Positions 1-64,000 of a DNA stretch of 64,000 nt are shown here, piece after piece. The stretch is from contig DAOVXQ010000004.1 in assembly GCA_030636025.1 (NCBI GenBank), forward strand, positions 6,685 to 70,684, written 5' to 3'. The notes below the pieces were generated by a model. The model did no database searches. It was given only the letters and a program-made list of their open reading frames with translations, and was not told where the DNA came from. The DNA comes from an archaeon (GTDB lineage: Archaea > Nanobdellota > Nanobdellia > Pacearchaeales > GW2011-AR1). Within the stretch, counting starts at the first letter, position 1. Each line of letters begins with the position of its first letter. A program made the position numbers and the translations under genes.

Positions 1-273
1 ACTTCCCCCTTATCTAAATATATTAGTTTACTTCAAGTAAAAGAGGAAAATTTTGATTTAACTTTTAAATTTGGAATTCCAAATAGTTTTTTCCCTGGAA
101 AAATTATTAAAAAAGAATTTGTTTTAGATTATGATTGTTATACTACAGATACCTTGGAAAAAGAAAATATCTTGGTCAAGGTTAAGGAATTTAATGAAAA
201 AATAACATCTTTATTTGAATTAAGTATAGAACAAGGTTTAAGGGATGAAATGGGGTTAAAATCAAATGTGTAA
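1..273 (+). CDS. C-terminal fragment of TIGR04255-like protein (5' truncated by window)
   Basis: Open frame 1 to TAA 271-273, not in ORF track; ...KKEFVLDYDCY...LFELSIEQGLRDEM resembles the FxLDxDxY / F-x3-I-x3-LR tail of TIGR04255 proteins. Confidence 0.6.
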   Translation, partial: TSPLSKYISLLQVKEENFDLTFKFGIPNSFFPGKIIKKEFVLDYDCYTTDTLEKENILVKVKEFNEKITSLFELSIEQGLRDEMGLKSNV

Positions 274-472
274 TCTTGAATTTAGTAAGGGAAAAGAACA
301 ATTAGAAACTAAACCTGTTAATAATTTAATTGTTTCTGATGAAACTTCTACTAATGGTGAAATTGAAGATAAGAAAGAAGACAGAGATGAAAAAATGAAG
401 ATTGAAGATACGGAAAGATATGAACATGCAAGTTTAAAACATAAGACTATAAATTATAAAATTTATGATTAG
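266..472 (+). CDS. small charged hypothetical protein (68 aa)
   Basis: ORF overlapping the upstream stop and 8 nt before the next ORF; operon-like. Confidence 0.55.
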   Translation: MCNLEFSKGKEQLETKPVNNLIVSDETSTNGEIEDKKEDRDEKMKIEDTERYEHASLKHKTINYKIYD

Positions 473-480
473 GTTTTAAG

Positions 481-1032
481 ATGTATTCTAAGAATAATAC
501 AAAGGAGAATATATGTCAAGGCGATATTTTTAAAAAATTTAGATATATTACTTGGATAGAACCTAAGGGAAAGATTATTTCTACAGATGTAATTGATATA
601 CCTTTTTTCGTTGTTTTAACACAGGCATGTGATTTAGAACAGGATTTCGAAGAGAGGAGCAAGGGAAATCATAAAAGGAGTGATAAAATAATAAATTCTC
701 TTTTAGTTTGCCCAGCATATCTTGCAGAAGAATTAAGGGAAGGAATTCATTTAAAACCTTTAAAAATTGATAGGATAAATGGTGCTGTTTGGAAAAATAT
801 AGAATCTAATAATCATAAAAGATTTCATTTTTTAAAAGGAAATGATAAATTAGCTATCCCAGATTTAGTATTAGATTTTAAACAATATTATACCTTGCCT
901 TTAGAAAAAATATATGGATTATATGGTGCACATTATTTTTGTTCTATTGATAATATGTTCAAAGAAAATTTATCTCAGAGATTTGCCAATTATTTAAGTA
1001 GGATAGGATTACCTAATTTAAAAAAAGAATAA
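481..1032 (+). CDS. hypothetical protein with QGDI...VLTQACDL...FANYLSRIGLP motifs (typical TIGR04255 neighbour)
   Basis: Full ORF with conserved-looking motifs; function unknown. Confidence 0.7.
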   Translation: MYSKNNTKENICQGDIFKKFRYITWIEPKGKIISTDVIDIPFFVVLTQACDLEQDFEERSKGNHKRSDKIINSLLVCPAYLAEELREGIHLKPLKIDRINGAVWKNIESNNHKRFHFLKGNDKLAIPDLVLDFKQYYTLPLEKIYGLYGAHYFCSIDNMFKENLSQRFANYLSRIGLPNLKKE

Positions 1033-1147
1033 GATTTATATTTCAATAAAAATTAATTAACCTCATATATCCGGATTTATTTCATACTTCTTACTTTCAC
1101 TTCTTTTTTATAACAATATTTAAATATCTTAGAATTTTTTTATAGAA

Positions 1148-1495
1148 ATGGAAGATTGTATTTTTTGCAAGATTGTAAGAGGAGAAATTCCTGCTGAAAA
1201 AGTTTATGAAGATGATAATTTTATTGGGATTTTAGATGCAAACCCGAAGGTAGAAGGGCATACTTTAATTATTCCTAAAAAACATTTTAAGACATTGTTG
1301 GATATGCCAAATAGTTTGGGCAATGAAATGACTGAGGGGGTTAAGAAAATTAGTTTGAAGTTGATTGAAGATGGCAAGGCAGAAGGGTTTAATTTGGTTG
1401 CGAATAATTTTGAAGTTGCAGGGCAGATTGTTCCTCATGTTCATTTTCATATTATTCCGAGAAAAAAAGGGGATGGATTGAAAATTCTTGCATAA
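1148..1495 (+). CDS. HIT family nucleotide hydrolase
   Basis: CIFCKI N-terminus and HVHFHII histidine triad. Confidence 0.95.
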   Translation: MEDCIFCKIVRGEIPAEKVYEDDNFIGILDANPKVEGHTLIIPKKHFKTLLDMPNSLGNEMTEGVKKISLKLIEDGKAEGFNLVANNFEVAGQIVPHVHFHIIPRKKGDGLKILA

Positions 1496-1708
1496 TTAAT
1501 TCCCTAATTTTTTATACCCTAATCGTAAGAAACCCAGGTTTCTTAACAAGTTATCTTCCTGAGTATGCAATCTTCGATTGCTAACTGAAAATTCAAAAGA
1601 ATTTTCAGGATGTTGAGTTAAGATCTGGTTGTTTAATTTAATAATCCTCTCGTAAGAAAACCTAAGTTTTCTTACCAAGTCATCTTTCCTTTGATTTTGA
1701 AACTTCAA
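1496..1708 (-). CDS. orphan hypothetical protein ending LGYKKLGN
   Basis: ORF track; TTG start overlapping upstream TGA; C-terminus copies that of the upstream gene. Confidence 0.5.
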   Translation of the reverse strand: MKFQNQRKDDLVRKLRFSYERIIKLNNQILTQHPENSFEFSVSNRRLHTQEDNLLRNLGFLRLGYKKLGN

Positions 1709-1733
1709 TTCTGAAGTTTTTTATACCCTAACC
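1496..1733. repeat. imperfect direct repeat of a gene 3' end (1496-1524 vs 1705-1733)
   Basis: ttttttataccctaa identical at 1508-1522 and 1717-1731; both stop codons in register (offset 209). Confidence 0.8.
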
Positions 1734-2277
1734 AAATTAGAATTCCTAAAACCGCCCCTAAAATAAGTGTTCTTAACCAATTAGTTAAATCAGACCAGTA
1801 AATCGCGGTTCCATAAAAAGTAAGAAAAGTTCCGCCAATCATTAATCCAGAAGAAACACTGGGCAATATGAGAATTATTCCGACAGAGATTGAGAGTAGA
1901 CCTGTAATTATTGCAATAATAAATACCCTTAGCTTATATTTGTCCCTCGCTGTTTCGTATTTTTCTTGACATTCTATGTAATCAACTATTCCCTCACATT
2001 CTCCTGTTTCTTGGTTATAACTTTCATATCCTTTATTGATGCAACATTCGTTTCTGTAATCAGGGCTAACTGTTGCACAAGTTCCGCCGATTATTTCTTT
2101 GTTTTCTGGAATAAGTATCCTTGAAGATTCTTTTTCACAATAGTCCTCATATTTTGGAGAGGGATGAATTGTTTGAATAAAATAAATAACAAAAGAGGAT
2201 AAAACTATTGCGATGGTTATGCTTAGGATAATTGCCTTTACTTTGTTTGGCGGGATTTTGATTTTATTTTTTTTCAT
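1705..2277 (-). CDS. multi-pass membrane protein with Cys-rich extracellular loop
   Basis: 4 hydrophobic segments; start reassigned to ATG 2277 (MKKNKIK) because the longer ORF runs through a tRNA. Confidence 0.85.
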   Translation of the reverse strand: MKKNKIKIPPNKVKAIILSITIAIVLSSFVIYFIQTIHPSPKYEDYCEKESSRILIPENKEIIGGTCATVSPDYRNECCINKGYESYNQETGECEGIVDYIECQEKYETARDKYKLRVFIIAIITGLLSISVGIILILPSVSSGLMIGGTFLTFYGTAIYWSDLTNWLRTLILGAVLGILIWLGYKKLQN

Positions 2278-2303
2278 GGGGTATTTGATTATGGGTTTTA
2301 AAA

Positions 2304-2375
2304 TGGCTACACCAAGAGTTGAACTTGGGACCTCCTGCTCATGAGACAGGCGTTCTACCACTGAACTATGTAGCC
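2304..2375 (-). tRNA. tRNA with CAT anticodon (elongator Met or Ile2; not initiator)
   Basis: GGCTACA acceptor strand, anticodon arm CCTGT-CTCATGA-GCAGG, T arm GTTCAA; lacks the three G-C anticodon-stem pairs of initiators; CCA not encoded. Confidence 0.93.
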
Positions 2376-2425
2376 GTAAAATAGTTAGATAAAATAGATT
2401 TAAAAAGTTAATTGCATTTATATTT

Positions 2426-2785
2426 TTGAAAATGGGTGTGGAAAATATTACGAATTTAAGTGATTTTCAAATTGGGCTGAAAGATTTATTACCTGCAGAG
2501 GTTCTTGGACAGGTTGATAAACTTATTTTTATTTCAAAAATAGCAGTGTATATTTTTATTGGTTATGTTCTTTTTTTAATAATTAAACAGTTTTATGGTT
2601 GGAGGAGAAATAAGAGAATTAATATTATGTATCATAGGGTTAATGAAATTAATAAAAAGTTAGATTTGATATTAGAAAAAAAGAAAGTAAAATCTGAGCC
2701 AGTTAAAAAGAAAAAAAGATTTTGGAAGAGATTATTTGATAAAAAAGAAAAACGAAAAAATCAAGAAAAAAAAAGAAAAAAGTAA
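2426..2785 (+). CDS. single-TM protein with basic C-terminal tail
   Basis: ORF track; one TM helix; likely ATG 2432. Confidence 0.75.
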   Translation: MKMGVENITNLSDFQIGLKDLLPAEVLGQVDKLIFISKIAVYIFIGYVLFLIIKQFYGWRRNKRINIMYHRVNEINKKLDLILEKKKVKSEPVKKKKRFWKRLFDKKEKRKNQEKKRKK

Positions 2786-2788
2786 ATT

Positions 2789-2947
2789 TTATTTTTTTAT
2801 TTCTACGGTTTTTACTAATTGAGAAGTTTCTGAATCTTGCGGTCTTGAGATATTAGAGGCATATGCTCTAATAGGAATTTCTTCAATTCTTCCTTCAGAC
2901 GGATAGAAAATTCTTCCACTATATTCTTCTCTTGTGTCTTCTTCCAT
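2789..2947 (-). CDS. 52-aa small protein MEEDTREEYSGRIFYPSEGRIEEIPIRAYASNISRPQDSETSQLVKTVEIKK
   Basis: Below ORF-track cutoff; GGAGGG SD just upstream; convergent with previous gene. Confidence 0.55.
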   Translation of the reverse strand: MEEDTREEYSGRIFYPSEGRIEEIPIRAYASNISRPQDSETSQLVKTVEIKK

Positions 2948-3000
2948 TTTTTTGCCCTCCTGTTTAATTATTTTGGGCTAAACACTAATAATCGGACCGA

Positions 3001-3119
3001 TAATATTTGCATGTTAGAAATGTTGTATTAGGGTCCTCAAAAATTAATGAGAAGCCCCTTTCACAGCAATAGCTAAGGATTTTGCATAGACCTTAGTTTT
3101 TATTGCTTTTAACATATTA
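3001..3119. ncRNA. candidate structured RNA (three-way junction)
   Basis: Closing stem atgttagaa/ttttaacat; inner stems gggtcctca/tgag..gccc and agcaata-gctaagg/ccttagt-tattgct. Confidence 0.35.
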
Positions 3120-3129
3120 TAGAATGAAT

Positions 3130-3489
3130 TTATCCCTTTATTAATTTTATTGCTATTGTAGATACATGAATTCTTCTGCCTTCTTTGTTTTCAAAACTTT
3201 CGCTTGAAATTTGAATGTCGTCTACTTTTATGTTTTGTTCTTTTAAGAAAGTTCTTTTTGCGACCTCTACAACATCAACTGCCTTTGAAATGAATTTTCC
3301 CCTCGCTGATACAATAACTTCTTTTTGCTGTTTTGTCTGAAATTGTATTACAACCCCTGTAACATAATTCATAAATGGTTTTATGCCAATAAAAATTGTA
3401 TTATCTTTCTCCAAAGTTTCTGATTGGTTTTCAGAAGTGTCTTTTGTTTCTATCTTTTGTTCTTGCGTAGTTTCTGTTTCTTCTGTCAT
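3130..3489 (-). CDS. albA: DNA/RNA-binding protein Alba
   Basis: IFIGxKPFMNYV, ARGKFISKAVDV, VSTIxI motifs; acidic N-terminal extension. Confidence 0.95.
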   Translation of the reverse strand: MTEETETTQEQKIETKDTSENQSETLEKDNTIFIGIKPFMNYVTGVVIQFQTKQQKEVIVSARGKFISKAVDVVEVAKRTFLKEQNIKVDDIQISSESFENKEGRRIHVSTIAIKLIKG

Positions 3490-3511
3490 TTTCTTATTTT
3501 TTATTTACTTG

Positions 3512-3691
3512 TTAATTCTTGTCTTTTTTTAGTCTTACTAAATATCCTGCAATTTTGTTTTTTATTTTTTTACTTGGCATTGTGTCTGCCAATCTTTTCT
3601 TGTTTTCTTCAAAGTTTGAACTAAATTTGTTTTCTTGATTTAGCAATGCTTTTGCAGTTCTTTTTACGAGTTTAGATTTTATTCTTCCCAT
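3512..3691 (-). CDS. rps17e: 30S ribosomal protein S17e (59 aa, missed by ORF track)
   Basis: MGRIKSKLVKRTAK...FEENKK...SKKIKNKIAGYL. Confidence 0.93.
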   Translation of the reverse strand: MGRIKSKLVKRTAKALLNQENKFSSNFEENKKRLADTMPSKKIKNKIAGYLVRLKKDKN

Positions 3692-3781
3692 TTTATTGAG
3701 TTTGCTTATTTTTTTCTTGTTTTTAGGTTATTTAAATTTTGTGATGTTGGGAATTGAATTTGGGAGGGTTGTTTAACTAAT

Positions 3782-4651
3782 CTATTCTGTATTTATTTTT
3801 TTAGCCTTTAAAACTGAAGAGTATTCTTGCGCATAGGTTTCTGCTTTTTTGCCTATTTTTTCAGTGTATAGTATCAAGGCAGGCAGAGGGATTGACTGGG
3901 CAGCTGAAAGTAATTTTTGAACATCTGCCTCAGTGATTGTTTTTTTATCTTTTGCCTGAGTTAAAAAATCCATTGGACCGAGCTCTGTTTTTATTTGGAT
4001 AATGCAATTATACTCTTTTGATTTGTATTCCTTTTCTTTGAGAACCTTGTAATTTTTGTTAAGTAGTTCAATGACTCTTTCAACAAATTCTGATTTTGAT
4101 TTTTGTTTTTTTGTAGTTTGTTGCACCAAGGGATTTTGGAAAGTCATTTCTGGTTTTTGAAAATTTGTTTTTGGTTTTTGTTTTATGGTTGATTTTATTT
4201 TAATTATTTTTTCTTGTTTTGGTTTTTTAAATCTTTCTTTAATTTCTTGCTCTTGAACGGAAATATATTTCCAGAAAATTTCATCATTTTGTTTGAACCC
4301 GATTGCAAAATCTCTGATTGAACGGAGGGCAACCCTTATTGCAGGTTCTTGTTCTGAATCTTTTAGGATTTTTTTTTCTTTTAATAAAAGAAAGGCCTCT
4401 GCTTCTTTTGCATGTAGGAATTTATAGAAATTTTCAAGTAATAATTCCTGACCTGGGATAAGATATAATTTAGAGCCGCCAACTTTTAGATGACTCATTT
4501 TTAGTTTTTTTTCTTCTGTTAGCTCAGATAAAAACGCAGAAATAAATAACGAATTCATTTCTGTTTCTTTTGCGATTTGCATTGGCAAACTTGGACCTTT
4601 TTCTTCTATAATTTTTATTATTTTATTATGGATTTCGGTGTTGTCTCTCAT
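3782..4651 (-). CDS. conserved hypothetical protein with N-terminal winged-helix-like region
   Basis: KGPSLPMQIAKE...SAFLSEL pattern; long ORF. Confidence 0.8.
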   Translation of the reverse strand: MRDNTEIHNKIIKIIEEKGPSLPMQIAKETEMNSLFISAFLSELTEEKKLKMSHLKVGGSKLYLIPGQELLLENFYKFLHAKEAEAFLLLKEKKILKDSEQEPAIRVALRSIRDFAIGFKQNDEIFWKYISVQEQEIKERFKKPKQEKIIKIKSTIKQKPKTNFQKPEMTFQNPLVQQTTKKQKSKSEFVERVIELLNKNYKVLKEKEYKSKEYNCIIQIKTELGPMDFLTQAKDKKTITEADVQKLLSAAQSIPLPALILYTEKIGKKAETYAQEYSSVLKAKKINTE

Positions 4652-4705
4652 AGAATTTTTATAATTATTAGGTTAATAAAATTAATTGTGATGCAAGGAA
4701 TTTTT

Positions 4706-5230
4706 TTAAATTAGCCAAGCGATTGTTGTTATTATTAAAATTCCTATGAAGTTTAGAGTAAAAGCAAGGAACATGAATTTTGTGGTGTCAAAATGGGTTG
4801 TGCCTAAAAGGGAAATTCCTGCTTCGTCGGGTAGGGGGGAGGCGATTATAAATCCTGCGATTCCAGGGATTAACCATTTTAGTTTGCTTTTTTCTAATTT
4901 TTCTATTTTGCTTTTTTTAATTAATGTTTTGATTTCTTTTGGAAGTCCTTTTTTGAAGAAATTGAAGATTATTAAATCTCCAATCATTGTTCCTGTTGCT
5001 CCTATAAATGAGATGACTAGTGGGTTGAATGTGTTGGTGAATAAAAGTAGGGTGGCTGTTGCAGGGACTGCAGTGAATGCATATCCAAAAAAGGCGCCAG
5101 CGATTAAAACTCCGACTAAACCAAAGTTTCCGAGGGATTCAACGAATTTAGTTAAGTGTCCTGAAGAAAAAAGATAGATTGTTAGGACGATGCTTAGTAT
5201 TATCAAACCCCATTTTTGATTGTTTTTCAT
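4706..5230 (-). CDS. membrane protein, DedA/VTT-like
   Basis: GATGTMIGD and IIASPLPDE motifs; multiple TM segments. Confidence 0.75.
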   Translation of the reverse strand: MKNNQKWGLIILSIVLTIYLFSSGHLTKFVESLGNFGLVGVLIAGAFFGYAFTAVPATATLLLFTNTFNPLVISFIGATGTMIGDLIIFNFFKKGLPKEIKTLIKKSKIEKLEKSKLKWLIPGIAGFIIASPLPDEAGISLLGTTHFDTTKFMFLAFTLNFIGILIITTIAWLI

Positions 5231-5280
5231 TTTTTTGTTAGGACGGAAAGATATTTAAAGATGTTGGATTATAGTTTTTG

Positions 5281-5340
5281 ATGAAACAAACACAATTACT
5301 TTGTTTATTATTGATGTTAGTTTTAGTCTTAGCTCTGTAA
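5281..5340 (+). pseudogene. isolated signal-peptide remnant MKQTQLLCLLLMLVLVLAL*
   Basis: ATG ~25 nt after TATA-like atatttaaa; n- and h-region followed directly by a stop. Confidence 0.3.
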
Positions 5341-5376
5341 GAGTTGAGAGTTTTTTTAATTAAATTTTAGGATTAT

Positions 5377-5646
5377 ATGATGGCTCTTGAGTTTTTATTT
5401 ACTGATATTGTTGAAGATGGAAAAGAAATAGCAGTGCATCCTGAAGCAACTCATTTGAGGTGTGCTGGAGGGATTGTAAGGCAATATAAGTGTAATCCTA
5501 TGCCTTTGGATTCTATGAGGGAAATTCCTAATGGGACCAATTATATTAAGTTTAATGATTATGCTCCTGCAATGCATCATATAGAATATGGGCGATTAGT
5601 TTGTGTGAGCCATAAAGGAAATATTTTAAAAACAATAAATTATTGA
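5377..5646 (+). CDS. orphan hypothetical protein
   Basis: ORF track; 3' end runs into the leuS promoter region. Confidence 0.6.
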   Translation: MMALEFLFTDIVEDGKEIAVHPEATHLRCAGGIVRQYKCNPMPLDSMREIPNGTNYIKFNDYAPAMHHIEYGRLVCVSHKGNILKTINY

Positions 5647-5653
5647 TAGATAC

Positions 5654-8101
5654 ATGATAAAAGTTAATTTTAATGCAATAGAGAAAAAATGGCAGAGGAA
5701 ATGGGCGGAGGGAAAAGTTTTTGAAGTTAAGGAAGATAAGAAAAAGAAGAAGAAGTTTTATGTTCTTGAAATGTTTCCTTATCCTTCTGGAGCTGGGTTG
5801 CATATGGGGCATGCTTTGAATTATTCTATTGGAGATATATTTGCCAGATTTAAGATAATGCAGGGATTTAATGTTCTGCATCCTATGGGTTTTGATTCAT
5901 TGGGTTTGCCTGCTGAAAATGCTGCTGTGAAGGCAGGAGAGCATCCAAAAAAATATACTGAAAAAGCAATTAAGAATTATGTTAAACAAATGAAAAATTT
6001 GGGATTAAGTTATGATTGGAGCAGAATGGTTTCAAGTCATCAACCAGAATATTATAAATGGGACCAGTGGATTTTTTTGAAAATGTTTGAAAAAGGCTTG
6101 GCTTATAAAAAAGAAAGTCCTGTTAATTGGTGTTCTAAGTGTAATAGTGTTCTTGCTAATGAACAAGTTCATGATGGAAAGTGCTGGAGGCATGAAGATA
6201 CTAATGTTGAAGTTAAACATCTTGTTCAGTGGTATTTGAAGATAACAGATTATGCAGAAGAGTTAGCAGATTTTAAGGGGTTAAGTGAATGGCCTGATTT
6301 GATTAAGAAACTTCAGAAAAATTGGATTGGTAAGAGTTATGGGGCTGAGATTTTGTTTGAGATAAATAATGAAAAATGGCCAATTTTTACAACAAGACCA
6401 GATACTTTATTTGGTGTTACATTTATGGTGGTAAGTGCTCAACATTCAAAACTTTTTGATTTAGTTATAGATGATAAGAAAAAAGATGTTGAAAAATTTG
6501 TTAAGAAATTAAGTTCTGTTAGTAAAGAAGATATTGATAAGCTGGATAAAGAAGGAGTTTTTACTGGAAGTTATGCTATTCATCCTTTAACTAAAGAAAA
6601 AATTCCTATTTATGCTGGTAATTTTGTTTTAGCTGATTATGGTAGTGGAATGGTTATGGCGGTTCCTGCTCATGACCAGAGAGATTTTGATTTTGCTAAA
6701 AAATATGGGATTGATATTAAGGAGGTAATAAGTGGGGGAGAGATTAAGAAGAATGCTTATACTGATAAGGGTAAATTAATTAATTCTGGAGAGTTTGATG
6801 GAATTGAAAGTGATGAAGCCAAGAAGAAGATAACTAAATTACTGAGAAAAAAGAAATTAGGTGGAGAAGTTATTAATTATAGATTAAGGGATTGGCTGGT
6901 TTCAAGACAGAGGTATTGGGGGGCTCCAATTCCAATTATTAATTGTGAGAAATGCGGTGAAGTTTCTGTTCCTGAAAAAGATTTACCTGTTGAATTGCCT
7001 GATAAGGTCAAATTTGGAAAAGGAAATCCTTTGGATAGTGCTGAAAAATGGAAAAAAGTTAAATGCCCTAAATGTGGTGGAGATGCAAAAAGAGAGACAG
7101 ATACTTTAGATACTTTTGTAAATTCATCTTGGTATTTTTTAAGATATTGTGATTCTCAAAATAATAAGAAAATTTTTGATTTAAAGAAAGTAGATTATTG
7201 GGCTCCTGTTGATTTTTATATTGGTGGAAAAGAGCATGCTTGTATGCATTTGATTTATTCAAGATTTTATACTAAATTTTTAAGAGATTTAGGTTTATTA
7301 AAAATAAGTGAGCCTGCTAAAAAATTGTTTAATCAGGGAATGTTACATGGGGAAGGAGGAGAAAAAATGTCTAAATCTAAGGGGAATATTGTTCTTCCTG
7401 AAACAATATCTAAAAAATATGGGATTGATACTGCAAGATTATTTTTAGTTTCTGTAGCAAGTCCTGATAAGGATATTGATTGGAGTGAGAAGGGCATTAA
7501 TGGTAGTTTAAAGTTTGTTAAAAAAGTTTTTGAATATTTTAATGATGTCAAAATTGGAAAATCAAGTGCAAGTAGTGAGAGTAAATTAAATAAAACAATT
7601 AAAGGTGTTACAGAAGATATTGAAAATTTGAAATATAATTTGGCGATTATTAAGTTAAGGCAGTTATTTGAAAATTTTAAAGAAGAAGAGAATAATGAAA
7701 CTCTTGAAAGTTTTTTGAAAATGTTAAGTATTTTTTGTCCACATATTGCTGAAGAATTGTGGGAGAAATTAGGAAATAATGGATTTATTAGTTTGAGTGA
7801 ATGGCCTAAATGTAATGAGAAAAAAATTAATAAAAAATTGGAGATGGCAGAACAAACTGTTGATAAAACTGTTAGTGATGTTATGAATATTTTGAAAATT
7901 GTTAGTGATAAGGGTGGGAAATTTGAGAAAGTTTATATTTATGTTATGCCTTTTGAAAAAGAGTATTTTGATGAAATTCTGATTGGTGAAAGGGTTGGAA
8001 AGGAAGTTAAGATTTTTTCTGTTCAGGATAAAGATAAGTATGACCCTGAGGGGATTGCCAAAAAGTCTAAGCCAGGAAAGCCAGGAATTTTTGTTGAATA
8101 G
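5654..8101 (+). CDS. leuS: leucyl-tRNA synthetase, bacterial-type
   Basis: FYVLEMFPYPSG, HMGH, FTTRPDT editing motif, KMSKS. Confidence 0.98.
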   Translation: MIKVNFNAIEKKWQRKWAEGKVFEVKEDKKKKKKFYVLEMFPYPSGAGLHMGHALNYSIGDIFARFKIMQGFNVLHPMGFDSLGLPAENAAVKAGEHPKKYTEKAIKNYVKQMKNLGLSYDWSRMVSSHQPEYYKWDQWIFLKMFEKGLAYKKESPVNWCSKCNSVLANEQVHDGKCWRHEDTNVEVKHLVQWYLKITDYAEELADFKGLSEWPDLIKKLQKNWIGKSYGAEILFEINNEKWPIFTTRPDTLFGVTFMVVSAQHSKLFDLVIDDKKKDVEKFVKKLSSVSKEDIDKLDKEGVFTGSYAIHPLTKEKIPIYAGNFVLADYGSGMVMAVPAHDQRDFDFAKKYGIDIKEVISGGEIKKNAYTDKGKLINSGEFDGIESDEAKKKITKLLRKKKLGGEVINYRLRDWLVSRQRYWGAPIPIINCEKCGEVSVPEKDLPVELPDKVKFGKGNPLDSAEKWKKVKCPKCGGDAKRETDTLDTFVNSSWYFLRYCDSQNNKKIFDLKKVDYWAPVDFYIGGKEHACMHLIYSRFYTKFLRDLGLLKISEPAKKLFNQGMLHGEGGEKMSKSKGNIVLPETISKKYGIDTARLFLVSVASPDKDIDWSEKGINGSLKFVKKVFEYFNDVKIGKSSASSESKLNKTIKGVTEDIENLKYNLAIIKLRQLFENFKEEENNETLESFLKMLSIFCPHIAEELWEKLGNNGFISLSEWPKCNEKKINKKLEMAEQTVDKTVSDVMNILKIVSDKGGKFEKVYIYVMPFEKEYFDEILIGERVGKEVKIFSVQDKDKYDPEGIAKKSKPGKPGIFVE

Positions 8102-8155
8102 TTCAATAGTGAAAATAAGGTAAGAGTTTATTAACTATTTTATTTTAAAAAATTA

Positions 8156-8542
8156 ATGGCAATTAGATTTTTGAGAAATTATTTAAATGAACAATTAGAA
8201 GCGATTTTAAAACATAAATGGATTTTGTCTGAAAAAGCAAATGGAGATGTTGGGTTGGGTGCTACATTAATGGACTTAGAAAAACAAAGTTTTTTTAAAA
8301 AATTTAGAGAAGAGTATTTTAAAAAAAATAATATCACTGCATTAGATAGTCAGGTTAGAGAAATCATTGGGGGAGATTCTTGTTTGGTTTTTAATTTTGA
8401 ATTAATTGCACATAATTATAAAACAAATAGTGATAGTGTTTTGGAAAAAGAATCTTTAAGATATTGTTTAGAAAATAAAGAAAACTGTAAACATAGAAGT
8501 GAAATTTCTAAGGGGATTTATGCTTGTAATAGGGATTTTTAA
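8156..8542 (+). CDS. DUF4032-like domain protein
   Basis: ILKHKWILSEKANGDVG resembles the DUF4032 HKWxxSE motif. Confidence 0.6.
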   Translation: MAIRFLRNYLNEQLEAILKHKWILSEKANGDVGLGATLMDLEKQSFFKKFREEYFKKNNITALDSQVREIIGGDSCLVFNFELIAHNYKTNSDSVLEKESLRYCLENKENCKHRSEISKGIYACNRDF

Positions 8543-8608
8543 TTACTCCAAAACAGCTTTAATCCGTCTCACTCCTGCACTAGAAGATTCTTCTTTTTTT
8601 ATTTTGAA
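8543..8608 (-). repeat. displaced duplicate of alaS 3' end (FKIKKEESSSAGVRRIKAVLE*)
   Basis: 62/66 nt identical to 9707-9772, with a 51-bp perfect core (8555-8605 = 9719-9769). Confidence 0.95.
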
Positions 8609-8659
8609 TATATTTTCTATATGGATAATTCTTTTAAAATCAAATTCTTTTAGAACTAA

Positions 8660-9706
8660 ATGAAATCAACTTATAAACATAAACAAGGGATATATGGAAC
8701 TGATTCTGAAAATTATATTTCAAGTTTATTTATGATGGCGAAAAATCCCAATGGCAGTCGAAGACCTGATTTAATTTCTTTAAATGGGAGATTTAATCCT
8801 AATTTTTCAGTAGAAGTTAAATCTGGAAAATCTGCTAAAGGAATTATGGTTGATTATCAATTACCTTATTCTATTACTAGTGAACAAGATTATATTAAAT
8901 TATTTGGAGAATTTCCTTTAGAAGGCTCTGGCGAATATTTGGGTGAAAACTGGGGGACAATTAATCCTTTTTTTAATAAAAAAGCAGTAGCTTATTATTA
9001 TAATGTTGTAGATAGGGTTGATGGATTGAAGGCAGGTGATATGGACAGACCTTTTTCTTCGGTTAGATTAAAATGGGGAGATCAGTTTATGGTTCCTGAT
9101 GATTTTGCCTTTTACAATTTTGCGTGTGCTTGTTCAAGAAGAACTGGAAATGATATACAAAAAATTATAGTTAGCTTAAAAGAACAAATGAAAGAAGATT
9201 GTTTAAATGAATGTCCTTTAGATTATACTGTCAGAAAAGGAGAAACTAATTCTTGGCAGAATATTATTGGAAGAGATATTTTATCTATTTTTAATAATGA
9301 TATGGGTTTAGCTACAAGATATGGAAAAGAAAGAATTGAAAGACTGGCAGAGGTTTATAATTTAGATGGATTAAAACGAATTCAAATTCATGGGCCTCAT
9401 AAAACTAAAATTTATATTTTAGCTAAACCCGAGCATCAGAGATTAATGAATGGGCAGTTGAGGAAAGTTGTTAAGGAAAGGAAAGAAATTTTAGAAGAAA
9501 TTGTACAGGAAAGAAAAGAAGCAGAAGAATTATTGAATAAAATAACTGTTAAGAATTATCCGGGATTATTTGAAGGGTTGAGGGATTTAGAAATTTTACA
9601 ATCTAATTTAACAAGGGAAGAAATTTTAAAACTTGAAAGATTATGTAATTGGATGGCAGAAGGTGAGGAAAAAATTGAGCTTGTTGAGGATAATATTCCT
9701 TTTTGA
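8660..9706 (+). CDS. putative PD-(D/E)XK nuclease-fold protein
   Basis: G..SE...RRPDLIS...SVEVKSG motif; acidic C-terminal EDNIPF tail. Confidence 0.65.
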   Translation: MKSTYKHKQGIYGTDSENYISSLFMMAKNPNGSRRPDLISLNGRFNPNFSVEVKSGKSAKGIMVDYQLPYSITSEQDYIKLFGEFPLEGSGEYLGENWGTINPFFNKKAVAYYYNVVDRVDGLKAGDMDRPFSSVRLKWGDQFMVPDDFAFYNFACACSRRTGNDIQKIIVSLKEQMKEDCLNECPLDYTVRKGETNSWQNIIGRDILSIFNNDMGLATRYGKERIERLAEVYNLDGLKRIQIHGPHKTKIYILAKPEHQRLMNGQLRKVVKERKEILEEIVQERKEAEELLNKITVKNYPGLFEGLRDLEILQSNLTREEILKLERLCNWMAEGEEKIELVEDNIPF

Positions 9707-11452
9707 TTATTCCAGAATAGCTTTAATCCGTCTCACTCCTGCACTAGAAGATTCTTCTTTTTTTATTTTAAAAGTTCCGAGTTCACTTGTGTTTTTTACA
9801 TGAGGGCCTGCACAAATTTCTTTAGAAAAATTTCCAATGCTGTAAACAGAAACATTTGCACCATATTTATCTTCAAAAACCCCCTGAGCATCTTCTTTTT
9901 TAGCTTCTTCAAAAGTTTTGTGTTCACAAATTATTGGTAGTTTTTCCTGAATTTTTTTATTAACTAAATCTTCAACTGCTTGTTTTTCTTCTGAAGTTAA
10001 TTTTCTATCAAAATTAAAATCAAATCTTAATCTTTCTGCAGTTATATTTGAACCTTTTTGAAATATGTCTGGTTTTTTAAGAACTTCTCTTAATGCCTGA
10101 TTTAATAAATGTGTTGCAGTATGAAGTTTTTTTGTTGATTCTGAATTATCTACTAATCCTGATTTAAATTTTCCTTCTGTTGCTGTTTTTGAAAGTTGTT
10201 GATGAATTTTTTGTTTTTTATAAAATTCTTTTTCATTTACTTTAATTGATTTTTCATTTGCTAATTCAGTTGTAATCTCTAATGGAAATCCATAAGATTG
10301 ATATAATAAAAATGCATCTTTTCCTGAAAGTGATTTTTTATTTTTTGTTAATTTATTAAATATTTTTATTCCTTGTTCAATTGTCTGATTAAATTTTTCT
10401 TCTTCTTTTTCTAATTCATTTAGAATTTTATCCTTATTTTTTTGCAGGTGTTTATAATCATCATATATTTTGAAAATAGGTTTTGCAATTTTTTTTGTGA
10501 AATTAGTTAAACCAAGATTTTTTCCATGCCTAATTGCTCTTCTGATTAATCTTCTTACAATATATCCTTGTTCTAAATTTCCAGGAGGAATCCCGTCTGC
10601 AATTATAAATACTGCAGATTTAATATGGTCGGCGATTATTCGCATCGTTTTTTCGTTTCCTTTGTATGATTTTTTTGATTTTTTTTCTATTTGTTTTATT
10701 ATTGGCTGCCAAATTTCAGTTAAATAATTGTCTTCTAAATTATTTAATACTGCGATGGTTCTTTCAACCCCCATTCCAGTATCAATGTTTTTTTGTTTTG
10801 CTGGATTATAATTTCCTATTTCATCTTTATTATACTGCATTAAAACATCATTCCATATTTCTACCCAGTTTTTATCTTCTGGATTAAATTCTTTGGGGGC
10901 GGGTTTGTTATTTGATTTCCAATAAAACATTTCTGTATCTGGACCACAAGGGCCGGTTTTTCCTGCAGGACCCCACCAATTATCTTCTTTTCCTAAGAAT
11001 GCAATTCTTTGTTTTGGGATTCCTAAAGATTCCCAGATTTTTGCAGATTCTTCATCTTTTTGAGCATCTTTATCTCCTTTGAAAACTGTTACTGCTAATT
11101 TTTCAATAGGAATTTCCAGAACCTTTGTTAAGAATTCAAATGAAAATTTAATTGCATCTTTTTTAAAATAATCTCCTAAAGACCAGTTGCCTAACATTTC
11201 AAAAAAAGTGTGGTGGGTAGTATTTCCTACTTCATTAATATCTCCTGTTCTAATGCATTTTTGAACATTTACTAATCTTTTTCCTTGAGGATGTTGCTGT
11301 CCAAGAAGATAAGGAACTAAGGGGTGCATTCCTGCTGTTGTAAACAAAACTGTTGGGTCGTTTTCAGGAATTAAACTAGTATTAGGTATTTCTTTATGGT
11401 CTTTAGACTTGAAAAATTCAATATATTTTTTTATTAATTGTTTTCTGTTCAT
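9707..11452 (-). CDS. alaS: alanyl-tRNA synthetase, short form lacking C-Ala
   Basis: LFTTAGM, HHTFFEMLGN, IDTGMGVER, HTATH/CAGPH editing motifs; 581 aa. Confidence 0.98.
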   Translation of the reverse strand: MNRKQLIKKYIEFFKSKDHKEIPNTSLIPENDPTVLFTTAGMHPLVPYLLGQQHPQGKRLVNVQKCIRTGDINEVGNTTHHTFFEMLGNWSLGDYFKKDAIKFSFEFLTKVLEIPIEKLAVTVFKGDKDAQKDEESAKIWESLGIPKQRIAFLGKEDNWWGPAGKTGPCGPDTEMFYWKSNNKPAPKEFNPEDKNWVEIWNDVLMQYNKDEIGNYNPAKQKNIDTGMGVERTIAVLNNLEDNYLTEIWQPIIKQIEKKSKKSYKGNEKTMRIIADHIKSAVFIIADGIPPGNLEQGYIVRRLIRRAIRHGKNLGLTNFTKKIAKPIFKIYDDYKHLQKNKDKILNELEKEEEKFNQTIEQGIKIFNKLTKNKKSLSGKDAFLLYQSYGFPLEITTELANEKSIKVNEKEFYKKQKIHQQLSKTATEGKFKSGLVDNSESTKKLHTATHLLNQALREVLKKPDIFQKGSNITAERLRFDFNFDRKLTSEEKQAVEDLVNKKIQEKLPIICEHKTFEEAKKEDAQGVFEDKYGANVSVYSIGNFSKEICAGPHVKNTSELGTFKIKKEESSSAGVRRIKAILE

Positions 11453-11526
11453 TATTTAAAGAGGTTTAATGGATTTTTAAATTATAGTATACAAATTTTT
11501 ATAAGCTTAAAAGAGAATTTTAGATT

Positions 11527-11766
11527 ATGGCTAAAAAAATAGAAGATAATGTTTTTGATGATATTGGTATAGAATGTGTGGGGATTTATGGTCTTCCATT
11601 TGAAAATGCAAATGTAAACTTAATTATTTATGAATCTGGAAAAGGAGATTTTAATTGTAAGTATTTATTGCCGAGAAATTTTTGTGATAATTTGAAAGAT
11701 GAATATAAGGATTATGAAAGAAAAAAATGTCCTTATGCGGGAATATTAAAAGGAAATCATAGTTAA
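11527..11766 (+). CDS. small Cys-containing orphan protein
   Basis: ORF with own TATA; stop abuts the convergent gene. Confidence 0.6.
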   Translation: MAKKIEDNVFDDIGIECVGIYGLPFENANVNLIIYESGKGDFNCKYLLPRNFCDNLKDEYKDYERKKCPYAGILKGNHS

Positions 11767-12093
11767 TTATTTTAACTTTGCTAATTTATTTTTTATCTCA
11801 TCTAATTGTTCTCTGATGCCCTCTTCTTTTTCAGTTCTGTGATTTTTTCTTTTGTAATTTTTTAGTTTTGTTTCTTGTTCTGGGAATTTTGACTGAATTA
11901 AATTTAATTTAGATTTCAGCGAGGTTATAGAAGTTTTTAATTTGTTTTTTGTTGCAGTTTCTCTTTTTCTTAAAATTTTATAATTTTTTATTCTTTTTAT
12001 TGTATGGAGCAGATTTAGTTCGCATGATAAGAGTTGTTTTTTCGCAGAGAGTGCGCCTTCATAATTTAATTTGATGTGTCTTGTTTCTGCCAT
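11767..12093 (-). CDS. coiled-coil conserved hypothetical protein
   Basis: ORF track; heptad pattern; 5 nt from next gene. Confidence 0.75.
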   Translation of the reverse strand: MAETRHIKLNYEGALSAKKQLLSCELNLLHTIKRIKNYKILRKRETATKNKLKTSITSLKSKLNLIQSKFPEQETKLKNYKRKNHRTEKEEGIREQLDEIKNKLAKLK

Positions 12094-12098
12094 TAGAA

Positions 12099-12659
12099 TT
12101 AATCCAATTTATTAAAAATGTTTTTATCAACTGCCTCTATTCTTGATTTAATAATTTGAATTTCTTTTTCCCATTCTTCTAATTCTTGTTCTTCTTTGAT
12201 TTTTATTTCTCTTGTTTTTCTTAGTAGTTCCTCTATTTCATTAATTTTTTCTCTGATTTCATCAAATGTTTCTACAGCATTTTCAAATTTATCTAAACGA
12301 ATGAAAATTGGTTCTGCTTTTTTAATTGACTGTTTGGGAAAGTAGATATTTTGGGGCATTTCAACTGTTCTTGGCTCTTGGATTTGCGATGCTGTTGGTT
12401 CTTTTAATGTTGGTTGTTTTAGTGGTGCAAATTGAGATTTTTGAAATCCAGGTTCAGGAAGAGGAGCGATTTCTGGTTTGATTGTTTTTTGTTCTGGTAA
12501 TTCTGGAAGTTTTTGGGTTTCTATTTCTGGCAGTCCCTCAGGTACATTTGGCAATTCATTTTGAGAAGGAAAATTCATATCATTAGATTCTGGTAATTCT
12601 GGTAATCCTGACAATTCGGTATCCTCACCCTCTTTTTTATTTTTACTAAACCAACTCAT
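12099..12659 (-). CDS. Pro/Glu-rich protein with C-terminal coiled coil
   Basis: LPELPE repeats then PIFIRLDKF and a coiled coil. Confidence 0.8.
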   Translation of the reverse strand: MSWFSKNKKEGEDTELSGLPELPESNDMNFPSQNELPNVPEGLPEIETQKLPELPEQKTIKPEIAPLPEPGFQKSQFAPLKQPTLKEPTASQIQEPRTVEMPQNIYFPKQSIKKAEPIFIRLDKFENAVETFDEIREKINEIEELLRKTREIKIKEEQELEEWEKEIQIIKSRIEAVDKNIFNKLD

Positions 12660-12791
12660 ATTTAAATATCATGAAAGTTTTTTAAATAGCTTTGCATAAA
12701 TTTTAAAGTAGTAACACCCTTAATCGAGGAGAAATTTAATTTGATGCCAAAGTTTATAAAGTTTAAGGATTTTTAGTTTGATAATTCAAAA

Positions 12792-13592
12792 ATGCAGATT
12801 AAATTTCTAAAATTAATCATTGAACATCTGGCAGGTAAACAGGCAGTTCCAATTGTAGATTTGTTGGCAACAAAAAAGGATGTGAACGAATTTTTGATTG
12901 CAAAGAAGTTGGATTTGACAATTAACCAGACGAGGAATATCTTGTATCGGCTTTCTGATTTTGGTTTGGTTTCTTTTATTCGGAAAAAAGATAAACGAAA
13001 GGGATGGTATATTTACTTTTGGACATTGAATGTCCACGAATCATTAAATTTGCTTTGGAAAAAATTGAATCAAGAGTTGAGTCAATTGAATTCTCAATTA
13101 AAATGCAGAAAAGAAAAAAGATATTATAATTGCAATACTTGCTGTGTTGAAGTTACAGAGGAAGTTGCATTGTTGAATAATTTTACTTGTCCTGAATGTG
13201 AAGAGGTTTATGAATTATCTGAGAATGAAAAAATTATTAAAAAAATTGAAAGAGGGATTTCTAAGTTGGAAAGAGAGATTAAATTTGTTTCTGAAGAGAG
13301 AGATAAAGAAGGAGAAAAAATTCAGAAAAAAAAGGCAAAGAAAATTAAAAAAGCAGAGAAGGAGAGAGTTGAAGCAAGAATTAAAAAAAGAGCACTTATG
13401 AAAAAACTTAGGGATGCTGTAAAAAAGAAAGAGGGAAAGAAAGTTAAAAAGAAAGTTGTTAAAAAGAAATCTGCGAAAAAGAAAGCAAAGCAGATTAAGA
13501 AAAAAGTTGTAAAGAAAAAAATAAAGAAAAAAGTTGTGAAAAAAGTTTCTAAATTGATTGGTAAATTGAAAAAAAAGGCAAAGAAAAAATGA
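12792..13592 (+). CDS. tfe: transcription factor E (TFE alpha) with Lys-rich tail
   Basis: Winged helix (EFLIAKKL..TRNILYRL..KGWYIYFW) plus CxxC...FTCPEC zinc ribbon. Confidence 0.9.
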   Translation: MQIKFLKLIIEHLAGKQAVPIVDLLATKKDVNEFLIAKKLDLTINQTRNILYRLSDFGLVSFIRKKDKRKGWYIYFWTLNVHESLNLLWKKLNQELSQLNSQLKCRKEKRYYNCNTCCVEVTEEVALLNNFTCPECEEVYELSENEKIIKKIERGISKLEREIKFVSEERDKEGEKIQKKKAKKIKKAEKERVEARIKKRALMKKLRDAVKKKEGKKVKKKVVKKKSAKKKAKQIKKKVVKKKIKKKVVKKVSKLIGKLKKKAKKK

Positions 13593-14308
13593 ATCGGAAT
13601 TTGAGAGTTTATACTTCTGGGAAATTGGATGGGGGCAAAGGGATTGACAATTTTTTTAGAAAACATAGTGTGACCACGTGGTTTATTATTGTTAATGTTG
13701 TGGCTTTTATAATGGCGACTTTTTTGATGGGTGTTATTGGAGAGGAGTTTATTTCCTGGATTGCGATTCAACCTAATGCGTTTTTTTCAGGGATGGTCTG
13801 GACTTTATTGACGAGCATGTTTATGCATGGGAATTTTTCTCATTTGCTTGTTAATATGGTTTCATTATTTTTTATTGGAAATTTTGTTGAAAAGTTGATT
13901 GGCAGAAAAAGATTTTTCTGGCTGTATATGGCTTCGGGAATTTTTGCTGGGTTGTTTTTTGTTTTTTTGGCATATTTTTTTGGCATAACTGAATGGGGGG
14001 TGAAGATTTTTGGAAGTCCAGAGGTTTTTGCTGTTGGTGCAAGTGGAGCTATTTTTGCTTTAGGAGGTTTGCTTGCGGTTTTGACACCGAGGTTAAAAGT
14101 TTATGTTTTCTTTATTTTGCCAATGCAAATGTGGCTTGCAATAGTTGTTTTGTTAGGTGTTTTATGGGTTGCCTCAATAAGTGCGGGATTGCCTTTTGGA
14201 AACACTGCTCATTTAGGAGGGTTGCTTGTTGGTTTGGGTTATGGTTTTTATTTAAAGAAAAAATATAAAAGAAAGACACAGATGATTGCAAAATATTTTA
14301 GTGGTTAA
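13589..14308 (+). CDS. rhomboid intramembrane serine protease
   Basis: HLLVNM, GASGA, HLGG catalytic motifs. Confidence 0.95.
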   Translation: MNRNLRVYTSGKLDGGKGIDNFFRKHSVTTWFIIVNVVAFIMATFLMGVIGEEFISWIAIQPNAFFSGMVWTLLTSMFMHGNFSHLLVNMVSLFFIGNFVEKLIGRKRFFWLYMASGIFAGLFFVFLAYFFGITEWGVKIFGSPEVFAVGASGAIFALGGLLAVLTPRLKVYVFFILPMQMWLAIVVLLGVLWVASISAGLPFGNTAHLGGLLVGLGYGFYLKKKYKRKTQMIAKYFSG

Positions 14309-14424
14309 TGTTTTGTTTAACGCAATTTCTAATCTTTTCCTAAGTTTTTTAGAATTATTTATCGGTAGTAAATTTTACTTGGAAACTTTAGATAATATTT
14401 CTGACTAAATGAAATTGTTGAGAA

Positions 14425-14850
14425 TTAAAAAATATATTTGTGGCCTTTTTTCGCTCTTTCATAACTTTGCATTATTGCTTCTGGTGAAACTCTTAAATCA
14501 ATCACAGGGTCAGAGGTATTGTTTTGTAGCCTTGGTTTTCTTGCTTGGAAGATTGCATCTGCTACTTTATCTGCTACACCGTATGCTGGACTTGGTGTTG
14601 AATTTGAGTTATGTTCATGATAGTTTTTCCATTGCTTTAATCTAAATGTTACTATGTTGACTACACTTGCGCCAGATATTTCAAATTTAAGTTTGTTTTT
14701 GTTTGTCATATGGGGTGAATGCACACGGCATTTATAAATCTTTCGTTTTCTTACTACTTCAAAGTTACTCTTAAAATTTTCAACAACTACAACAAAGCAT
14801 TTTCTGAGATTTGAAAACCCTTCTGGATTTTTTGATGTGTGGTGACACAT
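14425..14850 (-). CDS. hypothetical protein (start uncertain, possibly degraded)
   Basis: ORF track only. Confidence 0.4.
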   Translation of the reverse strand: MCHHTSKNPEGFSNLRKCFVVVVENFKSNFEVVRKRKIYKCRVHSPHMTNKNKLKFEISGASVVNIVTFRLKQWKNYHEHNSNSTPSPAYGVADKVADAIFQARKPRLQNNTSDPVIDLRVSPEAIMQSYERAKKGHKYIF

Positions 14851-14903
14851 TGTTTTTTAATAATTTCCCTTAATTTTATAAACTAATTTTGGTTTAAGAT
14901 TTT

Positions 14904-15497
14904 ATGAAAAAGAGTAAAAAGGATGATTGTTTTATTTTTAGAAATTTTAATTTAAGTTTAAAATATTTGAATGAGATTAAAAATTATGTCTGGTTTTCAT
15001 TGGCTGTATTTTTGGTTTTTGGATTGATTGGTTTTTTGTTTCCTGTTTTTTTTGAAGAGCAAATTTTGAATTTAATTAAAGAACTTATTGAGAAAACTGA
15101 AGGGTTGGGTTTAATTGGATTAATTAGATTTATTTTTTTGAATAATTTAAAAAGCAGTTTTTTTGCAATGGGCTTAGGGATTTTTTTTGGAGTTCTTCCT
15201 CTTTTGATTCTAATTGTAAATGGTTATGTTCTTGGTTTTGTTGCGAGTAAAACTGTTGCTATTGAAGGAATTTCTATTTTGTGGAGATTATTGCCTCATG
15301 GAATATTTGAAATTCCAGCTATAATGATTAGTGCAGGACTGGGATTGAAATTAGGGACATTCTTATTTGTTAAACATAAAAAAGGAGATTTTAAGCAATG
15401 GCTGTTGAATTCTTTAAGAGTTTTTTTGTTTATTGTTGTTCCATTATTAATTGTTGCAGGAATAATTGAAGGTTTGTTGATAATTGCTTTGAATTGA
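14904..15497 (+). CDS. SpoIIM / DUF95 family membrane protein
   Basis: IFLNN, NGYVLG, LPHGIFEIPA, AGIIE motifs. Confidence 0.92.
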   Translation: MKKSKKDDCFIFRNFNLSLKYLNEIKNYVWFSLAVFLVFGLIGFLFPVFFEEQILNLIKELIEKTEGLGLIGLIRFIFLNNLKSSFFAMGLGIFFGVLPLLILIVNGYVLGFVASKTVAIEGISILWRLLPHGIFEIPAIMISAGLGLKLGTFLFVKHKKGDFKQWLLNSLRVFLFIVVPLLIVAGIIEGLLIIALN

Positions 15498-15546
15498 TTG
15501 TTTTTTAGAATAGGTTTGTTTTTAAATTAAGTTGATTAAACGAATA

Positions 15547-15906
15547 ATGACAGAAGAATTTTGGACTGATGAAAATGGGGAGAGGGTAGAATTTATTCCT
15601 TTTTTTAGTGAGTTGTATAGGGATGACATATCCCGGGGATTAGATTCTAAGTATATTCTTAAAACATGTTCAGATTATTGCACATTTCATACAGGTAAGC
15701 CTCAAGAAGAACATTTTTTAGGAGAACTATTTCGTATTTGTAAGACAGTAGGTTATTTTGTTGGATTTAAAAAAGAGGATTTAGATGCCTATGATAATTT
15801 TCATAATGCTGGGCTTCCAGATAGTTTTCTTAGGTTAAAAAAGGTTAAAGGAATTGAAGTTTTGTTTTTGACAGAAGAGACTATTAGAAGAATCAGAACC
15901 ATTTAA
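15547..15906 (+). CDS. orphan hypothetical protein
   Basis: ORF track; ATG 15547 after a TATA-like tttaaa. Confidence 0.6.
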   Translation: MTEEFWTDENGERVEFIPFFSELYRDDISRGLDSKYILKTCSDYCTFHTGKPQEEHFLGELFRICKTVGYFVGFKKEDLDAYDNFHNAGLPDSFLRLKKVKGIEVLFLTEETIRRIRTI

Positions 15907-16009
15907 TTAGTCGTTTTTATTTCTCGAATTCTTTTAAATTAGTTTGTTGAAAAAAATTGATTCATAAAATTAGGAAAAGACTTCTATATAAATTAATTGT
16001 GGGGTTTGA

Positions 16010-16195
16010 TTATTCTTTTAAATCACTAATGCCGAGCATAAGAAATAACAATCCAATAAGGATTACAAACCAAACTAGTCCGCCCTTGAAAAAAGTTAGT
16101 GCTGCGTCTCCTATGCCCCAGACATTTGTCAACCAAGCATAGATTGGTGCAATTACTAATATTAATCCAAGCAAAATTTCTAACCATTTATTCAT
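16010..16195 (-). CDS. small 2-TM membrane protein
   Basis: Two hydrophobic helices, C-terminal GISDLKE. Confidence 0.8.
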   Translation of the reverse strand: MNKWLEILLGLILVIAPIYAWLTNVWGIGDAALTFFKGGLVWFVILIGLLFLMLGISDLKE

Positions 16196-16339
16196 TGTAT
16201 TAAAATAAATTAATATTTATTTATAAAGATTTATGTTGTTTTTTATAACCTATTGTATGGGTTGAAATGGTTTATTGAAATGTTTTTAATATTTATTTTT
16301 TATATAAATTTATAAATAGGTATAAATTTTAATTAATTC

Positions 16340-17365
16340 ATGGAACAAAAAGATTTAACTAAATTAAATATTCTTAAGCGACTTAGTCCTGGGACTGGGT
16401 TGAGAGAGGGTCTTGATGATATTCTTCGTGGGAAGCATGGGGCTTTGATTGTTATTGGAAATCCTGCTGTTGCGAATCTTTTTGAAGGGGGTTTTAGGGT
16501 GAATTGTAAATTTAATTCAAAGAGATTAGCAGAGTTAGCTAAGATGGATGGGGCGATTATATTGTCTGAGGATTTTAAGAAAATTCTTTATGCAAATACT
16601 TTTTTAGTTCCAGACAGGACACTTAGCACTATTGAAACTGGGACAAGGCATCAGGCAGCTGAAAGAACTGCTAAACAGATAAATGGGTTGGTTATTGCTG
16701 TTTCTGAAAGAAGAGAGAAAATTACGGTCTATTATAAAAATAGCAAGTTTAGTGTGCAGCCCTCTACAGAGTTGTTAAGGAGGGCTACTGAGACATTGCA
16801 GATTTTAGAAAAACAAAGAGAGGTTTTTGATGAGTTGATTAGTAATTTGAATGTTTTAGAAGTTACAAATTTGGTTTCTGTTAGTGATGTTTGCTCAATG
16901 CTTCAAAGAATGGAGATTATTAAAAAGATGGCAGATATTATCAATGAATATATTGTTGCATTGGGGCGGGAGGGAATTATTGTAAGAATGAGGATGAAAG
17001 AGCTGGTTAAAGGAATTAATAAGGAAAAAGAATTTATTATTCAGGATTATGATATAAAAAATAATAAATTGAAGCAATTTTTTGAACTTAATTTTGAGAA
17101 TTTGTTGGGGGCAGATAATGTTGCAAGTATTCTTTTTGGAGATTCTTCTGAAACAAGTATTTCTCCGAAGGGTTATAGAATTTTAAATAAAACCAGTTTA
17201 AATGAACCTGAAATTGATAATTTGATGAATAATTTTAAAAATTTTGAGGAAATATTAGATAAAGATGATGGGAAAATTAAACAAGTTCTTGGTGAGAAAA
17301 CAGATGTTTTTCAAAAAGAGATTGCGAAGTTGAGGGAGCAAATAATGATTGGGAAGAAGATTTAG
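16340..17365 (+). CDS. disA: DNA integrity scanning diadenylate cyclase DisA
   Basis: PGTxLREG, ELAKMDGA, ETGTRH, linker, PKGYRIL and HhH-like C-terminus. Confidence 0.9.
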   Translation: MEQKDLTKLNILKRLSPGTGLREGLDDILRGKHGALIVIGNPAVANLFEGGFRVNCKFNSKRLAELAKMDGAIILSEDFKKILYANTFLVPDRTLSTIETGTRHQAAERTAKQINGLVIAVSERREKITVYYKNSKFSVQPSTELLRRATETLQILEKQREVFDELISNLNVLEVTNLVSVSDVCSMLQRMEIIKKMADIINEYIVALGREGIIVRMRMKELVKGINKEKEFIIQDYDIKNNKLKQFFELNFENLLGADNVASILFGDSSETSISPKGYRILNKTSLNEPEIDNLMNNFKNFEEILDKDDGKIKQVLGEKTDVFQKEIAKLREQIMIGKKI

Positions 17366-17453
17366 GTAGTGTAAATATTTTTTTTATTTTTCCAAGATTG
17401 TAAATGTTTTCGTAGGTTTTTTAAACTTGAGATTCGTGTTTACACTACAAAAA

Positions 17454-20400
17454 ATGGTGTATAAGAGGTATATAAAACGAAAGGGAAAACTTTGTGGTCC
17501 ATATTATTATGAAAGTTATAGAGGCGAAGATGGAAAAGTTCATTCAAGATATTTGGCTAATTATAAACCTAAGAAAAATCATAAGAAATTATTTTTGATT
17601 TTAGGAATTGTTTTTGGAATTTTTATTTTATTATTGGCAGGAAACATAAATTATAGTCTAACTGGAAAGGTTGTTTCAAATGTGACTGAAGTTGATTTGG
17701 AAATTGCTGGAAAAATGGCTGAAAAGAAGTTGGTTAGTAGCAAGGATATACGGGAACATATTGGTTTGAATGTTAAACAAGGGATTTTTGAGGAGAATAA
17801 GGTGATGGAGTTTGATTTGCCTGAGGGAAAAGTTGAATTAGAATTTGATTTATTGGACTATGGTTCTTGGGAGGAAAGCGATGTTGAGAGCGAGGTTGAG
17901 GCAGAGAATTTTGATATTTTGGTTGAGGAAAGTTCTGAGAAATATAAATGGGGGTATGATATTAAATTGAATGATTTGAATTTTATGGCTCGGATTGATG
18001 TTAAAAGTTCGGATAATATTAAGATAATTGATAATCAAACATTAAAAATAGGAAATAGTTATATTAGTTTTTCTGATTTAGCTGATGAAGGTTATAGTTT
18101 GAGTGTGGATAGTCCTGTTGTTTTGAGTGAGGTTAATGTTTCTTTAGATGAATTGAATGTGAGCGAGGTTAATGTGAGTGAGATGAATGTTACTGAAATT
18201 GTTGTTAATGAGAGTGAAATAGATACTGGTGAAAACATAACCAGTATTGTGAATGAAAGTTTGCCGGAGGTTATTGGAAATATAAGTGAAGAGATAAACA
18301 TAACTCTGCCTGAAGAAAATATTATTCAAGAAATAAATGAAACAATAGAAACTAATTTGTCTGAAGAGTTAGAAAGTGAAATTGATGAAATAGATATCGA
18401 GGAAGTTGAAGTAGAAGATGTGGAAATTGAAGTAGAAGATGTGGAAATTGAAGTAGAAGATGTGGAAGATGTAGAACAACCAATTGAAGAAAAAGAAAAT
18501 GATGAAGGAGATGTAGTTGGAATAACTGGAAATATAATTCGAGGGTTAACGGGTTTTGTTGTTAATGGGTTTGGGGGCATAACGGGGTTTGCTGTTCAAG
18601 AGCAGAGAACTGTTTCAATTTATATTCAGAGGGATTTTTCCCTAAGGGATGACTCTGGTGAGCCTAATGGGACAAATGTAAGTGTGGGAGATATGATTAA
18701 TCTTGACCCGTTTATAATTATTTTAATTTCAAAAGCAGAGCACTTGGATGAAAACAGGGGGTTTGTTTCGGATATTTATGATGAGGTTAAGGAAAAAGAT
18801 GGAAATTGGAGTGAGATAATTGGGGGTGGCGAGTATGTTCGGGTTACATTTGAGGAGAATTTGACAATGGACAAGGATATAACTTTGTTTGCAAGAGGGG
18901 TTGGAGGTAATGCACAAATTGAAGTTTATAGAAAAGAGGGTAATGAGGTTATTGCTTTGTTTGAAAATATCAGTGAAGAAAATTGGTATAAGATTTATTT
19001 AACTAATTTAGGTGTGGAGGTTAATGAAGATGTTTTTGATTTGAAAGTTCTTGGAAGTGTGGAGTTTGATTATATTGTTGACCCTGTTGGAGATAATGGG
19101 ACAGCTACTGATGGGAATACGGTGTTTAGGTGTGGGACAATTACTGAAAGTGGGGTTTTTGTGATGAATCAGTCTATTACAAATAATAGTTTGACAGGAG
19201 ATTGCATTAATATAACTGTTGCAAATGTGGAGCTTAATTGTAATGGAAGTTATATTTCAAGTAATGGTTCTTATACAGGCATTTATTCTGACCAGTTGAA
19301 TACAACGATTAGAAATTGCAATATTAGTGTGGGGGCAGGTTCTGGAGGTTATGGGATTGAATTAAATAATGCAAATAATTCTTATGTTTATAATAATACT
19401 TTGAATGAGCAGAATAGGGGATTATATTTATTTTCAACTAATAATTCCATAATAGAAAACAATACTGTAAATCTAAATAGTTATGGGATATATATTTTAG
19501 AAAGTTTAAATAATAATTTAACAAATAACACTGTAAATTCAAATTCAAATGAAGGAATTTATATTATAGATAGTCTCTCTCACACTTTAACAAATAATAT
19601 AGCAAATAACAATATTAAAGATGGAATAGAACTTGCTGAATGGGTAGTGGGGGAAGATCTTATTAATGAAGGACATATTTTAACAAACAATATTGCAAAT
19701 AATAATAGTGATAGCGGGATAGTTATTTCAAGAGTAGATTATAGTATTTTGACAAATAACACTGCAAATTTAAATGGAGATAATGGGATTACTAATATAA
19801 ATGGATATAATAATAATTTAACAAATAATACTTTAAATTCAAATGCTTGGGGGATATCTTTGAGTGGACCTTCAAATATATTGTTAAACAATAATATTTG
19901 GAATTGTACTGATTCATCTTATGGCTGTTTAAATCTTTGGTCGTCAGAAAATAATGTGATTTCTGGAGGGATTATTAATTTGTCTGCAGGTTATTTAATT
20001 CATATGGAATCAGATTTAACCCCTGGAGATAATAATCGGTTTATTGATATCCAGTTAATTGGAGCAACATTAAATGATACTTATTTATTTGGCAATACTA
20101 TAAACCACACTTTCTTAAATTGCTCTTATAATTCTTCAAAAGAATATGTGGAAACAGGGAGCGAGCTAATCAGAAAATGGTACTACCAAGCATATGTTAA
20201 TGACACTTCTGGGAATGCTGTTTCTGGTGCAGATGTTTTGGGTTATAATGTGTCAGGGAGTTTAGATTTTAATGCAACTACTAATTCGAGTGGGTGGATA
20301 AATAAAACAGAAGTGACAGAGTATGTTAATTCAGGCGGGACAAAGAGTTATTATTCTTTGTATAGTGTTAATGCGAGAAATTCGAGTTATGCTGACGGGA

Positions 20401-22616
20401 TTGTTTCGACGAATATATCTGGGAATTTGTTAAATGATACAATAACTATGTCTGAAGTTGCTGGTTGTGGTTGGCTGACTAGTTCTGGGACATATTCGCA
20501 GTCGCAAAATATAATTGATAATGGATTGCTTCATGATTGTATTAATATAACTGCACAGAATGTAACATTTGATGGTAAGGGATTTTATATTTCAAGTAAT
20601 GTTTCTGTTTCTGGGATTTACTCTAATCAATTAAATACAACTATTAGGAATTGTAATGTGAGTATTATTCCAAGCGGTTATGGTATTAAGTTTGTTAGTG
20701 CAAATAATTCTTATGTTTATAATAATACTTTGAATGAGCAAAGTAGAGGATTATTTTTTTCTTTAACTTCTAATACAAAAATAATAAATAACACATTAAA
20801 TTCAAATAATGATGGAATTTATCTTGCTTCAAACTCAAACCATAATCAGATTACAAATAATACTGTAAATTCAAATACTTACGGAATTTTCCTTCACACA
20901 AGTTCAAACAACACTATATCAAATATAACTGCAAATTCGAATGATATTGGAATTGATTTTGCGGTTAGTTCAAATAATAGTTTAACAGATAATACTGTAA
21001 ATTCAAATAGGGTTGGAATTTATCTTGTTTCAAGCTCAAATAATAATTTAACAAACAACAATATTTGGAACTGCACAACTACTAATTTGGGTGGTTTATA
21101 TCTTAATGATGCAGATAACAACACAATTTCAGGAGGAATTATTAATTTAAGTTCAAACGATTTGATTCGTTTTATAACAAACTCAGACAACAATAAATTC
21201 AGCGATATTCAGTTAATTGGAGCAACAACAAATGATACTTATGTGACTGGGACATCTGTAAATAATACTTTTTTGAATGTAAGTTATGATAATACAAAAG
21301 AATATGTGGAAACAGGGAGCGAGCTAATCAGAAAATGGTATTACCAAGCATATGTTAATGACACTTCTGGAAATGATTTTGCAGATGCAAATGTTACTGG
21401 TTTTAATTCAACAGGTGATTATGTTTTTAATTTGACTGCTAATGCGAGTGGGTGGACTTCTATTGGTGAGATAATTGATTATGTGAATTTTGGCGGGACA
21501 AAGAATTATTATTCTAATTATACGATTTATGCGCGGAATGCGAGTTTGTCGACTGATTCTCATACTTATAATGTTAGTTTGGAGCTGAATAATTTGGCTG
21601 ATAGTTTTGAGATTGATAATATTGACCCTGTTGTTTCTTTGCGAGATATTCCGAGTTCTACTTCCTCGACGACGATTAATTATAATTATAATGTGACTGA
21701 CAATTCGAGTGTTTCGAGCTGTTCTTTGATTTTGGGTGGGGCTGTTGTTGCTTCTGATACAGATGTTAATAATTCAGGAGCTAATGAAACAATTACTTAT
21801 ACAACTTCTGCTGGGACTCATATTTATTATGTTAGTTGCAATGATTCTGCATTGAATGTTGGGAATTCGAGTTCTGGAACAATTGTTGTTATTTCTACGA
21901 CGACGACTGTTGTTACTAGTGGGGGTGGGGGCGGAGGAACTTCAATTAGGACAATTTCTTTGAAGATAGAGTTTCCTTCTGATTTTTCAGAAGAGCCTGG
22001 CAAGATAGAAGTTCCAATTACAATTAATAATAATGGGCAGACTAATCTGCGAGGAGTTAGTTTGACGAGTCATATTTTAAAAGATTTCGAATTGAGCGAT
22101 GTAAGAACAGAATTTAACCAGAGTTCTTTTGATTCTATTTCTGCAGGGGAGAAAGAAAATGTTGTTCTTACTGCTTATGCAGACTTGGATGCGATGTCTT
22201 TATATGAGCTTGTTGTGAATGTGAGTTCGACGACTCCAGCTTACAACACAGATAATAGTTTGATTCTTAATCTTGCTGGAGCAAATGTGACGACGGTTCA
22301 GAAAATGATTGTGTTTACTGAGGATATGATTGTTGGGAATGCTGAATGTTTAGAATTAAAAGAAATGGTTGAAGATGCTCAGAAATCTTTTGAACAAGGT
22401 GATTTTGAAGGGGCGATTTTGAAATCACGGACTGCTGTCGAGGCGTGTAAAGAATATATTTCAGGAGTTCAACAACCAATTTATGCAGAAAAACCCAAAT
22501 TAGATTTTTCTATTTATTTAATTATCGGAGTTATTGTTGCAGTTCTTTTTGGAATAATTTTTAATTTAGTGAAGGTTATAATATTTAGGAAGAAAGGCGG
22601 GAAAAGAAAGGTTTAA
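17454..22616 (+). CDS. giant surface glycoprotein with two parallel beta-helix (NosD/PbH1) modules, N- and C-terminal TM helices
   Basis: NNTxNSN-GIxL repeats, many NxS/T sequons, SGGGGGG linker, Ig-like C-terminal region; start reassigned to ATG 17454 (MVYKRY). Confidence 0.9.
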   Translation: MVYKRYIKRKGKLCGPYYYESYRGEDGKVHSRYLANYKPKKNHKKLFLILGIVFGIFILLLAGNINYSLTGKVVSNVTEVDLEIAGKMAEKKLVSSKDIREHIGLNVKQGIFEENKVMEFDLPEGKVELEFDLLDYGSWEESDVESEVEAENFDILVEESSEKYKWGYDIKLNDLNFMARIDVKSSDNIKIIDNQTLKIGNSYISFSDLADEGYSLSVDSPVVLSEVNVSLDELNVSEVNVSEMNVTEIVVNESEIDTGENITSIVNESLPEVIGNISEEINITLPEENIIQEINETIETNLSEELESEIDEIDIEEVEVEDVEIEVEDVEIEVEDVEDVEQPIEEKENDEGDVVGITGNIIRGLTGFVVNGFGGITGFAVQEQRTVSIYIQRDFSLRDDSGEPNGTNVSVGDMINLDPFIIILISKAEHLDENRGFVSDIYDEVKEKDGNWSEIIGGGEYVRVTFEENLTMDKDITLFARGVGGNAQIEVYRKEGNEVIALFENISEENWYKIYLTNLGVEVNEDVFDLKVLGSVEFDYIVDPVGDNGTATDGNTVFRCGTITESGVFVMNQSITNNSLTGDCINITVANVELNCNGSYISSNGSYTGIYSDQLNTTIRNCNISVGAGSGGYGIELNNANNSYVYNNTLNEQNRGLYLFSTNNSIIENNTVNLNSYGIYILESLNNNLTNNTVNSNSNEGIYIIDSLSHTLTNNIANNNIKDGIELAEWVVGEDLINEGHILTNNIANNNSDSGIVISRVDYSILTNNTANLNGDNGITNINGYNNNLTNNTLNSNAWGISLSGPSNILLNNNIWNCTDSSYGCLNLWSSENNVISGGIINLSAGYLIHMESDLTPGDNNRFIDIQLIGATLNDTYLFGNTINHTFLNCSYNSSKEYVETGSELIRKWYYQAYVNDTSGNAVSGADVLGYNVSGSLDFNATTNSSGWINKTEVTEYVNSGGTKSYYSLYSVNARNSSYADGIVSTNISGNLLNDTITMSEVAGCGWLTSSGTYSQSQNIIDNGLLHDCINITAQNVTFDGKGFYISSNVSVSGIYSNQLNTTIRNCNVSIIPSGYGIKFVSANNSYVYNNTLNEQSRGLFFSLTSNTKIINNTLNSNNDGIYLASNSNHNQITNNTVNSNTYGIFLHTSSNNTISNITANSNDIGIDFAVSSNNSLTDNTVNSNRVGIYLVSSSNNNLTNNNIWNCTTTNLGGLYLNDADNNTISGGIINLSSNDLIRFITNSDNNKFSDIQLIGATTNDTYVTGTSVNNTFLNVSYDNTKEYVETGSELIRKWYYQAYVNDTSGNDFADANVTGFNSTGDYVFNLTANASGWTSIGEIIDYVNFGGTKNYYSNYTIYARNASLSTDSHTYNVSLELNNLADSFEIDNIDPVVSLRDIPSSTSSTTINYNYNVTDNSSVSSCSLILGGAVVASDTDVNNSGANETITYTTSAGTHIYYVSCNDSALNVGNSSSGTIVVISTTTTVVTSGGGGGGTSIRTISLKIEFPSDFSEEPGKIEVPITINNNGQTNLRGVSLTSHILKDFELSDVRTEFNQSSFDSISAGEKENVVLTAYADLDAMSLYELVVNVSSTTPAYNTDNSLILNLAGANVTTVQKMIVFTEDMIVGNAECLELKEMVEDAQKSFEQGDFEGAILKSRTAVEACKEYISGVQQPIYAEKPKLDFSIYLIIGVIVAVLFGIIFNLVKVIIFRKKGGKRKV
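18406..18467 (+). repeat. 21-bp tandem repeat x3 (EVEDVEI)
   Basis: ttgaagtagaagatgtggaaa repeated with period 21. Confidence 0.9.
19370..21375 (+). repeat. internal duplicated boxes: A (19370-19411 = 20699-20740) and B (20137-20217 vs 21295-21375)
   Basis: Box A 42 bp identical; box B 81 bp with 2 mismatches; intervening sequences divergent. Confidence 0.9.
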
Positions 22617-22650
22617 AAAAAAGAGTGTTTTAAATTTATAGAAAGAGAAA

Positions 22651-23691
22651 ATGAAAAAAAGAGGAATAAAAAAGGTGAGAAAGAGTAAATCGAAAAAGGT
22701 GCAATTAGAAAAAAAAGAAATTGTTATAAAAAAGGAAGAAGTGAAAATTTTTTCTGATAAAATATTGAATTTGAAAAGAGAGATTGGAAAAGTGGTTATT
22801 GATCAGGATGAAGTTGTGGACGGGCTTGTAAGAGCTTTAATTTGCAATGGGCATGTTATTGTCGAGGGAGTTCCAGGAATAGCTAAGACCTTATTAATTA
22901 AGGCATTAGGGGCGGTTAGTTGTTGTGATGTTAAAAGGGTGCAATTTACAGTGGATTTATTGCCTACAGATATTGTTGGGCTTACAATCTATAAGAAAAA
23001 CAAGGGGTTTGAAGTAATTAGGGGGCCGGTTTTTACGAATTTTTTAATTGCAGATGAAATAAATAGGAGTCCCCCAAAAACACAATCAGCATTATTGGAG
23101 GCCATGCAGGAAAATCAGGTTACCATTGGTAGAAATACTTGTGTTCTTCCAAAACCATTTTTTGTTATGGCTACTCAAAATCCAATAGAATTAGAAGGAG
23201 TTTATAGTTTGCCAGAAGCACAATTGGACAGGTTTTTATTTAAGTTATTGATAAATTATCCAAAGAAAGATAAAGAAAAAATAATAATGAAGCAAAATAT
23301 TGACCTTAAACCTTTTGAGAATTTTGCTTTGAAAAAAGTTATTTCTGTGAATGATGTAATAAAAATGCAGGCATTGGTTAAGAAAATTCATTTGAGTGAA
23401 ACAATTGAGGATTATATAGTTAATATTGTTGATGCTACGAGAGATAAGAATGGGAAGTATGCCAAATATATTCAGTGGGGCGGTTCTCCGAGGGCGACGA
23501 TTGGATTGTATATTTCCAGCAAGGCAGAGGCATTGATGAATGGTCGGACTTTTGTTAAGCCAGAGGATGTCAAGAAGGTCGTATTAGATGTTTTAAGGCA
23601 TCGGATGATTTTGACTTATGAGGCAGAGACAAAAGAAATTTCTGTAGATTGGTTAATAGAAAATATATTAAATGAAATTCCAATGCCTTAA
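22651..23691 (+). CDS. moxR: MoxR family AAA+ ATPase
   Basis: GVPGIAKT, RVQFTxDLLPxD, ADEINR, ATQNPIE, LPEAQLDRF. Confidence 0.96.
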   Translation: MKKRGIKKVRKSKSKKVQLEKKEIVIKKEEVKIFSDKILNLKREIGKVVIDQDEVVDGLVRALICNGHVIVEGVPGIAKTLLIKALGAVSCCDVKRVQFTVDLLPTDIVGLTIYKKNKGFEVIRGPVFTNFLIADEINRSPPKTQSALLEAMQENQVTIGRNTCVLPKPFFVMATQNPIELEGVYSLPEAQLDRFLFKLLINYPKKDKEKIIMKQNIDLKPFENFALKKVISVNDVIKMQALVKKIHLSETIEDYIVNIVDATRDKNGKYAKYIQWGGSPRATIGLYISSKAEALMNGRTFVKPEDVKKVVLDVLRHRMILTYEAETKEISVDWLIENILNEIPMP

Positions 23692-23693
23692 AA

Positions 23694-24593
23694 ATGGGAA
23701 AGTTAAATGTTGATTTTTCTAAGGCCATAGATAAATTTGAATTTTTAATGAAAAAAAGATTTTCAGTAAAAAAAGTTTTTTATCGGCGACTTTTTCGGGG
23801 AAAGGGAAAAGAATTTGATTCTTATAGGGCATATACTCCAAATGATGATGCAAGTATGATAGATTGGAAAGCAACTATGAAATCGGGTAACCAGCCCCTT
23901 GTTAAACAGTATGTTGAAGAAAAAGATCTCGAAGTTTTTTTTATAGTTGATGTTGGGGATAATATGCTGTTTGGTTCAGGAAAATATTTAAAGGGAGAGA
24001 TAGCCGCAGAAGTTTCTGCTTCTATAGCTCATTGGATGATTAAATCTCGGAATAAAATTGGATTTGTTCTTCAGGGAAATAATGCGACGAGGATTAGGAA
24101 GGTTTATGGGGGGGTGGAGCAATTTTATTTTTTTGCAAAAGATTTGAGAAATGCGAAATTATATGGTGGCAATTCTGACTTGAAGAAAGTTTTGAGAATA
24201 TTGAGCCCTCATTTAAAAAAAGTTTCTGCGGTTTTTATAATTTCAGATTTTATAAATATTGATGAAGAGTATGTTAAAATTTTTAAAGAATTTGCATTAA
24301 AATATGAGACAATCGGGATAATGGTTCGGGATAGGGTTGATGTGCAACTTCCGAATTTAAACAGGGAAGTTATTGTTGAAGACATTTATACAGGGGAGCA
24401 GAGATTGATAAATCCTGGTTTGATAAGGCACCAGTATGAAAAAAATGCTATTGAACAAAAAAAGAAGATTGAGAAAATTTTTAAGGTTGCAGGAGCAGAT
24501 TTGTTGACATTATATACTGATAAAGATTTTATAAATCCTTTAGTTGATTTTTTAACCTCGAGGATTAAAAATGCGAGGCATATTAGAAGATGA
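23694..24593 (+). CDS. DUF58 domain protein
   Basis: GKEFDSYRAYTPNDD..IDWK, FIISDF; downstream of MoxR. Confidence 0.92.
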   Translation: MGKLNVDFSKAIDKFEFLMKKRFSVKKVFYRRLFRGKGKEFDSYRAYTPNDDASMIDWKATMKSGNQPLVKQYVEEKDLEVFFIVDVGDNMLFGSGKYLKGEIAAEVSASIAHWMIKSRNKIGFVLQGNNATRIRKVYGGVEQFYFFAKDLRNAKLYGGNSDLKKVLRILSPHLKKVSAVFIISDFINIDEEYVKIFKEFALKYETIGIMVRDRVDVQLPNLNREVIVEDIYTGEQRLINPGLIRHQYEKNAIEQKKKIEKIFKVAGADLLTLYTDKDFINPLVDFLTSRIKNARHIRR

Positions 24594-25510
24594 TAATTTT
24601 CACACACCCACAATATTTGGTATTGCTTTTTAGTATTCCAATTCTTATATTTGTTCATATTCTTTCTCTTAGGAGTGTAAAGAAAAAATCAATTAAATTT
24701 GTTAATTTTGATGCAATAAAAAGAATTAGAGGGGTTGAAGTATTTTCAAAAAATTTGACTATTTTGTATATAAGTATGATAATGGTTGTTTTAATTATTT
24801 TTTCTATTTCTGGAATGAGTATAACCCGACAGGCAACCGCAAGTGATTTGTCTTTTATTTTAGTTATTGATGCTTCAATGAGTATGGGTTCTGTGGATAT
24901 TTTTCCTAGCAGGATTGATGCAGCGAAAGAGGCAGCTATAAATTTTTTAGAGATGATTCCAGAAAAAACAAAATTAGGAATTGTTTCCTTTTCTGGGAGT
25001 GCATTTATAGAACAAGAATTAACAGAAGATAAACAGATGATTAAAAATTCTATAGGGAATGTTAATATAAAATCTGTTGGGGGGACAGATATTTTTGAAG
25101 CCATAACAACTTCTGTGAATATGTTAAGGGGAGAAGAGGGCAAGACAATTATCCTTATTAGCGACGGGCAAGCGAATATAAATGCCATTCAAAATATTGT
25201 AGATTACAGTAATAAAAATAATGTTATGATTCATTCGCTTGGGGTTGGGACAAAAGAGGGGGTTGAAGGTAAATCTGGCGCTGTTTTCAAAATTTCAGAA
25301 GATAGTTTAAGAACTATTGCTGAAAAAACTGAAGGAAGATATTATAATATTGATGAGGTAGAAGATTTTTATTCTTCTTTAAATGAAATTATAGATGTAA
25401 CAGAAAAAAGAGCGGTTTATTCTCTTTCTTTATATTTGATGATTTCTGTTTTAGTTCTTTTTATTATTGATTTTATTCTCATTAATACGAGATATAGAAT
25501 TCTTCCTTAA
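24590..25510 (+). CDS. BatA-like vWA domain protein
   Basis: N-terminal FxxPxxL TM, MIDAS DASMS, ILISDG, C-terminal TM. Confidence 0.92.
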   Translation: MIIFTHPQYLVLLFSIPILIFVHILSLRSVKKKSIKFVNFDAIKRIRGVEVFSKNLTILYISMIMVVLIIFSISGMSITRQATASDLSFILVIDASMSMGSVDIFPSRIDAAKEAAINFLEMIPEKTKLGIVSFSGSAFIEQELTEDKQMIKNSIGNVNIKSVGGTDIFEAITTSVNMLRGEEGKTIILISDGQANINAIQNIVDYSNKNNVMIHSLGVGTKEGVEGKSGAVFKISEDSLRTIAEKTEGRYYNIDEVEDFYSSLNEIIDVTEKRAVYSLSLYLMISVLVLFIIDFILINTRYRILP

Positions 25511-25517
25511 TAAAAAA

Positions 25518-26039
25518 TTATTTGTGTTTTCTTTTTGGTTTGGATTTTTTGTGTTTGTTCTGTTTTTTCTTTATAATCTTTTTTACTACCTTCGGTTTCT
25601 TATTTTTTATTATATTATTGAAATTATTAATTAGATTTGAAACATCCTCTTTTTTTATTTCATTTTCTGAATATAATGCATAAGAAATTTCGTCGCAAAA
25701 ATTTGTAAAATCTTTTTTTCTTTTCCCCCTTAGTTTTTGGGTAATTTCTTTATAAGTTAATTGTGATTTTTCTTTCAAATATTCTTTAAAAAATTTTTTT
25801 ACTTTTTTATCAAAAGCCAATAAATCTTGTTTAGGGTTTCTTGTTCTTGTTATTCTTATTGTTTTTTTTGTTTTTTTTGTTTTTTTTTGTCCATGCTTTT
25901 TTCTAATTTTTTGAATTATTATAATTATAATTAATATAAATATTATTACAATTAAAGATATTATAAAAAAACTTAATTTCATTTTTAGACTGCTGTCTTT
26001 TATATAATTAAATATGTCTGTTAAAAATTCCCTTCTCAT
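25518..26039 (-). CDS. single-TM basic hypothetical protein
   Basis: ORF track; N-terminal TM. Confidence 0.75.
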   Translation of the reverse strand: MRREFLTDIFNYIKDSSLKMKLSFFIISLIVIIFILIIIIIIQKIRKKHGQKKTKKTKKTIRITRTRNPKQDLLAFDKKVKKFFKEYLKEKSQLTYKEITQKLRGKRKKDFTNFCDEISYALYSENEIKKEDVSNLINNFNNIIKNKKPKVVKKIIKKKQNKHKKSKPKRKHK

Positions 26040-26145
26040 TTTAATTAAATAAATGAAATAAGTATAAAAATGTTTTTATTAGCAAGATTTAAATAATTAA
26101 GAACTCTTTTAAGGAATTGTTTGTTGTGAAGATAAATTTAATAAA

Positions 26146-27123
26146 ATGGCAATTATATTTAAAAAAAAGAAATTAAAGTTGGTCCCCCTTCTTTTAATAA
26201 TTTTACTTTTCTTTGTTTTTATTATTGTATTTTCTTCTTCTTATCTTTTTTTAAAATTTAAACCAGGGGATTTAGTTTATGAAAAAGATACGGGATTTAT
26301 CGGGGAGATTAAGGGCATTTCTTTGCCTGACGATTATTTAGTTCAATGGCCAGATGGAAGTTTGAGCAAAGAACCATTGTTTGATTTAAAAAAATTAAGT
26401 GAATTGAGCGACATTGAAATTAGGGATATTCTTGAAAAAGAAAGTAATCAGGGATATGATTTTTATATTGAAGGGGAAGAGGTTTTGGATTATATGTCTG
26501 AAACTGTTAATACAACTAAATCAAAAATCATTTCAGAATTTGAAGAAATAGGGGGTTTTAATTTAATAATTGGGGAAGAGGGGTGCGAGCCGAATTTTAT
26601 TTGTGGTAATTGGGGCGAGTGCCAAACCACTTATAATTTGCAAAGTTTTGTGATAAAGGAATTTGCTTTTGGTGTTCAATACAGACATTGCATTGATTAT
26701 TCCAAATGCATGGCGGATTTTGTGGACTCGAAAAAATGCGATGTGAAAATTCCTATAATTTCTAAAAAAATTGAATTAGACGGCAGAGAATTTGTAGAAA
26801 TTTATGACGAGAATAATGTTTTGATTTCAAGGTTGGAATTGGTTGAAGGGATTTATCAGAAATTAAATATCCAAATGTTATTTGATGAAAAAAATTATCC
26901 CCCTCATTGTTTTGATGGTGTGAAAAATTATGACGAGGATGAGATAGATTGTGTTTATTCTGGAGATTCTTGCCCTGTTTGTAGAGCAGAACTTTCTGCA
27001 GAAAAAGGAAATCATTTACTTATGATAGCAATTTTGATTGGTTTGTCTGGCGCATGTTTGTTTTTGATAATATTATATTTGAGTTTACATAATGGGTGTC
27101 AAAGAATTAGGAAGAAGAATTAA
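26146..27123 (+). CDS. membrane-anchored Cys-rich extracellular protein
   Basis: N- and C-terminal TM; CEPNFICGNWGEC and CFDGVKNYDEDEIDC motifs. Confidence 0.8.
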   Translation: MAIIFKKKKLKLVPLLLIILLFFVFIIVFSSSYLFLKFKPGDLVYEKDTGFIGEIKGISLPDDYLVQWPDGSLSKEPLFDLKKLSELSDIEIRDILEKESNQGYDFYIEGEEVLDYMSETVNTTKSKIISEFEEIGGFNLIIGEEGCEPNFICGNWGECQTTYNLQSFVIKEFAFGVQYRHCIDYSKCMADFVDSKKCDVKIPIISKKIELDGREFVEIYDENNVLISRLELVEGIYQKLNIQMLFDEKNYPPHCFDGVKNYDEDEIDCVYSGDSCPVCRAELSAEKGNHLLMIAILIGLSGACLFLIILYLSLHNGCQRIRKKN

Positions 27124-27170
27124 GATTCTATGGGGATTAAGTTTATAAGATTAGGGAATTTGAGTTTGTT

Positions 27171-28208
27171 ATGTTAACTAAAAAACAGATTGGAGAAATA
27201 AGGGAACATTTAGAAAAGGCACAGAATCCTTTGTTTTTTTTTGATAATGATAATGATGGGTTGACGAGTTTTTTATTGTTGAGGCGGTTTATTGGTCGGG
27301 GGCGGGGAGTTGCGATTAAAAGTTTTCCTGATTTGAATATTTCGTATTATAGAAAGATTAGCGAGTTAAAACCAGATTATGTTTTTATATTGGATAAGCC
27401 AGTTGTTTCTGATGAATTTTTAGAAAAAGTTAGAGAAGCAAATATCCCCATTGTTTGGATTGACCATCATATTATGAAAAAACCTAATATTGGCGAGGGC
27501 ATTTATTATTATAATTCTTATAAGAGTAAATTTGGAGAGCCGGTTTCTTATTTGTCTTATAAGATTGCAAATAAGAAAGAGGATATTTGGCTGGCGATGA
27601 TTGGATGTATAAGTGATTGTTATATGCCTAAATTTTATAAAGAATTTGAAAAGAAATTTCCAGAATTGAGTAAGAAAAATCCGAAGTCTGCTTTTGATTT
27701 GCTTTATGATTCTGAGATTGGAAGGATTGCAAGAATATTGGATTTTTCTTTAAAAGATACGACGACAAATGTAGTTAATATGTTGAGATTTATGATGAAA
27801 GTTAAAGCACCGGTGGATATTTTGGAAGAGAATTCAAAAACAAAACAAATTTTGAAAAGATATGGGGAGATAAATAAAAAATATTATGTGTTAATTGAAA
27901 AAGCGAGATTTTGCGCAACTGAAAAATTACTTTATTTTCAATATGGGGGAGAGTTTAGTTTAAGCGCGAATTTGTCTAATCAGTTGAGTTATGAATTTCC
28001 TGATAAAGTTGTGGTTGTTGTTTATCTTAATAATGAGATTGCAAATATTTCTATTCGGGGAAAAGGAGATGTTAGGAAGTTGACATTAAAAGCAATTGAT
28101 GGGATTGAGGGGGCTTCTGGTGGCGGACATAAAAATGCTACTGGTGCGAAGATAAATGTAAGTTATCTGCAGGAGTTTAAGGAAAAAATTGAGGGGTTGG
28201 TTGGTTGA
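27171..28208 (+). CDS. DHH/DHHA1 family phosphoesterase
   Basis: DNDG, IDHH, SIRG...GGGHKNATG. Confidence 0.93.
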   Translation: MLTKKQIGEIREHLEKAQNPLFFFDNDNDGLTSFLLLRRFIGRGRGVAIKSFPDLNISYYRKISELKPDYVFILDKPVVSDEFLEKVREANIPIVWIDHHIMKKPNIGEGIYYYNSYKSKFGEPVSYLSYKIANKKEDIWLAMIGCISDCYMPKFYKEFEKKFPELSKKNPKSAFDLLYDSEIGRIARILDFSLKDTTTNVVNMLRFMMKVKAPVDILEENSKTKQILKRYGEINKKYYVLIEKARFCATEKLLYFQYGGEFSLSANLSNQLSYEFPDKVVVVVYLNNEIANISIRGKGDVRKLTLKAIDGIEGASGGGHKNATGAKINVSYLQEFKEKIEGLVG

Positions 28209-28332
28209 AATTAACATAAACAGAGGTTTCGCTGTAGGTGAAATTTTGGTCGGAAATGAAAAAGAGTGCTTTTATTAATTTGATAATGGTAACAGAACGA
28301 AAGGTTTATAAGGCCGGAAAATATAATCGTGT

Positions 28333-28821
28333 ATGGTGAGAAATTCAAATCATAAATATAATCTTAAAGAAACCGTTTGTTTAGGTGACGAAGAATTAGG
28401 AATTATAGAAAGAATTATAATAAAAGAGGAAACTAAAATAGATAGTGAAGGGACAAGTAATTCAAGAGATGTGACTTATGGAGTTCGTTCTGATTATCTT
28501 TCTATTTTTAACTATGGTGAATCTAATCTAGCCCCCTCAAAAAGACAGTTACATAATGATGCTTTTAGGGTTAAAGAAGGGCAAATTATTTTAAGAGACA
28601 ATAATGAATATATTGTAGAATCTGCAAGAGGAGGATTACAGTCCTTCCCTGGAGGAGCAATGGGAAGGGTTCATACAGGTCAGGTATGGTATGTTAAAGC
28701 AAGAAAGTTGGATAATGGAAAATATGATCCAAATGGGGAAATTATAGAATTTGATCAAGAAGAAGATAAAAAACCAATTGACATTATAAGAACGATGAAT
28801 GTAAAAACAATATATGAATAA
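28333..28821 (+). CDS. orphan hypothetical protein
   Basis: ORF with own TATA box (aaggtttataa). Confidence 0.7.
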   Translation: MVRNSNHKYNLKETVCLGDEELGIIERIIIKEETKIDSEGTSNSRDVTYGVRSDYLSIFNYGESNLAPSKRQLHNDAFRVKEGQIILRDNNEYIVESARGGLQSFPGGAMGRVHTGQVWYVKARKLDNGKYDPNGEIIEFDQEEDKKPIDIIRTMNVKTIYE

Positions 28822-28865
28822 AACATTTTTAATAAGAAATTTAAATTTTAGTTGAAAAATTTGAT

Positions 28866-30500
28866 TTAATAACTTTTCCCGACTTTGACTAAATAATTTG
28901 CAGGGCTATTGCAAATTATGCAGGATTTTTTTGGGTTTGATTTTGTAATAAATAATGTTTTGACTCCCTGTGTTTTAAATTTTAATTCTTCTTCGCATTT
29001 AATTTTATTGCATAATGGAATTTCTACAATGTTTTTTTCTTTGATTAATTTATTTAATTCTGTTAATGAATCTGCTTTTTTGTTTTTGTCAAAATAATTT
29101 TTTTTGGATTTTTCATATAATGAATTTTGAATTTCCTCGAGGATTTTTGGAATTTCGGTTTTTAATTTTGATATTTTAATTGATTGTTTTTTTAAATTGT
29201 CTCTTCTTACAACAATGACTTCTTTTTTTTCTAAGTCTCTGCTTCCTAATTCTATTCTTATTGGAATTCCTTTTAGTTCATATTCATTGAATTTAAATCC
29301 TGGGCGATAATCTTCCCGGTCATCAAGAATTGGGTGATGGTTGGAGAGTGTTTTTTGAATTTCTTTTGCTTGTTCTAAAATTTTATTTTTATCTTTTTCA
29401 AAAAATATTGGAATTATCACTAATTGATTTGGGGCGATTTTTGGGGGCAGGATTAATCCCTTTTCATCTGAATGAACTGCAAACATTACCCCTAACATTC
29501 TTGTTGAAATTGCATAAGTGTTTTGGTAGGCATATTGTTCTTTAGAGTTTTTATCTAAGAATTTTATGTCATATGCTTTTGCAAAGTTTTGCCCGTCGTA
29601 GTGGAAACAAGGTCCTTCGATTGCTTTTCCGTTGGGCATTATGTAATGCAGTTTTTCAGAAAAAATTGCTCCTGCGAATTTTTCTTTTTCTGTTTTTCTT
29701 CCATATTCTCCGTATAATGCCAAATAGTTTTCGCAGATTTCTTTGTAGACGCTGATTACTTCTTTTCCTTCTTTTAAGGCCTGTTTTTCATTTTCTAAAA
29801 CCGTATGAAGTTCGTTCCATAAAAATTCTCTTGTTCTTAAAAATGGGACAGGATGTTTGAATTCCCATCTGACTACATTGTTCCATTGGTTTAATTTTAA
29901 TGGCAAGTCTCTGTAACTTCTAATCCATTTTGCATAAGAGGGATACATTATTGTTTCAGATGTTGGGCGGACTGCGAATCTTTCGTTTAATTTAGTATTT
30001 CCTGTGTGAGTTACCCATGCTACTTCTGGTGAAAAACCTTCCACGTGTTCTTTTTCTTTATTTAAAAATTTTTCAGGAATTAATAATGGGAAGTAAACAT
30101 TTTTTATATTTAATTCTTTAAATCTTTTATCTGTTTCTTGTTTGATTTTTTCCCAAATTGCATAAGCTGTTGGTTTGAAAACTATGCACCCTGAAACTTC
30201 GGTATAATCTGCTAAATCTGCCTTTAACATTATTTGAGTAAACCATTCTGAGAACTCATCTTTTTCAGCAGTTATTCCTTTATTATCCTGTTTTTCATTT
30301 TTTGGTTGTTTTATCTTTGGTTCTTCTTGGATATTCAAAAGTTTTTTATCTGCCTCAATTTCTTTTTCTTTAAGTTCTTGTTTTTTTAAATTAGCCCCTA
30401 AGTAAATTCTTTGTTTGTCTACTTTTTTGCCATTTCTTATAGATTTGCCTCTGTAATAGTATTTTTTATCTCCTTTTTCTTTAATTTCTGTGTATGTCAT
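28866..30500 (-). CDS. proS: prolyl-tRNA synthetase (archaeal/eukaryotic type) with extra ~70-aa N-terminal region
   Basis: FSEWF, VRPTSET, VRWE...FLRTREFLW, C-terminal Zn region ending KSY. Confidence 0.97.
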   Translation of the reverse strand: MTYTEIKEKGDKKYYYRGKSIRNGKKVDKQRIYLGANLKKQELKEKEIEADKKLLNIQEEPKIKQPKNEKQDNKGITAEKDEFSEWFTQIMLKADLADYTEVSGCIVFKPTAYAIWEKIKQETDKRFKELNIKNVYFPLLIPEKFLNKEKEHVEGFSPEVAWVTHTGNTKLNERFAVRPTSETIMYPSYAKWIRSYRDLPLKLNQWNNVVRWEFKHPVPFLRTREFLWNELHTVLENEKQALKEGKEVISVYKEICENYLALYGEYGRKTEKEKFAGAIFSEKLHYIMPNGKAIEGPCFHYDGQNFAKAYDIKFLDKNSKEQYAYQNTYAISTRMLGVMFAVHSDEKGLILPPKIAPNQLVIIPIFFEKDKNKILEQAKEIQKTLSNHHPILDDREDYRPGFKFNEYELKGIPIRIELGSRDLEKKEVIVVRRDNLKKQSIKISKLKTEIPKILEEIQNSLYEKSKKNYFDKNKKADSLTELNKLIKEKNIVEIPLCNKIKCEEELKFKTQGVKTLFITKSNPKKSCIICNSPANYLVKVGKSY

Positions 30501-30505
30501 ATGTT

Positions 30506-30594
30506 TATGTGTCTACATAGTTTATAAGTCTTTTTGTGTGTAGACGTATATGTGTCTACAAAGATTAGTTATTATTGTAGAATGTAGACGTATA
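30506..30594. promoter_or_regulatory. operator-like array of GTCTACA/TGTAGAC half-sites between proS and tRNA-Arg
   Basis: tatgtgtctaca at 30506 and 30549; tgtagacgtata at 30539 and 30583; central palindrome TGTAGAC-N8-GTCTACA. Confidence 0.7.
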
Positions 30595-30642
30595 AATGCG
30601 GTTAGATAGTTTTATTAATCCTTTAAAATAAATTATGTTATT

Positions 30643-30714
30643 GGGCACGTAGTTCAATGGATAGAATGTCAGGTTTCGGCCCTGTTGATCGAGGTTCGAA
30701 TCCTCGCGCGCCCA
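30643..30714 (+). tRNA. tRNA-Arg (TCG)
   Basis: Cloverleaf; anticodon loop TTTCGGC; GGTTCGAATCC T arm; one A-C mismatch in acceptor stem. Confidence 0.9.
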
Positions 30715-30716
30715 TT

Positions 30717-30947
30717 TTAATCTACATAATCATCATGGAATCTCGATCTTGGTAATCCTTCTGCTTTTAGAAAGAAATTTTTTATCTCCAAAGATTTTTT
30801 AGAGCTTTCTTGCCAATCAAATAAGTCTTGTAAAAGTTGCTTTTCTCTTGGAGTTGGTCCTAAATCTTCTGGATTAAGATAACAAATTATTTCTGGATTT
30901 GGTTTTGGATTTGTTTCTGAATTTGGTTTTGGTTTATAATCTTTCAT
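30717..30947 (-). CDS. small orphan protein convergent on tRNA-Arg
   Basis: ORF track; TATA upstream. Confidence 0.55.
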   Translation of the reverse strand: MKDYKPKPNSETNPKPNPEIICYLNPEDLGPTPREKQLLQDLFDWQESSKKSLEIKNFFLKAEGLPRSRFHDDYVD

Positions 30948-31001
30948 TTAAATTAATAGATAACAACCTATTTAAAACTTGTTTATCTTGTTTTAAAAAA
31001 G

Positions 31002-32117
31002 ATGGTGGACAAAAAATTTTGGGCAACTGTGTTTACATTGAGTGGGACAATAATCGGGGCAGGTATTTTGGGATTGCCTTATGTTTTTTCTAAATCTGGA
31101 TTTTTTATCGGGCTTTTTTGGTTGTTGGTTATTGGCGCAATAGTTATGTTTACGAGTTTATGTTTGGGAGAGGTTTCTTTAAGGACAAAAGGGAAACATC
31201 ATTTAGCAGGATATGCTAGAAAATATTTAGGAATTTGGCAAAAAAGAATAATGTTTTTTGCAGTAGCTTTTGGGATTTACTCTGCTTTGCTTGCTTATTT
31301 AATTGGAGAGGGCCAGAGTTTTTCAAAATTATTTACAGGAACATTAGATTATTCATTATATTTTGCTATTGGATTCTGGATTATTATGTCCTTTCTTTTA
31401 AGAGAGGGGCTGAGGGGTTTGAAAAAAATTGAGACATGGGGGGTTCTTGCAATAATTTTTATTATTTTATTTATTTCAGGATGGTATTCTCCGTCGATAA
31501 ATGTGGAAAATCTTTTTTATAATGATTTTTCATATTTTTTCCTTCCTTTTGGTATTATTTTATTTGCATTATTGGGATTTACTTCTATTCCTGAATTGAA
31601 AATGGAAATTAAAGGAAAAGAAAAAAAACTAAAAAAAGCAATAGTTGTGGGAATTTTAATTCCGATTATTCTTTATATTATTTTTAGTTTTGTTTTTGTA
31701 GGGGTTTTAGGCAAAGAAATACAAGGAGTAGCAACTTTGAGTTTTGGAAATTTGGTTGTCTTGCTTGGTATTTTTACAATGCTTACGAGTTATTTTGTTT
31801 TAAGTTTTTCATTGAGAGATATGTTTATGTTTGATTTAGGATTTTCAAAGAAAAACACTTTCTTTTTTGTTTCAATTGCTCCTTTATTTTTATATTTAAT
31901 TGCGTCTATATTTAATTTATTGGATTTTGTAACGGTTTTAGGAATTGGAGGGGTTTTTTCAGGAGGATTAATGGGAATTCTTATTTTATTAATGAATAAG
32001 AAAGCTAAAAAATATGGAGATAGAAAACCTGAATATTCTATGCCGATAAATTGGTTTGTTGTTATCTTGCTGTCTGTAGTTTTTATTGCTGGGATTATTT
32101 TTGAGTTAGTGTTTTGA
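31002..32117 (+). CDS. aromatic amino acid permease (Trp/Tyr, HAAAP family)
   Basis: GTIIGAGILGLP motif, about 11 TM segments. Confidence 0.92.
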   Translation: MVDKKFWATVFTLSGTIIGAGILGLPYVFSKSGFFIGLFWLLVIGAIVMFTSLCLGEVSLRTKGKHHLAGYARKYLGIWQKRIMFFAVAFGIYSALLAYLIGEGQSFSKLFTGTLDYSLYFAIGFWIIMSFLLREGLRGLKKIETWGVLAIIFIILFISGWYSPSINVENLFYNDFSYFFLPFGIILFALLGFTSIPELKMEIKGKEKKLKKAIVVGILIPIILYIIFSFVFVGVLGKEIQGVATLSFGNLVVLLGIFTMLTSYFVLSFSLRDMFMFDLGFSKKNTFFFVSIAPLFLYLIASIFNLLDFVTVLGIGGVFSGGLMGILILLMNKKAKKYGDRKPEYSMPINWFVVILLSVVFIAGIIFELVF

Positions 32118-32215
32118 AATTATTTGATTGATAAATTATTTTTTGATTAGTTTTATAAACACTAAATACTTTCTTTAAAAAAGAAAGGATTTAGGAGTCA
32201 AAGAAACTAAGAAAG

Positions 32216-32350
32216 ATGAAAAATAAAAGATGTGATGGTTTTTCCTCGGCGAGTAATCAGGGGGGGGGCGAAGAGCCTCGAGGGAGAATAAAGAAGGTTG
32301 GATTTTTGATTTGGGTGTTTGTTGGTTGGAAGAAAAAGAAGAAAAATTAA
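32216..32350 (+). other. possible 44-aa sORF or GC-rich hairpin with G9 tract
   Basis: MKNKRCDGFSSASNQGGGEEPRGRIKK...; stem ttttcctcg/cgagggaga encloses the G9 run. Confidence 0.3.
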
Positions 32351-32356
32351 GGAATT

Positions 32357-32632
32357 TTAAAATTTAAACTCTAAAATTTGATATATAAAATCTTCAATTT
32401 CTCTTAACTTATTTTTATTTAGAAAAACTTGCAAACCATAGGGAGTGGGTTTTGTTAAAATTAATTTTTGTTTAATTAAATCTTTAGCACATTTTTTAAT
32501 ATTTTTTCCTAAATGAGAAGGAAATCCTCGTCTTAAGGTATCAAAATGTGTATGAACTCCTCCGATTACTTTTTTTCTTCTTAAATTATATAAAATAGTT
32601 GCTTTGATTTTATCTTCCTCTTTAAATTCCAT
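32357..32632 (-). CDS. small basic conserved hypothetical protein
   Basis: IGGVHT, GFPSHL, KPTPYG motifs; divergent from a wHTH gene. Confidence 0.75.
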   Translation of the reverse strand: MEFKEEDKIKATILYNLRRKKVIGGVHTHFDTLRRGFPSHLGKNIKKCAKDLIKQKLILTKPTPYGLQVFLNKNKLREIEDFIYQILEFKF

Positions 32633-32729
32633 AATTTGATTATTAAACGAGAATATTTAAATGTTTCTAATATTGAAATATAAAAACATGAATAGAAATA
32701 TTTATAAAGTGTATTATGTCTGATGTAAT

Positions 32730-33035
32730 ATGAAAAACGAAACAATTTTTGTTGAAGTATTTGGAAATAACCCCATAATAAAAGTTTTAGATTTTCTTAT
32801 AACCTTTCAATTATTTGATTATCCATTAACAGAAATAGCTAAAAATTCTGGGGTTAGTTATTCAACTTTGCAAACATTCTGGGATAAATTAGAAAGAAAT
32901 AATATTGTTGTTAAAACAAGAAGGGTTGGAAAATCAGATTTGTATAAGTTAAATAAAAACAACCCTGCAGTTCAACAACTAATAAAACTTGATTGGAATT
33001 TAATTAAAGGTGTTGAAAAAGATATTATTTGTTAA
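32730..33035 (+). CDS. winged helix-turn-helix protein
   Basis: DYPLTEIAKNSGVSYSTL...TRRVGKSDLYKLN. Confidence 0.88.
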   Translation: MKNETIFVEVFGNNPIIKVLDFLITFQLFDYPLTEIAKNSGVSYSTLQTFWDKLERNNIVVKTRRVGKSDLYKLNKNNPAVQQLIKLDWNLIKGVEKDIIC

Positions 33036-33071
33036 ATATGTTTTGCAGAATAACAATAACGTTTTAATTTT

Positions 33072-34457
33072 TTATCCTAATTCTTTTTCTAAAACTTTTC
33101 TTGCAATCTGAAAATCTGCTCTTCTGTTTGTTTTTTGCATTACTTGCCCCATTAAAAAATTAACTGCTTTTGATTCTCCTGCTTTATAATCTTCAACTGA
33201 TTTTTGATTTTGCTTTAAAATTTCTTTAATTATTTTAGATAATTCTTTTTCATTTGATATTTTTTCAGAAGATTTAGCTTCTTTTAATGGTGAATAAGAG
33301 TTTGGTATGAATTTTCTTAATATTTCTTTTGCTTTTAACTGAGTTATTTTATTTTGCTCTAAAAGTTGAAGTAATTCAATTAGATGTTTGGGATTTATTT
33401 TTATTTCATCTGCAGATTTTTTATTATAATTTAAAACTCCTAACCATTCAACAGTTACCCATGGAAGTGCTATTTTTGGAGATATTTTTTCTACTACTTT
33501 TTCAAATAATTCAACAATTTCTAGATTTTGAGTTAAAACTTCTGCATTTATTTTGTTTATCTTATGTTTTTTAATTATTTTTTCTAATTTTTGCATTGGT
33601 GATTCTGGAAGGTTTTTTTTAATTTCCTGAACTCTTTTTTTAGTTATTTTAATTGCAGGCAAATCTGGTTCTGGGATAAATCTGTAATCTGCCGCATCTT
33701 CCTTACTTCTCATTAATTCTGTTTTTTGTGTTATTGAGTTCCATCTTCTTGTTTCTTGTTTTTGTGGTTTTTCTTTTTCATGTCTTGCTAATTCAGAATT
33801 AATTGCTTTAACTATCTCTGTTATTGAATTTACATTTTTTATTTCAGCTCTTTTTGAAACTCCTTTTATGTTTACATTAACATCTGCTTTAATTCCGGCA
33901 TCTTTGTTTAATGATTTTATATAAGATAGTGTGAGAACTAATTGTTTTAACCAGATTTCAACTTGTTTTGCTGATGTAAAATCCGGCTCTGTAACAATTT
34001 CAATTAATGGTGCTCCTGCTCGGTTGTAATCCACTGTTCCTTTATCTGGATTCCATGCAGCAGGGTCTTCTTCTAAATGTGCTTCTGTAATTCTAATTCC
34101 TAGAAATTCTCCAGCTACTACGGGATTTGTTGAATGAGCTCCTGAAATTGTTTTTTGATAACCTGTTGGCATGTCTGGCCAGTTATAATGTTTTCTTTGA
34201 AAAATCCATGGTTTTTTATCATCAATTGTATTAACATTGCAATTTAACATTAAACCTATCTGGATTGTTTTGTTGATGGCTTGCTGATTTGGGGGCATTG
34301 GTTTTGCACCAGGTTGTCCTGTGCAGATTGGGCAGATATTTGTGTTGGGCTTTATCTGTTTCATATCATGGAAATTTTTACATCTGCAAAATAATTTTTC
34401 TTTTGTTTCTAAATATCCATGGATTTCAAGACCTATCAGGGGTTTTAATATTGTCAT
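33072..34457 (-). CDS. gatB: Asp/Glu-tRNA amidotransferase subunit B
   Basis: IGLEIH, RKHYxWPD, HLEED, DYNRAGAPLIEIVTEPD, DYRFIPEPDLP. Confidence 0.97.
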   Translation of the reverse strand: MTILKPLIGLEIHGYLETKEKLFCRCKNFHDMKQIKPNTNICPICTGQPGAKPMPPNQQAINKTIQIGLMLNCNVNTIDDKKPWIFQRKHYNWPDMPTGYQKTISGAHSTNPVVAGEFLGIRITEAHLEEDPAAWNPDKGTVDYNRAGAPLIEIVTEPDFTSAKQVEIWLKQLVLTLSYIKSLNKDAGIKADVNVNIKGVSKRAEIKNVNSITEIVKAINSELARHEKEKPQKQETRRWNSITQKTELMRSKEDAADYRFIPEPDLPAIKITKKRVQEIKKNLPESPMQKLEKIIKKHKINKINAEVLTQNLEIVELFEKVVEKISPKIALPWVTVEWLGVLNYNKKSADEIKINPKHLIELLQLLEQNKITQLKAKEILRKFIPNSYSPLKEAKSSEKISNEKELSKIIKEILKQNQKSVEDYKAGESKAVNFLMGQVMQKTNRRADFQIARKVLEKELG

Positions 34458-34492
34458 AAGATAAATAGAATTTACGTATTTAATAAAGTTTC

Positions 34493-34825
34493 TTAAATTA
34501 ATTTTAAGTCTCGAATATGGTGGATTCCATTTTGTTCTGCTTTTTTTCTTTTTTCTAAAATCATTTCTTTAGCATAATTATAAGAAGACATATCTTTCCT
34601 ACAATTTTCAGGAGAAAAATATTTGGCAGTTATGACGGATATATTTTCTAAGAATGAATTGAAAATTCTGTGGTGTCCGTCTGCGATATAGGTAAGGCCA
34701 TTAATCTGAAAAATTTCCGGAACTGAATGTTTTTTTAAATTGTGATGGTGTTTTAATGTCTCCCTATGCAGTTCTGTTTCTATTGGGATTAGATTATTTA
34801 GGGGTATTTGTTTTATTCTTGGCAT
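34493..34825 (-). CDS. ParB/sulfiredoxin-like domain protein
   Basis: LIPIE...YIADGHHR motif. Confidence 0.75.
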   Translation of the reverse strand: MPRIKQIPLNNLIPIETELHRETLKHHHNLKKHSVPEIFQINGLTYIADGHHRIFNSFLENISVITAKYFSPENCRKDMSSYNYAKEMILEKRKKAEQNGIHHIRDLKLI

Positions 34826-34865
34826 TTATTTTTAGGGATTTTGATGTTTAATAAATGTTGCGTTT

Positions 34866-35594
34866 TTATTTAGCAATACTCCACATTAATTCAAATTGTT
34901 TTTTATATGCTTCTGCAACATTTTTATTTCTTATAATGATTAAATAATCTGGATTACCAAAAATAATTATCTGAACATTATCTCCATAAATTTGTATTGG
35001 ATTTTCATTAAAGAATTTCTCAGGAATTTTTTTATATTTTGATGTTCCTTTTTTAAAAATTCCTTTTGTTTTTTCTTTTATTATTACTTTTTCTTTTATA
35101 TTATAATGTAATAAATCTCTTTCATATTGAGTTACTATTAAGTCATATTTATCTAATGGAAGGTATTCATCTATTGCAGTGCATAATACTGTTTTATCTT
35201 TTGAATCTTTTAATGTATTTATGATATCTCTTAAAGAAATTCTTACCACATTTTTTCCTTTGTATGTTTCAACTGATAATGGATTTTGAGAGGATTTGTT
35301 TATTTCTACTAACTTCGGAAGAATTTGTTTGTAATTTTCTGTTTTTTCATTTAATATTTCTAATATTAATTCTGGATTTGTCGCCTTGAATAGCTTTGTT
35401 TTTCCTTCTTGAACAGAGTTTACAAATCCTTTTTCTTCAAGTCTTTTAAGAGAATCATAAGTCACTTGCCTATATAATCCTGTTTTTTCAGCTAATTCAT
35501 AAGCAGATATTTGACCATGAGTAAGCAAGGCTAAATATATTTTAGATTCATAATCTGTTAAACCAATTTGTTCTAATATTTGTTTGTTAATCAT
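34866..35594 (-). CDS. TrmB family transcriptional regulator
   Basis: IGLTDYESKIYLALL...YDSLKRLEEKGFV; start reassigned to ATG 35594. Confidence 0.93.
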   Translation of the reverse strand: MINKQILEQIGLTDYESKIYLALLTHGQISAYELAEKTGLYRQVTYDSLKRLEEKGFVNSVQEGKTKLFKATNPELILEILNEKTENYKQILPKLVEINKSSQNPLSVETYKGKNVVRISLRDIINTLKDSKDKTVLCTAIDEYLPLDKYDLIVTQYERDLLHYNIKEKVIIKEKTKGIFKKGTSKYKKIPEKFFNENPIQIYGDNVQIIIFGNPDYLIIIRNKNVAEAYKKQFELMWSIAK

Positions 35595-35638
35595 AATTTT
35601 TAATATTAAATTAAGTATATAAACTTTATTATTTGGAA

Positions 35639-35657
35639 GTATGATATCATACGAATA
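35639..35657. promoter_or_regulatory. palindromic operator GTATGATATCATAC upstream of TATA, copy 1
   Basis: 14-bp perfect palindrome; 19 bp identical to 35985-36003; TATAAA 3 nt downstream. Confidence 0.85.
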
Positions 35658-35702
35658 AAATATAAAAATTTTAATGACTACAATAAGTAATTGTATGAAA
35701 AA

Positions 35703-35945
35703 ATGGCAGAAGATATTAACCAAGCATGGAAATTAAGAAAAGAAGATTTTGTACCTTTTGTAGGATTATTCAATTATCAAGATCGTTGGAGGAAAAATAA
35801 ATCAAGAGATAAAAAAAATTCCTCAAAATATGATATAAGAATGGATTTACTTGCAATATATCAAGTTCCTTATTATGCGCTAGCATTAGGTGGCTTCTCT
35901 GGTGGACTCTTATTATTAATTGAAAAATTAGAATCTCTTTCTTGA
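35703..35945 (+). CDS. small membrane protein (DFVPFVG...LESL)
   Basis: ORF downstream of the operator and TATA; hydrophobic C-terminus. Confidence 0.75.
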   Translation: MAEDINQAWKLRKEDFVPFVGLFNYQDRWRKNKSRDKKNSSKYDIRMDLLAIYQVPYYALALGGFSGGLLLLIEKLESLS

Positions 35946-35978
35946 AATTAAATGATTTAATGAAAAATAGGTTGTTAA

Positions 35979-36003
35979 TCATACGTATGATATCATACGA
36001 ATA
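35979..36003. promoter_or_regulatory. palindromic operator copy 2 (two overlapping palindromes)
   Basis: tcatacgtatga overlapping cgtatgatatcatacg; TATAAA 3 nt downstream. Confidence 0.85.
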
Positions 36004-36077
36004 GGGTATAAATACTCTTCTATTCTAATAATATTAACTTAACAGTAATAACAAACTGTAAGGAGGTAAAAAATAAA

Positions 36078-36293
36078 ATGGAAAGAAAAGAAAATAGAAC
36101 AAAACAATATAAAACAACTTTAGGAGATTGGATTCCAGGATATGGAATTTATAAGCAAACTAAACTTACAAGAAAAGGAGTTCCATGTATCCTTTCAGAT
36201 AAAAGTTCTGAATATAATCTTATGTATACTCTTGTTCAATGTGCTCCTTTTTCTTATATGATTGCTAGAGGAATAGAAGCTTTAATACAATAA
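36078..36293 (+). CDS. small protein (DWIPGYG...GIEALI), likely distant paralog of previous
   Basis: AGGAGGT SD; shared D[FW][VI]PxxGxx[NK] and C-terminal [LI]ExL pattern. Confidence 0.75.
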   Translation: MERKENRTKQYKTTLGDWIPGYGIYKQTKLTRKGVPCILSDKSSEYNLMYTLVQCAPFSYMIARGIEALIQ

Positions 36294-36323
36294 AAAGGGT
36301 AAAGGTAAATTGCTCTTTTTTTT

Positions 36324-36728
36324 TCAATTTTTTCTTAATTTTTCCCTTAAATAATTTTCAACTTCTTTTGGAGAGTGATTTATATGGCAGTTAGAACAAT
36401 CCCAAATTTTTCCTTTTGGAAGAGATGGATGGTAAAACCATTTTCCTTTTGGGCCTTGGATTTTACATTCTCCTTCTAAAATTTCTGAATTATAATTTGG
36501 ACAAGCACATAAAAAACAATTCAAATCTTTTATTTCAGGATGGCATGATTTACCTATTTGATAATAAGGACATTTGTCAGGATATTTTTTACTTCTATTT
36601 TTAAAACTTGTTCCTTGAATTATGAGGGGTATGTTTTCTAAAGTTATTTCAATTCCTGCATTTTCTATGTCTTTTAAAATTTCTTCTTGATAATATAATT
36701 CCCATTTTTGAAGTAAATTTAAAGTCAT
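36324..36728 (-). CDS. cysteine-rich small domain (zinc-binding) protein
   Basis: CPYY...CH...LNCFLCACP...WDCSNCxxxH. Confidence 0.85.
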   Translation of the reverse strand: MTLNLLQKWELYYQEEILKDIENAGIEITLENIPLIIQGTSFKNRSKKYPDKCPYYQIGKSCHPEIKDLNCFLCACPNYNSEILEGECKIQGPKGKWFYHPSLPKGKIWDCSNCHINHSPKEVENYLREKLRKN

Positions 36729-36769
36729 TTAATAACAAGTTTTTTATAGGGTTTTAAGTATTATTGTTT

Positions 36770-38092
36770 ATGAAACGTTCTTATAAAGCACCAGAACCAG
36801 GAGATAAAATTAAAGTTATTTTAGATAATAATAAGCAAGAAGAAGGTGTTTTGTTGGAAAGTCATGATAGAGGGGTTTTATTATTGAAATTAGATAATGG
36901 TTATAATATTGGTTTGAAAAAAGATGATATTGTGGAGATTAAGGTTATTGAGAGAGTTGTGGGTGTGAAAAATAATAATGAATTATCTGAAGATTCTAAA
37001 GAATTAAAAATGTCTGGTAAAAAACCAATAATTGATTTTATTATTGCTGGAGGGACAATTAGTTCAAGATTAGATCCTAAAACTGGCGGGGTTAAGGATT
37101 TGACTGATGCGAGCGAATTTTTTAAAACATATCCTGAAATTTATGAAAAAGCAGATATTAGGATTAAAAATCCGTTTATGAAATGGAGTGAAAATATGGA
37201 TTTTAAGGATTGGGCGAGAATTGCAAAAGAGGTTGGGAAAAGTTTAAATGATGATAATGTTAGTGGAGTGATTATTAGTCATGGGACTGATTTTTTACAT
37301 TATACTTCTGCTGCATTAAGTTTTATGTTGGGTAAGTTGAATAAACCTGTTGTTCTGACTTATTCTCAGAGAAGTAGTGATAGGGGAAGTAGTGATGCAA
37401 GATTGAATTTATTATGCAGTGCTGAAATGGCTTTAAGTGATGTTGCAGAGGTTATGCTGGTTGGGCATGCAACAGAGAATGATGATTATTGTTATGCATT
37501 GCAGGGTAATAAGGTCAGGAAAATGCATAGTTCAAAAAGAAATGCTTTTAGACCTATAAATTGTAAACCCTTTGCTAAGGTTTGGGCTGATGGTGGAAAA
37601 AGAATTGAGTTTTTGAGAAATGATTATAATAAGAGAAATAAAAATAAGATTGAAGTTGATAATGTTTTTGATGAGCGAGTTGCGTTGGTTAAATTTTATC
37701 CAGGTCAAAATCCAGATATTTTAGATTATTATAGAAAAAAAGGTTATAGGGGGCTGATTATTGAAATGAGTGGTTTAGGGCATGTTATTACCCAAGGTAA
37801 AAATAACTGGATTCCAAAATTAAAAGAAATAATTGGAAAAGGAATGTTTGTATATGCTGTTCCTCAGACACTTTATGGGAGAGTAGATTCTTATGTTTAT
37901 GAATCAGGTAGGAGATTAAAAGGGGCAGGGGTTGTTTATTTGAATGATATTTTACCTGAGACAGGCTTTGTTAAATTGGGGTGGATATTAGGGCATAAGG
38001 TCTGGAGAGGAAGTGTTGCAACTGCAAAGAAAATGAAAGAGAATATTTCTGGAGAGTTTAATGATAGATTGGGGAATGAGTTTTTGAATTAA
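36770..38092 (+). CDS. gatD: Glu-tRNA(Gln) amidotransferase subunit D
   Basis: LKLDNGYNIG, GGTISS, HGTD, QRSSDRGSSD, GLGH. Confidence 0.97.
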   Translation: MKRSYKAPEPGDKIKVILDNNKQEEGVLLESHDRGVLLLKLDNGYNIGLKKDDIVEIKVIERVVGVKNNNELSEDSKELKMSGKKPIIDFIIAGGTISSRLDPKTGGVKDLTDASEFFKTYPEIYEKADIRIKNPFMKWSENMDFKDWARIAKEVGKSLNDDNVSGVIISHGTDFLHYTSAALSFMLGKLNKPVVLTYSQRSSDRGSSDARLNLLCSAEMALSDVAEVMLVGHATENDDYCYALQGNKVRKMHSSKRNAFRPINCKPFAKVWADGGKRIEFLRNDYNKRNKNKIEVDNVFDERVALVKFYPGQNPDILDYYRKKGYRGLIIEMSGLGHVITQGKNNWIPKLKEIIGKGMFVYAVPQTLYGRVDSYVYESGRRLKGAGVVYLNDILPETGFVKLGWILGHKVWRGSVATAKKMKENISGEFNDRLGNEFLN

Positions 38093-38093
38093 A

Positions 38094-38417
38094 TTATTTT
38101 ATTTTAATTAAAGTTTCTATAGTTAGTCCTTGAGGGACCATTAATCCTTCTAAATCATGATAATGTAATGTTTTTAAATTGTTTTTATCAAGACTTTCGA
38201 AATTATAACACTCTGAATCTTGTTTTAATCTTGTAGGGATTCCTAAGTAATAACTGCCTTTTTCTATGGTATGGTGAGTATCTTTTAAAAGAACAATTTG
38301 TCCTTGGTATTTTTCAATTGCTTCTTTTGATTTTTCAATTGAAAGAGGATTTCCTAAATCTATTTCTTCAAATACTATTGGTAATCCTATTTCAATATTT
38401 TTCTTTTTTCGAAACAT
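38094..38417 (-). CDS. orphan hypothetical protein
   Basis: ORF track; stop 1 nt from the gatD stop. Confidence 0.65.
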   Translation of the reverse strand: MFRKKKNIEIGLPIVFEEIDLGNPLSIEKSKEAIEKYQGQIVLLKDTHHTIEKGSYYLGIPTRLKQDSECYNFESLDKNNLKTLHYHDLEGLMVPQGLTIETLIKIK

Positions 38418-38468
38418 CTTATATAAATAAATTAAAATTACTTTTTAAAGAAATGTGGTTTAAAATGA

Positions 38469-38957
38469 TTATTTAATTTTTCTTTCAATTCTGTCAAGTT
38501 GTTTTTTCATTTCTTGAATTTCTTTTTCTGCTTTTCTATTAACTTGATAATCATATTCTGCTCTCATTCTGTCTCTTTGGGTTGTTCTGTTTTGTGACAT
38601 TAAAATAACTGGTGCCTGAATTGCGGCTAAGCAAGATAAAGCAAGATTTAAAAGAATAAATGGGAATGGGTCGAATGCTTTTTGGTGGTATTTTAATAAG
38701 AAATAGCTGTTTACAACAATCCACAAGACGAGGAAGAATAAGAAACCAATAATGAAAAACCATGAACCTGCCCATTTTGTTAGGTTATCTGAAGCCCTTT
38801 GACCCAAGGTTAGTTTTCTTTTATCCTGAACAAATGGATAAGTAATTTTTCCAACAAATTTTTCTATTTGTTTGCCTGCTTTTCCGAGTTCTGTTGTTAC
38901 ATCTCCTTTTCTTAATTTTTCAACTTCTTTTTCAACTCTTTCTATCTCTTTTTTCAT
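38469..38957 (-). CDS. DUF1003 membrane protein
   Basis: GSWxFI, FDPFPFILLNL, QAPVILMSQNR. Confidence 0.95.
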   Translation of the reverse strand: MKKEIERVEKEVEKLRKGDVTTELGKAGKQIEKFVGKITYPFVQDKRKLTLGQRASDNLTKWAGSWFFIIGFLFFLVLWIVVNSYFLLKYHQKAFDPFPFILLNLALSCLAAIQAPVILMSQNRTTQRDRMRAEYDYQVNRKAEKEIQEMKKQLDRIERKIK

Positions 38958-39121
38958 AATGATTATTGGGGACCGGCATTTATATAAGTTTTGGGTTGTT
39001 TGGTAATTGATTGGTTTAGTGAAGGGGTTTGTTTAAGCTTTTAATCGCGTTTAATCGCGGGTTGTAACTTAAGAGTGGTTAAAATAGAAACATTTATAAA
39101 GGAGGAATATTAGGGTTTTTC

Positions 39122-39559
39122 ATGGTATTACAGGATATTTCAGATAATGGAAAACCTTCTTTTGAGTTGGAAAACCCTCAATGGGGTATTTCTAATGATG
39201 ATTCTCTTAGTGTTGGAAAGGAAAAGGTTAGTGCACTTAAACAAGCTGTTAAAGAGATGGAAGAAATGATTGAGGGTAGGAAAAATCTTAGTAATGGAAT
39301 TATAAGAGATGGTGAGAAAATGAAGACTGAATTGGAGAATTTTATTGTTAATCGAGACCCTACTGACGAGGATGCGATTAGGGAAAGAAATGGTCTGAGG
39401 CAAAAACAAGTTGAGATTTCTGAATTGCAATTAAAAGAAAAAGTAAGTTGCTGGCAGGATATTGCTCGGCTTATGCAGGAATTAAGAGAGACTAAAAAAG
39501 AATTAACTGAAAAAGAAGAAAGAGCAAATACTCTTGGTAAGATTTTGGAGGATAAATAA
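39122..39559 (+). CDS. coiled-coil protein upstream of ATPase
   Basis: Heptads; EKVSCWQDIARL motif. Confidence 0.8.
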   Translation: MVLQDISDNGKPSFELENPQWGISNDDSLSVGKEKVSALKQAVKEMEEMIEGRKNLSNGIIRDGEKMKTELENFIVNRDPTDEDAIRERNGLRQKQVEISELQLKEKVSCWQDIARLMQELRETKKELTEKEERANTLGKILEDK

Positions 39560-39997
39560 AATGAAAAAATTTAATTATAAAAAAGCACATGAGAGAGAAT
39601 TTAGGGAAGCAAAACTTAATCCTAAAGATTTTACGATTACTAATGAATTTTTTGGATTAAAAGTAAATGAAGATTTAAAATGGGTAAATGGAATAAATTC
39701 TAACACACCTAAATCGAAAAAAGTTTCTGGATTAGAAAAAATTTTTAGGGATGCAAATGATAAAATGGTAAAACTTGTTTGCACTATTTATTCTAATGGA
39801 ATTGATTCTTGTTCAGTTAAGGAATTAAAAGGAGTAGAATATGATCTTTCAAAAATTTATGAAAAATTAATAAATCATCATGATAAATATAAATCCTTAG
39901 TTAAAGACACTAATCCTGATTTTGAACAATCTGCAATGTTGATTTATAATATATTTGATAGAATAAATAAAAATATAAAAGGAGATAATTAAAATGA
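39547..39997. repeat. junction duplication ggaggataaataaaatga (39547-39564) / ggagataattaaaatga (39981-39997)
   Basis: SD + stop + A + ATG reproduced on both sides of the orphan. Confidence 0.7.
39561..39992 (+). CDS. orphan hypothetical protein inserted in the operon
   Basis: ATG 39561 after GGAGG; A-rich codon usage unlike its neighbours. Confidence 0.7.
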   Translation: MKKFNYKKAHEREFREAKLNPKDFTITNEFFGLKVNEDLKWVNGINSNTPKSKKVSGLEKIFRDANDKMVKLVCTIYSNGIDSCSVKELKGVEYDLSKIYEKLINHHDKYKSLVKDTNPDFEQSAMLIYNIFDRINKNIKGDN

Positions 39998-42063
39998 CGC
40001 AAATGTATAAACTGACTGTTGAGGAATTGTGTAGTAAACTTAGACCTGTCTTTGGGAAGAAAATGGATGATATGTATTTGAGATATGCGATGGCTGAGAG
40101 TCGGGATGAGAAAGAGGAAATTGCAGGGATTTTGAATGCATTGTATCATAAAAATTTGAATAAGTTGTTGAGCAATCAGGTTTTGTTAGAGCCGCCTTTG
40201 AAGGAAAATGTCGACGGTGATTATCCTTTGGGTGTTGTGAGTTATGCGAAAAAGCAACTGCATACTTTTTCTTTAAGAGAGCAAGATTGGATGAGACATG
40301 TTTGTGTTTCAGGAATGAGTGGAAGTGGGAAAACTAATTTTGCATTTCATATAATTAATAATTTTATTAAAAAAGATAAACCTTTTTTAATTTTTGACTG
40401 GAAAAAAAGTTTTAGGCCTTTGATGTTGGCGGATTCTGAGATGATGTGTTTTACAATTGGGAATGCAGATGTGAGCAATTTGTTTAAAGTGAATATTAAC
40501 AAACCGCCAAAAGGGATTGACCCAAAAGAATGGATAAATGTTTTGTGTGATTTAATTACTGAAAGTTTTTCTGCTTCGTATGGTGTTCACAAAGTTTTGT
40601 TAGAGACATTGGATGAGGCATTTAAGGAACACGGAATTTACAATGGGAGTAATGATTATCCTAGCTGGAATTATATTAAATGGAAATTAGAATGCAAATT
40701 AGATAAGACAAAAGGGAGAGAGGCGGCTTGGCTTGAGAGTGCTTTGAGGGTTGCCCATGTTTTGACTTTTGGGAATTTTGGAAAAGTGTTGAATTACAAA
40801 GGTAAGGAAAGTATTTCTTTTGATGAATTGTTAGATAAGAAAGTTATTCTTGAATTAAATAGTTTGGGAAATGTTGAGAAGAAGTTTTTTTGCGAGTTTC
40901 TTTTGACTTATGTTTACAAACTTAAGAAAGCGAATTATTCGAGTGTGGACGAGGGGTTTAAGCACGCGATTTTGGTTGATGAGGCGCACAATATTTTTTT
41001 GAAAGATAAAACGAATTTTGTTAAGGAGTCTGTTACAGATATGATTTATCGAGAGATGAGAGAGTATGGGACTTCTTTGATTTGTCTTGACCAGCATATT
41101 TCGAAATTGAGTGATTGTGTTAAGGGGAATAGTGCGTGTCATGTTGTTTTTCAACAGCAACTTCCTCAGGATATTTGGGATATTAGTGGGTTGACGCAGT
41201 TGTCTGATAAAAAGGAGTTTTTTTCAATGTTGCCTGTCGGGAGTGCGATTGTTAAATTAGCTGAAAGGCATACTTCGCCTTTTTTGATTGAAGTCCCAAA
41301 AGCTGAATTAAGGAGTAATAGTTTTACAGATGGGGATGTGAAACAAAGAATGAGTTTTATTTTTGATGGTCGGAAAGTTGAGGCAGGCGTTGATAGGAAT
41401 TTTAGCGACGCTGTTATTAATGGTGGAGTTCAGGAAAAAGAAATTTCTGGACAAGAAATTTCTGAACAGGAGAATTGGCCTGAAAAAAAGGAAGAGGTCA
41501 GAATTCCGAATCATGCATTATATAATGGGCAAATTAAAAAGCCAAAGATTGAAGAACCTGTTGAGGAAGTTTTTGAGCAACCGAAGAATGAGCCGGGTTT
41601 GAATTCTGTCAAAGAAGTATTGTATGATTTTGTTAAACAAAGGTTGGATGCAGGAGATAGTCTTAATGAGATTGAGAAAATAATGGAAGGATATGTCCAC
41701 GAGGGGAAATTTAGTTTTAAGGATATTGCAGAGGTTATAGATTCTGTTTTGAAAAATAATTTTAATGTAGGAGTAATTAATCCTGAAAATGTTACTACTG
41801 AAGAAAAGCAAAACGTTTATAAAGAAGTTCAACCCTCTTTTGAACACTCAGAAAATAAATTATCTGAAGAGCAGAAAAAGTTACTTATTTTTCTGCAGGC
41901 AAGTCCAAATCATAATTTAAGCACAGTTGAAGTATATAACAGCGTCGGGCTTTCAGCAAGAAAGGGAAATAAGATTAAGAAAGAATTAATGGAAAAAGGA
42001 TTAATTAAAATTAAAGAAGAAAAAAATGAAAAAGGCTGGAAGAAAATTATGAGGGCTGTGTAA
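39994..42063 (+). CDS. HerA/FtsK/VirB4-VirD4-like ATPase (DUF87-type) with C-terminal wHTH
   Basis: Walker A GMSGSGKT, Walker B ILVDEAH, REYG..LICLDQ, C-terminal GLSARKG...L.EKGLI. Confidence 0.9.
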   Translation: MTQMYKLTVEELCSKLRPVFGKKMDDMYLRYAMAESRDEKEEIAGILNALYHKNLNKLLSNQVLLEPPLKENVDGDYPLGVVSYAKKQLHTFSLREQDWMRHVCVSGMSGSGKTNFAFHIINNFIKKDKPFLIFDWKKSFRPLMLADSEMMCFTIGNADVSNLFKVNINKPPKGIDPKEWINVLCDLITESFSASYGVHKVLLETLDEAFKEHGIYNGSNDYPSWNYIKWKLECKLDKTKGREAAWLESALRVAHVLTFGNFGKVLNYKGKESISFDELLDKKVILELNSLGNVEKKFFCEFLLTYVYKLKKANYSSVDEGFKHAILVDEAHNIFLKDKTNFVKESVTDMIYREMREYGTSLICLDQHISKLSDCVKGNSACHVVFQQQLPQDIWDISGLTQLSDKKEFFSMLPVGSAIVKLAERHTSPFLIEVPKAELRSNSFTDGDVKQRMSFIFDGRKVEAGVDRNFSDAVINGGVQEKEISGQEISEQENWPEKKEEVRIPNHALYNGQIKKPKIEEPVEEVFEQPKNEPGLNSVKEVLYDFVKQRLDAGDSLNEIEKIMEGYVHEGKFSFKDIAEVIDSVLKNNFNVGVINPENVTTEEKQNVYKEVQPSFEHSENKLSEEQKKLLIFLQASPNHNLSTVEVYNSVGLSARKGNKIKKELMEKGLIKIKEEKNEKGWKKIMRAV

Positions 42064-42185
42064 ATCATATTCAATAAATTACAAATTAACAAACAAAAAC
42101 CGCAAACCAAAATATAGAAACAACAGATAACAAGTAACAACTTATAGAAACTATCTAGAAACACGAAAAATTAATTGCGGAATAT

Positions 42186-42320
42186 GTGAAATACCCTATT
42201 GATGTATTTTACTTTGGTGAAAAAGAAGAAAATGTTTTTAGGTGGAACTATATGTTTTAAATTATTTTTAGTGAAATAAGTGAAATACCTTATTTAATCA
42301 TAAATCATTAGTGGAATACC
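42186..42320 (+). repeat. GTG(A/G)AATACC direct repeats at island left edge
   Basis: Copies at 42186, 42280, 42311; partial at 42271. Confidence 0.65.
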
Positions 42321-42368
42321 TTAAGTTTAGGATAAACTTGTTTTAGAAAAAATGAAAGGAAGTGTGTT

Positions 42369-42605
42369 ATGAGTATTTTTAGTGGTAAAGAACTGAGAAT
42401 AATGAAAGAGGTTTTAAAGCCTAATCAAAAACTAGTGAAAGGCACGCCCTATTGTGTAGGAGAATTGAGATATATTTTCCTGAAGTTATGGGGTCAAATC
42501 ATTAGTAATCGAGAAATAAGAGTTAGAGATTCTAGTGAGGAATCAAATAAAATTTGGAAAGTCATCCACAAATTGAACGAACTTCAGGACGGACAGAAAA
42601 TCTAA
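42369..42605 (+). CDS. hypothetical protein
   Basis: ORF with AAAGGA SD. Confidence 0.6.
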   Translation: MSIFSGKELRIMKEVLKPNQKLVKGTPYCVGELRYIFLKLWGQIISNREIRVRDSSEESNKIWKVIHKLNELQDGQKI

Positions 42606-42665
42606 GGTGATTCAACAGTCGTAAACGAAAACTAATCAGTAGATTAGAGAATTAAGGAGATAATC

Positions 42666-42761
42666 GTGGGTTTGTTAGATAGGTTATGGATAATTCTTTG
42701 TTTCTTGTGGTTTTGGGAATTTCCTCCTTTTAGTAAAAAGAAGGATAAAAAAGAAAAGTGA
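42666..42761 (+). CDS. 31-aa hydrophobic peptide MGLLDRLWIILCFLWFWEFPPFSKKKDKKEK
   Basis: AGGAG SD, GTG start; hydrophobic helix plus basic tail. Confidence 0.45.
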   Translation: MGLLDRLWIILCFLWFWEFPPFSKKKDKKEK

Positions 42762-42772
42762 AGAAGGAGATT

Positions 42773-42832
42773 ATGATGGATAAAAAAATATGGTGGTTGG
42801 CGTTGTTTACTTATTTAGCAGCTATGTGTTAG
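42773..42832 (+). CDS. 19-aa hydrophobic peptide MMDKKIWWLALFTYLAAMC
   Basis: AAGGAG SD; followed by a hairpin. Confidence 0.35.
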   Translation: MMDKKIWWLALFTYLAAMC

Positions 42833-42842
42833 TTGTTATAAA

Positions 42843-42907
42843 CCCCTTTCTTGAGATTTAGGCTGAACGCTTAATTTATAGTTATTAGGCCTGAATCTTT
42901 TTTGGGG
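42843..42907 (+). terminator. long imperfect stem-loop
   Basis: agatttaggc/gcctgaatct with outer cccc/gggg. Confidence 0.55.
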
Positions 42908-42957
42908 ATGCTAAATTAATGTTTTGAAAAACGAATGAAAGGAAAGGTGTTAATATT

Positions 42958-43323
42958 ATGAGTAAAATATGGGCGAACAAATGTGAAGTTTGTGGGGGCT
43001 TGTTTGAGGACGACTATGAATACAATAAACATGTAAGGGTTCATGAACTATTAAAAAATCTTGAAGAAGAGTTCCCTCGAGGGGATTTTAACCGGAGTAA
43101 TTTTATCCAGAGGGATAAAGAATGGCTTGAAAGGTATAAAAAGGCTGTTCAGGAAATAATCGGAAGGACTGGATTTCCTCCCTTTACTGGCGGGTGGTAT
43201 CGGTGTTTAAAGAATAGTGGGAACCAATTTTGCGATATTGCTTATAGAATATTAAATGTTTGCGAAACATGTTTTAAGGAATGGGCTCGCCAGGCCGATG
43301 TGGCTATGTGTTCGCATTCTTGA
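42958..43323 (+). CDS. C2H2-type zinc finger protein
   Basis: CEVC-x12-HVRVH plus a second CxxC. Confidence 0.7.
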   Translation: MSKIWANKCEVCGGLFEDDYEYNKHVRVHELLKNLEEEFPRGDFNRSNFIQRDKEWLERYKKAVQEIIGRTGFPPFTGGWYRCLKNSGNQFCDIAYRILNVCETCFKEWARQADVAMCSHS

Positions 43324-43433
43324 ACCTCTGGAGAAATTAGGAAAGGAGTTATCGGTTAATATTAGTGAAGATGTTCTTCAGATATGGAAAATTTTAATGA
43401 GTGGAAATTAATACAAGCGAAAGGAGTATTTTT

Positions 43434-43754
43434 ATGCAAAAAGGATTTGTCTTATTTATGTTTTGGACACAAGAAAAATATGACTTTCTTGTGGAGTTTA
43501 TGGAACACCTAAAAATGGATTGGAGAGAGGAGTTTGGTGAGTTGGATGCTTGGGACCCTGAGCTAAAAAGATATTTGACTTATTGGTTCAATGCAGAGTT
43601 TGGGTCAAATATCTCCTCCAATGCGATTTGCAACCGCCTTAGAAAATACCTCTCCCAAAAGAATGGGAAAAAGAAAGGACAAGCCTCTGAGGCAGGTATA
43701 AACGGTAGAGTTCATTCACCAAGAACTAGCGAATTTAAATTAAGTCGGCTTTGA
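43434..43754 (+). CDS. putative helical DNA-binding (Myb/HTH-like) protein
   Basis: AAGGAG SD before ATG 43434; WTQEKYDFL...FNAEFG...AICNRL pattern. Confidence 0.55.
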   Translation: MQKGFVLFMFWTQEKYDFLVEFMEHLKMDWREEFGELDAWDPELKRYLTYWFNAEFGSNISSNAICNRLRKYLSQKNGKKKGQASEAGINGRVHSPRTSEFKLSRL

Positions 43755-43763
43755 AATCTGTAA

Positions 43764-43961
43764 GTGAATGGATTTTCTGATGGGGTTGTTAATTTGCATG
43801 ACTTTAGTATGATGTCGTCGCATTGGGGGGCACACGCAACAGACCCTAATAGTAATTATGATGCCTATTTTGAGAACCCAAATAATCTTAATGGCATTAT
43901 TGATGTTTCAGACTTCTACGATTTTTCAAATAAATGGTTAACAGACCCAAATGGTGTGTAA
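43764..43961 (+). CDS. dockerin type I / EF-hand-like repeat peptide (possibly a fragment)
   Basis: Duplicated DGVVNLHDFSMMSSHW / NGIIDVSDFYDFSNKWL. Confidence 0.65.
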   Translation: MNGFSDGVVNLHDFSMMSSHWGAHATDPNSNYDAYFENPNNLNGIIDVSDFYDFSNKWLTDPNGV

Positions 43962-44000
43962 CTTGTTAATTATGTTTCTGGAGCGAAGTTAAATGAGGTG

Positions 44001-44048
44001 AAAGAGCTAAGTGAAAACTTTTAGTGAGTAGCTTAGCTCTTTATTTTG
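44001..44048 (+). terminator. intrinsic terminator-like hairpin
   Basis: aaagagctaag/cttagctcttt then T-rich tail. Confidence 0.65.
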
Positions 44049-44195
44049 TTTATTGGTAATTTAAAAATTAGTTAGAAAAAGAAAGGAGTTTGTTGTCTGA
44101 AAACTATTCATAGTATTTTTAATCGTGTTCTTGGGACATTTAATGTTAATTTTAGTTCTCTACGAGAAGAACTATATTTTTATGAAAGGATTTTT

Positions 44196-44402
44196 ATGGT
44201 TATAAAAACAGTATTTGGAACATTGGGATTATGTTTCCCTATTTTAGTGAGTATAATCCTCTCGCTAAAATATCCTCCTGCAGAAGGGAGATTTTTGATT
44301 TATGGATTATGTGTGGTAATAGACATTGTAAGTTTGTGTTGGATTGTCCGTTTGTGGATACCGATATTTCGAAATATTGGCCTCCATCAAAGAAATCCGT
44401 AA
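44196..44402 (+). CDS. small 2-TM protein
   Basis: GAAAGGA SD; two hydrophobic helices. Confidence 0.6.
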   Translation: MVIKTVFGTLGLCFPILVSIILSLKYPPAEGRFLIYGLCVVIDIVSLCWIVRLWIPIFRNIGLHQRNP

Positions 44403-44567
44403 TTTTAATAAGGAGATAAATTGCGAAGAAATTTTGGGAGGTGTTGCTTTAACTGTGGCATTCTTAATTAGAATGATGTGTGTTTACATGATTTTGGGTT
44501 GAGAATGTAACAACCTCTAAGAATTGTGCGAGGAATTAACCTGATAAACCTTGACAAGGAGATTATT

Positions 44568-44741
44568 GTGTCAGAAAAAGCATGGGATAAATTGTTTGAA
44601 GAAGTTTCAAAGTCAGTTGAATATGGGAGTGCAGAAACCCCTGAAGCTCTGACAAATGTTGCAAGAAATCGCAGACTGTCGCTGGAAGAAACCAATGAAC
44701 TTCAGAGGCGCTACGAGGAGTTTTGCGTCGAAAGTTGTTAA
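44568..44741 (+). CDS. small acidic hypothetical protein
   Basis: AAGGAG SD before GTG 44568 (in frame with ORF 44526). Confidence 0.55.
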   Translation: MSEKAWDKLFEEVSKSVEYGSAETPEALTNVARNRRLSLEETNELQRRYEEFCVESC

Positions 44742-44798
44742 GCAAAACACTAATTTTGTAGAATAGTGTTGTAACAAACATTAAATGGAAGGAGGATT

Positions 44799-45011
44799 AT
44801 GTCAGAAGAAGAATTAAGAGAGCGTTTAATAAAATTAATTAAAAATACTTACACCCCATCTGAGAAAGGAGAGATTCCTGACGAAATGTTTGTGAGTCCA
44901 ATAGGCGAGGTAATTGATTTTTTGAGCTTGAGGATAGGATTTCAAGGATTTGAAGTCGAATCTTTGACAAGAGAAAAGGGTTACCTTGCTACCTTGTTGA
45001 AAAAAGATTGA
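44799..45011 (+). CDS. small protein with coiled-coil C-terminus (IDFLSLRI..QGFEVESLTREKGYL)
   Basis: AAGGAGG SD. Confidence 0.65.
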   Translation: MSEEELRERLIKLIKNTYTPSEKGEIPDEMFVSPIGEVIDFLSLRIGFQGFEVESLTREKGYLATLLKKD

Positions 45012-45137
45012 GTTTTATTATTAGCGAAAGGATAGATATGAAAAATACCATCAAGATAACGCCAGAGACTATCCCTCGAGGGCTTAGGTTTAATTGGGGG
45101 TTTGTTTTAAGTACGGTTTTATTGCGAAAGGTATATC

Positions 45138-45398
45138 ATGAAGAAAAGACTTTGTTTTGGTGTAAAAAAGAATGGTGAAAAATGTGATCTTTTTGGTATT
45201 CTTCAGGAGGTTCAAAAATCAACTAAAAACTGTCCGCGTTGCGGGGCTTCATTATATTTTTTACCTCCTGAGAATGTTACGAAAAAGAAGCGGAAAGAAG
45301 CTATGGGGAAGCTGCCAAAAACAAATAAGAACACATGGCAGAACCGAAGAGTAAAAGAGGGGGGATGTAAACAAAGTTATGTGAATGGTCGCCGTTAA
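45138..45398 (+). CDS. zinc-ribbon protein
   Basis: CFGVKKNGEKC...CPRCG. Confidence 0.6.
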   Translation: MKKRLCFGVKKNGEKCDLFGILQEVQKSTKNCPRCGASLYFLPPENVTKKKRKEAMGKLPKTNKNTWQNRRVKEGGCKQSYVNGRR

Positions 45399-45485
45399 CT
45401 CTCGGCGCGATTGGAGGAGAAAAGAGATTTTGTATAAGATTAAATGTATGAGATTTTGAAACTTATTTTTTGAAAGGTGAAAATT

Positions 45486-48400
45486 ATGAAAAAGAATTTG
45501 AAAGTGATGTTGACTATTTTGTTTGTGACAATTTTACCGGCGACCTTATTTGCGGCACCGAGCGGAGACTATTGTTTTAATATCGGCGACCGCCCGATTC
45601 GAGATATTCAGGGTGATTACTCTGATATTGTTCTCTCAGGGAGTACGAATCTTGAACATTTGTCCCTTTTTCAAAATGAACATGGGATAATTACTGGAGA
45701 AGGTTATGGGACTAAGGGACCTCTTGGGATAAAAACCAAAATTCCTGTGGGTTTTATATATTCATTGCTGAACCAACGGATGGCAGGGATGATAAATATA
45801 TTCACTTTTACTAAAGCATCTAATGGGTGCCCCTTGGGGGTTTTGACCTATCGTGGATATGCCCAGGAAGACCATTTGATTGGTTTGTTTAAGGGGATTA
45901 TAGATAATACCTTGTATGGCTTAACGACGAAAATAGATTTCAGTCATTTAATTAATACGACTGATTGGCAGATTCATTTGTCGAATATGAGAACTGTTGG
46001 CGGTCGAATTACTGGCTCGGCGAAAATAAAACTATCCAGTGGAAGAGAATCTGACTTTAAGGTCATTGGATTTCATAGTGACTGGACAGGACATTCCACT
46101 TTTTTATTGATAGGCACTGCCACAGATGATTCTGAAATCGCTGGTTTGCTTATTTTTGATTTGAATTGCCGAACAAAGAAAATTACATGGATTGTTGGAC
46201 GAATTTTCGGAACAACGGTTTTTAATCTCAGTGCAAATTATGTGTCTGCGAAGCCGATTGATGAACTTGGGATAACCATTGAAACATTTGACGACAATAT
46301 TTTTGTCAACGAAGAAGTTACATTCGATGCTGTTGTTCCAAACGAAAACCAAGAATATTTTGATGGGTTGCAGGTTGCTTGGGACTTCAACAGCGACGGC
46401 GTGTTGGAAGTTCAGCCGACCCTTGACAAATTTTCTTGTTATGCTTTTGAAGAGCCGGGCGTTTATACTGTCACACTATTAATCTTTGGTGAAAATGGAG
46501 ATTGCCATGAATTAACCAAAGAAATAAGAGTAAAGTCAATTGATAGACTCGAGACCACCTTGGAGATTTCTAATTATAATCCCTTTGTCGGCGAGGAAGG
46601 TGGATTTGAGGCCGTGGTCCCAGACGAGAACGCAGATTATTTTGATGGATTGCAGGTGGCATGGGATTTCAACAGCGACGGTGTGTTGGAAGTCCAGCCG
46701 ACTTTCGAAAAGTCTGCCAGTTATGCATTCGAAGAGCCTGGTGTTTATTTAGTTAAACTGTTAATCTTTGATGGAACGGGATTTCATTATGAAATAATCA
46801 AAGAGATTACAGTTGAATCTGAAGCATTGGACTTGCCGGAACTGAAAACTGTCGACGGTTCTACTACGATTTTCGTAGACGAAAATTTGACGGTTCGGAC
46901 TCTTGCCGGGACTTCTGAAGTGGATAATTCAGGCAGGTTTGAAAATTTGGTGATGTTAAACACGGGGAACGGGCAGGTTATTTTCGTTGAGAATGGTGAG
47001 ACTCCTCTTGGGGTTGCTTATATTACTTCAGAACAAGTTGCCTCGGGAATTGTGCAAATAACCTCTCGCGAATTGGCGTTGGGATTGATAAGTTTAAATC
47101 CTTATATTACGGTTTTGTCTCCTCAGAACCGCTCCATGGTTCTTGAAGCATCTGCGAATCATTATGAATTTGCATTATTAAAAGATGATGTCAAGAACTC
47201 GATTATCAATGCGCCGGAGTTGGCTCTTGATTACGAGACCTATCCGTATATTTTTCAAACTTCCACGAAGATAGGTATAGAGACGATTATGAGTTTGGAT
47301 GGCTCGGGGTCTCTTGCAAGATCTTATGCCGGTGTTGGAGAAATAACAGATACTGAAGCAACGAATGTGATGCGACGATTAAGTCCTGTTGCGATTAGTT
47401 CTGTTAGCCAGATGGTTGGCGAGGAAGATTGTCCGCATATCATAGATAAAGCCGGTCCCGAGATTACCTTGGTAAACCCCTTGATGAGCTTTTACGGTTT
47501 TCAGGCAAATGAAAACAGTAATCTTGTCAGAGGAAGAAGTAAGGTATTTAATTTCTTTCCTCCGTGGAGGTTTGGAAGAACTGCACCGTGTGAAAAAGAT
47601 TGGAATCTTGGTGACGGTGTGTTTGACATAACCATTTACAGTGGTTTTAATATCGGCACCGAGGGTTGGTTGGACTACAGGCATTCTGCAGGAAAAGCAA
47701 CTTATGCGAACCTCGCTAAGGTGATTTTCATTTGCCTGGATATTGGTGGCATGGATTTTATGTCGCTTGATAATTCCGTGATAGAAAATCTATTGTTACT
47801 TGATAATGTGCCAAACATCGACCTCGGCAATATCGCCACGAAATTTAAGGAAAAGGGTTGGCAGTATGTTTTGTTACATACTATGCCGGAATTTCTCAGA
47901 AACCATTGGGATGAAATTTCCTATTGGCTGTGGCAAGACGGTGCGACAGGGCTTGCAGAAGGTATGCAAGATGTATCGAGGTATTTTAAGCATACTGCAA
48001 AAGCTATGGAAGGAGTAATGAATGCTCTTCCCGTGGTCGGGATTATTCTTGACTCTGGTGAGATGCTAAACGAATGGATACCTTTCCTCGCTGATTTGGC
48101 TACTGGTCCAAGAATATTACAGTATCGTGTTGAACAAGAAGATGGTGTGCTTTATGAGCTGGCTACGCCTTATATACCTCCGACTGCAAAAATTCGTTTA
48201 GAAAACTATAATCCGTTTGTCGGTGAAGAAGTGATATTTGATGCAAGATTGTGTTACGACGATTGTGATCGTCGTGAAGATTTGCAGGTTCGGTGGGATT
48301 TTGACGGCGATGGAGTATGGGATACGGGTTGGAGCAATGGCAAGATTGCGAATTATACTATGAATCAAAGAGGCAATTTCAGGACCCGACTTGAAGTCAG

Positions 48401-48848
48401 GGATTTGGACGGTCTTGTTGGTTCAGAGACTTGCAGTCTTGTTGTAGGATCTATCGAAAGTTTTAAAATCGTTTTGACCTGGGGACAGAATCCCCGGGAC
48501 CTTGACTCTCATTTGTATACTCCTGTTATTGACGGTTCTTCCCATCATGTCTGGTATAGTTCAAAAGGAAGTGCAATTTCACTTCCTTATGTGTGGTTGG
48601 ACTTAGATGATGTTTCGAGTTATGGCCCTGAAACAATTTGGTTCGAGAGGTTTTTCTCTGGGGAATACAAGTATTCGGTTTACCAGTATTCTTCTGACGG
48701 GGCATTGGCAACATCTGGCGCACATGTCGAAATAATTAGTGCCGGAAGATTAATCGCTTCCTTCGATGTTCCGACAGACTTGTCTGGGCGGACCTGGGAA
48801 GTTTTCACAATTAACGGGGGGACAAAAACTATCACTCCGATTAATTAA
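45486..48848 (+). CDS. secreted multidomain protein: signal peptide, PKD domains, C-terminal YfaP/DUF2135-like domain
   Basis: Sec signal (...ATLFA-A); WDFNSDG x2, WDFDGDG; IVLTWGQNPRDLDSHL...DDVSSYGPETI. Confidence 0.88.
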   Translation: MKKNLKVMLTILFVTILPATLFAAPSGDYCFNIGDRPIRDIQGDYSDIVLSGSTNLEHLSLFQNEHGIITGEGYGTKGPLGIKTKIPVGFIYSLLNQRMAGMINIFTFTKASNGCPLGVLTYRGYAQEDHLIGLFKGIIDNTLYGLTTKIDFSHLINTTDWQIHLSNMRTVGGRITGSAKIKLSSGRESDFKVIGFHSDWTGHSTFLLIGTATDDSEIAGLLIFDLNCRTKKITWIVGRIFGTTVFNLSANYVSAKPIDELGITIETFDDNIFVNEEVTFDAVVPNENQEYFDGLQVAWDFNSDGVLEVQPTLDKFSCYAFEEPGVYTVTLLIFGENGDCHELTKEIRVKSIDRLETTLEISNYNPFVGEEGGFEAVVPDENADYFDGLQVAWDFNSDGVLEVQPTFEKSASYAFEEPGVYLVKLLIFDGTGFHYEIIKEITVESEALDLPELKTVDGSTTIFVDENLTVRTLAGTSEVDNSGRFENLVMLNTGNGQVIFVENGETPLGVAYITSEQVASGIVQITSRELALGLISLNPYITVLSPQNRSMVLEASANHYEFALLKDDVKNSIINAPELALDYETYPYIFQTSTKIGIETIMSLDGSGSLARSYAGVGEITDTEATNVMRRLSPVAISSVSQMVGEEDCPHIIDKAGPEITLVNPLMSFYGFQANENSNLVRGRSKVFNFFPPWRFGRTAPCEKDWNLGDGVFDITIYSGFNIGTEGWLDYRHSAGKATYANLAKVIFICLDIGGMDFMSLDNSVIENLLLLDNVPNIDLGNIATKFKEKGWQYVLLHTMPEFLRNHWDEISYWLWQDGATGLAEGMQDVSRYFKHTAKAMEGVMNALPVVGIILDSGEMLNEWIPFLADLATGPRILQYRVEQEDGVLYELATPYIPPTAKIRLENYNPFVGEEVIFDARLCYDDCDRREDLQVRWDFDGDGVWDTGWSNGKIANYTMNQRGNFRTRLEVRDLDGLVGSETCSLVVGSIESFKIVLTWGQNPRDLDSHLYTPVIDGSSHHVWYSSKGSAISLPYVWLDLDDVSSYGPETIWFERFFSGEYKYSVYQYSSDGALATSGAHVEIISAGRLIASFDVPTDLSGRTWEVFTINGGTKTITPIN

Positions 48849-48858
48849 TGATTTAGTT

Positions 48859-48906
48859 AGAAGTCAGCTGATAGACTTGTTGTTTGTTGGCTGACTTCTC
48901 TTTTTT
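48859..48906 (+). terminator. intrinsic terminator
   Basis: agaagtcagc/gctgacttct stem followed by T6. Confidence 0.8.
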
Positions 48907-48926
48907 GAAATTGAAGGAGCATTATT

Positions 48927-49226
48927 TTGAGAAAAAAATTGTTAGAGGATTTTAAGTTGTCCTTAGAAAGTCAAAAATTTTCTGAGGATTATGTTGAAAA
49001 ATGTATGTTGGAGGTTAAATTGTTTTTAGAATTTTGCGGGGATTCTGAAAACATTATTAATATTAATCCTGCGGCGATAGAACAATATGCGGTTTATCTT
49101 GACGAAACCCAAAATTTTATGGCGGTTTGTAGAGCGATTGTTAGTGTGAAATCGTTTTACGATTTTTTGTATTCGAAAGGAGGAATTTCAGAACATCCTT
49201 TTGAAAGGGTCTTTAAAGAAGTATAA
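48927..49226 (+). CDS. stand-alone tyrosine-recombinase N-terminal (SAM-like core-binding) domain
   Basis: F...L.....S......V..FL.F ... IEQY..YL ... RAIVSVKSFYDFL......HP pattern of XerC/D N-termini; no catalytic domain. Confidence 0.7.
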   Translation: MRKKLLEDFKLSLESQKFSEDYVEKCMLEVKLFLEFCGDSENIININPAAIEQYAVYLDETQNFMAVCRAIVSVKSFYDFLYSKGGISEHPFERVFKEV

Positions 49227-49284
49227 TTTTAGTCGTTATTATGTAGGTTAATTTTTGGTTAAATTTCATTTTTAGGAGATTGTT

Positions 49285-49959
49285 ATGAAAAATTTTGTTA
49301 TGATTATGATTGTTGTTTTGTGTTTGGTAAATATGGGTTTTGCCGAGGGGGTTGAGGTAGAATCCTATTTAAAACTGGGAACTCTTGATTCCATGGAAAA
49401 GGATCGTTCATCTGCCTGTGCCCACAAGCTCATGGTCTGGATAGGGCTTAATTTTGTTTTTGGAGGTGAAACTCCTTTAAAGGCAATGATTAATGCTGAG
49501 ATGTGGACGATGGCAGAGCCAGTTGACCGGGATTTTGGGGTTCCTCATGATGGAATGATTCTTTCTGGGAGATTGAGTCATGATTTCAAATTGACCGAGG
49601 ATATTTTGATTTATCCTTTTGCCAGTGTCGGTTTTGAAAACTGGAGAAGGAATTCACCTGATGATGGAAATCAGGATGAATTTTATGGAGATTTGTGTTT
49701 CTTTAGTTTTAGTTTCGGAAACGGTTTGAAATACAAAAACTGGTATGCGGAAGCAGAAGGTTTTTTGCCGTTTTGGACTAAGACTGATAGCGGACAGAAA
49801 CCTGACGGCGAATGGGGGGGTGGTTTAAATGTCGGATATATTTTTGATGAATATGTCCGATGTGGGATGTTTTACACCCAAAAAAGTTTCGGAGGAGACG
49901 GAACCCAGACTGATTTTAAACTCAGCCAGTATGGGTTTTTTGTTGGTTATACTTTCTGA
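49285..49959 (+). CDS. outer-membrane beta-barrel-like protein
   Basis: Signal peptide, alternating amphipathic strands (YPFASVG, GLNVGYIF), C-terminal YGFFVGYTF ending in Phe. Confidence 0.8.
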   Translation: MKNFVMIMIVVLCLVNMGFAEGVEVESYLKLGTLDSMEKDRSSACAHKLMVWIGLNFVFGGETPLKAMINAEMWTMAEPVDRDFGVPHDGMILSGRLSHDFKLTEDILIYPFASVGFENWRRNSPDDGNQDEFYGDLCFFSFSFGNGLKYKNWYAEAEGFLPFWTKTDSGQKPDGEWGGGLNVGYIFDEYVRCGMFYTQKSFGGDGTQTDFKLSQYGFFVGYTF

Positions 49960-49997
49960 CATCTGTCGGGAGGTTTAAATTAGTTGGATAAATTATT

Positions 49998-50048
49998 GAG
50001 AGCCAGAAAATAGATTCCAAATGGATAATCTAAAATCTGGCTCTCTTT
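49998..50048 (+). terminator. stem-loop after the beta-barrel gene
   Basis: gagagccaga/tctggctctc with inner tagatt/aatcta. Confidence 0.7.
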
Positions 50049-50075
50049 GAATTAAGAAAATATTAAATTTCTCTA

Positions 50076-50404
50076 ACTCTCGCGAAAGGGGGTGATGCCT
50101 ATGATTGTTAAATCCTTAGGCGTGTGTTATTAATACTTTTACACTCAGATGACTAACTAGTCAGAAAGGAGTAACCGTGAAAAAATTAGTAATTGTTAAG
50201 AACAACAAAACGAAGAAAAGCAAGAGATGATTCAAGAAAGAACGGAGTCATCTTAAAAATGAAGCCACGAAAAAGGAGATCTTTAATTAGTGTCATAATT
50301 AGGATCTCGGGTAAAAATTTTATGGTGGGATGAAGAAATTCTGTCGAATAGAATTAGGAGAGTTAGGGTCATAAGATGAAAGTCTACCTAACTCTCCCAC
50401 CCAC
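50076..50404 (+). ncRNA. candidate large structured RNA (at least 7 stem-loops)
   Basis: Seven stems plus a closing helix (listed under findings); G-U pairs favour the + strand; no ORF over 17 aa with SD. Confidence 0.5.
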
Positions 50405-50482
50405 ATTTATTTGATTTAGAACTTTTATTTTTTTTGCAAATTTTTTGATTTGAACATATTTTTTTTGCAAAATTACTGAAAA

Positions 50483-50731
50483 TTAGTAGATATTTTTTCT
50501 AAGTCCTATTTTTATGACACTGATTATTAATTTATTTTCTATTATTTGATAAATTATTCTATAATTTTTAATTCTTAATCTAAATAGTCCTGTTAGTTTT
50601 CCGATTAGTGGTTTTCCAATCTGTGGGTTTTGTTTTAGTTCTAAGATTTTTTTAAGAATTTTATTTCTTTCAAATTTGTCAATTTTTTTAAGAAATATTT
50701 CTGCTTTTTTTTGAAAATATAATTTATACAT
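50483..50731 (-). CDS. RelE/ParE family toxin
   Basis: GKPLIGKLTGLFRLRIKNYRIIY...IGLRKNIY. Confidence 0.92.
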   Translation of the reverse strand: MYKLYFQKKAEIFLKKIDKFERNKILKKILELKQNPQIGKPLIGKLTGLFRLRIKNYRIIYQIIENKLIISVIKIGLRKNIY

Positions 50732-51002
50732 CTTGATTGTCTAATTCTTTTTTTAAATCTTCAAAACTTATACCATAATTTCCTTTTTCAATTTCTTCAA
50801 GAGATTCTGCAATGTCCCGCATTGTTTCAGGGTCTGACAGGACTTCAATAGTTTCAATTAGGTTTTCTCTATCTGTATCTGCAGGGTTTGTTTTTTGAAT
50901 AACTCTTTCTAATAATTCGTTGTAAGTTTCTCTATGATGAATTTTTAATGAATCTAATTTTGATTTTACTTTTGTGTCTAACTGAATTGTGGTTATTGCC
51001 AT
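50724..51002 (-). CDS. antitoxin (RHH-like N-terminus, RelB-like C-terminus)
   Basis: TTIQL..KLDSLK..RETYNE; ETIEVLSD; overlaps the toxin start. Confidence 0.85.
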   Translation of the reverse strand: MAITTIQLDTKVKSKLDSLKIHHRETYNELLERVIQKTNPADTDRENLIETIEVLSDPETMRDIAESLEEIEKGNYGISFEDLKKELDNQDV

Positions 51003-51017
51003 TTTTTTGTTCTTGCT

Positions 51018-51050
51018 CTATAGTTAACCATAGTTTAATATAGTTTATAA
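51018..51050. promoter_or_regulatory. ATAGTT direct repeats over the TA promoter (probable autoregulatory operator)
   Basis: ctatagtt-aaccatagtt-taatatagtt-tataaa. Confidence 0.5.
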
Positions 51051-51104
51051 AAGTTTTGGGTTGGGTTGTATATTTAGATAAAGTTTTATTAAGTAATTTA
51101 TTCT

Positions 51105-52532
51105 ATGTTATTTATGGAGAAAATAAAATCAGGGATAGAAATTCATCAGCAACTTGATACGCATAAATTGTTTTGTAGTTGTCCTTGTGTTTTGAGAAAA
51201 GATGAGCCGGATTTTGTTGTGCAGAGGAGATTGCATGCTGTTGCCGGGGAGGGTGGAGAGATTGATGTTGCTGCTAAGTTTGAAGCAGAACAGGAAAAAG
51301 AATTTATTTATCAAGGTTATGATACAACTTGTTTGGTTGAGATTGATGAAGAACCGCCTCATGAAATTAATCAGGATGCATTGGAAACTGTTTTGCATAT
51401 TGCTTTGCTTTTGAATTGCGAGATTTTGCCTATTAGTCAGATTATGAGAAAGACTGTTGTGGATGGTTCGAATACTTCTGGTTTTCAGAGGACGGTTTTG
51501 ATTGCTCGGAAGGGTTATGTTGAAACTGAATCTGGAAAAGTTAGAATTGATAATATTTCTTTAGAGGAGGATTCTGCGAGGAAGATAAAAATAGAGAAGG
51601 GCAGGACTATTTTTAGGTTGGATAGGTTGGGGATTCCTTTGGTTGAGATTGGAACTGCACCAGATATTACAAGTCCTGAACAGGCGAAGGAAGTTGCTTT
51701 GCATATTGGGGATGTTTTAAGGAGCTGCAAGGTTAAGCGAGGGATTGGAACGATTAGGCAGGATGTGAATGTTTCTATTGAGGGGCATCCTCGTGTTGAG
51801 ATTAAAGGTTTTCAGGATATTAAAATGTTTATTCCAACTATTGAAAAAGAAGTCGAGAGGCAGGAAAAAAATTTAGTTGGAAAAAAAGATTTGAGAGGCG
51901 AGGTTAGAAATGCTTTGCCGGATGGAAGCAGTGAATTTTTGAGACCTATTCCTGGGTCTGCGAGAATGTATCCTGAAACAGATTTGCCTTTGCTGAAAAT
52001 TTCAAGGCAAATGATTAATAATGCTAAAGCAAGTTTGCCGAAGTTAAGAAGAGAGATAGAAAAAGATTTGGAGAAGAAAGGGCTTTCAGAGGATTTGATT
52101 AAATTATTAATTCGCAGTGGGAGGTTGGATAGTTTTGAGAATTTGTTGAAGGTTGTTAATGAGCCGAATTTTATTTTTAAGGTACTGGTTGAAATTCCAA
52201 AAGAGATTGGGTCGCATGATGGAATTAAGAATATCGACGGTGTTTTAAATTTGGATATTGTTGAGAGTATTGTTTCTGCTGTTAAAGAAAATAAAATAGA
52301 AAAAGGAGATGTTAAACATGTTATGGAAGAGATTGTTAAAGGGAAAAGTTTTGCAGATGCGATTGAAATTGAGAAAATTGATTTAGGGGATGTTGAAAAA
52401 GAGATTGCGAAGTTGGTTAAAGCAAAACCAGGGTTGAGTGTTGGAGGATATATGGGCTTGGTGATGCAGAATTTTAAAGGAAAAGTTAGTGGGAAAGAGG
52501 TTAGTGAGATACTTAGAAAGTTGATTAAATAA
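51105..52532 (+). CDS. gatE: Glu-tRNA(Gln) amidotransferase subunit E (short, no AspRS-like insert)
   Basis: GIEIHQQL, DGSNTSGFQRT, LDRLGIPLVEI, RMYPETD; 475 aa. Confidence 0.96.
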   Translation: MLFMEKIKSGIEIHQQLDTHKLFCSCPCVLRKDEPDFVVQRRLHAVAGEGGEIDVAAKFEAEQEKEFIYQGYDTTCLVEIDEEPPHEINQDALETVLHIALLLNCEILPISQIMRKTVVDGSNTSGFQRTVLIARKGYVETESGKVRIDNISLEEDSARKIKIEKGRTIFRLDRLGIPLVEIGTAPDITSPEQAKEVALHIGDVLRSCKVKRGIGTIRQDVNVSIEGHPRVEIKGFQDIKMFIPTIEKEVERQEKNLVGKKDLRGEVRNALPDGSSEFLRPIPGSARMYPETDLPLLKISRQMINNAKASLPKLRREIEKDLEKKGLSEDLIKLLIRSGRLDSFENLLKVVNEPNFIFKVLVEIPKEIGSHDGIKNIDGVLNLDIVESIVSAVKENKIEKGDVKHVMEEIVKGKSFADAIEIEKIDLGDVEKEIAKLVKAKPGLSVGGYMGLVMQNFKGKVSGKEVSEILRKLIK

Positions 52533-53065
52533 ACTTATAAACAATTAAAATCTGAAATTTTAATGGGAATGAATTTAATTGAAAAAGTTGATAAGGCAAT
52601 ATTAAAAAATGCTGAATTGAATTTTAAGATAATTAGTGAGGTTCCTGATTTTAAAACTTTTATTAAGAATTATGAAGAGAGTATTTGTAAATTATATGGA
52701 AGAAATGTTGGGCATGAATATTCTGATGGAGTCTGGAGACAGAATGGAAAATTGTTTATTCCTTATCAATTGTTTTTTTCAGAGGGAAATGAAGAAGAAA
52801 TTTTAAACTCTGATTGTGTTTATATTCCTAAAGAAGTTGTTGATAAACTTTCATGTAATTTGGAAATTAAAGATAATGTAAAAATTATAGATGAACAAGG
52901 ACATCCAACTGCATTAGATATATTTGTAAATTATAAATGCTCTAAGGAATTAGATTTTTATATTGCAGTTAATTATCCGAAAGATAAAAAAAGAGGGGCA
53001 AATCAAAATAGAAAAAGGGAAGTTACTACAGGTCCACTTGAGGTTTAATTAAATAAACTTATAAA
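52524..53065. repeat. 18-bp direct repeat attaaataaacttataaa (52524-52541, 53048-53065)
   Basis: Covers gatE last codons, stop and TATA; brackets the orphan gene. Confidence 0.8.
52563..53048 (+). CDS. orphan hypothetical protein
   Basis: ORF track. Confidence 0.7.
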   Translation: MGMNLIEKVDKAILKNAELNFKIISEVPDFKTFIKNYEESICKLYGRNVGHEYSDGVWRQNGKLFIPYQLFFSEGNEEEILNSDCVYIPKEVVDKLSCNLEIKDNVKIIDEQGHPTALDIFVNYKCSKELDFYIAVNYPKDKKRGANQNRKREVTTGPLEV

Positions 53066-53086
53066 TACTGAATTCTGAGTAGGATT

Positions 53087-54361
53087 ATGATAAGGACATA
53101 TATTAAAGATGGGTTTAAGAAAAAAGGCAAGGTAGAATTAAAGGGGTGGGTGCATGATATTCGTGATTTAAGTAAAATTAAGTTTCTTATTTTAAAGGAT
53201 ATTAGTGGAAGAATCCAGTGTATTGTACTGCCTAAAGAATCTGGTGAAGAGATTTTTAAACAGGTTTCTAAAATAAATAGGGAGAGTGTTGTCAGGGTTG
53301 TTGGAGAGTTGCAGGATAGTAAACAGGCGATTGGGGGAAAAGAACTTTTGATTAAAGAATTAGAAGTAATTTCTGAAGCAGAACAGCCATTGCCAATTGA
53401 TGTTTCAGACCATTCTAAAACAGAGTTGCCTAAAAGATTGGATTATCGGTTTTTAGATTTGCACAGGCCTAAATCTCAGGCGATTTTTAAAATTGAATCT
53501 ACAATGATGCAGGCATATAGAGAATTTATGATTAAGGAAGGCGGGATTGAAGCTGTTTTTCCTTCTATAATTGGAAGTTCAAGTGAAGGTGGAACAGAAT
53601 TATTTCCTTTGAAGTATTTTGAGAAAAAAGCATTTTTATCTCAGAGCTGTCAGTTATATAAGCAGATGTTAGCTTGTTCAATGGAAAAAGTATTTACTAT
53701 TTTTTGTGTTTGGAGAGCAGAGAAGCATAATACTGTTCGGCATTTGAATGAAGCAAGACAGTTAGATTATGAGGAATGTTTTGCAGATGAGTTTAAGGTT
53801 ATGGATGTTTTGGCGAGGTGTGTTCAGTATATTGTTAAGAAGATTATGGATGAGAGGGGGGAGGAATTAGAATTGCTTGATGTTAAATTAAAAGTTCCTG
53901 ATGTTAAATATATGACTTTTGCTGATTGCACTAAATTAATGAAAAAAGAAAAAGTTCATATGGGAAAAGATGATTTATCTACTGAAGCTGAAAAGCGGTT
54001 GGGGGAGTTATATCCTGATACAATTGTGTTTGTTCATGACTGGCCCCTCGCTGGTAAGCCGTTTTATATTATGCCTAAAGGAGATGGATTAAGTGGGGGT
54101 TTTGATGCTATTTATAATGGTGTTGAGATTTCATCTGGTGGGCAGAGGGTTCATATTCCTGATTTATTAATTAAGAGATTAAAAGAAAAAGGTTTGAATC
54201 CTAAGGATTTTAAGGGTTATATTGATAGTTTTAGATATGGAGCCCCAGAGCATGCGGGGTGGGGTGTGGGATTAGAGAGGTTGATGACTCAAATTTTAGG
54301 TATTGCAAATATACGAGAGGTCACTTTGTTTCCTCGGGATAGGGATAGGTTAGGGCCTTAG
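53087..54361 (+). CDS. aspS: aspartyl-tRNA synthetase, archaeal type (probably non-discriminating)
   Basis: GWVH, RFLDL, LSQSxQLYKQ, EISSGGQR, GLER, LFPRD. Confidence 0.97.
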   Translation: MIRTYIKDGFKKKGKVELKGWVHDIRDLSKIKFLILKDISGRIQCIVLPKESGEEIFKQVSKINRESVVRVVGELQDSKQAIGGKELLIKELEVISEAEQPLPIDVSDHSKTELPKRLDYRFLDLHRPKSQAIFKIESTMMQAYREFMIKEGGIEAVFPSIIGSSSEGGTELFPLKYFEKKAFLSQSCQLYKQMLACSMEKVFTIFCVWRAEKHNTVRHLNEARQLDYEECFADEFKVMDVLARCVQYIVKKIMDERGEELELLDVKLKVPDVKYMTFADCTKLMKKEKVHMGKDDLSTEAEKRLGELYPDTIVFVHDWPLAGKPFYIMPKGDGLSGGFDAIYNGVEISSGGQRVHIPDLLIKRLKEKGLNPKDFKGYIDSFRYGAPEHAGWGVGLERLMTQILGIANIREVTLFPRDRDRLGP

Positions 54362-54411
54362 TGTTGTAACTAAGTAGTGATGAATTATAGAAAGGTTTAT
54401 AAATGAAAAAT

Positions 54412-54765
54412 TCTAAGATATTTTAATTTAAAATGATAAATAAAAAATTTCAATCAATAGGTGAAAAATCAGGCTACGATCGTCCTTTGGAAATTGGTTC
54501 AGTCGAAGATTTGACGCTATCTTTTGACTTAGTTAGAGGGCCTGATAAGGATAGAGGATTCATTCAGAATTATTTAAATGAACATGGTTTTACAGGTTTG
54601 GAGGTTTATCGAGATTTTCGAGCTTCTTCTGTTTTTGGTTTGATGTCTTTTAAGGATTATTTAGGAATAGTAAAAGTGGAAAATCAGGATGTTTTTCCAA
54701 ATATCAGTAATCCTCTTTTTGAAACAAATAAAAAAATCTAAAAAATTTTAATTTAAAATGACAAA
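54412..54765. repeat. 29-bp imperfect direct repeat over start codons (54412-54440, 54737-54765)
   Basis: tctaagatattttaatttaaaatgataaa vs tctaaaaaattttaatttaaaatgacaaa (26/29). Confidence 0.75.
54433..54741 (+). CDS. orphan hypothetical protein
   Basis: ORF after TATA box aaggtttataaa. Confidence 0.65.
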   Translation: MINKKFQSIGEKSGYDRPLEIGSVEDLTLSFDLVRGPDKDRGFIQNYLNEHGFTGLEVYRDFRASSVFGLMSFKDYLGIVKVENQDVFPNISNPLFETNKKI

Positions 54766-55759
54766 ATATGGAATAATTTCAGATGTGCATAATGACCCTC
54801 TGATAGTTGCACCTGCGATAAGTGTTTTGAAAAATCAGGGTGCGGAGAAATTGATTTTGAATGGAGATATTGGAAACTGCCAGCAATTTGTTGGAAGTGT
54901 TTTGCAAATTGCAGGAAAATCTGAATTAGAAACTTATGTTCAGCCAGGGAGCCATGAAAAATTAGAAGATTTTGAACCTGTTATTGATTTTTTTAAAAAT
55001 AAATATTCTAACTTAGTTAATTGTGTTGAGAATAATAAAATAAGTTGTAAGGGGCATGATTTGATTTTTATGCCTGGAAGTGATTTTAGTTGTGGTGGAG
55101 AGTATGTTTTGAGTATGCAAAATGGAAGAGAATCTGGATTTTATCAAACAGATAATGGGAATATAAGATTAACAAATATGAGTGATTTGAGCAAGTTGGT
55201 TACAAATCCTGATAAAACAATTGTTGTTTGTCATGTTCCGAGAAAATTTGATGATGTAGAAAATGGAGTTGATATTTCTCATTTTCATCAACAAAGAGTA
55301 TATCATAGAGATTTCAAAGAAAATCCAAATAGATACACTTATACAGAATTATTAGTTCAACCCGGAACAATTCCAAGACAACAAATTGAAAATCAGGGAA
55401 TTAGAACCTTTCGATTAGAAGATTCAGAAGATTATATTTTAAATACAACCCTTAAATTAATGAAAAAAGAAGATATGGAAAAAATAGTTGTTTCTGTAGA
55501 AAGAAACTTAAACAGAGGAAATAAAGATTTGAAAAAGGTTTATGAAGAATTAGGAATTAAAAAAGCTGTGAGCGGACATTTTCATGAGTCAGGGCATCGG
55601 GCTTGTGACTGGGATGGAAATTCTGTTGAAGAGGGAAAGAAAGTTGATGAATTATTTTGGAATTCGGGTTATTGTGATGTCGGGCAGGTTGGTATTTTAG
55701 ATGTTCAGGGTTCTGAAGTTAGTTATCAGAATATTAGATTGCAAGATTATATAAAGTAG
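54758..55759 (+). CDS. calcineurin-like metallophosphoesterase with insertion
   Basis: SDVH, GD, GSHE, HVP, GHFHE. Confidence 0.88.
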   Translation: MTKYGIISDVHNDPLIVAPAISVLKNQGAEKLILNGDIGNCQQFVGSVLQIAGKSELETYVQPGSHEKLEDFEPVIDFFKNKYSNLVNCVENNKISCKGHDLIFMPGSDFSCGGEYVLSMQNGRESGFYQTDNGNIRLTNMSDLSKLVTNPDKTIVVCHVPRKFDDVENGVDISHFHQQRVYHRDFKENPNRYTYTELLVQPGTIPRQQIENQGIRTFRLEDSEDYILNTTLKLMKKEDMEKIVVSVERNLNRGNKDLKKVYEELGIKKAVSGHFHESGHRACDWDGNSVEEGKKVDELFWNSGYCDVGQVGILDVQGSEVSYQNIRLQDYIK

Positions 55760-55776
55760 ATTTTTTTATTTTTATT

Positions 55777-56574
55777 ATGGTAAAGATTCTTGCGATTGGT
55801 GACCCTCACGGAGCAATTGATAAAATTAAAAAAATTCCTATAAAAAATATAGATTTAATTTTATGTTCTGGAGATTTAGGTAATGCAAATTTGGCTAGAA
55901 AACTTTTTTTTGAAAATATGGATAGACAAAAACAGGGGCTTAAAAAAAAGGAGGCCTCTAATTTGTTGAGAAAGAGAATGTACATGGAATCTTACAAAAG
56001 TTCTATTAAAGTTATAAAATATCTTGCTAAATATGTTCCTGTTTATTTGATTTATGGAAATGCAGATTATAATAATTCTGATGTCAAAAAAATTTCAAAA
56101 AAGATAGGATATGATTTACCATTTATGACAAATGATTTGAAGAAGATTGAGGGTGTTAAAATTATTAATAATCGTGTTGTTAATTTTAAGGGAATTAGAA
56201 TTGGAGGTTTAGAATATTTTATTGATACTAATTGGGTTAAAGATTTTACTCCAAAAGATAAGGATAAAATGGTGAGAGCTAAAAAAGAAACTTTGAAGGC
56301 GAAAAATCATTTGAAACATTTTAAGGATGTTGATATTTTATTATGTCATCAGCCACCTTATAGGGTTTTGGATAAAAAAGGTCCGGGAGGACCAAAAGGT
56401 TGGCAAGGAAAACATGCAGGAAGCAAAGTTATTTTAGATTATGTTAAAAAGAAACAACCAAAATTAGTATTATGCGGACATATGCATGAGGCAATGGGAA
56501 GAAAGAAGATTAGTAAAACAGAGGTCGTGAATTTAGGGGCGATGGGTGGTTATGCTGTTTTTGAATTTGATTAA
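55777..56574 (+). CDS. Icc-like metallophosphoesterase
   Basis: GDPHG, GDL, GNAD, HQPP, HAGS, GHMHE. Confidence 0.92.
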   Translation: MVKILAIGDPHGAIDKIKKIPIKNIDLILCSGDLGNANLARKLFFENMDRQKQGLKKKEASNLLRKRMYMESYKSSIKVIKYLAKYVPVYLIYGNADYNNSDVKKISKKIGYDLPFMTNDLKKIEGVKIINNRVVNFKGIRIGGLEYFIDTNWVKDFTPKDKDKMVRAKKETLKAKNHLKHFKDVDILLCHQPPYRVLDKKGPGGPKGWQGKHAGSKVILDYVKKKQPKLVLCGHMHEAMGRKKISKTEVVNLGAMGGYAVFEFD

Positions 56575-56604
56575 TTTTAAATAGGTTGCAATGTAATTCT
56601 TTTT

Positions 56605-56841
56605 ATGGTATTAGATAAAAAAAAGATTGAGAAAGAAGCCAAGCAGATTTTAGATAAGTTTGTTTCTGCACTTTTAAAAGTAGAGCGAGAAGATGAAGAA
56701 GGTTATATTGATAGGGATGTTTTTGAAAGGGCTGAGGATTCTGGAAAAGAATGTGAAAAAGATTTTAAAAAAAAGATATTGAAAAATGCTCCTGAAAGTA
56801 ATGATGATTTTATAATTGTTGAAAGAGGTGGGTGGAAATGA
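56605..56841 (+). CDS. gatC: amidotransferase subunit C (archaeal-type)
   Basis: EAKQILDKF...ILKNAP...FIIVERGGWK; upstream of gatA. Confidence 0.75.
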   Translation: MVLDKKKIEKEAKQILDKFVSALLKVEREDEEGYIDRDVFERAEDSGKECEKDFKKKILKNAPESNDDFIIVERGGWK

Positions 56842-57029
56842 ATGTTGAGGGAATAATGAATAGATATGGTTTAGGGGTAGAGATTGCAAGAGTTTTGGTA
56901 GAGTCTTATGGGGTTTCGGGTAACCCTCGGGAATATGGATTTTATAGACAGAAAATGTTTGATGCAGGGCTTACGACTTGTGGTTTGGAAAATGCTTTAA
57001 ATTGTTTGGATGTTATATTTAAAAAATGA
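56838..57029 (+). CDS. orphan small protein between gatC and gatA
   Basis: ATGA overlaps at both ends. Confidence 0.6.
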   Translation: MNVEGIMNRYGLGVEIARVLVESYGVSGNPREYGFYRQKMFDAGLTTCGLENALNCLDVIFKK

Positions 57030-58342
57030 TGCGAGAAAAAGTTAGAAATATAAGGTTAGGTAAACTAACAGCAGAGCAGAACATTAGGAATTTTATTTTA
57101 AAAATTAAGAAAAATAATAAAAAGATAAATGCGGTTTTGCATTTGAATCCTGATGCGATTGAAGAAGCTAAACAAGTTGATAAGATGAAGAAGAAAGGAA
57201 AGTTGGCTGGAATTGGGGTTGTTGTTAAATCTAATATTAATGTTAATGGATTAATTGCTAATTGTGCTTCAAAGACTCTTGAGGATTATAAGTCAAGTTA
57301 TGATGCTACTGTTATTAAAAAATTAAAAGATGAAGGGGCTGTAATTTTAGGTATGGCAAATATGGATGAGTTTGCTTCTGGTTCAAGTGGAGAGAGTTCT
57401 GCTTTTGGTGTTTGCAAAAATCCTTCTGCCTTAGATAGAATTCCGGGTGGCTCTTCTTCAGGAAGTGCTGCTTCAGTGGCTGCTGATTTTTGCGATTTTA
57501 GTTTGGGCAGTGATACTGGTGGAAGTATAAGAAATCCTGCTTCGCATTGCAGTGTTGTTGGAATGAAACCTTCTTATGGGGCTGTTTCGAGATATGGATT
57601 AATTGATTTAAGTATGAGTTTAGACCAAATTGGACCCTTAGGTAAAAGTGTTGAAGATATAGAATTAGTTTATAATGTTATTAATGGGTTTGATGAAAAT
57701 GATGGGGTGAGTAGAAATTTTTCATCAGAGAAAATGAAAAAGAGTTTGAAAATCGGTGTTCCTTTTGTGAATGCAGATGAACAAATTTGGGATATAATTA
57801 AGATTAAGATTCAGGAAGTTTGTGATGGGCAGGGTTGGAAAGCAGATGATATTGAATTAAAACATATTGATTTGGGAATTCAAACTTATTATCCTATAAA
57901 TTATGTTGAATTTTTTTCAGGAACAAGAAGGTTTGATGGAAGAAAATATGGTAAAAAGATTGAGGAAAGTTGTGGTGAAGAAGTTTTAAGAAGAATTTTG
58001 GGTGGGCAGGAGATAAGTCAGGCAGAATTTGCAGGCAAGTATTATAGAAGAGCTTTGATTGCTAAAAAAATTATTGAAAAAGAGTTTGTAGAGGCATTTA
58101 AGAAATATGATTGCATTATTATGCCAACTGTTCCAAAACTGCCTCATAAAATTGGGGAGAAAATAAGTGTGGAAGATAGTTATGATTATGATACTTTAAC
58201 TGTTCTTGCTAATTTAGCAGAGATTCCTGCAATAAGTATTCCTGTAGGAGATGTTGGAGGAGTGCCGGTGGGTATTCAGATTTTATGTGCTCGCGGGAAT
58301 GATGATTTTATGCTGAATATCGCGAAGGTGTTTGAGAAATAA
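57026..58342 (+). CDS. gatA: Asp/Glu-tRNA amidotransferase subunit A
   Basis: Amidase signature PGGSSSGS...GSDTGGSIRNPA. Confidence 0.96.
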   Translation: MMREKVRNIRLGKLTAEQNIRNFILKIKKNNKKINAVLHLNPDAIEEAKQVDKMKKKGKLAGIGVVVKSNINVNGLIANCASKTLEDYKSSYDATVIKKLKDEGAVILGMANMDEFASGSSGESSAFGVCKNPSALDRIPGGSSSGSAASVAADFCDFSLGSDTGGSIRNPASHCSVVGMKPSYGAVSRYGLIDLSMSLDQIGPLGKSVEDIELVYNVINGFDENDGVSRNFSSEKMKKSLKIGVPFVNADEQIWDIIKIKIQEVCDGQGWKADDIELKHIDLGIQTYYPINYVEFFSGTRRFDGRKYGKKIEESCGEEVLRRILGGQEISQAEFAGKYYRRALIAKKIIEKEFVEAFKKYDCIIMPTVPKLPHKIGEKISVEDSYDYDTLTVLANLAEIPAISIPVGDVGGVPVGIQILCARGNDDFMLNIAKVFEK

Positions 58343-58979
58343 ATTTTTTTAGTTCTTTTTCTAAATGATTCGGATTTTTGATATAAACTAGTTTTATTTT
58401 ATCTTTTTTTAAATAAGCTTCATCTTCAAAGGATAATTTTTTATTTTTTAGAAAAGGGGAGTAGACAAAAATTGTAAAGTTTTTTCCTGCTTTAATTTTT
58501 GGGTGAATGAATTTTCCTGCAACTTCTACTCCTTTTTTATTTCCAGTCATTATTTTGTATAAATATTCTGCTCCATTTTTTTCTAAGTCTGTTCCAGGGG
58601 AACGCCCGAGATATAAAATAGCATCACCAAAAAGGGCCTTTGTCATATCATGTTTAAACCAATCTCCTGAATCAATTGTTTCATCAAAAATAGGTTTATT
58701 ATTTATCTTTTCATTAATGTAAGGTTCTAAATGTTTAATTCCAAATGTTTTATCTGATTTTGGAATTGTCGCAATTACTTTTTGCCCTCCTTTTTGTTTG
58801 TAAAGTTTTGCTAAAGTAAAACTTATTCCTTTATCTGGCAGGCATTCTAATTCAATATTTGAATTTACAAATGATTGGGCTATTTTTTCTAATTCAGAAT
58901 TAAATTTTTGTTTAGATATCCCTAAAAGTTTTTGAAAATGAAATTCTATATTTCCTGGGCCAATTAATGCTAATCTCAT
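58308..58979 (-). CDS. hypothetical Rossmannoid (SLOG-like) protein
   Basis: LALIGPG N-terminus, LPDKG, LGRSPGT; overlaps the gatA 3' end by 35 nt. Confidence 0.6.
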   Translation of the reverse strand: MRLALIGPGNIEFHFQKLLGISKQKFNSELEKIAQSFVNSNIELECLPDKGISFTLAKLYKQKGGQKVIATIPKSDKTFGIKHLEPYINEKINNKPIFDETIDSGDWFKHDMTKALFGDAILYLGRSPGTDLEKNGAEYLYKIMTGNKKGVEVAGKFIHPKIKAGKNFTIFVYSPFLKNKKLSFEDEAYLKKDKIKLVYIKNPNHLEKELKKFISQTPSRYSA

Positions 58980-59054
58980 GTAAACGAAATTAATTTAAAC
59001 TATATAAAGTTTGTTTTTATATAAATTATATAATTAAATGAAGAAGATTTTAAA

Positions 59055-59699
59055 ATGAAATTTCAAGAACAAAAACAAATTCAATTATCTCGTGAAGATG
59101 CTTCAAATATTGGTGGTTGGGATTCTAAAATTAAGGGATTATGTCAGAAATTAAATAAGAAAAAAGATTATTATACAACTTCAAGTTGTGCAGGCAGGAT
59201 TGTTCTTTTGAAAGGAGAGATTGGAAAAGAACCTAATAAATTTTTATTTAGGGCTCATAAAAAAATTAGTTTTAAGGAATTGAAAGGGGCTTTGAATGAG
59301 GTTGATTATGGTGGGCTTGTTGAATTTAAGCAAAGTCCTTGTATTTTGCATGTTGCTTGCAAGGATTTAGGGAGGGCTCAGGATTTAGTTAATAAAGCAA
59401 AATTTGCTGGATGGAAGCATAGTGGAATTATGGCAACAAAAAAAAGGTTTGTTGTTGAGTTGCATAGCACAGAGAGAATTGCTTTTTTTATAATGAATAA
59501 TGGAAAGGTTTTAGTCGACGATGATTTTTTAAAATTAGTAGTGCAACAAGCTAATTTGAGGTTAGAAAGGGTTTGGGGTAAGATTGAGAAGTTGAAAAAG
59601 AAATTAGAGATTATTGATTCTTCTGATTCTGAGAAAGAGGTTATTGTTCGACAGTTGGAGGAGGATATTAAGGGGTTGAGGGGAGAGAAGAGGAAGTGA
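59055..59699 (+). CDS. taw3: tRNA wybutosine-pathway methyltransferase Taw3/Tyw3
   Basis: D..I..L...LN...YYTTSSCAGRI, ILHV, GWKHSG. Confidence 0.93.
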   Translation: MKFQEQKQIQLSREDASNIGGWDSKIKGLCQKLNKKKDYYTTSSCAGRIVLLKGEIGKEPNKFLFRAHKKISFKELKGALNEVDYGGLVEFKQSPCILHVACKDLGRAQDLVNKAKFAGWKHSGIMATKKRFVVELHSTERIAFFIMNNGKVLVDDDFLKLVVQQANLRLERVWGKIEKLKKKLEIIDSSDSEKEVIVRQLEEDIKGLRGEKRK

Positions 59700-59826
59700 T
59701 TGTGTGTTTTTACCATATAAATATTTTTAAAGAATTTTTAGCTGAGTATTTTATTAAATTTGGTGAGAATTATGAAACAAATAATTAGATTCTATTTAAT
59801 AATTGAAAGGAGGTTAAAAAATAAAG

Positions 59827-60915
59827 ATGGTTTTAGATTTCGCGAAAGAAGCAATAGATAATTTAGATACACATAGTATTAACTTTGATGGATTGAAGGC
59901 TGGGAAGGCAAATATCAAGGTTTTTGGTGTTGGTGGTGCAGGTTGTAATGCTGTGACTTGGCTGTTTAATAAAGGTATTAATGGAGCTAATGTTTATGCT
60001 GCTAACACAGATGCTTTGCATCTTAGTATTACTAAGGCAGATGATAAAATTCTTATTGGTAAGGAGTTGACCAGAGGATTAGGTGCTGGTGGTAAGTCTG
60101 AGATAGGTCGGGAAGCTGCAAAGGAATCGATTTCTGATTTGAAAAAATCTGTAAGCGGTGCTGATATGATATTTGTCATTGGAGGTATGGGTGGCGGAAC
60201 AGCTACTGGTGCTTGTCCTGTGATTGCACAACTTGCTAAGGAAACTGGGGCAGTTGTGATTGGTGTTGTTACAATGCCGTTTGAGTGCGAGAAGGCGAGA
60301 ATTGATAAAGCAGAATTTGGCTTGCAGGAGCTGAGAGATCAAGTTGATACAGCTATTGTGATTGATAATAACCGATTAGTAGATATTGCTGGACAATTGC
60401 CGATACAACAGGCGTTTGCTGTTGCTAATGAGTTGATTAGCACAATGATTAAAGGAATTGTAGAGACAATTACCTTGCCAAGTTTGATTAATTTGGATTA
60501 TGCAGATGTTTCTTCAATTATGAAGAAGGGTGAGGTTGCTGTTATTGGTATTGGTGAAGCAGATTCAAGTGATAGAGTTAATGAGGCAGTTAGGCAGGCC
60601 CTGACACATCCATTGTTAGACGTGGATTACAGGGGTGCTTCAGGTGCTTTGATTCATATTACTTGCGGCGCAGACATGAAGTTAGAAGAGTTCAGCCAGA
60701 TTGGTAAATTGGTTACAGAAAATCTTTCTGCAGATGCACAGGTTATTATTGGTGCCCGTATAAACAAAGACTTTGAAGGTCGTGTTCGGGTAATTACAAT
60801 TATGACAGGTGTTTCAAGTCCTTATATCTTGGGGAAGCAAAAGCTTTATAGCTATGAAAGGGAAGTAGCAAATGAAGAATTTTCTGAGTTAGGAATTGAA
60901 GTTGTTAGAGAATAG
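59827..60915 (+). CDS. ftsZ: cell division protein FtsZ
   Basis: GVGGAGCN, NTD, GMGGGTATG, NLDYAD; AGGAGG SD. Confidence 0.97.
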   Translation: MVLDFAKEAIDNLDTHSINFDGLKAGKANIKVFGVGGAGCNAVTWLFNKGINGANVYAANTDALHLSITKADDKILIGKELTRGLGAGGKSEIGREAAKESISDLKKSVSGADMIFVIGGMGGGTATGACPVIAQLAKETGAVVIGVVTMPFECEKARIDKAEFGLQELRDQVDTAIVIDNNRLVDIAGQLPIQQAFAVANELISTMIKGIVETITLPSLINLDYADVSSIMKKGEVAVIGIGEADSSDRVNEAVRQALTHPLLDVDYRGASGALIHITCGADMKLEEFSQIGKLVTENLSADAQVIIGARINKDFEGRVRVITIMTGVSSPYILGKQKLYSYEREVANEEFSELGIEVVRE

Positions 60916-60931
60916 TTTTTTTATTTATTTG

Positions 60932-60951
60932 AGGCCCCTTTGGGCCTTTTG
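60932..60951 (+). terminator. GC hairpin plus T tract after ftsZ
   Basis: aggccc-cttt-gggcct then T-run. Confidence 0.6.
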
Positions 60952-61027
60952 TTTTTTTATATTCTATAACCTAAAACTATTTAAATAAGATAATCTTATT
61001 AATAATATAAATTTATTGGAATTTAAA

Positions 61028-61288
61028 ATGGAAAATATTGAAGTTACAAGCATTAGTTCAAGGGGGCAAGTAGTTATCCCCCAAAATTTAAGGGAAAAAC
61101 TTAGAATTAATGAGGGAGAAAAGTTTGTTGTTATTGGAGAAGATAATATGATTATATTGAAAAAATTAGAAATGCCTTCTTTTAGTGGAGTGGATAAATT
61201 ACTTAGAAAAACAAGAGAGTTTACAAAAAGAAAAGGATTGAAAGAGCCTGATATTGAGGGTGTGATTAGGCAAGTACGGAGAAAATGA
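61028..61288 (+). CDS. AbrB/MazE/SpoVT antitoxin
   Basis: ISSRGQVVIPQNLREKL. Confidence 0.92.
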   Translation: MENIEVTSISSRGQVVIPQNLREKLRINEGEKFVVIGEDNMIILKKLEMPSFSGVDKLLRKTREFTKRKGLKEPDIEGVIRQVRRK

Positions 61289-61686
61289 GGGTTATTCTTG
61301 ATACGAATGTTTTTGTTTCTGGAATTTTCTGGGAAGGGAATTTTTGTTCTCAAATAATAGAAAGATGGAGAGAAAGGAAATTTGAATTAGTTAGTTCTGT
61401 GGAAATTTTAGACGAATTTGTTAAAACATTAAGAAATTTTAAAATTCAAATGCCTGAGGGGATGATTGAAGAATGGAAAAATCTGATAATTGAAAATTCA
61501 ATTATTGTTGAGCCAACTATAAAACTAGACATTATAAGGGATGATTTAGACGATAATAAATTTCTTGAAGCAGGCGTAACAGGAAAAGTAGATTTGATTA
61601 TTAGTCAAGATAAACATCTTTTGAAATTGAAAGAATATGAGGGCATGAAAATTATTAGTCCTGAAGAGGCATTGGAATTTATTTAA
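61285..61686 (+). CDS. PIN-domain toxin (VapC-like, PIN_3)
   Basis: ILDTNVFVS, DDNKFLE, ISQDKHLL. Confidence 0.93.
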   Translation: MRVILDTNVFVSGIFWEGNFCSQIIERWRERKFELVSSVEILDEFVKTLRNFKIQMPEGMIEEWKNLIIENSIIVEPTIKLDIIRDDLDDNKFLEAGVTGKVDLIISQDKHLLKLKEYEGMKIISPEEALEFI

Positions 61687-61764
61687 TATTTATATCTTAT
61701 AAAAGAAGGGGTTTTGGAGATGAGTTATTGTTTAATAAGAAGAGGTATGATTGGGTATCAAAAC

Positions 61765-62025
61765 TTAATTATCGTGATTTTTTCTAAGAAGTTTTGAACT
61801 TTCTAAGGCAGTTCTTGCTAATTTTTCTAATGTTTTTGCTTTTTCCTCTGGATTATAAATTATCATGTATTGTTTAGAAATAGGACCAGGTTTTCCATTA
61901 ATGTCCTTGGGGATACGATTCTTTCCAGAATAAAAAACTTCAACATTTTCTGGCGGTAATGAATAGAATGCACAATATTCTATCCCCATAGAATTAAGGC
62001 CCCCATATTTTTTATCTTTTGCCAT
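61765..62025 (-). CDS. orphan hypothetical protein
   Basis: ORF track. Confidence 0.6.
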   Translation of the reverse strand: MAKDKKYGGLNSMGIEYCAFYSLPPENVEVFYSGKNRIPKDINGKPGPISKQYMIIYNPEEKAKTLEKLARTALESSKLLRKNHDN

Positions 62026-62117
62026 CTTAATTTTTTATGTCTACCTTATTTTTAAGGATTATTGTCTCTAATTATATATTTTTGGAGTATTTTCTAATGG
62101 TTGTTAGAAAAATAAAT

Positions 62118-62426
62118 TTATTCTTTATTTTGTGGATACGACTTTTCTTTAATAATTAAATAAGAACATTCTGAGGGAGTCTTATCTATTATTTTGTGCT
62201 GTTCTCCTGCTTCAATCATGATTAATCCTAATTGATTTACTTCTACAACTTTTTTATCAATTTGTAACGTCAATTTTCCATTAAGTACAAAATAATATTC
62301 AGCAAAAGGATGTTTATGAAAAGATTCAGTTTTCAGGGGCCTTCCTGAAGAATGTTTAATTTGAAGAGGCGATTGATTCCAGTATCCACAAAACCAGCCA
62401 TTTTCATTTGGTTTATATTTTTTCAT
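62118..62426 (-). CDS. cupin domain protein
   Basis: HKH..EYYFVLNG...IEAGEQH. Confidence 0.9.
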   Translation of the reverse strand: MKKYKPNENGWFCGYWNQSPLQIKHSSGRPLKTESFHKHPFAEYYFVLNGKLTLQIDKKVVEVNQLGLIMIEAGEQHKIIDKTPSECSYLIIKEKSYPQNKE

Positions 62427-62516
62427 AAAAAACGAAATGAAGAGGTATACTTAAGGTTTTTGTTGAGTAATATTACACATAACAATCCCCCCATCAAATA
62501 ATTTATTCTTATAGAT

Positions 62517-63077
62517 TCAATGCCCACTAATCATTCTTGGTTTTGTTTTTGTTTTGTTTTTCCAAGTATCAAAGTAAATTATATTGTTTAAATTAGTTTT
62601 TGCTTTTTGCTTTGTTTTGATTTTTGATTTATGTGCGATTGGAAGAATTGCCTGGACTTCAATTTCATCTGGGATTTTTAAAATTTTTTTTATTGTTATG
62701 TCTGAAAAAGCTCCGACCCAGCAGGATGCCAATCCCAAGTCTGTTATTTTTAACAGAAAGTTTTCAATTACTGCTCCTGCGTGTTGCTTTATGTATTTTT
62801 CTGCTCTTTCATCAAACATGATTTTTGTTTGTTTTGAATCAGAGCAAACTGCGACGATATATTGGGATTTGGTTATGAATTTTTGCTGGCAGGCCTGTGC
62901 GATTTTCTGAATTGTTTCTGGGTTGTCAATTATAATATATTTTAATATTGAAAGATTTCCTGGCGAGGGGGCTGAGTTGGCTGATTCAATTATGCTTAGG
63001 ACTTTTTCATAATTAATTTTTTTAGGAGAGTAATTCCTTAGTGATGCTCTTGTTTTAATTACTTTGTTGAAATCCAT
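62517..63077 (-). CDS. nitroreductase family protein
   Basis: RASLRNY, APSPGN, GLASCWVGAF. Confidence 0.95.
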   Translation of the reverse strand: MDFNKVIKTRASLRNYSPKKINYEKVLSIIESANSAPSPGNLSILKYIIIDNPETIQKIAQACQQKFITKSQYIVAVCSDSKQTKIMFDERAEKYIKQHAGAVIENFLLKITDLGLASCWVGAFSDITIKKILKIPDEIEVQAILPIAHKSKIKTKQKAKTNLNNIIYFDTWKNKTKTKPRMISGH

Positions 63078-63078
63078 T

Positions 63079-63240
63079 TTAGTTTATGTTTGTTAGTTTT
63101 TTACTAACTGATTGATACCATTTTAATATTATTATTGCGATTAGAATTACAACTAAAAAAATCAAAGGGGTTTTATATTCTGTGATAATGTTTGATAGGA
63201 AATTTGGGGTTTCTGTAAATAAGCCGGGTAGTTTTGCCAT
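63079..63240 (-). CDS. 53-aa single-TM protein
   Basis: MAKLPGLF...LIFLVVILIAIIILKW; below ORF-track cutoff; 1 nt from the nitroreductase start. Confidence 0.55.
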   Translation of the reverse strand: MAKLPGLFTETPNFLSNIITEYKTPLIFLVVILIAIIILKWYQSVSKKLTNIN

Positions 63241-63459
63241 GTTTTAATTAGTTTAAGGGAGTATAAAAATGTTTTTAAGGAGATTTATTTAAATCTCTGA
63301 AAATTAAGGAAATAAATTAACCTTAATTTTCTCTTTATGTCTTATTCTTTTTAATCTTTCATCTGTAAAACTTATTATCATTATAGGATTTAAGAGAAGA
63401 ACAAACTTAGGTTAGCGAAGCTTCTAAGTTTGGCGCGTAAGTGGATTATTTTTAAGAAA

Positions 63460-63532
63460 CGTCTCGGAGAGGACTCGAACCTCTGACCCTTCGGTTAACA
63501 GCCGAATGCTCTACCAACTGAGCTACCGAGAC
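63460..63532 (-). tRNA. tRNA-Asn (GTT)
   Basis: GTCTCGG acceptor, anticodon arm TTCGG-CTGTTAA-CCGAA, GGTTCGAGTCC. Confidence 0.95.
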
Positions 63533-63589
63533 ATAAAATTTTAGGGAGAAATTAATATTTAAAGTTATTGATTTTGGAAGATAAATGTT

Positions 63590-64000
63590 TTATCCCCCAA
63601 CTTCATCCCTTATATCTAATAATTTTTTTCTTCTTTTTTGTTTTTCAATTCTTGCATAGACATTTCCTTGTTTGCTTCCTTTGATTATTGAAGTTAATGA
63701 TTGAACTGCGTCTTCGATTGTTTCTGCATTGCCGATGATTCCTACATGATTGTCTTGCAAGGAAATTTCGCAATTTGTCAGATTGTGGAGTGTTTGCAGT
63801 GTTTTGCCTCCTGTCCCGATTATTCTTGCTCTGATTCTTTCTAAGTCGTGCCTTTTTGTTAAATCTTTGATATTAATTTTTTGAAGTATTAATTTTTCGT
63901 CTTTTAATTGAAGTGCAGAATCAATAGAAAAATCCAAGTTAATTGCCTCTAAGACAGTTATTGCAACATATTCTTTTTCAGCTGTTCCATTTACAAAAAC
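63590..64000 (-). CDS. KH-domain RNA-processing protein Dim2/Pno1 (5' truncated by window)
   Basis: RARIIGTGGKT...GSKQGNVY; frame open to the window edge. Confidence 0.9.
   Translation of the reverse strand, partial: VFVNGTAEKEYVAITVLEAINLDFSIDSALQLKDEKLILQKINIKDLTKRHDLERIRARIIGTGGKTLQTLHNLTNCEISLQDNHVGIIGNAETIEDAVQSLTSIIKGSKQGNVYARIEKQKRRKKLLDIRDEVGG

Follow-up and report, generated by a model that had tools for sequence, protein, structure and literature searches.

The barrel locus and its neighbourhood

The window, by which we mean the whole 64,000-nt stretch of archaeal DNA that was analysed, carries an intact ORF at exactly 49285..49959 of the forward strand (stop codon included), as the sequence-only reading had reported, with an ATG start, a 224-aa product and no internal stops. 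From the ORF itself, an AlphaFold (AF2) model, searches with Foldseek and with VIA (an aligner independent of Foldseek) and GC content, we annotate the product as a predicted exported 10-stranded beta-barrel of bacterial outer-membrane type, hereafter the barrel protein. The archaeal setting is secure, with both the SSU (1298.6 bits) and the LSU scoring best in their clans as archaeal models, and genes for TFIIE-alpha (TFE), GatD, TYW3 and TrmB also lie within the window. The host genome, which comes from a cold-seep community, is small (0.73 Mb), a MAG of 17 contigs that is 86.2% complete with 0.24% contamination.

Candidate expression signals frame the gene on both sides. The Shine-Dalgarno (SD) sequence claimed earlier is the AGGAG at 49274..49278 (+), 6 nt 5' of the ATG, which can be set beside the 16S rRNA 3' end of the same genome (...GATCACCTCCT, containing the anti-SD CCTCC), and a comparably strong SD precedes only 26 of the 520 long ORFs of the genome. 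The claimed terminator fared less evenly: 3' of the stop codon an inverted repeat (I1, 49998..50045, +) forms a stable hairpin with a GC-rich 10-bp stem and an inner stem, followed by TTTG, but a simple terminator scan did not flag it. The 121-nt stretch 49955-50075 folds at -36.5 kcal/mol (z -4.69, with 0 of 200 shuffles equally stable).

The gene sits in a variable spot between native flanks. To the left lies GatD, a subunit of the archaeal Glu-tRNA amidotransferase (36764..38092, +; Pfam GatD_N and Asparaginase), then a gene-poor stretch at 43.75-45.45 kb of the window and a strain-specific gene for a secreted PKD-repeat surface protein of 1123 aa (45477..48848, +; Pfam PKD_4, 2.2e-16). In composition this PKD gene stands out as the barrel gene does (GC 0.416 and GC3 0.388, the top 0.3-0.5% of genome ORFs), and among the 49 genomes of the genus only one encodes its product, the remaining 48 lacking it. 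Behind it stands a hairpin with an 18-bp stem and a T-run (48859..48899, +), a terminator-like site in the scan, and just 3' of this hairpin is a junction at 48905-48915 where related strains differ. A 99-aa ORF follows (48927..49226, +; GC 0.313), weakly matching the N-terminal SAM-like domain of phage integrases (PF02899, E 5.7e-4, 20.5 bits, below the cut-off of 22.3), with the catalytic domain absent downstream; this ORF is colinear with the barrel gene in the contig of a second strain (X3). The right boundary of the variable spot is a pair at 50483..51002 (-), comprising a ParE-type toxin (50483-50731, -; Pfam ParE_toxin 3.2e-12, GC 0.19) and a DUF7557 antitoxin-like gene (50724-51002, -; Pfam DUF7557 4.2e-8, GC 0.29), beyond which a GatB/GatE-like gene, a 161-aa ORF and a short AspRS of 424 aa (51105..54361, +; Pfam) form the native right flank. 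At the island borders we found neither convincing flanking direct repeats nor an intact integrase.

Independent assemblies show the arrangement to be real and not chimeric, chimerism being what the sequence-only reading had named as a possible refutation. A Logan contig of 13,006 nt (X1) covers 40000-50708 with 1 difference at a depth of 11.8 and, by record offset, begins near 37,700, thus joining 37.7-50.7 kb, from the left flank through the barrel gene, at uniform depth; across the right junction, its depth of 11.8 compares with 12.6 in the next contig. A run from a second study (X3) yielded a 4,926-nt contig in which the end of the PKD gene is followed by the barrel gene at about 86-90% identity (89% for the barrel copy), as well as a 3,745-nt contig in which the PKD gene is joined to ParE and the start of the GatE-like gene. 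These X3 contigs carry either 529 additional letters at 48905/48914 or another sequence of ~1 kb between 48915 and 50482.

A predicted membrane-type barrel and its structural relatives

The features that first suggested an outer-membrane protein held up when evaluated individually. Residues 1-20 (coded by 49285..49344, +) read as a predicted Sec signal peptide, with a short charged start, a hydrophobic core (highest 10-residue hydropathy window 3.55) and small residues ahead of E21, and in the AF2 model residues 2-16 form a helix outside the barrel. This region is variable across the family alignment, with the mature part opening at a conserved motif, and the sequence suggests that cleavage would fall after ...GFA; judged from hydropathy and the AF2 helix, the barrel protein has a predicted Sec signal peptide, as bacterial outer-membrane barrels do. 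At the other end, the C-terminal Phe signal is present as ...QYGFFVGYTF, with F, Y, V, F and Y at positions -1, -3, -5, -7 and -9. The beta-signal consensus is a terminal aromatic residue with hydrophobic residues at alternating positions ahead of it, and the barrel protein conforms to it; across aligned family members the final residue is F in 32 of 42, L in 4 of 42 and I in 4 of 42. The proposed amphipathic strands are likewise evident, as the two faces of the 10 predicted strands, assigned from sequence register rather than coordinates, differ in mean hydropathy (1.11 vs -0.77) and in charged residues (4/71 on the hydrophobic face, 18/67 on the other), a contrast as strong in 44 of 2000 within-strand shuffles. 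By this register, the residues alternate as lipid-facing and lumen residues do in membrane barrels. A crude screen of the genome's ORFs for a signal peptide plus an OMP-like C-terminus returned 4 ORFs, among which only 49285-49959 was convincing.

Structure prediction, which the sequence-only reading had proposed as a check, returned a barrel: the AlphaFold model (pLDDT 92.6, pTM 0.85) contains 10 strands of 12-16 residues, an even number and each long enough for a membrane, which in this prediction close into an antiparallel barrel. The best Foldseek match was OpcA (1k24, E 1.5e-10), and all 44 matches listed of the 151 at E<=0.001 were outer-membrane barrels of bacteria, whether natural, engineered or modelled. 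VIA also returned OpcA first (2vdf_A, Z 20.7, rmsd 2.5, 191 residues); pOmpT scored Z 18.7, Legionella Dot/Icm porin I Z 18.6 and a designed 10-strand membrane barrel Z 16.6. A soluble fold, named beforehand as a refutation, did not emerge: alignments with membrane barrels span 191-195 residues (Z 18.6-20.7), those with soluble 10-stranded barrels no more than 149 (Z of at most 14.3). These model-based comparisons support a beta-barrel of membrane type, such as bacteria have in their outer membranes. Its modelled loops are short (7-13 residues), and the conserved rim motifs (AEPxDxD, RRNSP, TDSG and DG(S/T)QTD) all fall within the longer, presumably outward loops; E78 and R122 are conserved as well.

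The best structural match, the OpcA adhesin of Neisseria meningitidis (2vdf, 1k24; PF07239), is close to it in size and likewise an outer-membrane barrel of 10 antiparallel strands, yet it shares only 17% identity with the barrel protein, and the Pfam OpcA model matches 1 of 42 family members (E 0.045) and not the window protein. OpcA's long basic loops bind proteoglycans, whereas the loops of the barrel protein are short with conserved acidic motifs. Given the low identity, the lack of a match to the OpcA model and the differing loops, we place the barrel protein outside the OpcA family. The omptins (pOmpT 7xw0, OmpT 1i78, Pla 2x55) and Legionella Dot/Icm porin I (9nh1) are also 10-stranded outer-membrane barrels, and pOmpT and Dot/Icm porin I align over 192-195 residues, but these proteins are larger (256-297 residues), share 9-11% identity with the barrel protein (pOmpT 11%), project far beyond the membrane and give no sequence-level match (PDB, family profile E<=10). 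With the OMP_b-brl and Autotransporter beta-domain superfamily, the barrel family has in common the signal peptide, amphipathic strands and terminal aromatic residue; it differs in that its hosts include genomes without Omp85.

Family, carriers and horizontal acquisition

The barrel gene belongs to a family of the bacterial outer-membrane kind that is without a name and without a model of its own, and that is rare (49 clusters among 1.84 billion proteins). No Pfam family matched the barrel ORF at E<=0.01, its score against OMP_b-brl (PF13505) being 10 bits against a cut-off of 28.7, but that model weakly matched 12 of 42 family members at E<=1 (best 1.8e-6) and the Autotransporter beta-domain (PF03797) weakly matched 8 of 42 (best 2.5e-5). 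The nearest ESM-Atlas clusters of the family are bacterial OMP_b-brl/DUF481/OmpG, and a search of PDB chains with the family profile gave no match at E<=10. A six-frame search of the host's genome with OMP_b-brl returned nothing at E<=1, the barrel gene included, and the model is therefore insensitive in this genome. The underlying alignment (A1) has 42 rows, 12 of the 49 representative matches having been omitted as short or partial (P0018, P0025, P0029, P0031, P0032, P0036, P0040, P0042, P0043, P0045, P0046 and P0050); the family tree used every row of at least 190 aa after removal of three identical duplicates, and the search for related loci was built on the 13 closest alignment rows. No other ORF of 38-53 kb of the window matched any of the 15 related loci, so that no conserved partner gene was seen there.

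Carriers of the family mostly resemble diderm sediment bacteria, with taxon labels taken from MAG record titles and binning errors possible. All three proteobacteria-like carriers have Omp85, and two MAGs labelled Patescibacteria by their record titles (G063 and G065) carry the barrel gene intact with Omp85 absent. The archaeal host is not known to have an outer membrane. The proposed search for BamA/TamA gave 0 Omp85 matches in its genome (E<=1) and 0 matches to POTRA, leaving this 86.2% complete genome without a detected BAM insertase (Omp85 plus POTRA), and none of the 49 genomes in the genus yielded an Omp85 match (E<=0.01).

Several observations point to horizontal acquisition. Of the archaea searched, 2 of 49 genomes in the genus carry a family member and none of 400 from elsewhere in the phylum does. 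The barrel gene has a GC of 0.400 (genome ORF mean 0.317) and a GC3 of 0.369 (mean 0.239); among 369 long ORFs, just 1.1% and 1.6% reach these two values, and because this outlier lies in a variable locus we interpret it to have arrived by horizontal transfer. Sister strain aside, the nearest relatives of the window copy are bacterial, the closest dated ones being 50-51% identical and lying on bacterial contigs of ~40% GC. The locus thus combines the patchy distribution, foreign composition, bacterial nearest relatives and strain-to-strain segment replacement of a horizontally transferred accessory gene. The family tree places the two archaeal copies apart (archaeal rows form one clade in 0 of 200 bootstrap trees), but in an AU test one archaeal clade remained acceptable (p 0.356), such that one and two acquisitions are indistinguishable, and the tree did not resolve the donors.

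Acquisition may not have been as recent as the sequence-only reading allowed when it offered 'very recent' as one way to account for an intact ORF. In composition the gene is indeed an outlier, but with a strain copy ~90% identical in DNA and a sister-species copy of native composition, 31% identical to the window copy, the claim has partial support only. In the X3 strain, 24 of 222 aligned residues differ plus a 2-residue gap, with only 6 of the changes falling within residues 121-224, while the DNA differs by 115 letters and 12 gaps over 1153 bases. The sister-species copy (G022) lies on a 9.6-kb contig of GC 0.26 whose neighbours are 52-66% identical (translated segments) to genes of the window genome. 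Its GC3 of 0.103 is native-like (neighbours 0.12-0.17), and of the positions invariant in the subfamily it retains 17 of 20, of the near-invariant ones 10 of 16; a copy this divergent, of native composition and yet keeping the family motifs argues for retention.

Retention, passage and alternative readings

We interpret the locus, at a probability of roughly 0.65, as a real and intact gene for a predicted Sec-exported, 10-stranded transmembrane barrel of a bacterial OMP family, acquired horizontally by a small DPANN-type archaeon. The donor would be a bacterium of about 40% GC and the insertion site a variable, cassette-like spot between the strain-specific PKD surface protein and the ParE toxin-antitoxin pair. 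The protein would be translated from the SD-led start, the archaeal Sec system would export it and cleavage would follow after ...GFA. With no BAM at hand, the mature 204-aa chain would need to fold unaided into a lipid layer outside the cytoplasm, for which the cell's own membrane surface, shed vesicles or a partner-cell membrane are candidates, the last of these, a speculative one, having also been raised by the sequence-only reading. There, the conserved acidic outer rim may act as a small binding or pore unit. Selection would have kept the gene, as suggested by the intact copy in a strain ~10% diverged, the ameliorated but motif-keeping sister copy and the two BamA-less Patescibacteria MAGs.

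The reading that competes most directly is that the gene is a dead-on-arrival passenger, recently picked up with neighbouring foreign DNA, whose product misfolds or is degraded; it would be intact because too little time has elapsed and would misfold because there is neither BAM nor an outer membrane. We consider this rather unlikely. The GC and GC3 outlier status, a variable spot adjoining the gene-poor stretch and a truncated integrase-like ORF, and the presence in only two genomes of the genus and none elsewhere in the phylum would all be expected of such a gene, and the archaeal rarity (2/49; 0/400) fits a transient passenger equally well as a selected accessory gene; being this sporadic, the gene may perhaps be merely a tolerated import. 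Folding is a further consideration, as a review describes spontaneous OMP folding into native-like bilayers without BAM as kinetically unfavourable (PMC7383365), and the barrel protein might for that reason never fold in this cell. Against the passenger explanation, the gene is intact in two strains ~10% apart in DNA, the amino-acid changes between them are few and clustered in the N-terminal half, the sister species has kept an ameliorated copy with its motifs preserved, and intact copies recur in the two Patescibacteria MAGs lacking BamA.

Other explanations carry far less weight. That a bacterial barrel gene was misassembled or misbinned onto archaeal DNA is largely refuted: the island's composition is foreign and the genome is a MAG of 17 contigs, but the independent assembler has 37.7-50.7 kb as one contig at even depth, the PKD-barrel and PKD-ParE-GatE-like joins recur in contigs of a different study, another species of the genus carries a copy amid archaeal-type neighbours and contamination is only 0.24%. 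A soluble secreted 10-stranded barrel, i.e., a ligand binder like nitrobindin/Rv2717c or lipocalin/FABP, is very improbable. The structure search does yield Rv2717c (Z 14.3) and nitrobindins (Z 12.8-13.0), but with lower Z and shorter alignments (at most 149 residues vs 191-195) than for membrane barrels, and the strands of 12-16 residues, the hydrophobic and nearly uncharged strand face (4/71), the C-terminal aromatic pattern and the weak HMM matches of OMP type all disagree with it. We give almost no credence to a native, vertically inherited archaeal envelope family that merely resembles bacterial OMPs; its presence in two species of the genus and the single archaeal clade left unrejected by the AU test (p 0.356) would suit such a family, but 47 of 49 genomes of the genus and all 400 searched elsewhere in the phylum lack it, the window copy shares 50-51% identity with bacterial copies and just 31% with the other archaeal copy, archaeal rows form one clade in 0 of 200 bootstrap trees and the composition is foreign.

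Transmembrane beta-barrels are seen as characteristic of the outer membranes of bacteria and organelles and of the Omp85 insertase, and Altiarchaeales have been reported to have two membranes. Under the preferred reading of a retained, acquired gene, its apparent persistence in Omp85-less archaea and Patescibacteria leaves three options: small barrels may fold in vivo without BAM, the DPANN and Patescibacteria carriers may have an unrecognised outer lipid layer, or barrel proteins may act in another cell's membrane. Among known systems, a paper on the PopA superfamily of Bdellovibrio reports that this outer-membrane protein enters the membrane of a second cell, and it mentions a possible distant relative in DPANN Altiarchaeales (PMC12228718). 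PopA differs in being an oligomeric lipid-trapping bowl and bears no relation to the barrel family. That passing remark on Altiarchaeales (PMC12228718) was the one mention in our literature search, which returned no paper on such barrels in Woese- or Pacearchaeota-type DPANN archaea. A more speculative extension, which we hold to be unlikely, is that the family is BAM-independent and moves as a single-gene cassette between diderm bacteria and ultra-small symbionts (DPANN archaea, Patescibacteria), its product being exported and self-inserting into a foreign or shed membrane. If so, the site of insertion could be a nearby bacterium's outer membrane, for instance, or the zone of contact with a host, and the acidic rim could be an attachment point or a small pore, making the protein a cross-domain episymbiont 'membrane hook'.

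An intact barrel gene in an archaeal host without BAM

The window (C14:6685-70684) belongs to a 733,590-base genome of 17 contigs (completeness 86.2%, contamination 0.24%) whose rRNAs score best with archaeal models (SSU 1298.6 bits), and it encodes the archaeal markers TFIIE-alpha, GatD, TYW3, TrmB and an archaeal/eukaryotic-type ProRS, which bears out the archaeal origin claimed by the sequence-only reading. The barrel ORF lies at exactly 49285..49959 on the forward strand (224 codons, ATG start), intact as that reading had described it, and its product runs from the hydrophobic leader MKNFVMIMIVVLCLVNMGFA to a C-terminal ...QYGFFVGYTF, the terminal YGFFVGYTF included. An SD motif and a terminator had also been proposed. 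The SD motif stands, with AGGAG upstream of the ATG at a spacing of 6 nt; the 3' end of the genome's 16S rRNA reads ...GATCACCTCCT, and strong SD motifs precede 26 of 520 long ORFs in this genome versus 5 in a control window. The terminator stands in part: a GC-rich inverted repeat followed by TTTG lies 3' of the stop codon (49998-50045), and a 121-nt stretch with this hairpin folds at -36.5 kcal/mol (z -4.69), but the hairpin was not among the sites of a simple terminator scan.

Omp85, to which BamA and TamA belong, gave no match in the barrel gene's own genome at E<=1, and the genus as a whole (49 genomes) gave none, in keeping with the point in the sequence-only reading that archaea are not known to have BamA; POTRA likewise had no match in the barrel gene's genome, and control genomes gave the expected outcome in these searches. 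The gene is intact with a plausible start signal, and encodes a product with a predicted export signal and an OMP-type barrel in a host without BAM.

Our literature search found no paper on OMP-type barrels in Woese-/Pacearchaeota-type DPANN archaea, and the word 'archaea' is absent from the main text of a large barrel database paper (PMC10629564). For Altiarchaeales, a distant relative of PopA is mentioned as a possibility (PMC12228718), and archaea reported as diderm have been listed (PMC8871954). The family described here is 10-stranded, clearly imported and also carried by BamA-less Patescibacteria; it is a known kind of protein in an unexpected host. The case is well founded and can be put to the test, but the gene occurs only sporadically.

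Predicted fold and proposed working

No Pfam family matched the window protein at E<=0.01. An AlphaFold2 model built on an alignment of 42 relatives (mean pLDDT 92.6, pTM 0.85) consists of a leader helix (residues 2-16) and then ten strands of 12-16 residues each, joined by connections of 7, 10, 13, 7 and 8 residues on one side and 5, 7, 2 and 3 on the opposite side. Loop and turn lengths are customarily asymmetric in outer-membrane proteins (OMPs); the longer-loop and shorter-turn sides of the model fit this pattern, and we assign its putative orientation on that ground.

Foldseek returned 151 PDB matches to the model at E<=0.001, and the 44 rows listed were all outer-membrane barrels from bacteria, or models or engineered forms of such barrels, the best being OpcA (1k24; E 1.5e-10, TM 0.66). 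A second, Foldseek-independent search of 48,161 chains again yielded OpcA (2vdf_A; Z 20.7, rmsd 2.5 over 191 residues), along with pOmpT (Z 18.7), Legionella Dot/Icm porin I (Z 18.6) and a designed 10-strand membrane barrel (Z 16.6), with soluble 10-stranded barrels ranking below the membrane barrels (Z <=14.3, <=149 aligned residues). The barrel topology suspected from sequence is therefore predicted to be of the membrane type. The two strand faces differ in mean hydropathy (1.11 vs -0.77) and in charged residues (4/71 vs 18/67), a contrast matched by only 44 of 2000 within-strand shuffles. Sequence links to the superfamily are weak: among the 42 family members, 12 touch OMP_b-brl in Pfam (best 1.8e-6), 8 the Autotransporter beta-domain and 1 OpcA (0.045), the family profile matched no PDB sequence, and the closest ESM-Atlas clusters are bacterial OMP_b-brl/DUF481/OmpG. 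Together, structure searches, strand faces and weak sequence links lead us to read the window protein as a predicted 10-stranded outer-membrane-type barrel that would work like an OpcA-sized barrel but belongs to neither the OpcA nor the omptin family.

Under the working we propose, Sec would export the protein and cleavage after ...GFA would leave a 204-residue barrel, whose active face would be the longer loops bearing the conserved polar motifs. All of these motifs (E78, R122, D81, D83, T167/D168 and the DG(S/T)QTD stretch) fall within the longer loops, E78 and R122 being invariant in 42 of 42 family rows. Conserved outer loops are uncommon for OMPs and hint at a defined binding or gating site. 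The receiving membrane could be the cell's own, that of vesicles or that of a partner. According to a review (PMC7383365), OMPs can fold unaided in vitro when offered thin reconstituted bilayers, 10-stranded OmpT reaches a moderate folding yield in E. coli polar lipid, and unassisted folding into native-like bilayers is kinetically unfavourable. For Bdellovibrio, the OMP PopA has been reported to enter the membrane of another cell (PMC12228718). The sequence-only reading had taken the gene to be either very recent or functional in a partner's membrane; its observation is confirmed and its interpretation as a whole supported in part, 'very recent' only partly so and a role in a partner's membrane being speculative.

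Carriers, transfer and probable retention

The family is rare: when 1.84 billion representative proteins were searched exhaustively with HMMER, 49 clusters matched at E<=0.001, 8 of them at E<=1e-30. Close relatives occupied six loci in a species-level genome collection, the carriers being titled as Deltaproteobacteria (3 MAGs), Desulfuromonadales (1), Candidatus Nealsonbacteria (1) and Candidatus Falkowbacteria (1). Omp85, searched in five of these six genomes, was present in all 3 proteobacteria-like carriers and in 0 of 2 Patescibacteria MAGs (0.5 and 0.9 Mb). The family profile hit 2 of 49 genomes in the archaeon's own genus (its own and that of a sister species, G022), 0 of 24 in the same order outside the genus, 0 of 400 other genomes of its phylum and 0 of 400 others in the phylum of the Nealsonbacteria MAG, with 2 strong and 3 weak hits (E 1e-4 to 1e-3) among 251 genomes in the class of G061, a Deltaproteobacteria-titled MAG. 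The closest dated relatives (50-51% identity, GC 0.40) sit on metagenome contigs L022-L024 beside bacterial genes (Obg, RlmN, DnaB, MscS). Their DnaB and Obg share 43-47% identity with the counterparts in G061 and G062, both Deltaproteobacteria-titled MAGs; against Patescibacteria genomes DnaB reaches 30-31% and Obg gives fragmentary or no matches. Three unrelated carriers have a matrixin-type (Peptidase_M10) gene within 1-4 kb of their barrel gene: the Nealsonbacteria MAG (L006:3670-4548), archaeon G022 (L015:4044-4706) and a bacterial metagenome contig (L023:4485-6698), the L006 and L023 proteins being 41.5% identical over 200 residues; the window holds no such gene.

The barrel gene has GC 0.400 and GC3 0.369 versus 0.317±0.038 and 0.239±0.060 for the genome's 369 long ORFs, values reached by 1.1% and 1.6% of them. 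The upstream PKD gene (45477..48848, forward strand), whose protein is confined to 1 of the 49 genomes in the genus, is more extreme still (GC 0.416, GC3 0.388). Bacterial barrel genes hold a GC of 0.41-0.44 at the five loci measured (L003, L006, L007, L008, L023) whatever the locus GC (0.356-0.538), which suggests that the family moves often, with frequent and recent transfers out of a pool near 40% GC.

The G022 copy is 31% identical to the window protein and has a GC3 (0.103) in line with its neighbours (0.12-0.17); the remaining genes of its 9.6-kb contig are 52-66% identical to those of the window's genome (translated segments). Of the subfamily's 20 invariant positions this copy retains 17, and of the 16 near-invariant ones 10, including the AEPxDxD, RRNS, GDL and TD motifs. 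The strain copy from X3, a sequencing run of another study, shows 24 changes relative to the window protein over 222 aligned residues, as well as a gap of 2 residues, and only 6 of the changes lie within residues 121-224. In a maximum-likelihood tree of 55 rows these two pair at 100/100 among bacterial and Nealsonbacteria rows, and the G022 copy falls elsewhere on a long branch; no bootstrap tree (0/200) unites the archaeal rows, and an AU test leaves a single archaeal clade unrejected (p 0.356). We conclude that the gene was imported from bacteria, once or twice, and has probably been kept for some time.

In the G022 copy (L015:2283-2954) the leader ends in a Cys-containing ...GSTGC stretch and the C-terminus is ...KLKP, not aromatic, and its export or anchoring may depend on another kind of signal; the 90% cluster of this copy has one further member (P0055), on another contig.

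The barrel locus and its surroundings

A 13,006-nt Logan contig, independently assembled from the probable source run, covers 40000-50708 with 1 difference at depth 11.8; by record offset it starts at ~37.7 kb, inside GatD, and it is abutted by a 2,768-nt contig (50679-53446, depth 12.6). A 4,926-nt X3 contig, source of the strain copy, joins the PKD gene end to the barrel gene and differs from the window by 290 letters over 2,029 bases and 115 over 1,153 bases, in two parts. The contig carrying the barrel gene is sound: the even Logan depth and the X3 PKD-barrel join speak against the chimera that the sequence-only reading had considered.

In a related strain, a 3,745-nt X3 contig joins the PKD gene to ParE, its antitoxin (the pair at 50483..51002, reverse strand) and the start of the GatE-like gene, with 48915-50482 (an integrase-like ORF and the barrel gene) swapped for ~1 kb of other sequence; a second X3 contig has 529 extra letters at 48905/48914. 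Because X3 contigs show both PKD-barrel and PKD-ParE joins, the barrel segment is a replaceable unit at a strain-variable junction, and 48905-50482 behaves as a site for exchangeable cassettes would. A search for direct repeats flanking the segment found none, and the 99-aa ORF upstream of the barrel gene matches an integrase N-domain at sub-threshold level only.

To the left, 39122-43754 (GC 0.32-0.36) holds a HerA/FtsK-like ATPase (DUF87 + Zot; 39994-42063) amid small ORFs and a C2H2 zinc-finger protein, and could represent an integrated element of plasmid or virus type. The adjoining 1.7 kb (43755-45476), inside the island, has only short ORFs, none of >=90 aa, and may hold decayed foreign genes; one (43764-43961) may be a dockerin-type repeat fragment. 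Across most of 42.3-45.1 kb, depth in X3 drops almost to zero (85% likeness).

Elsewhere in the window, a full GatB (33072-34457, reverse), GatD (36764-38092, forward), a short GatB/GatE-like protein (475 aa, weak Yqey domain; 51105-52532, forward) and a GatA-type amidase (57026-58342, forward) are encoded, so that this 0.73-Mb genome seems to have both tRNA amidotransferase systems. At 16340-25510, a 1729-aa beta-helix/NosD surface protein and a MoxR-DUF58-VWA (BatA-like) operon come after a diadenylate cyclase gene of the DisA type.
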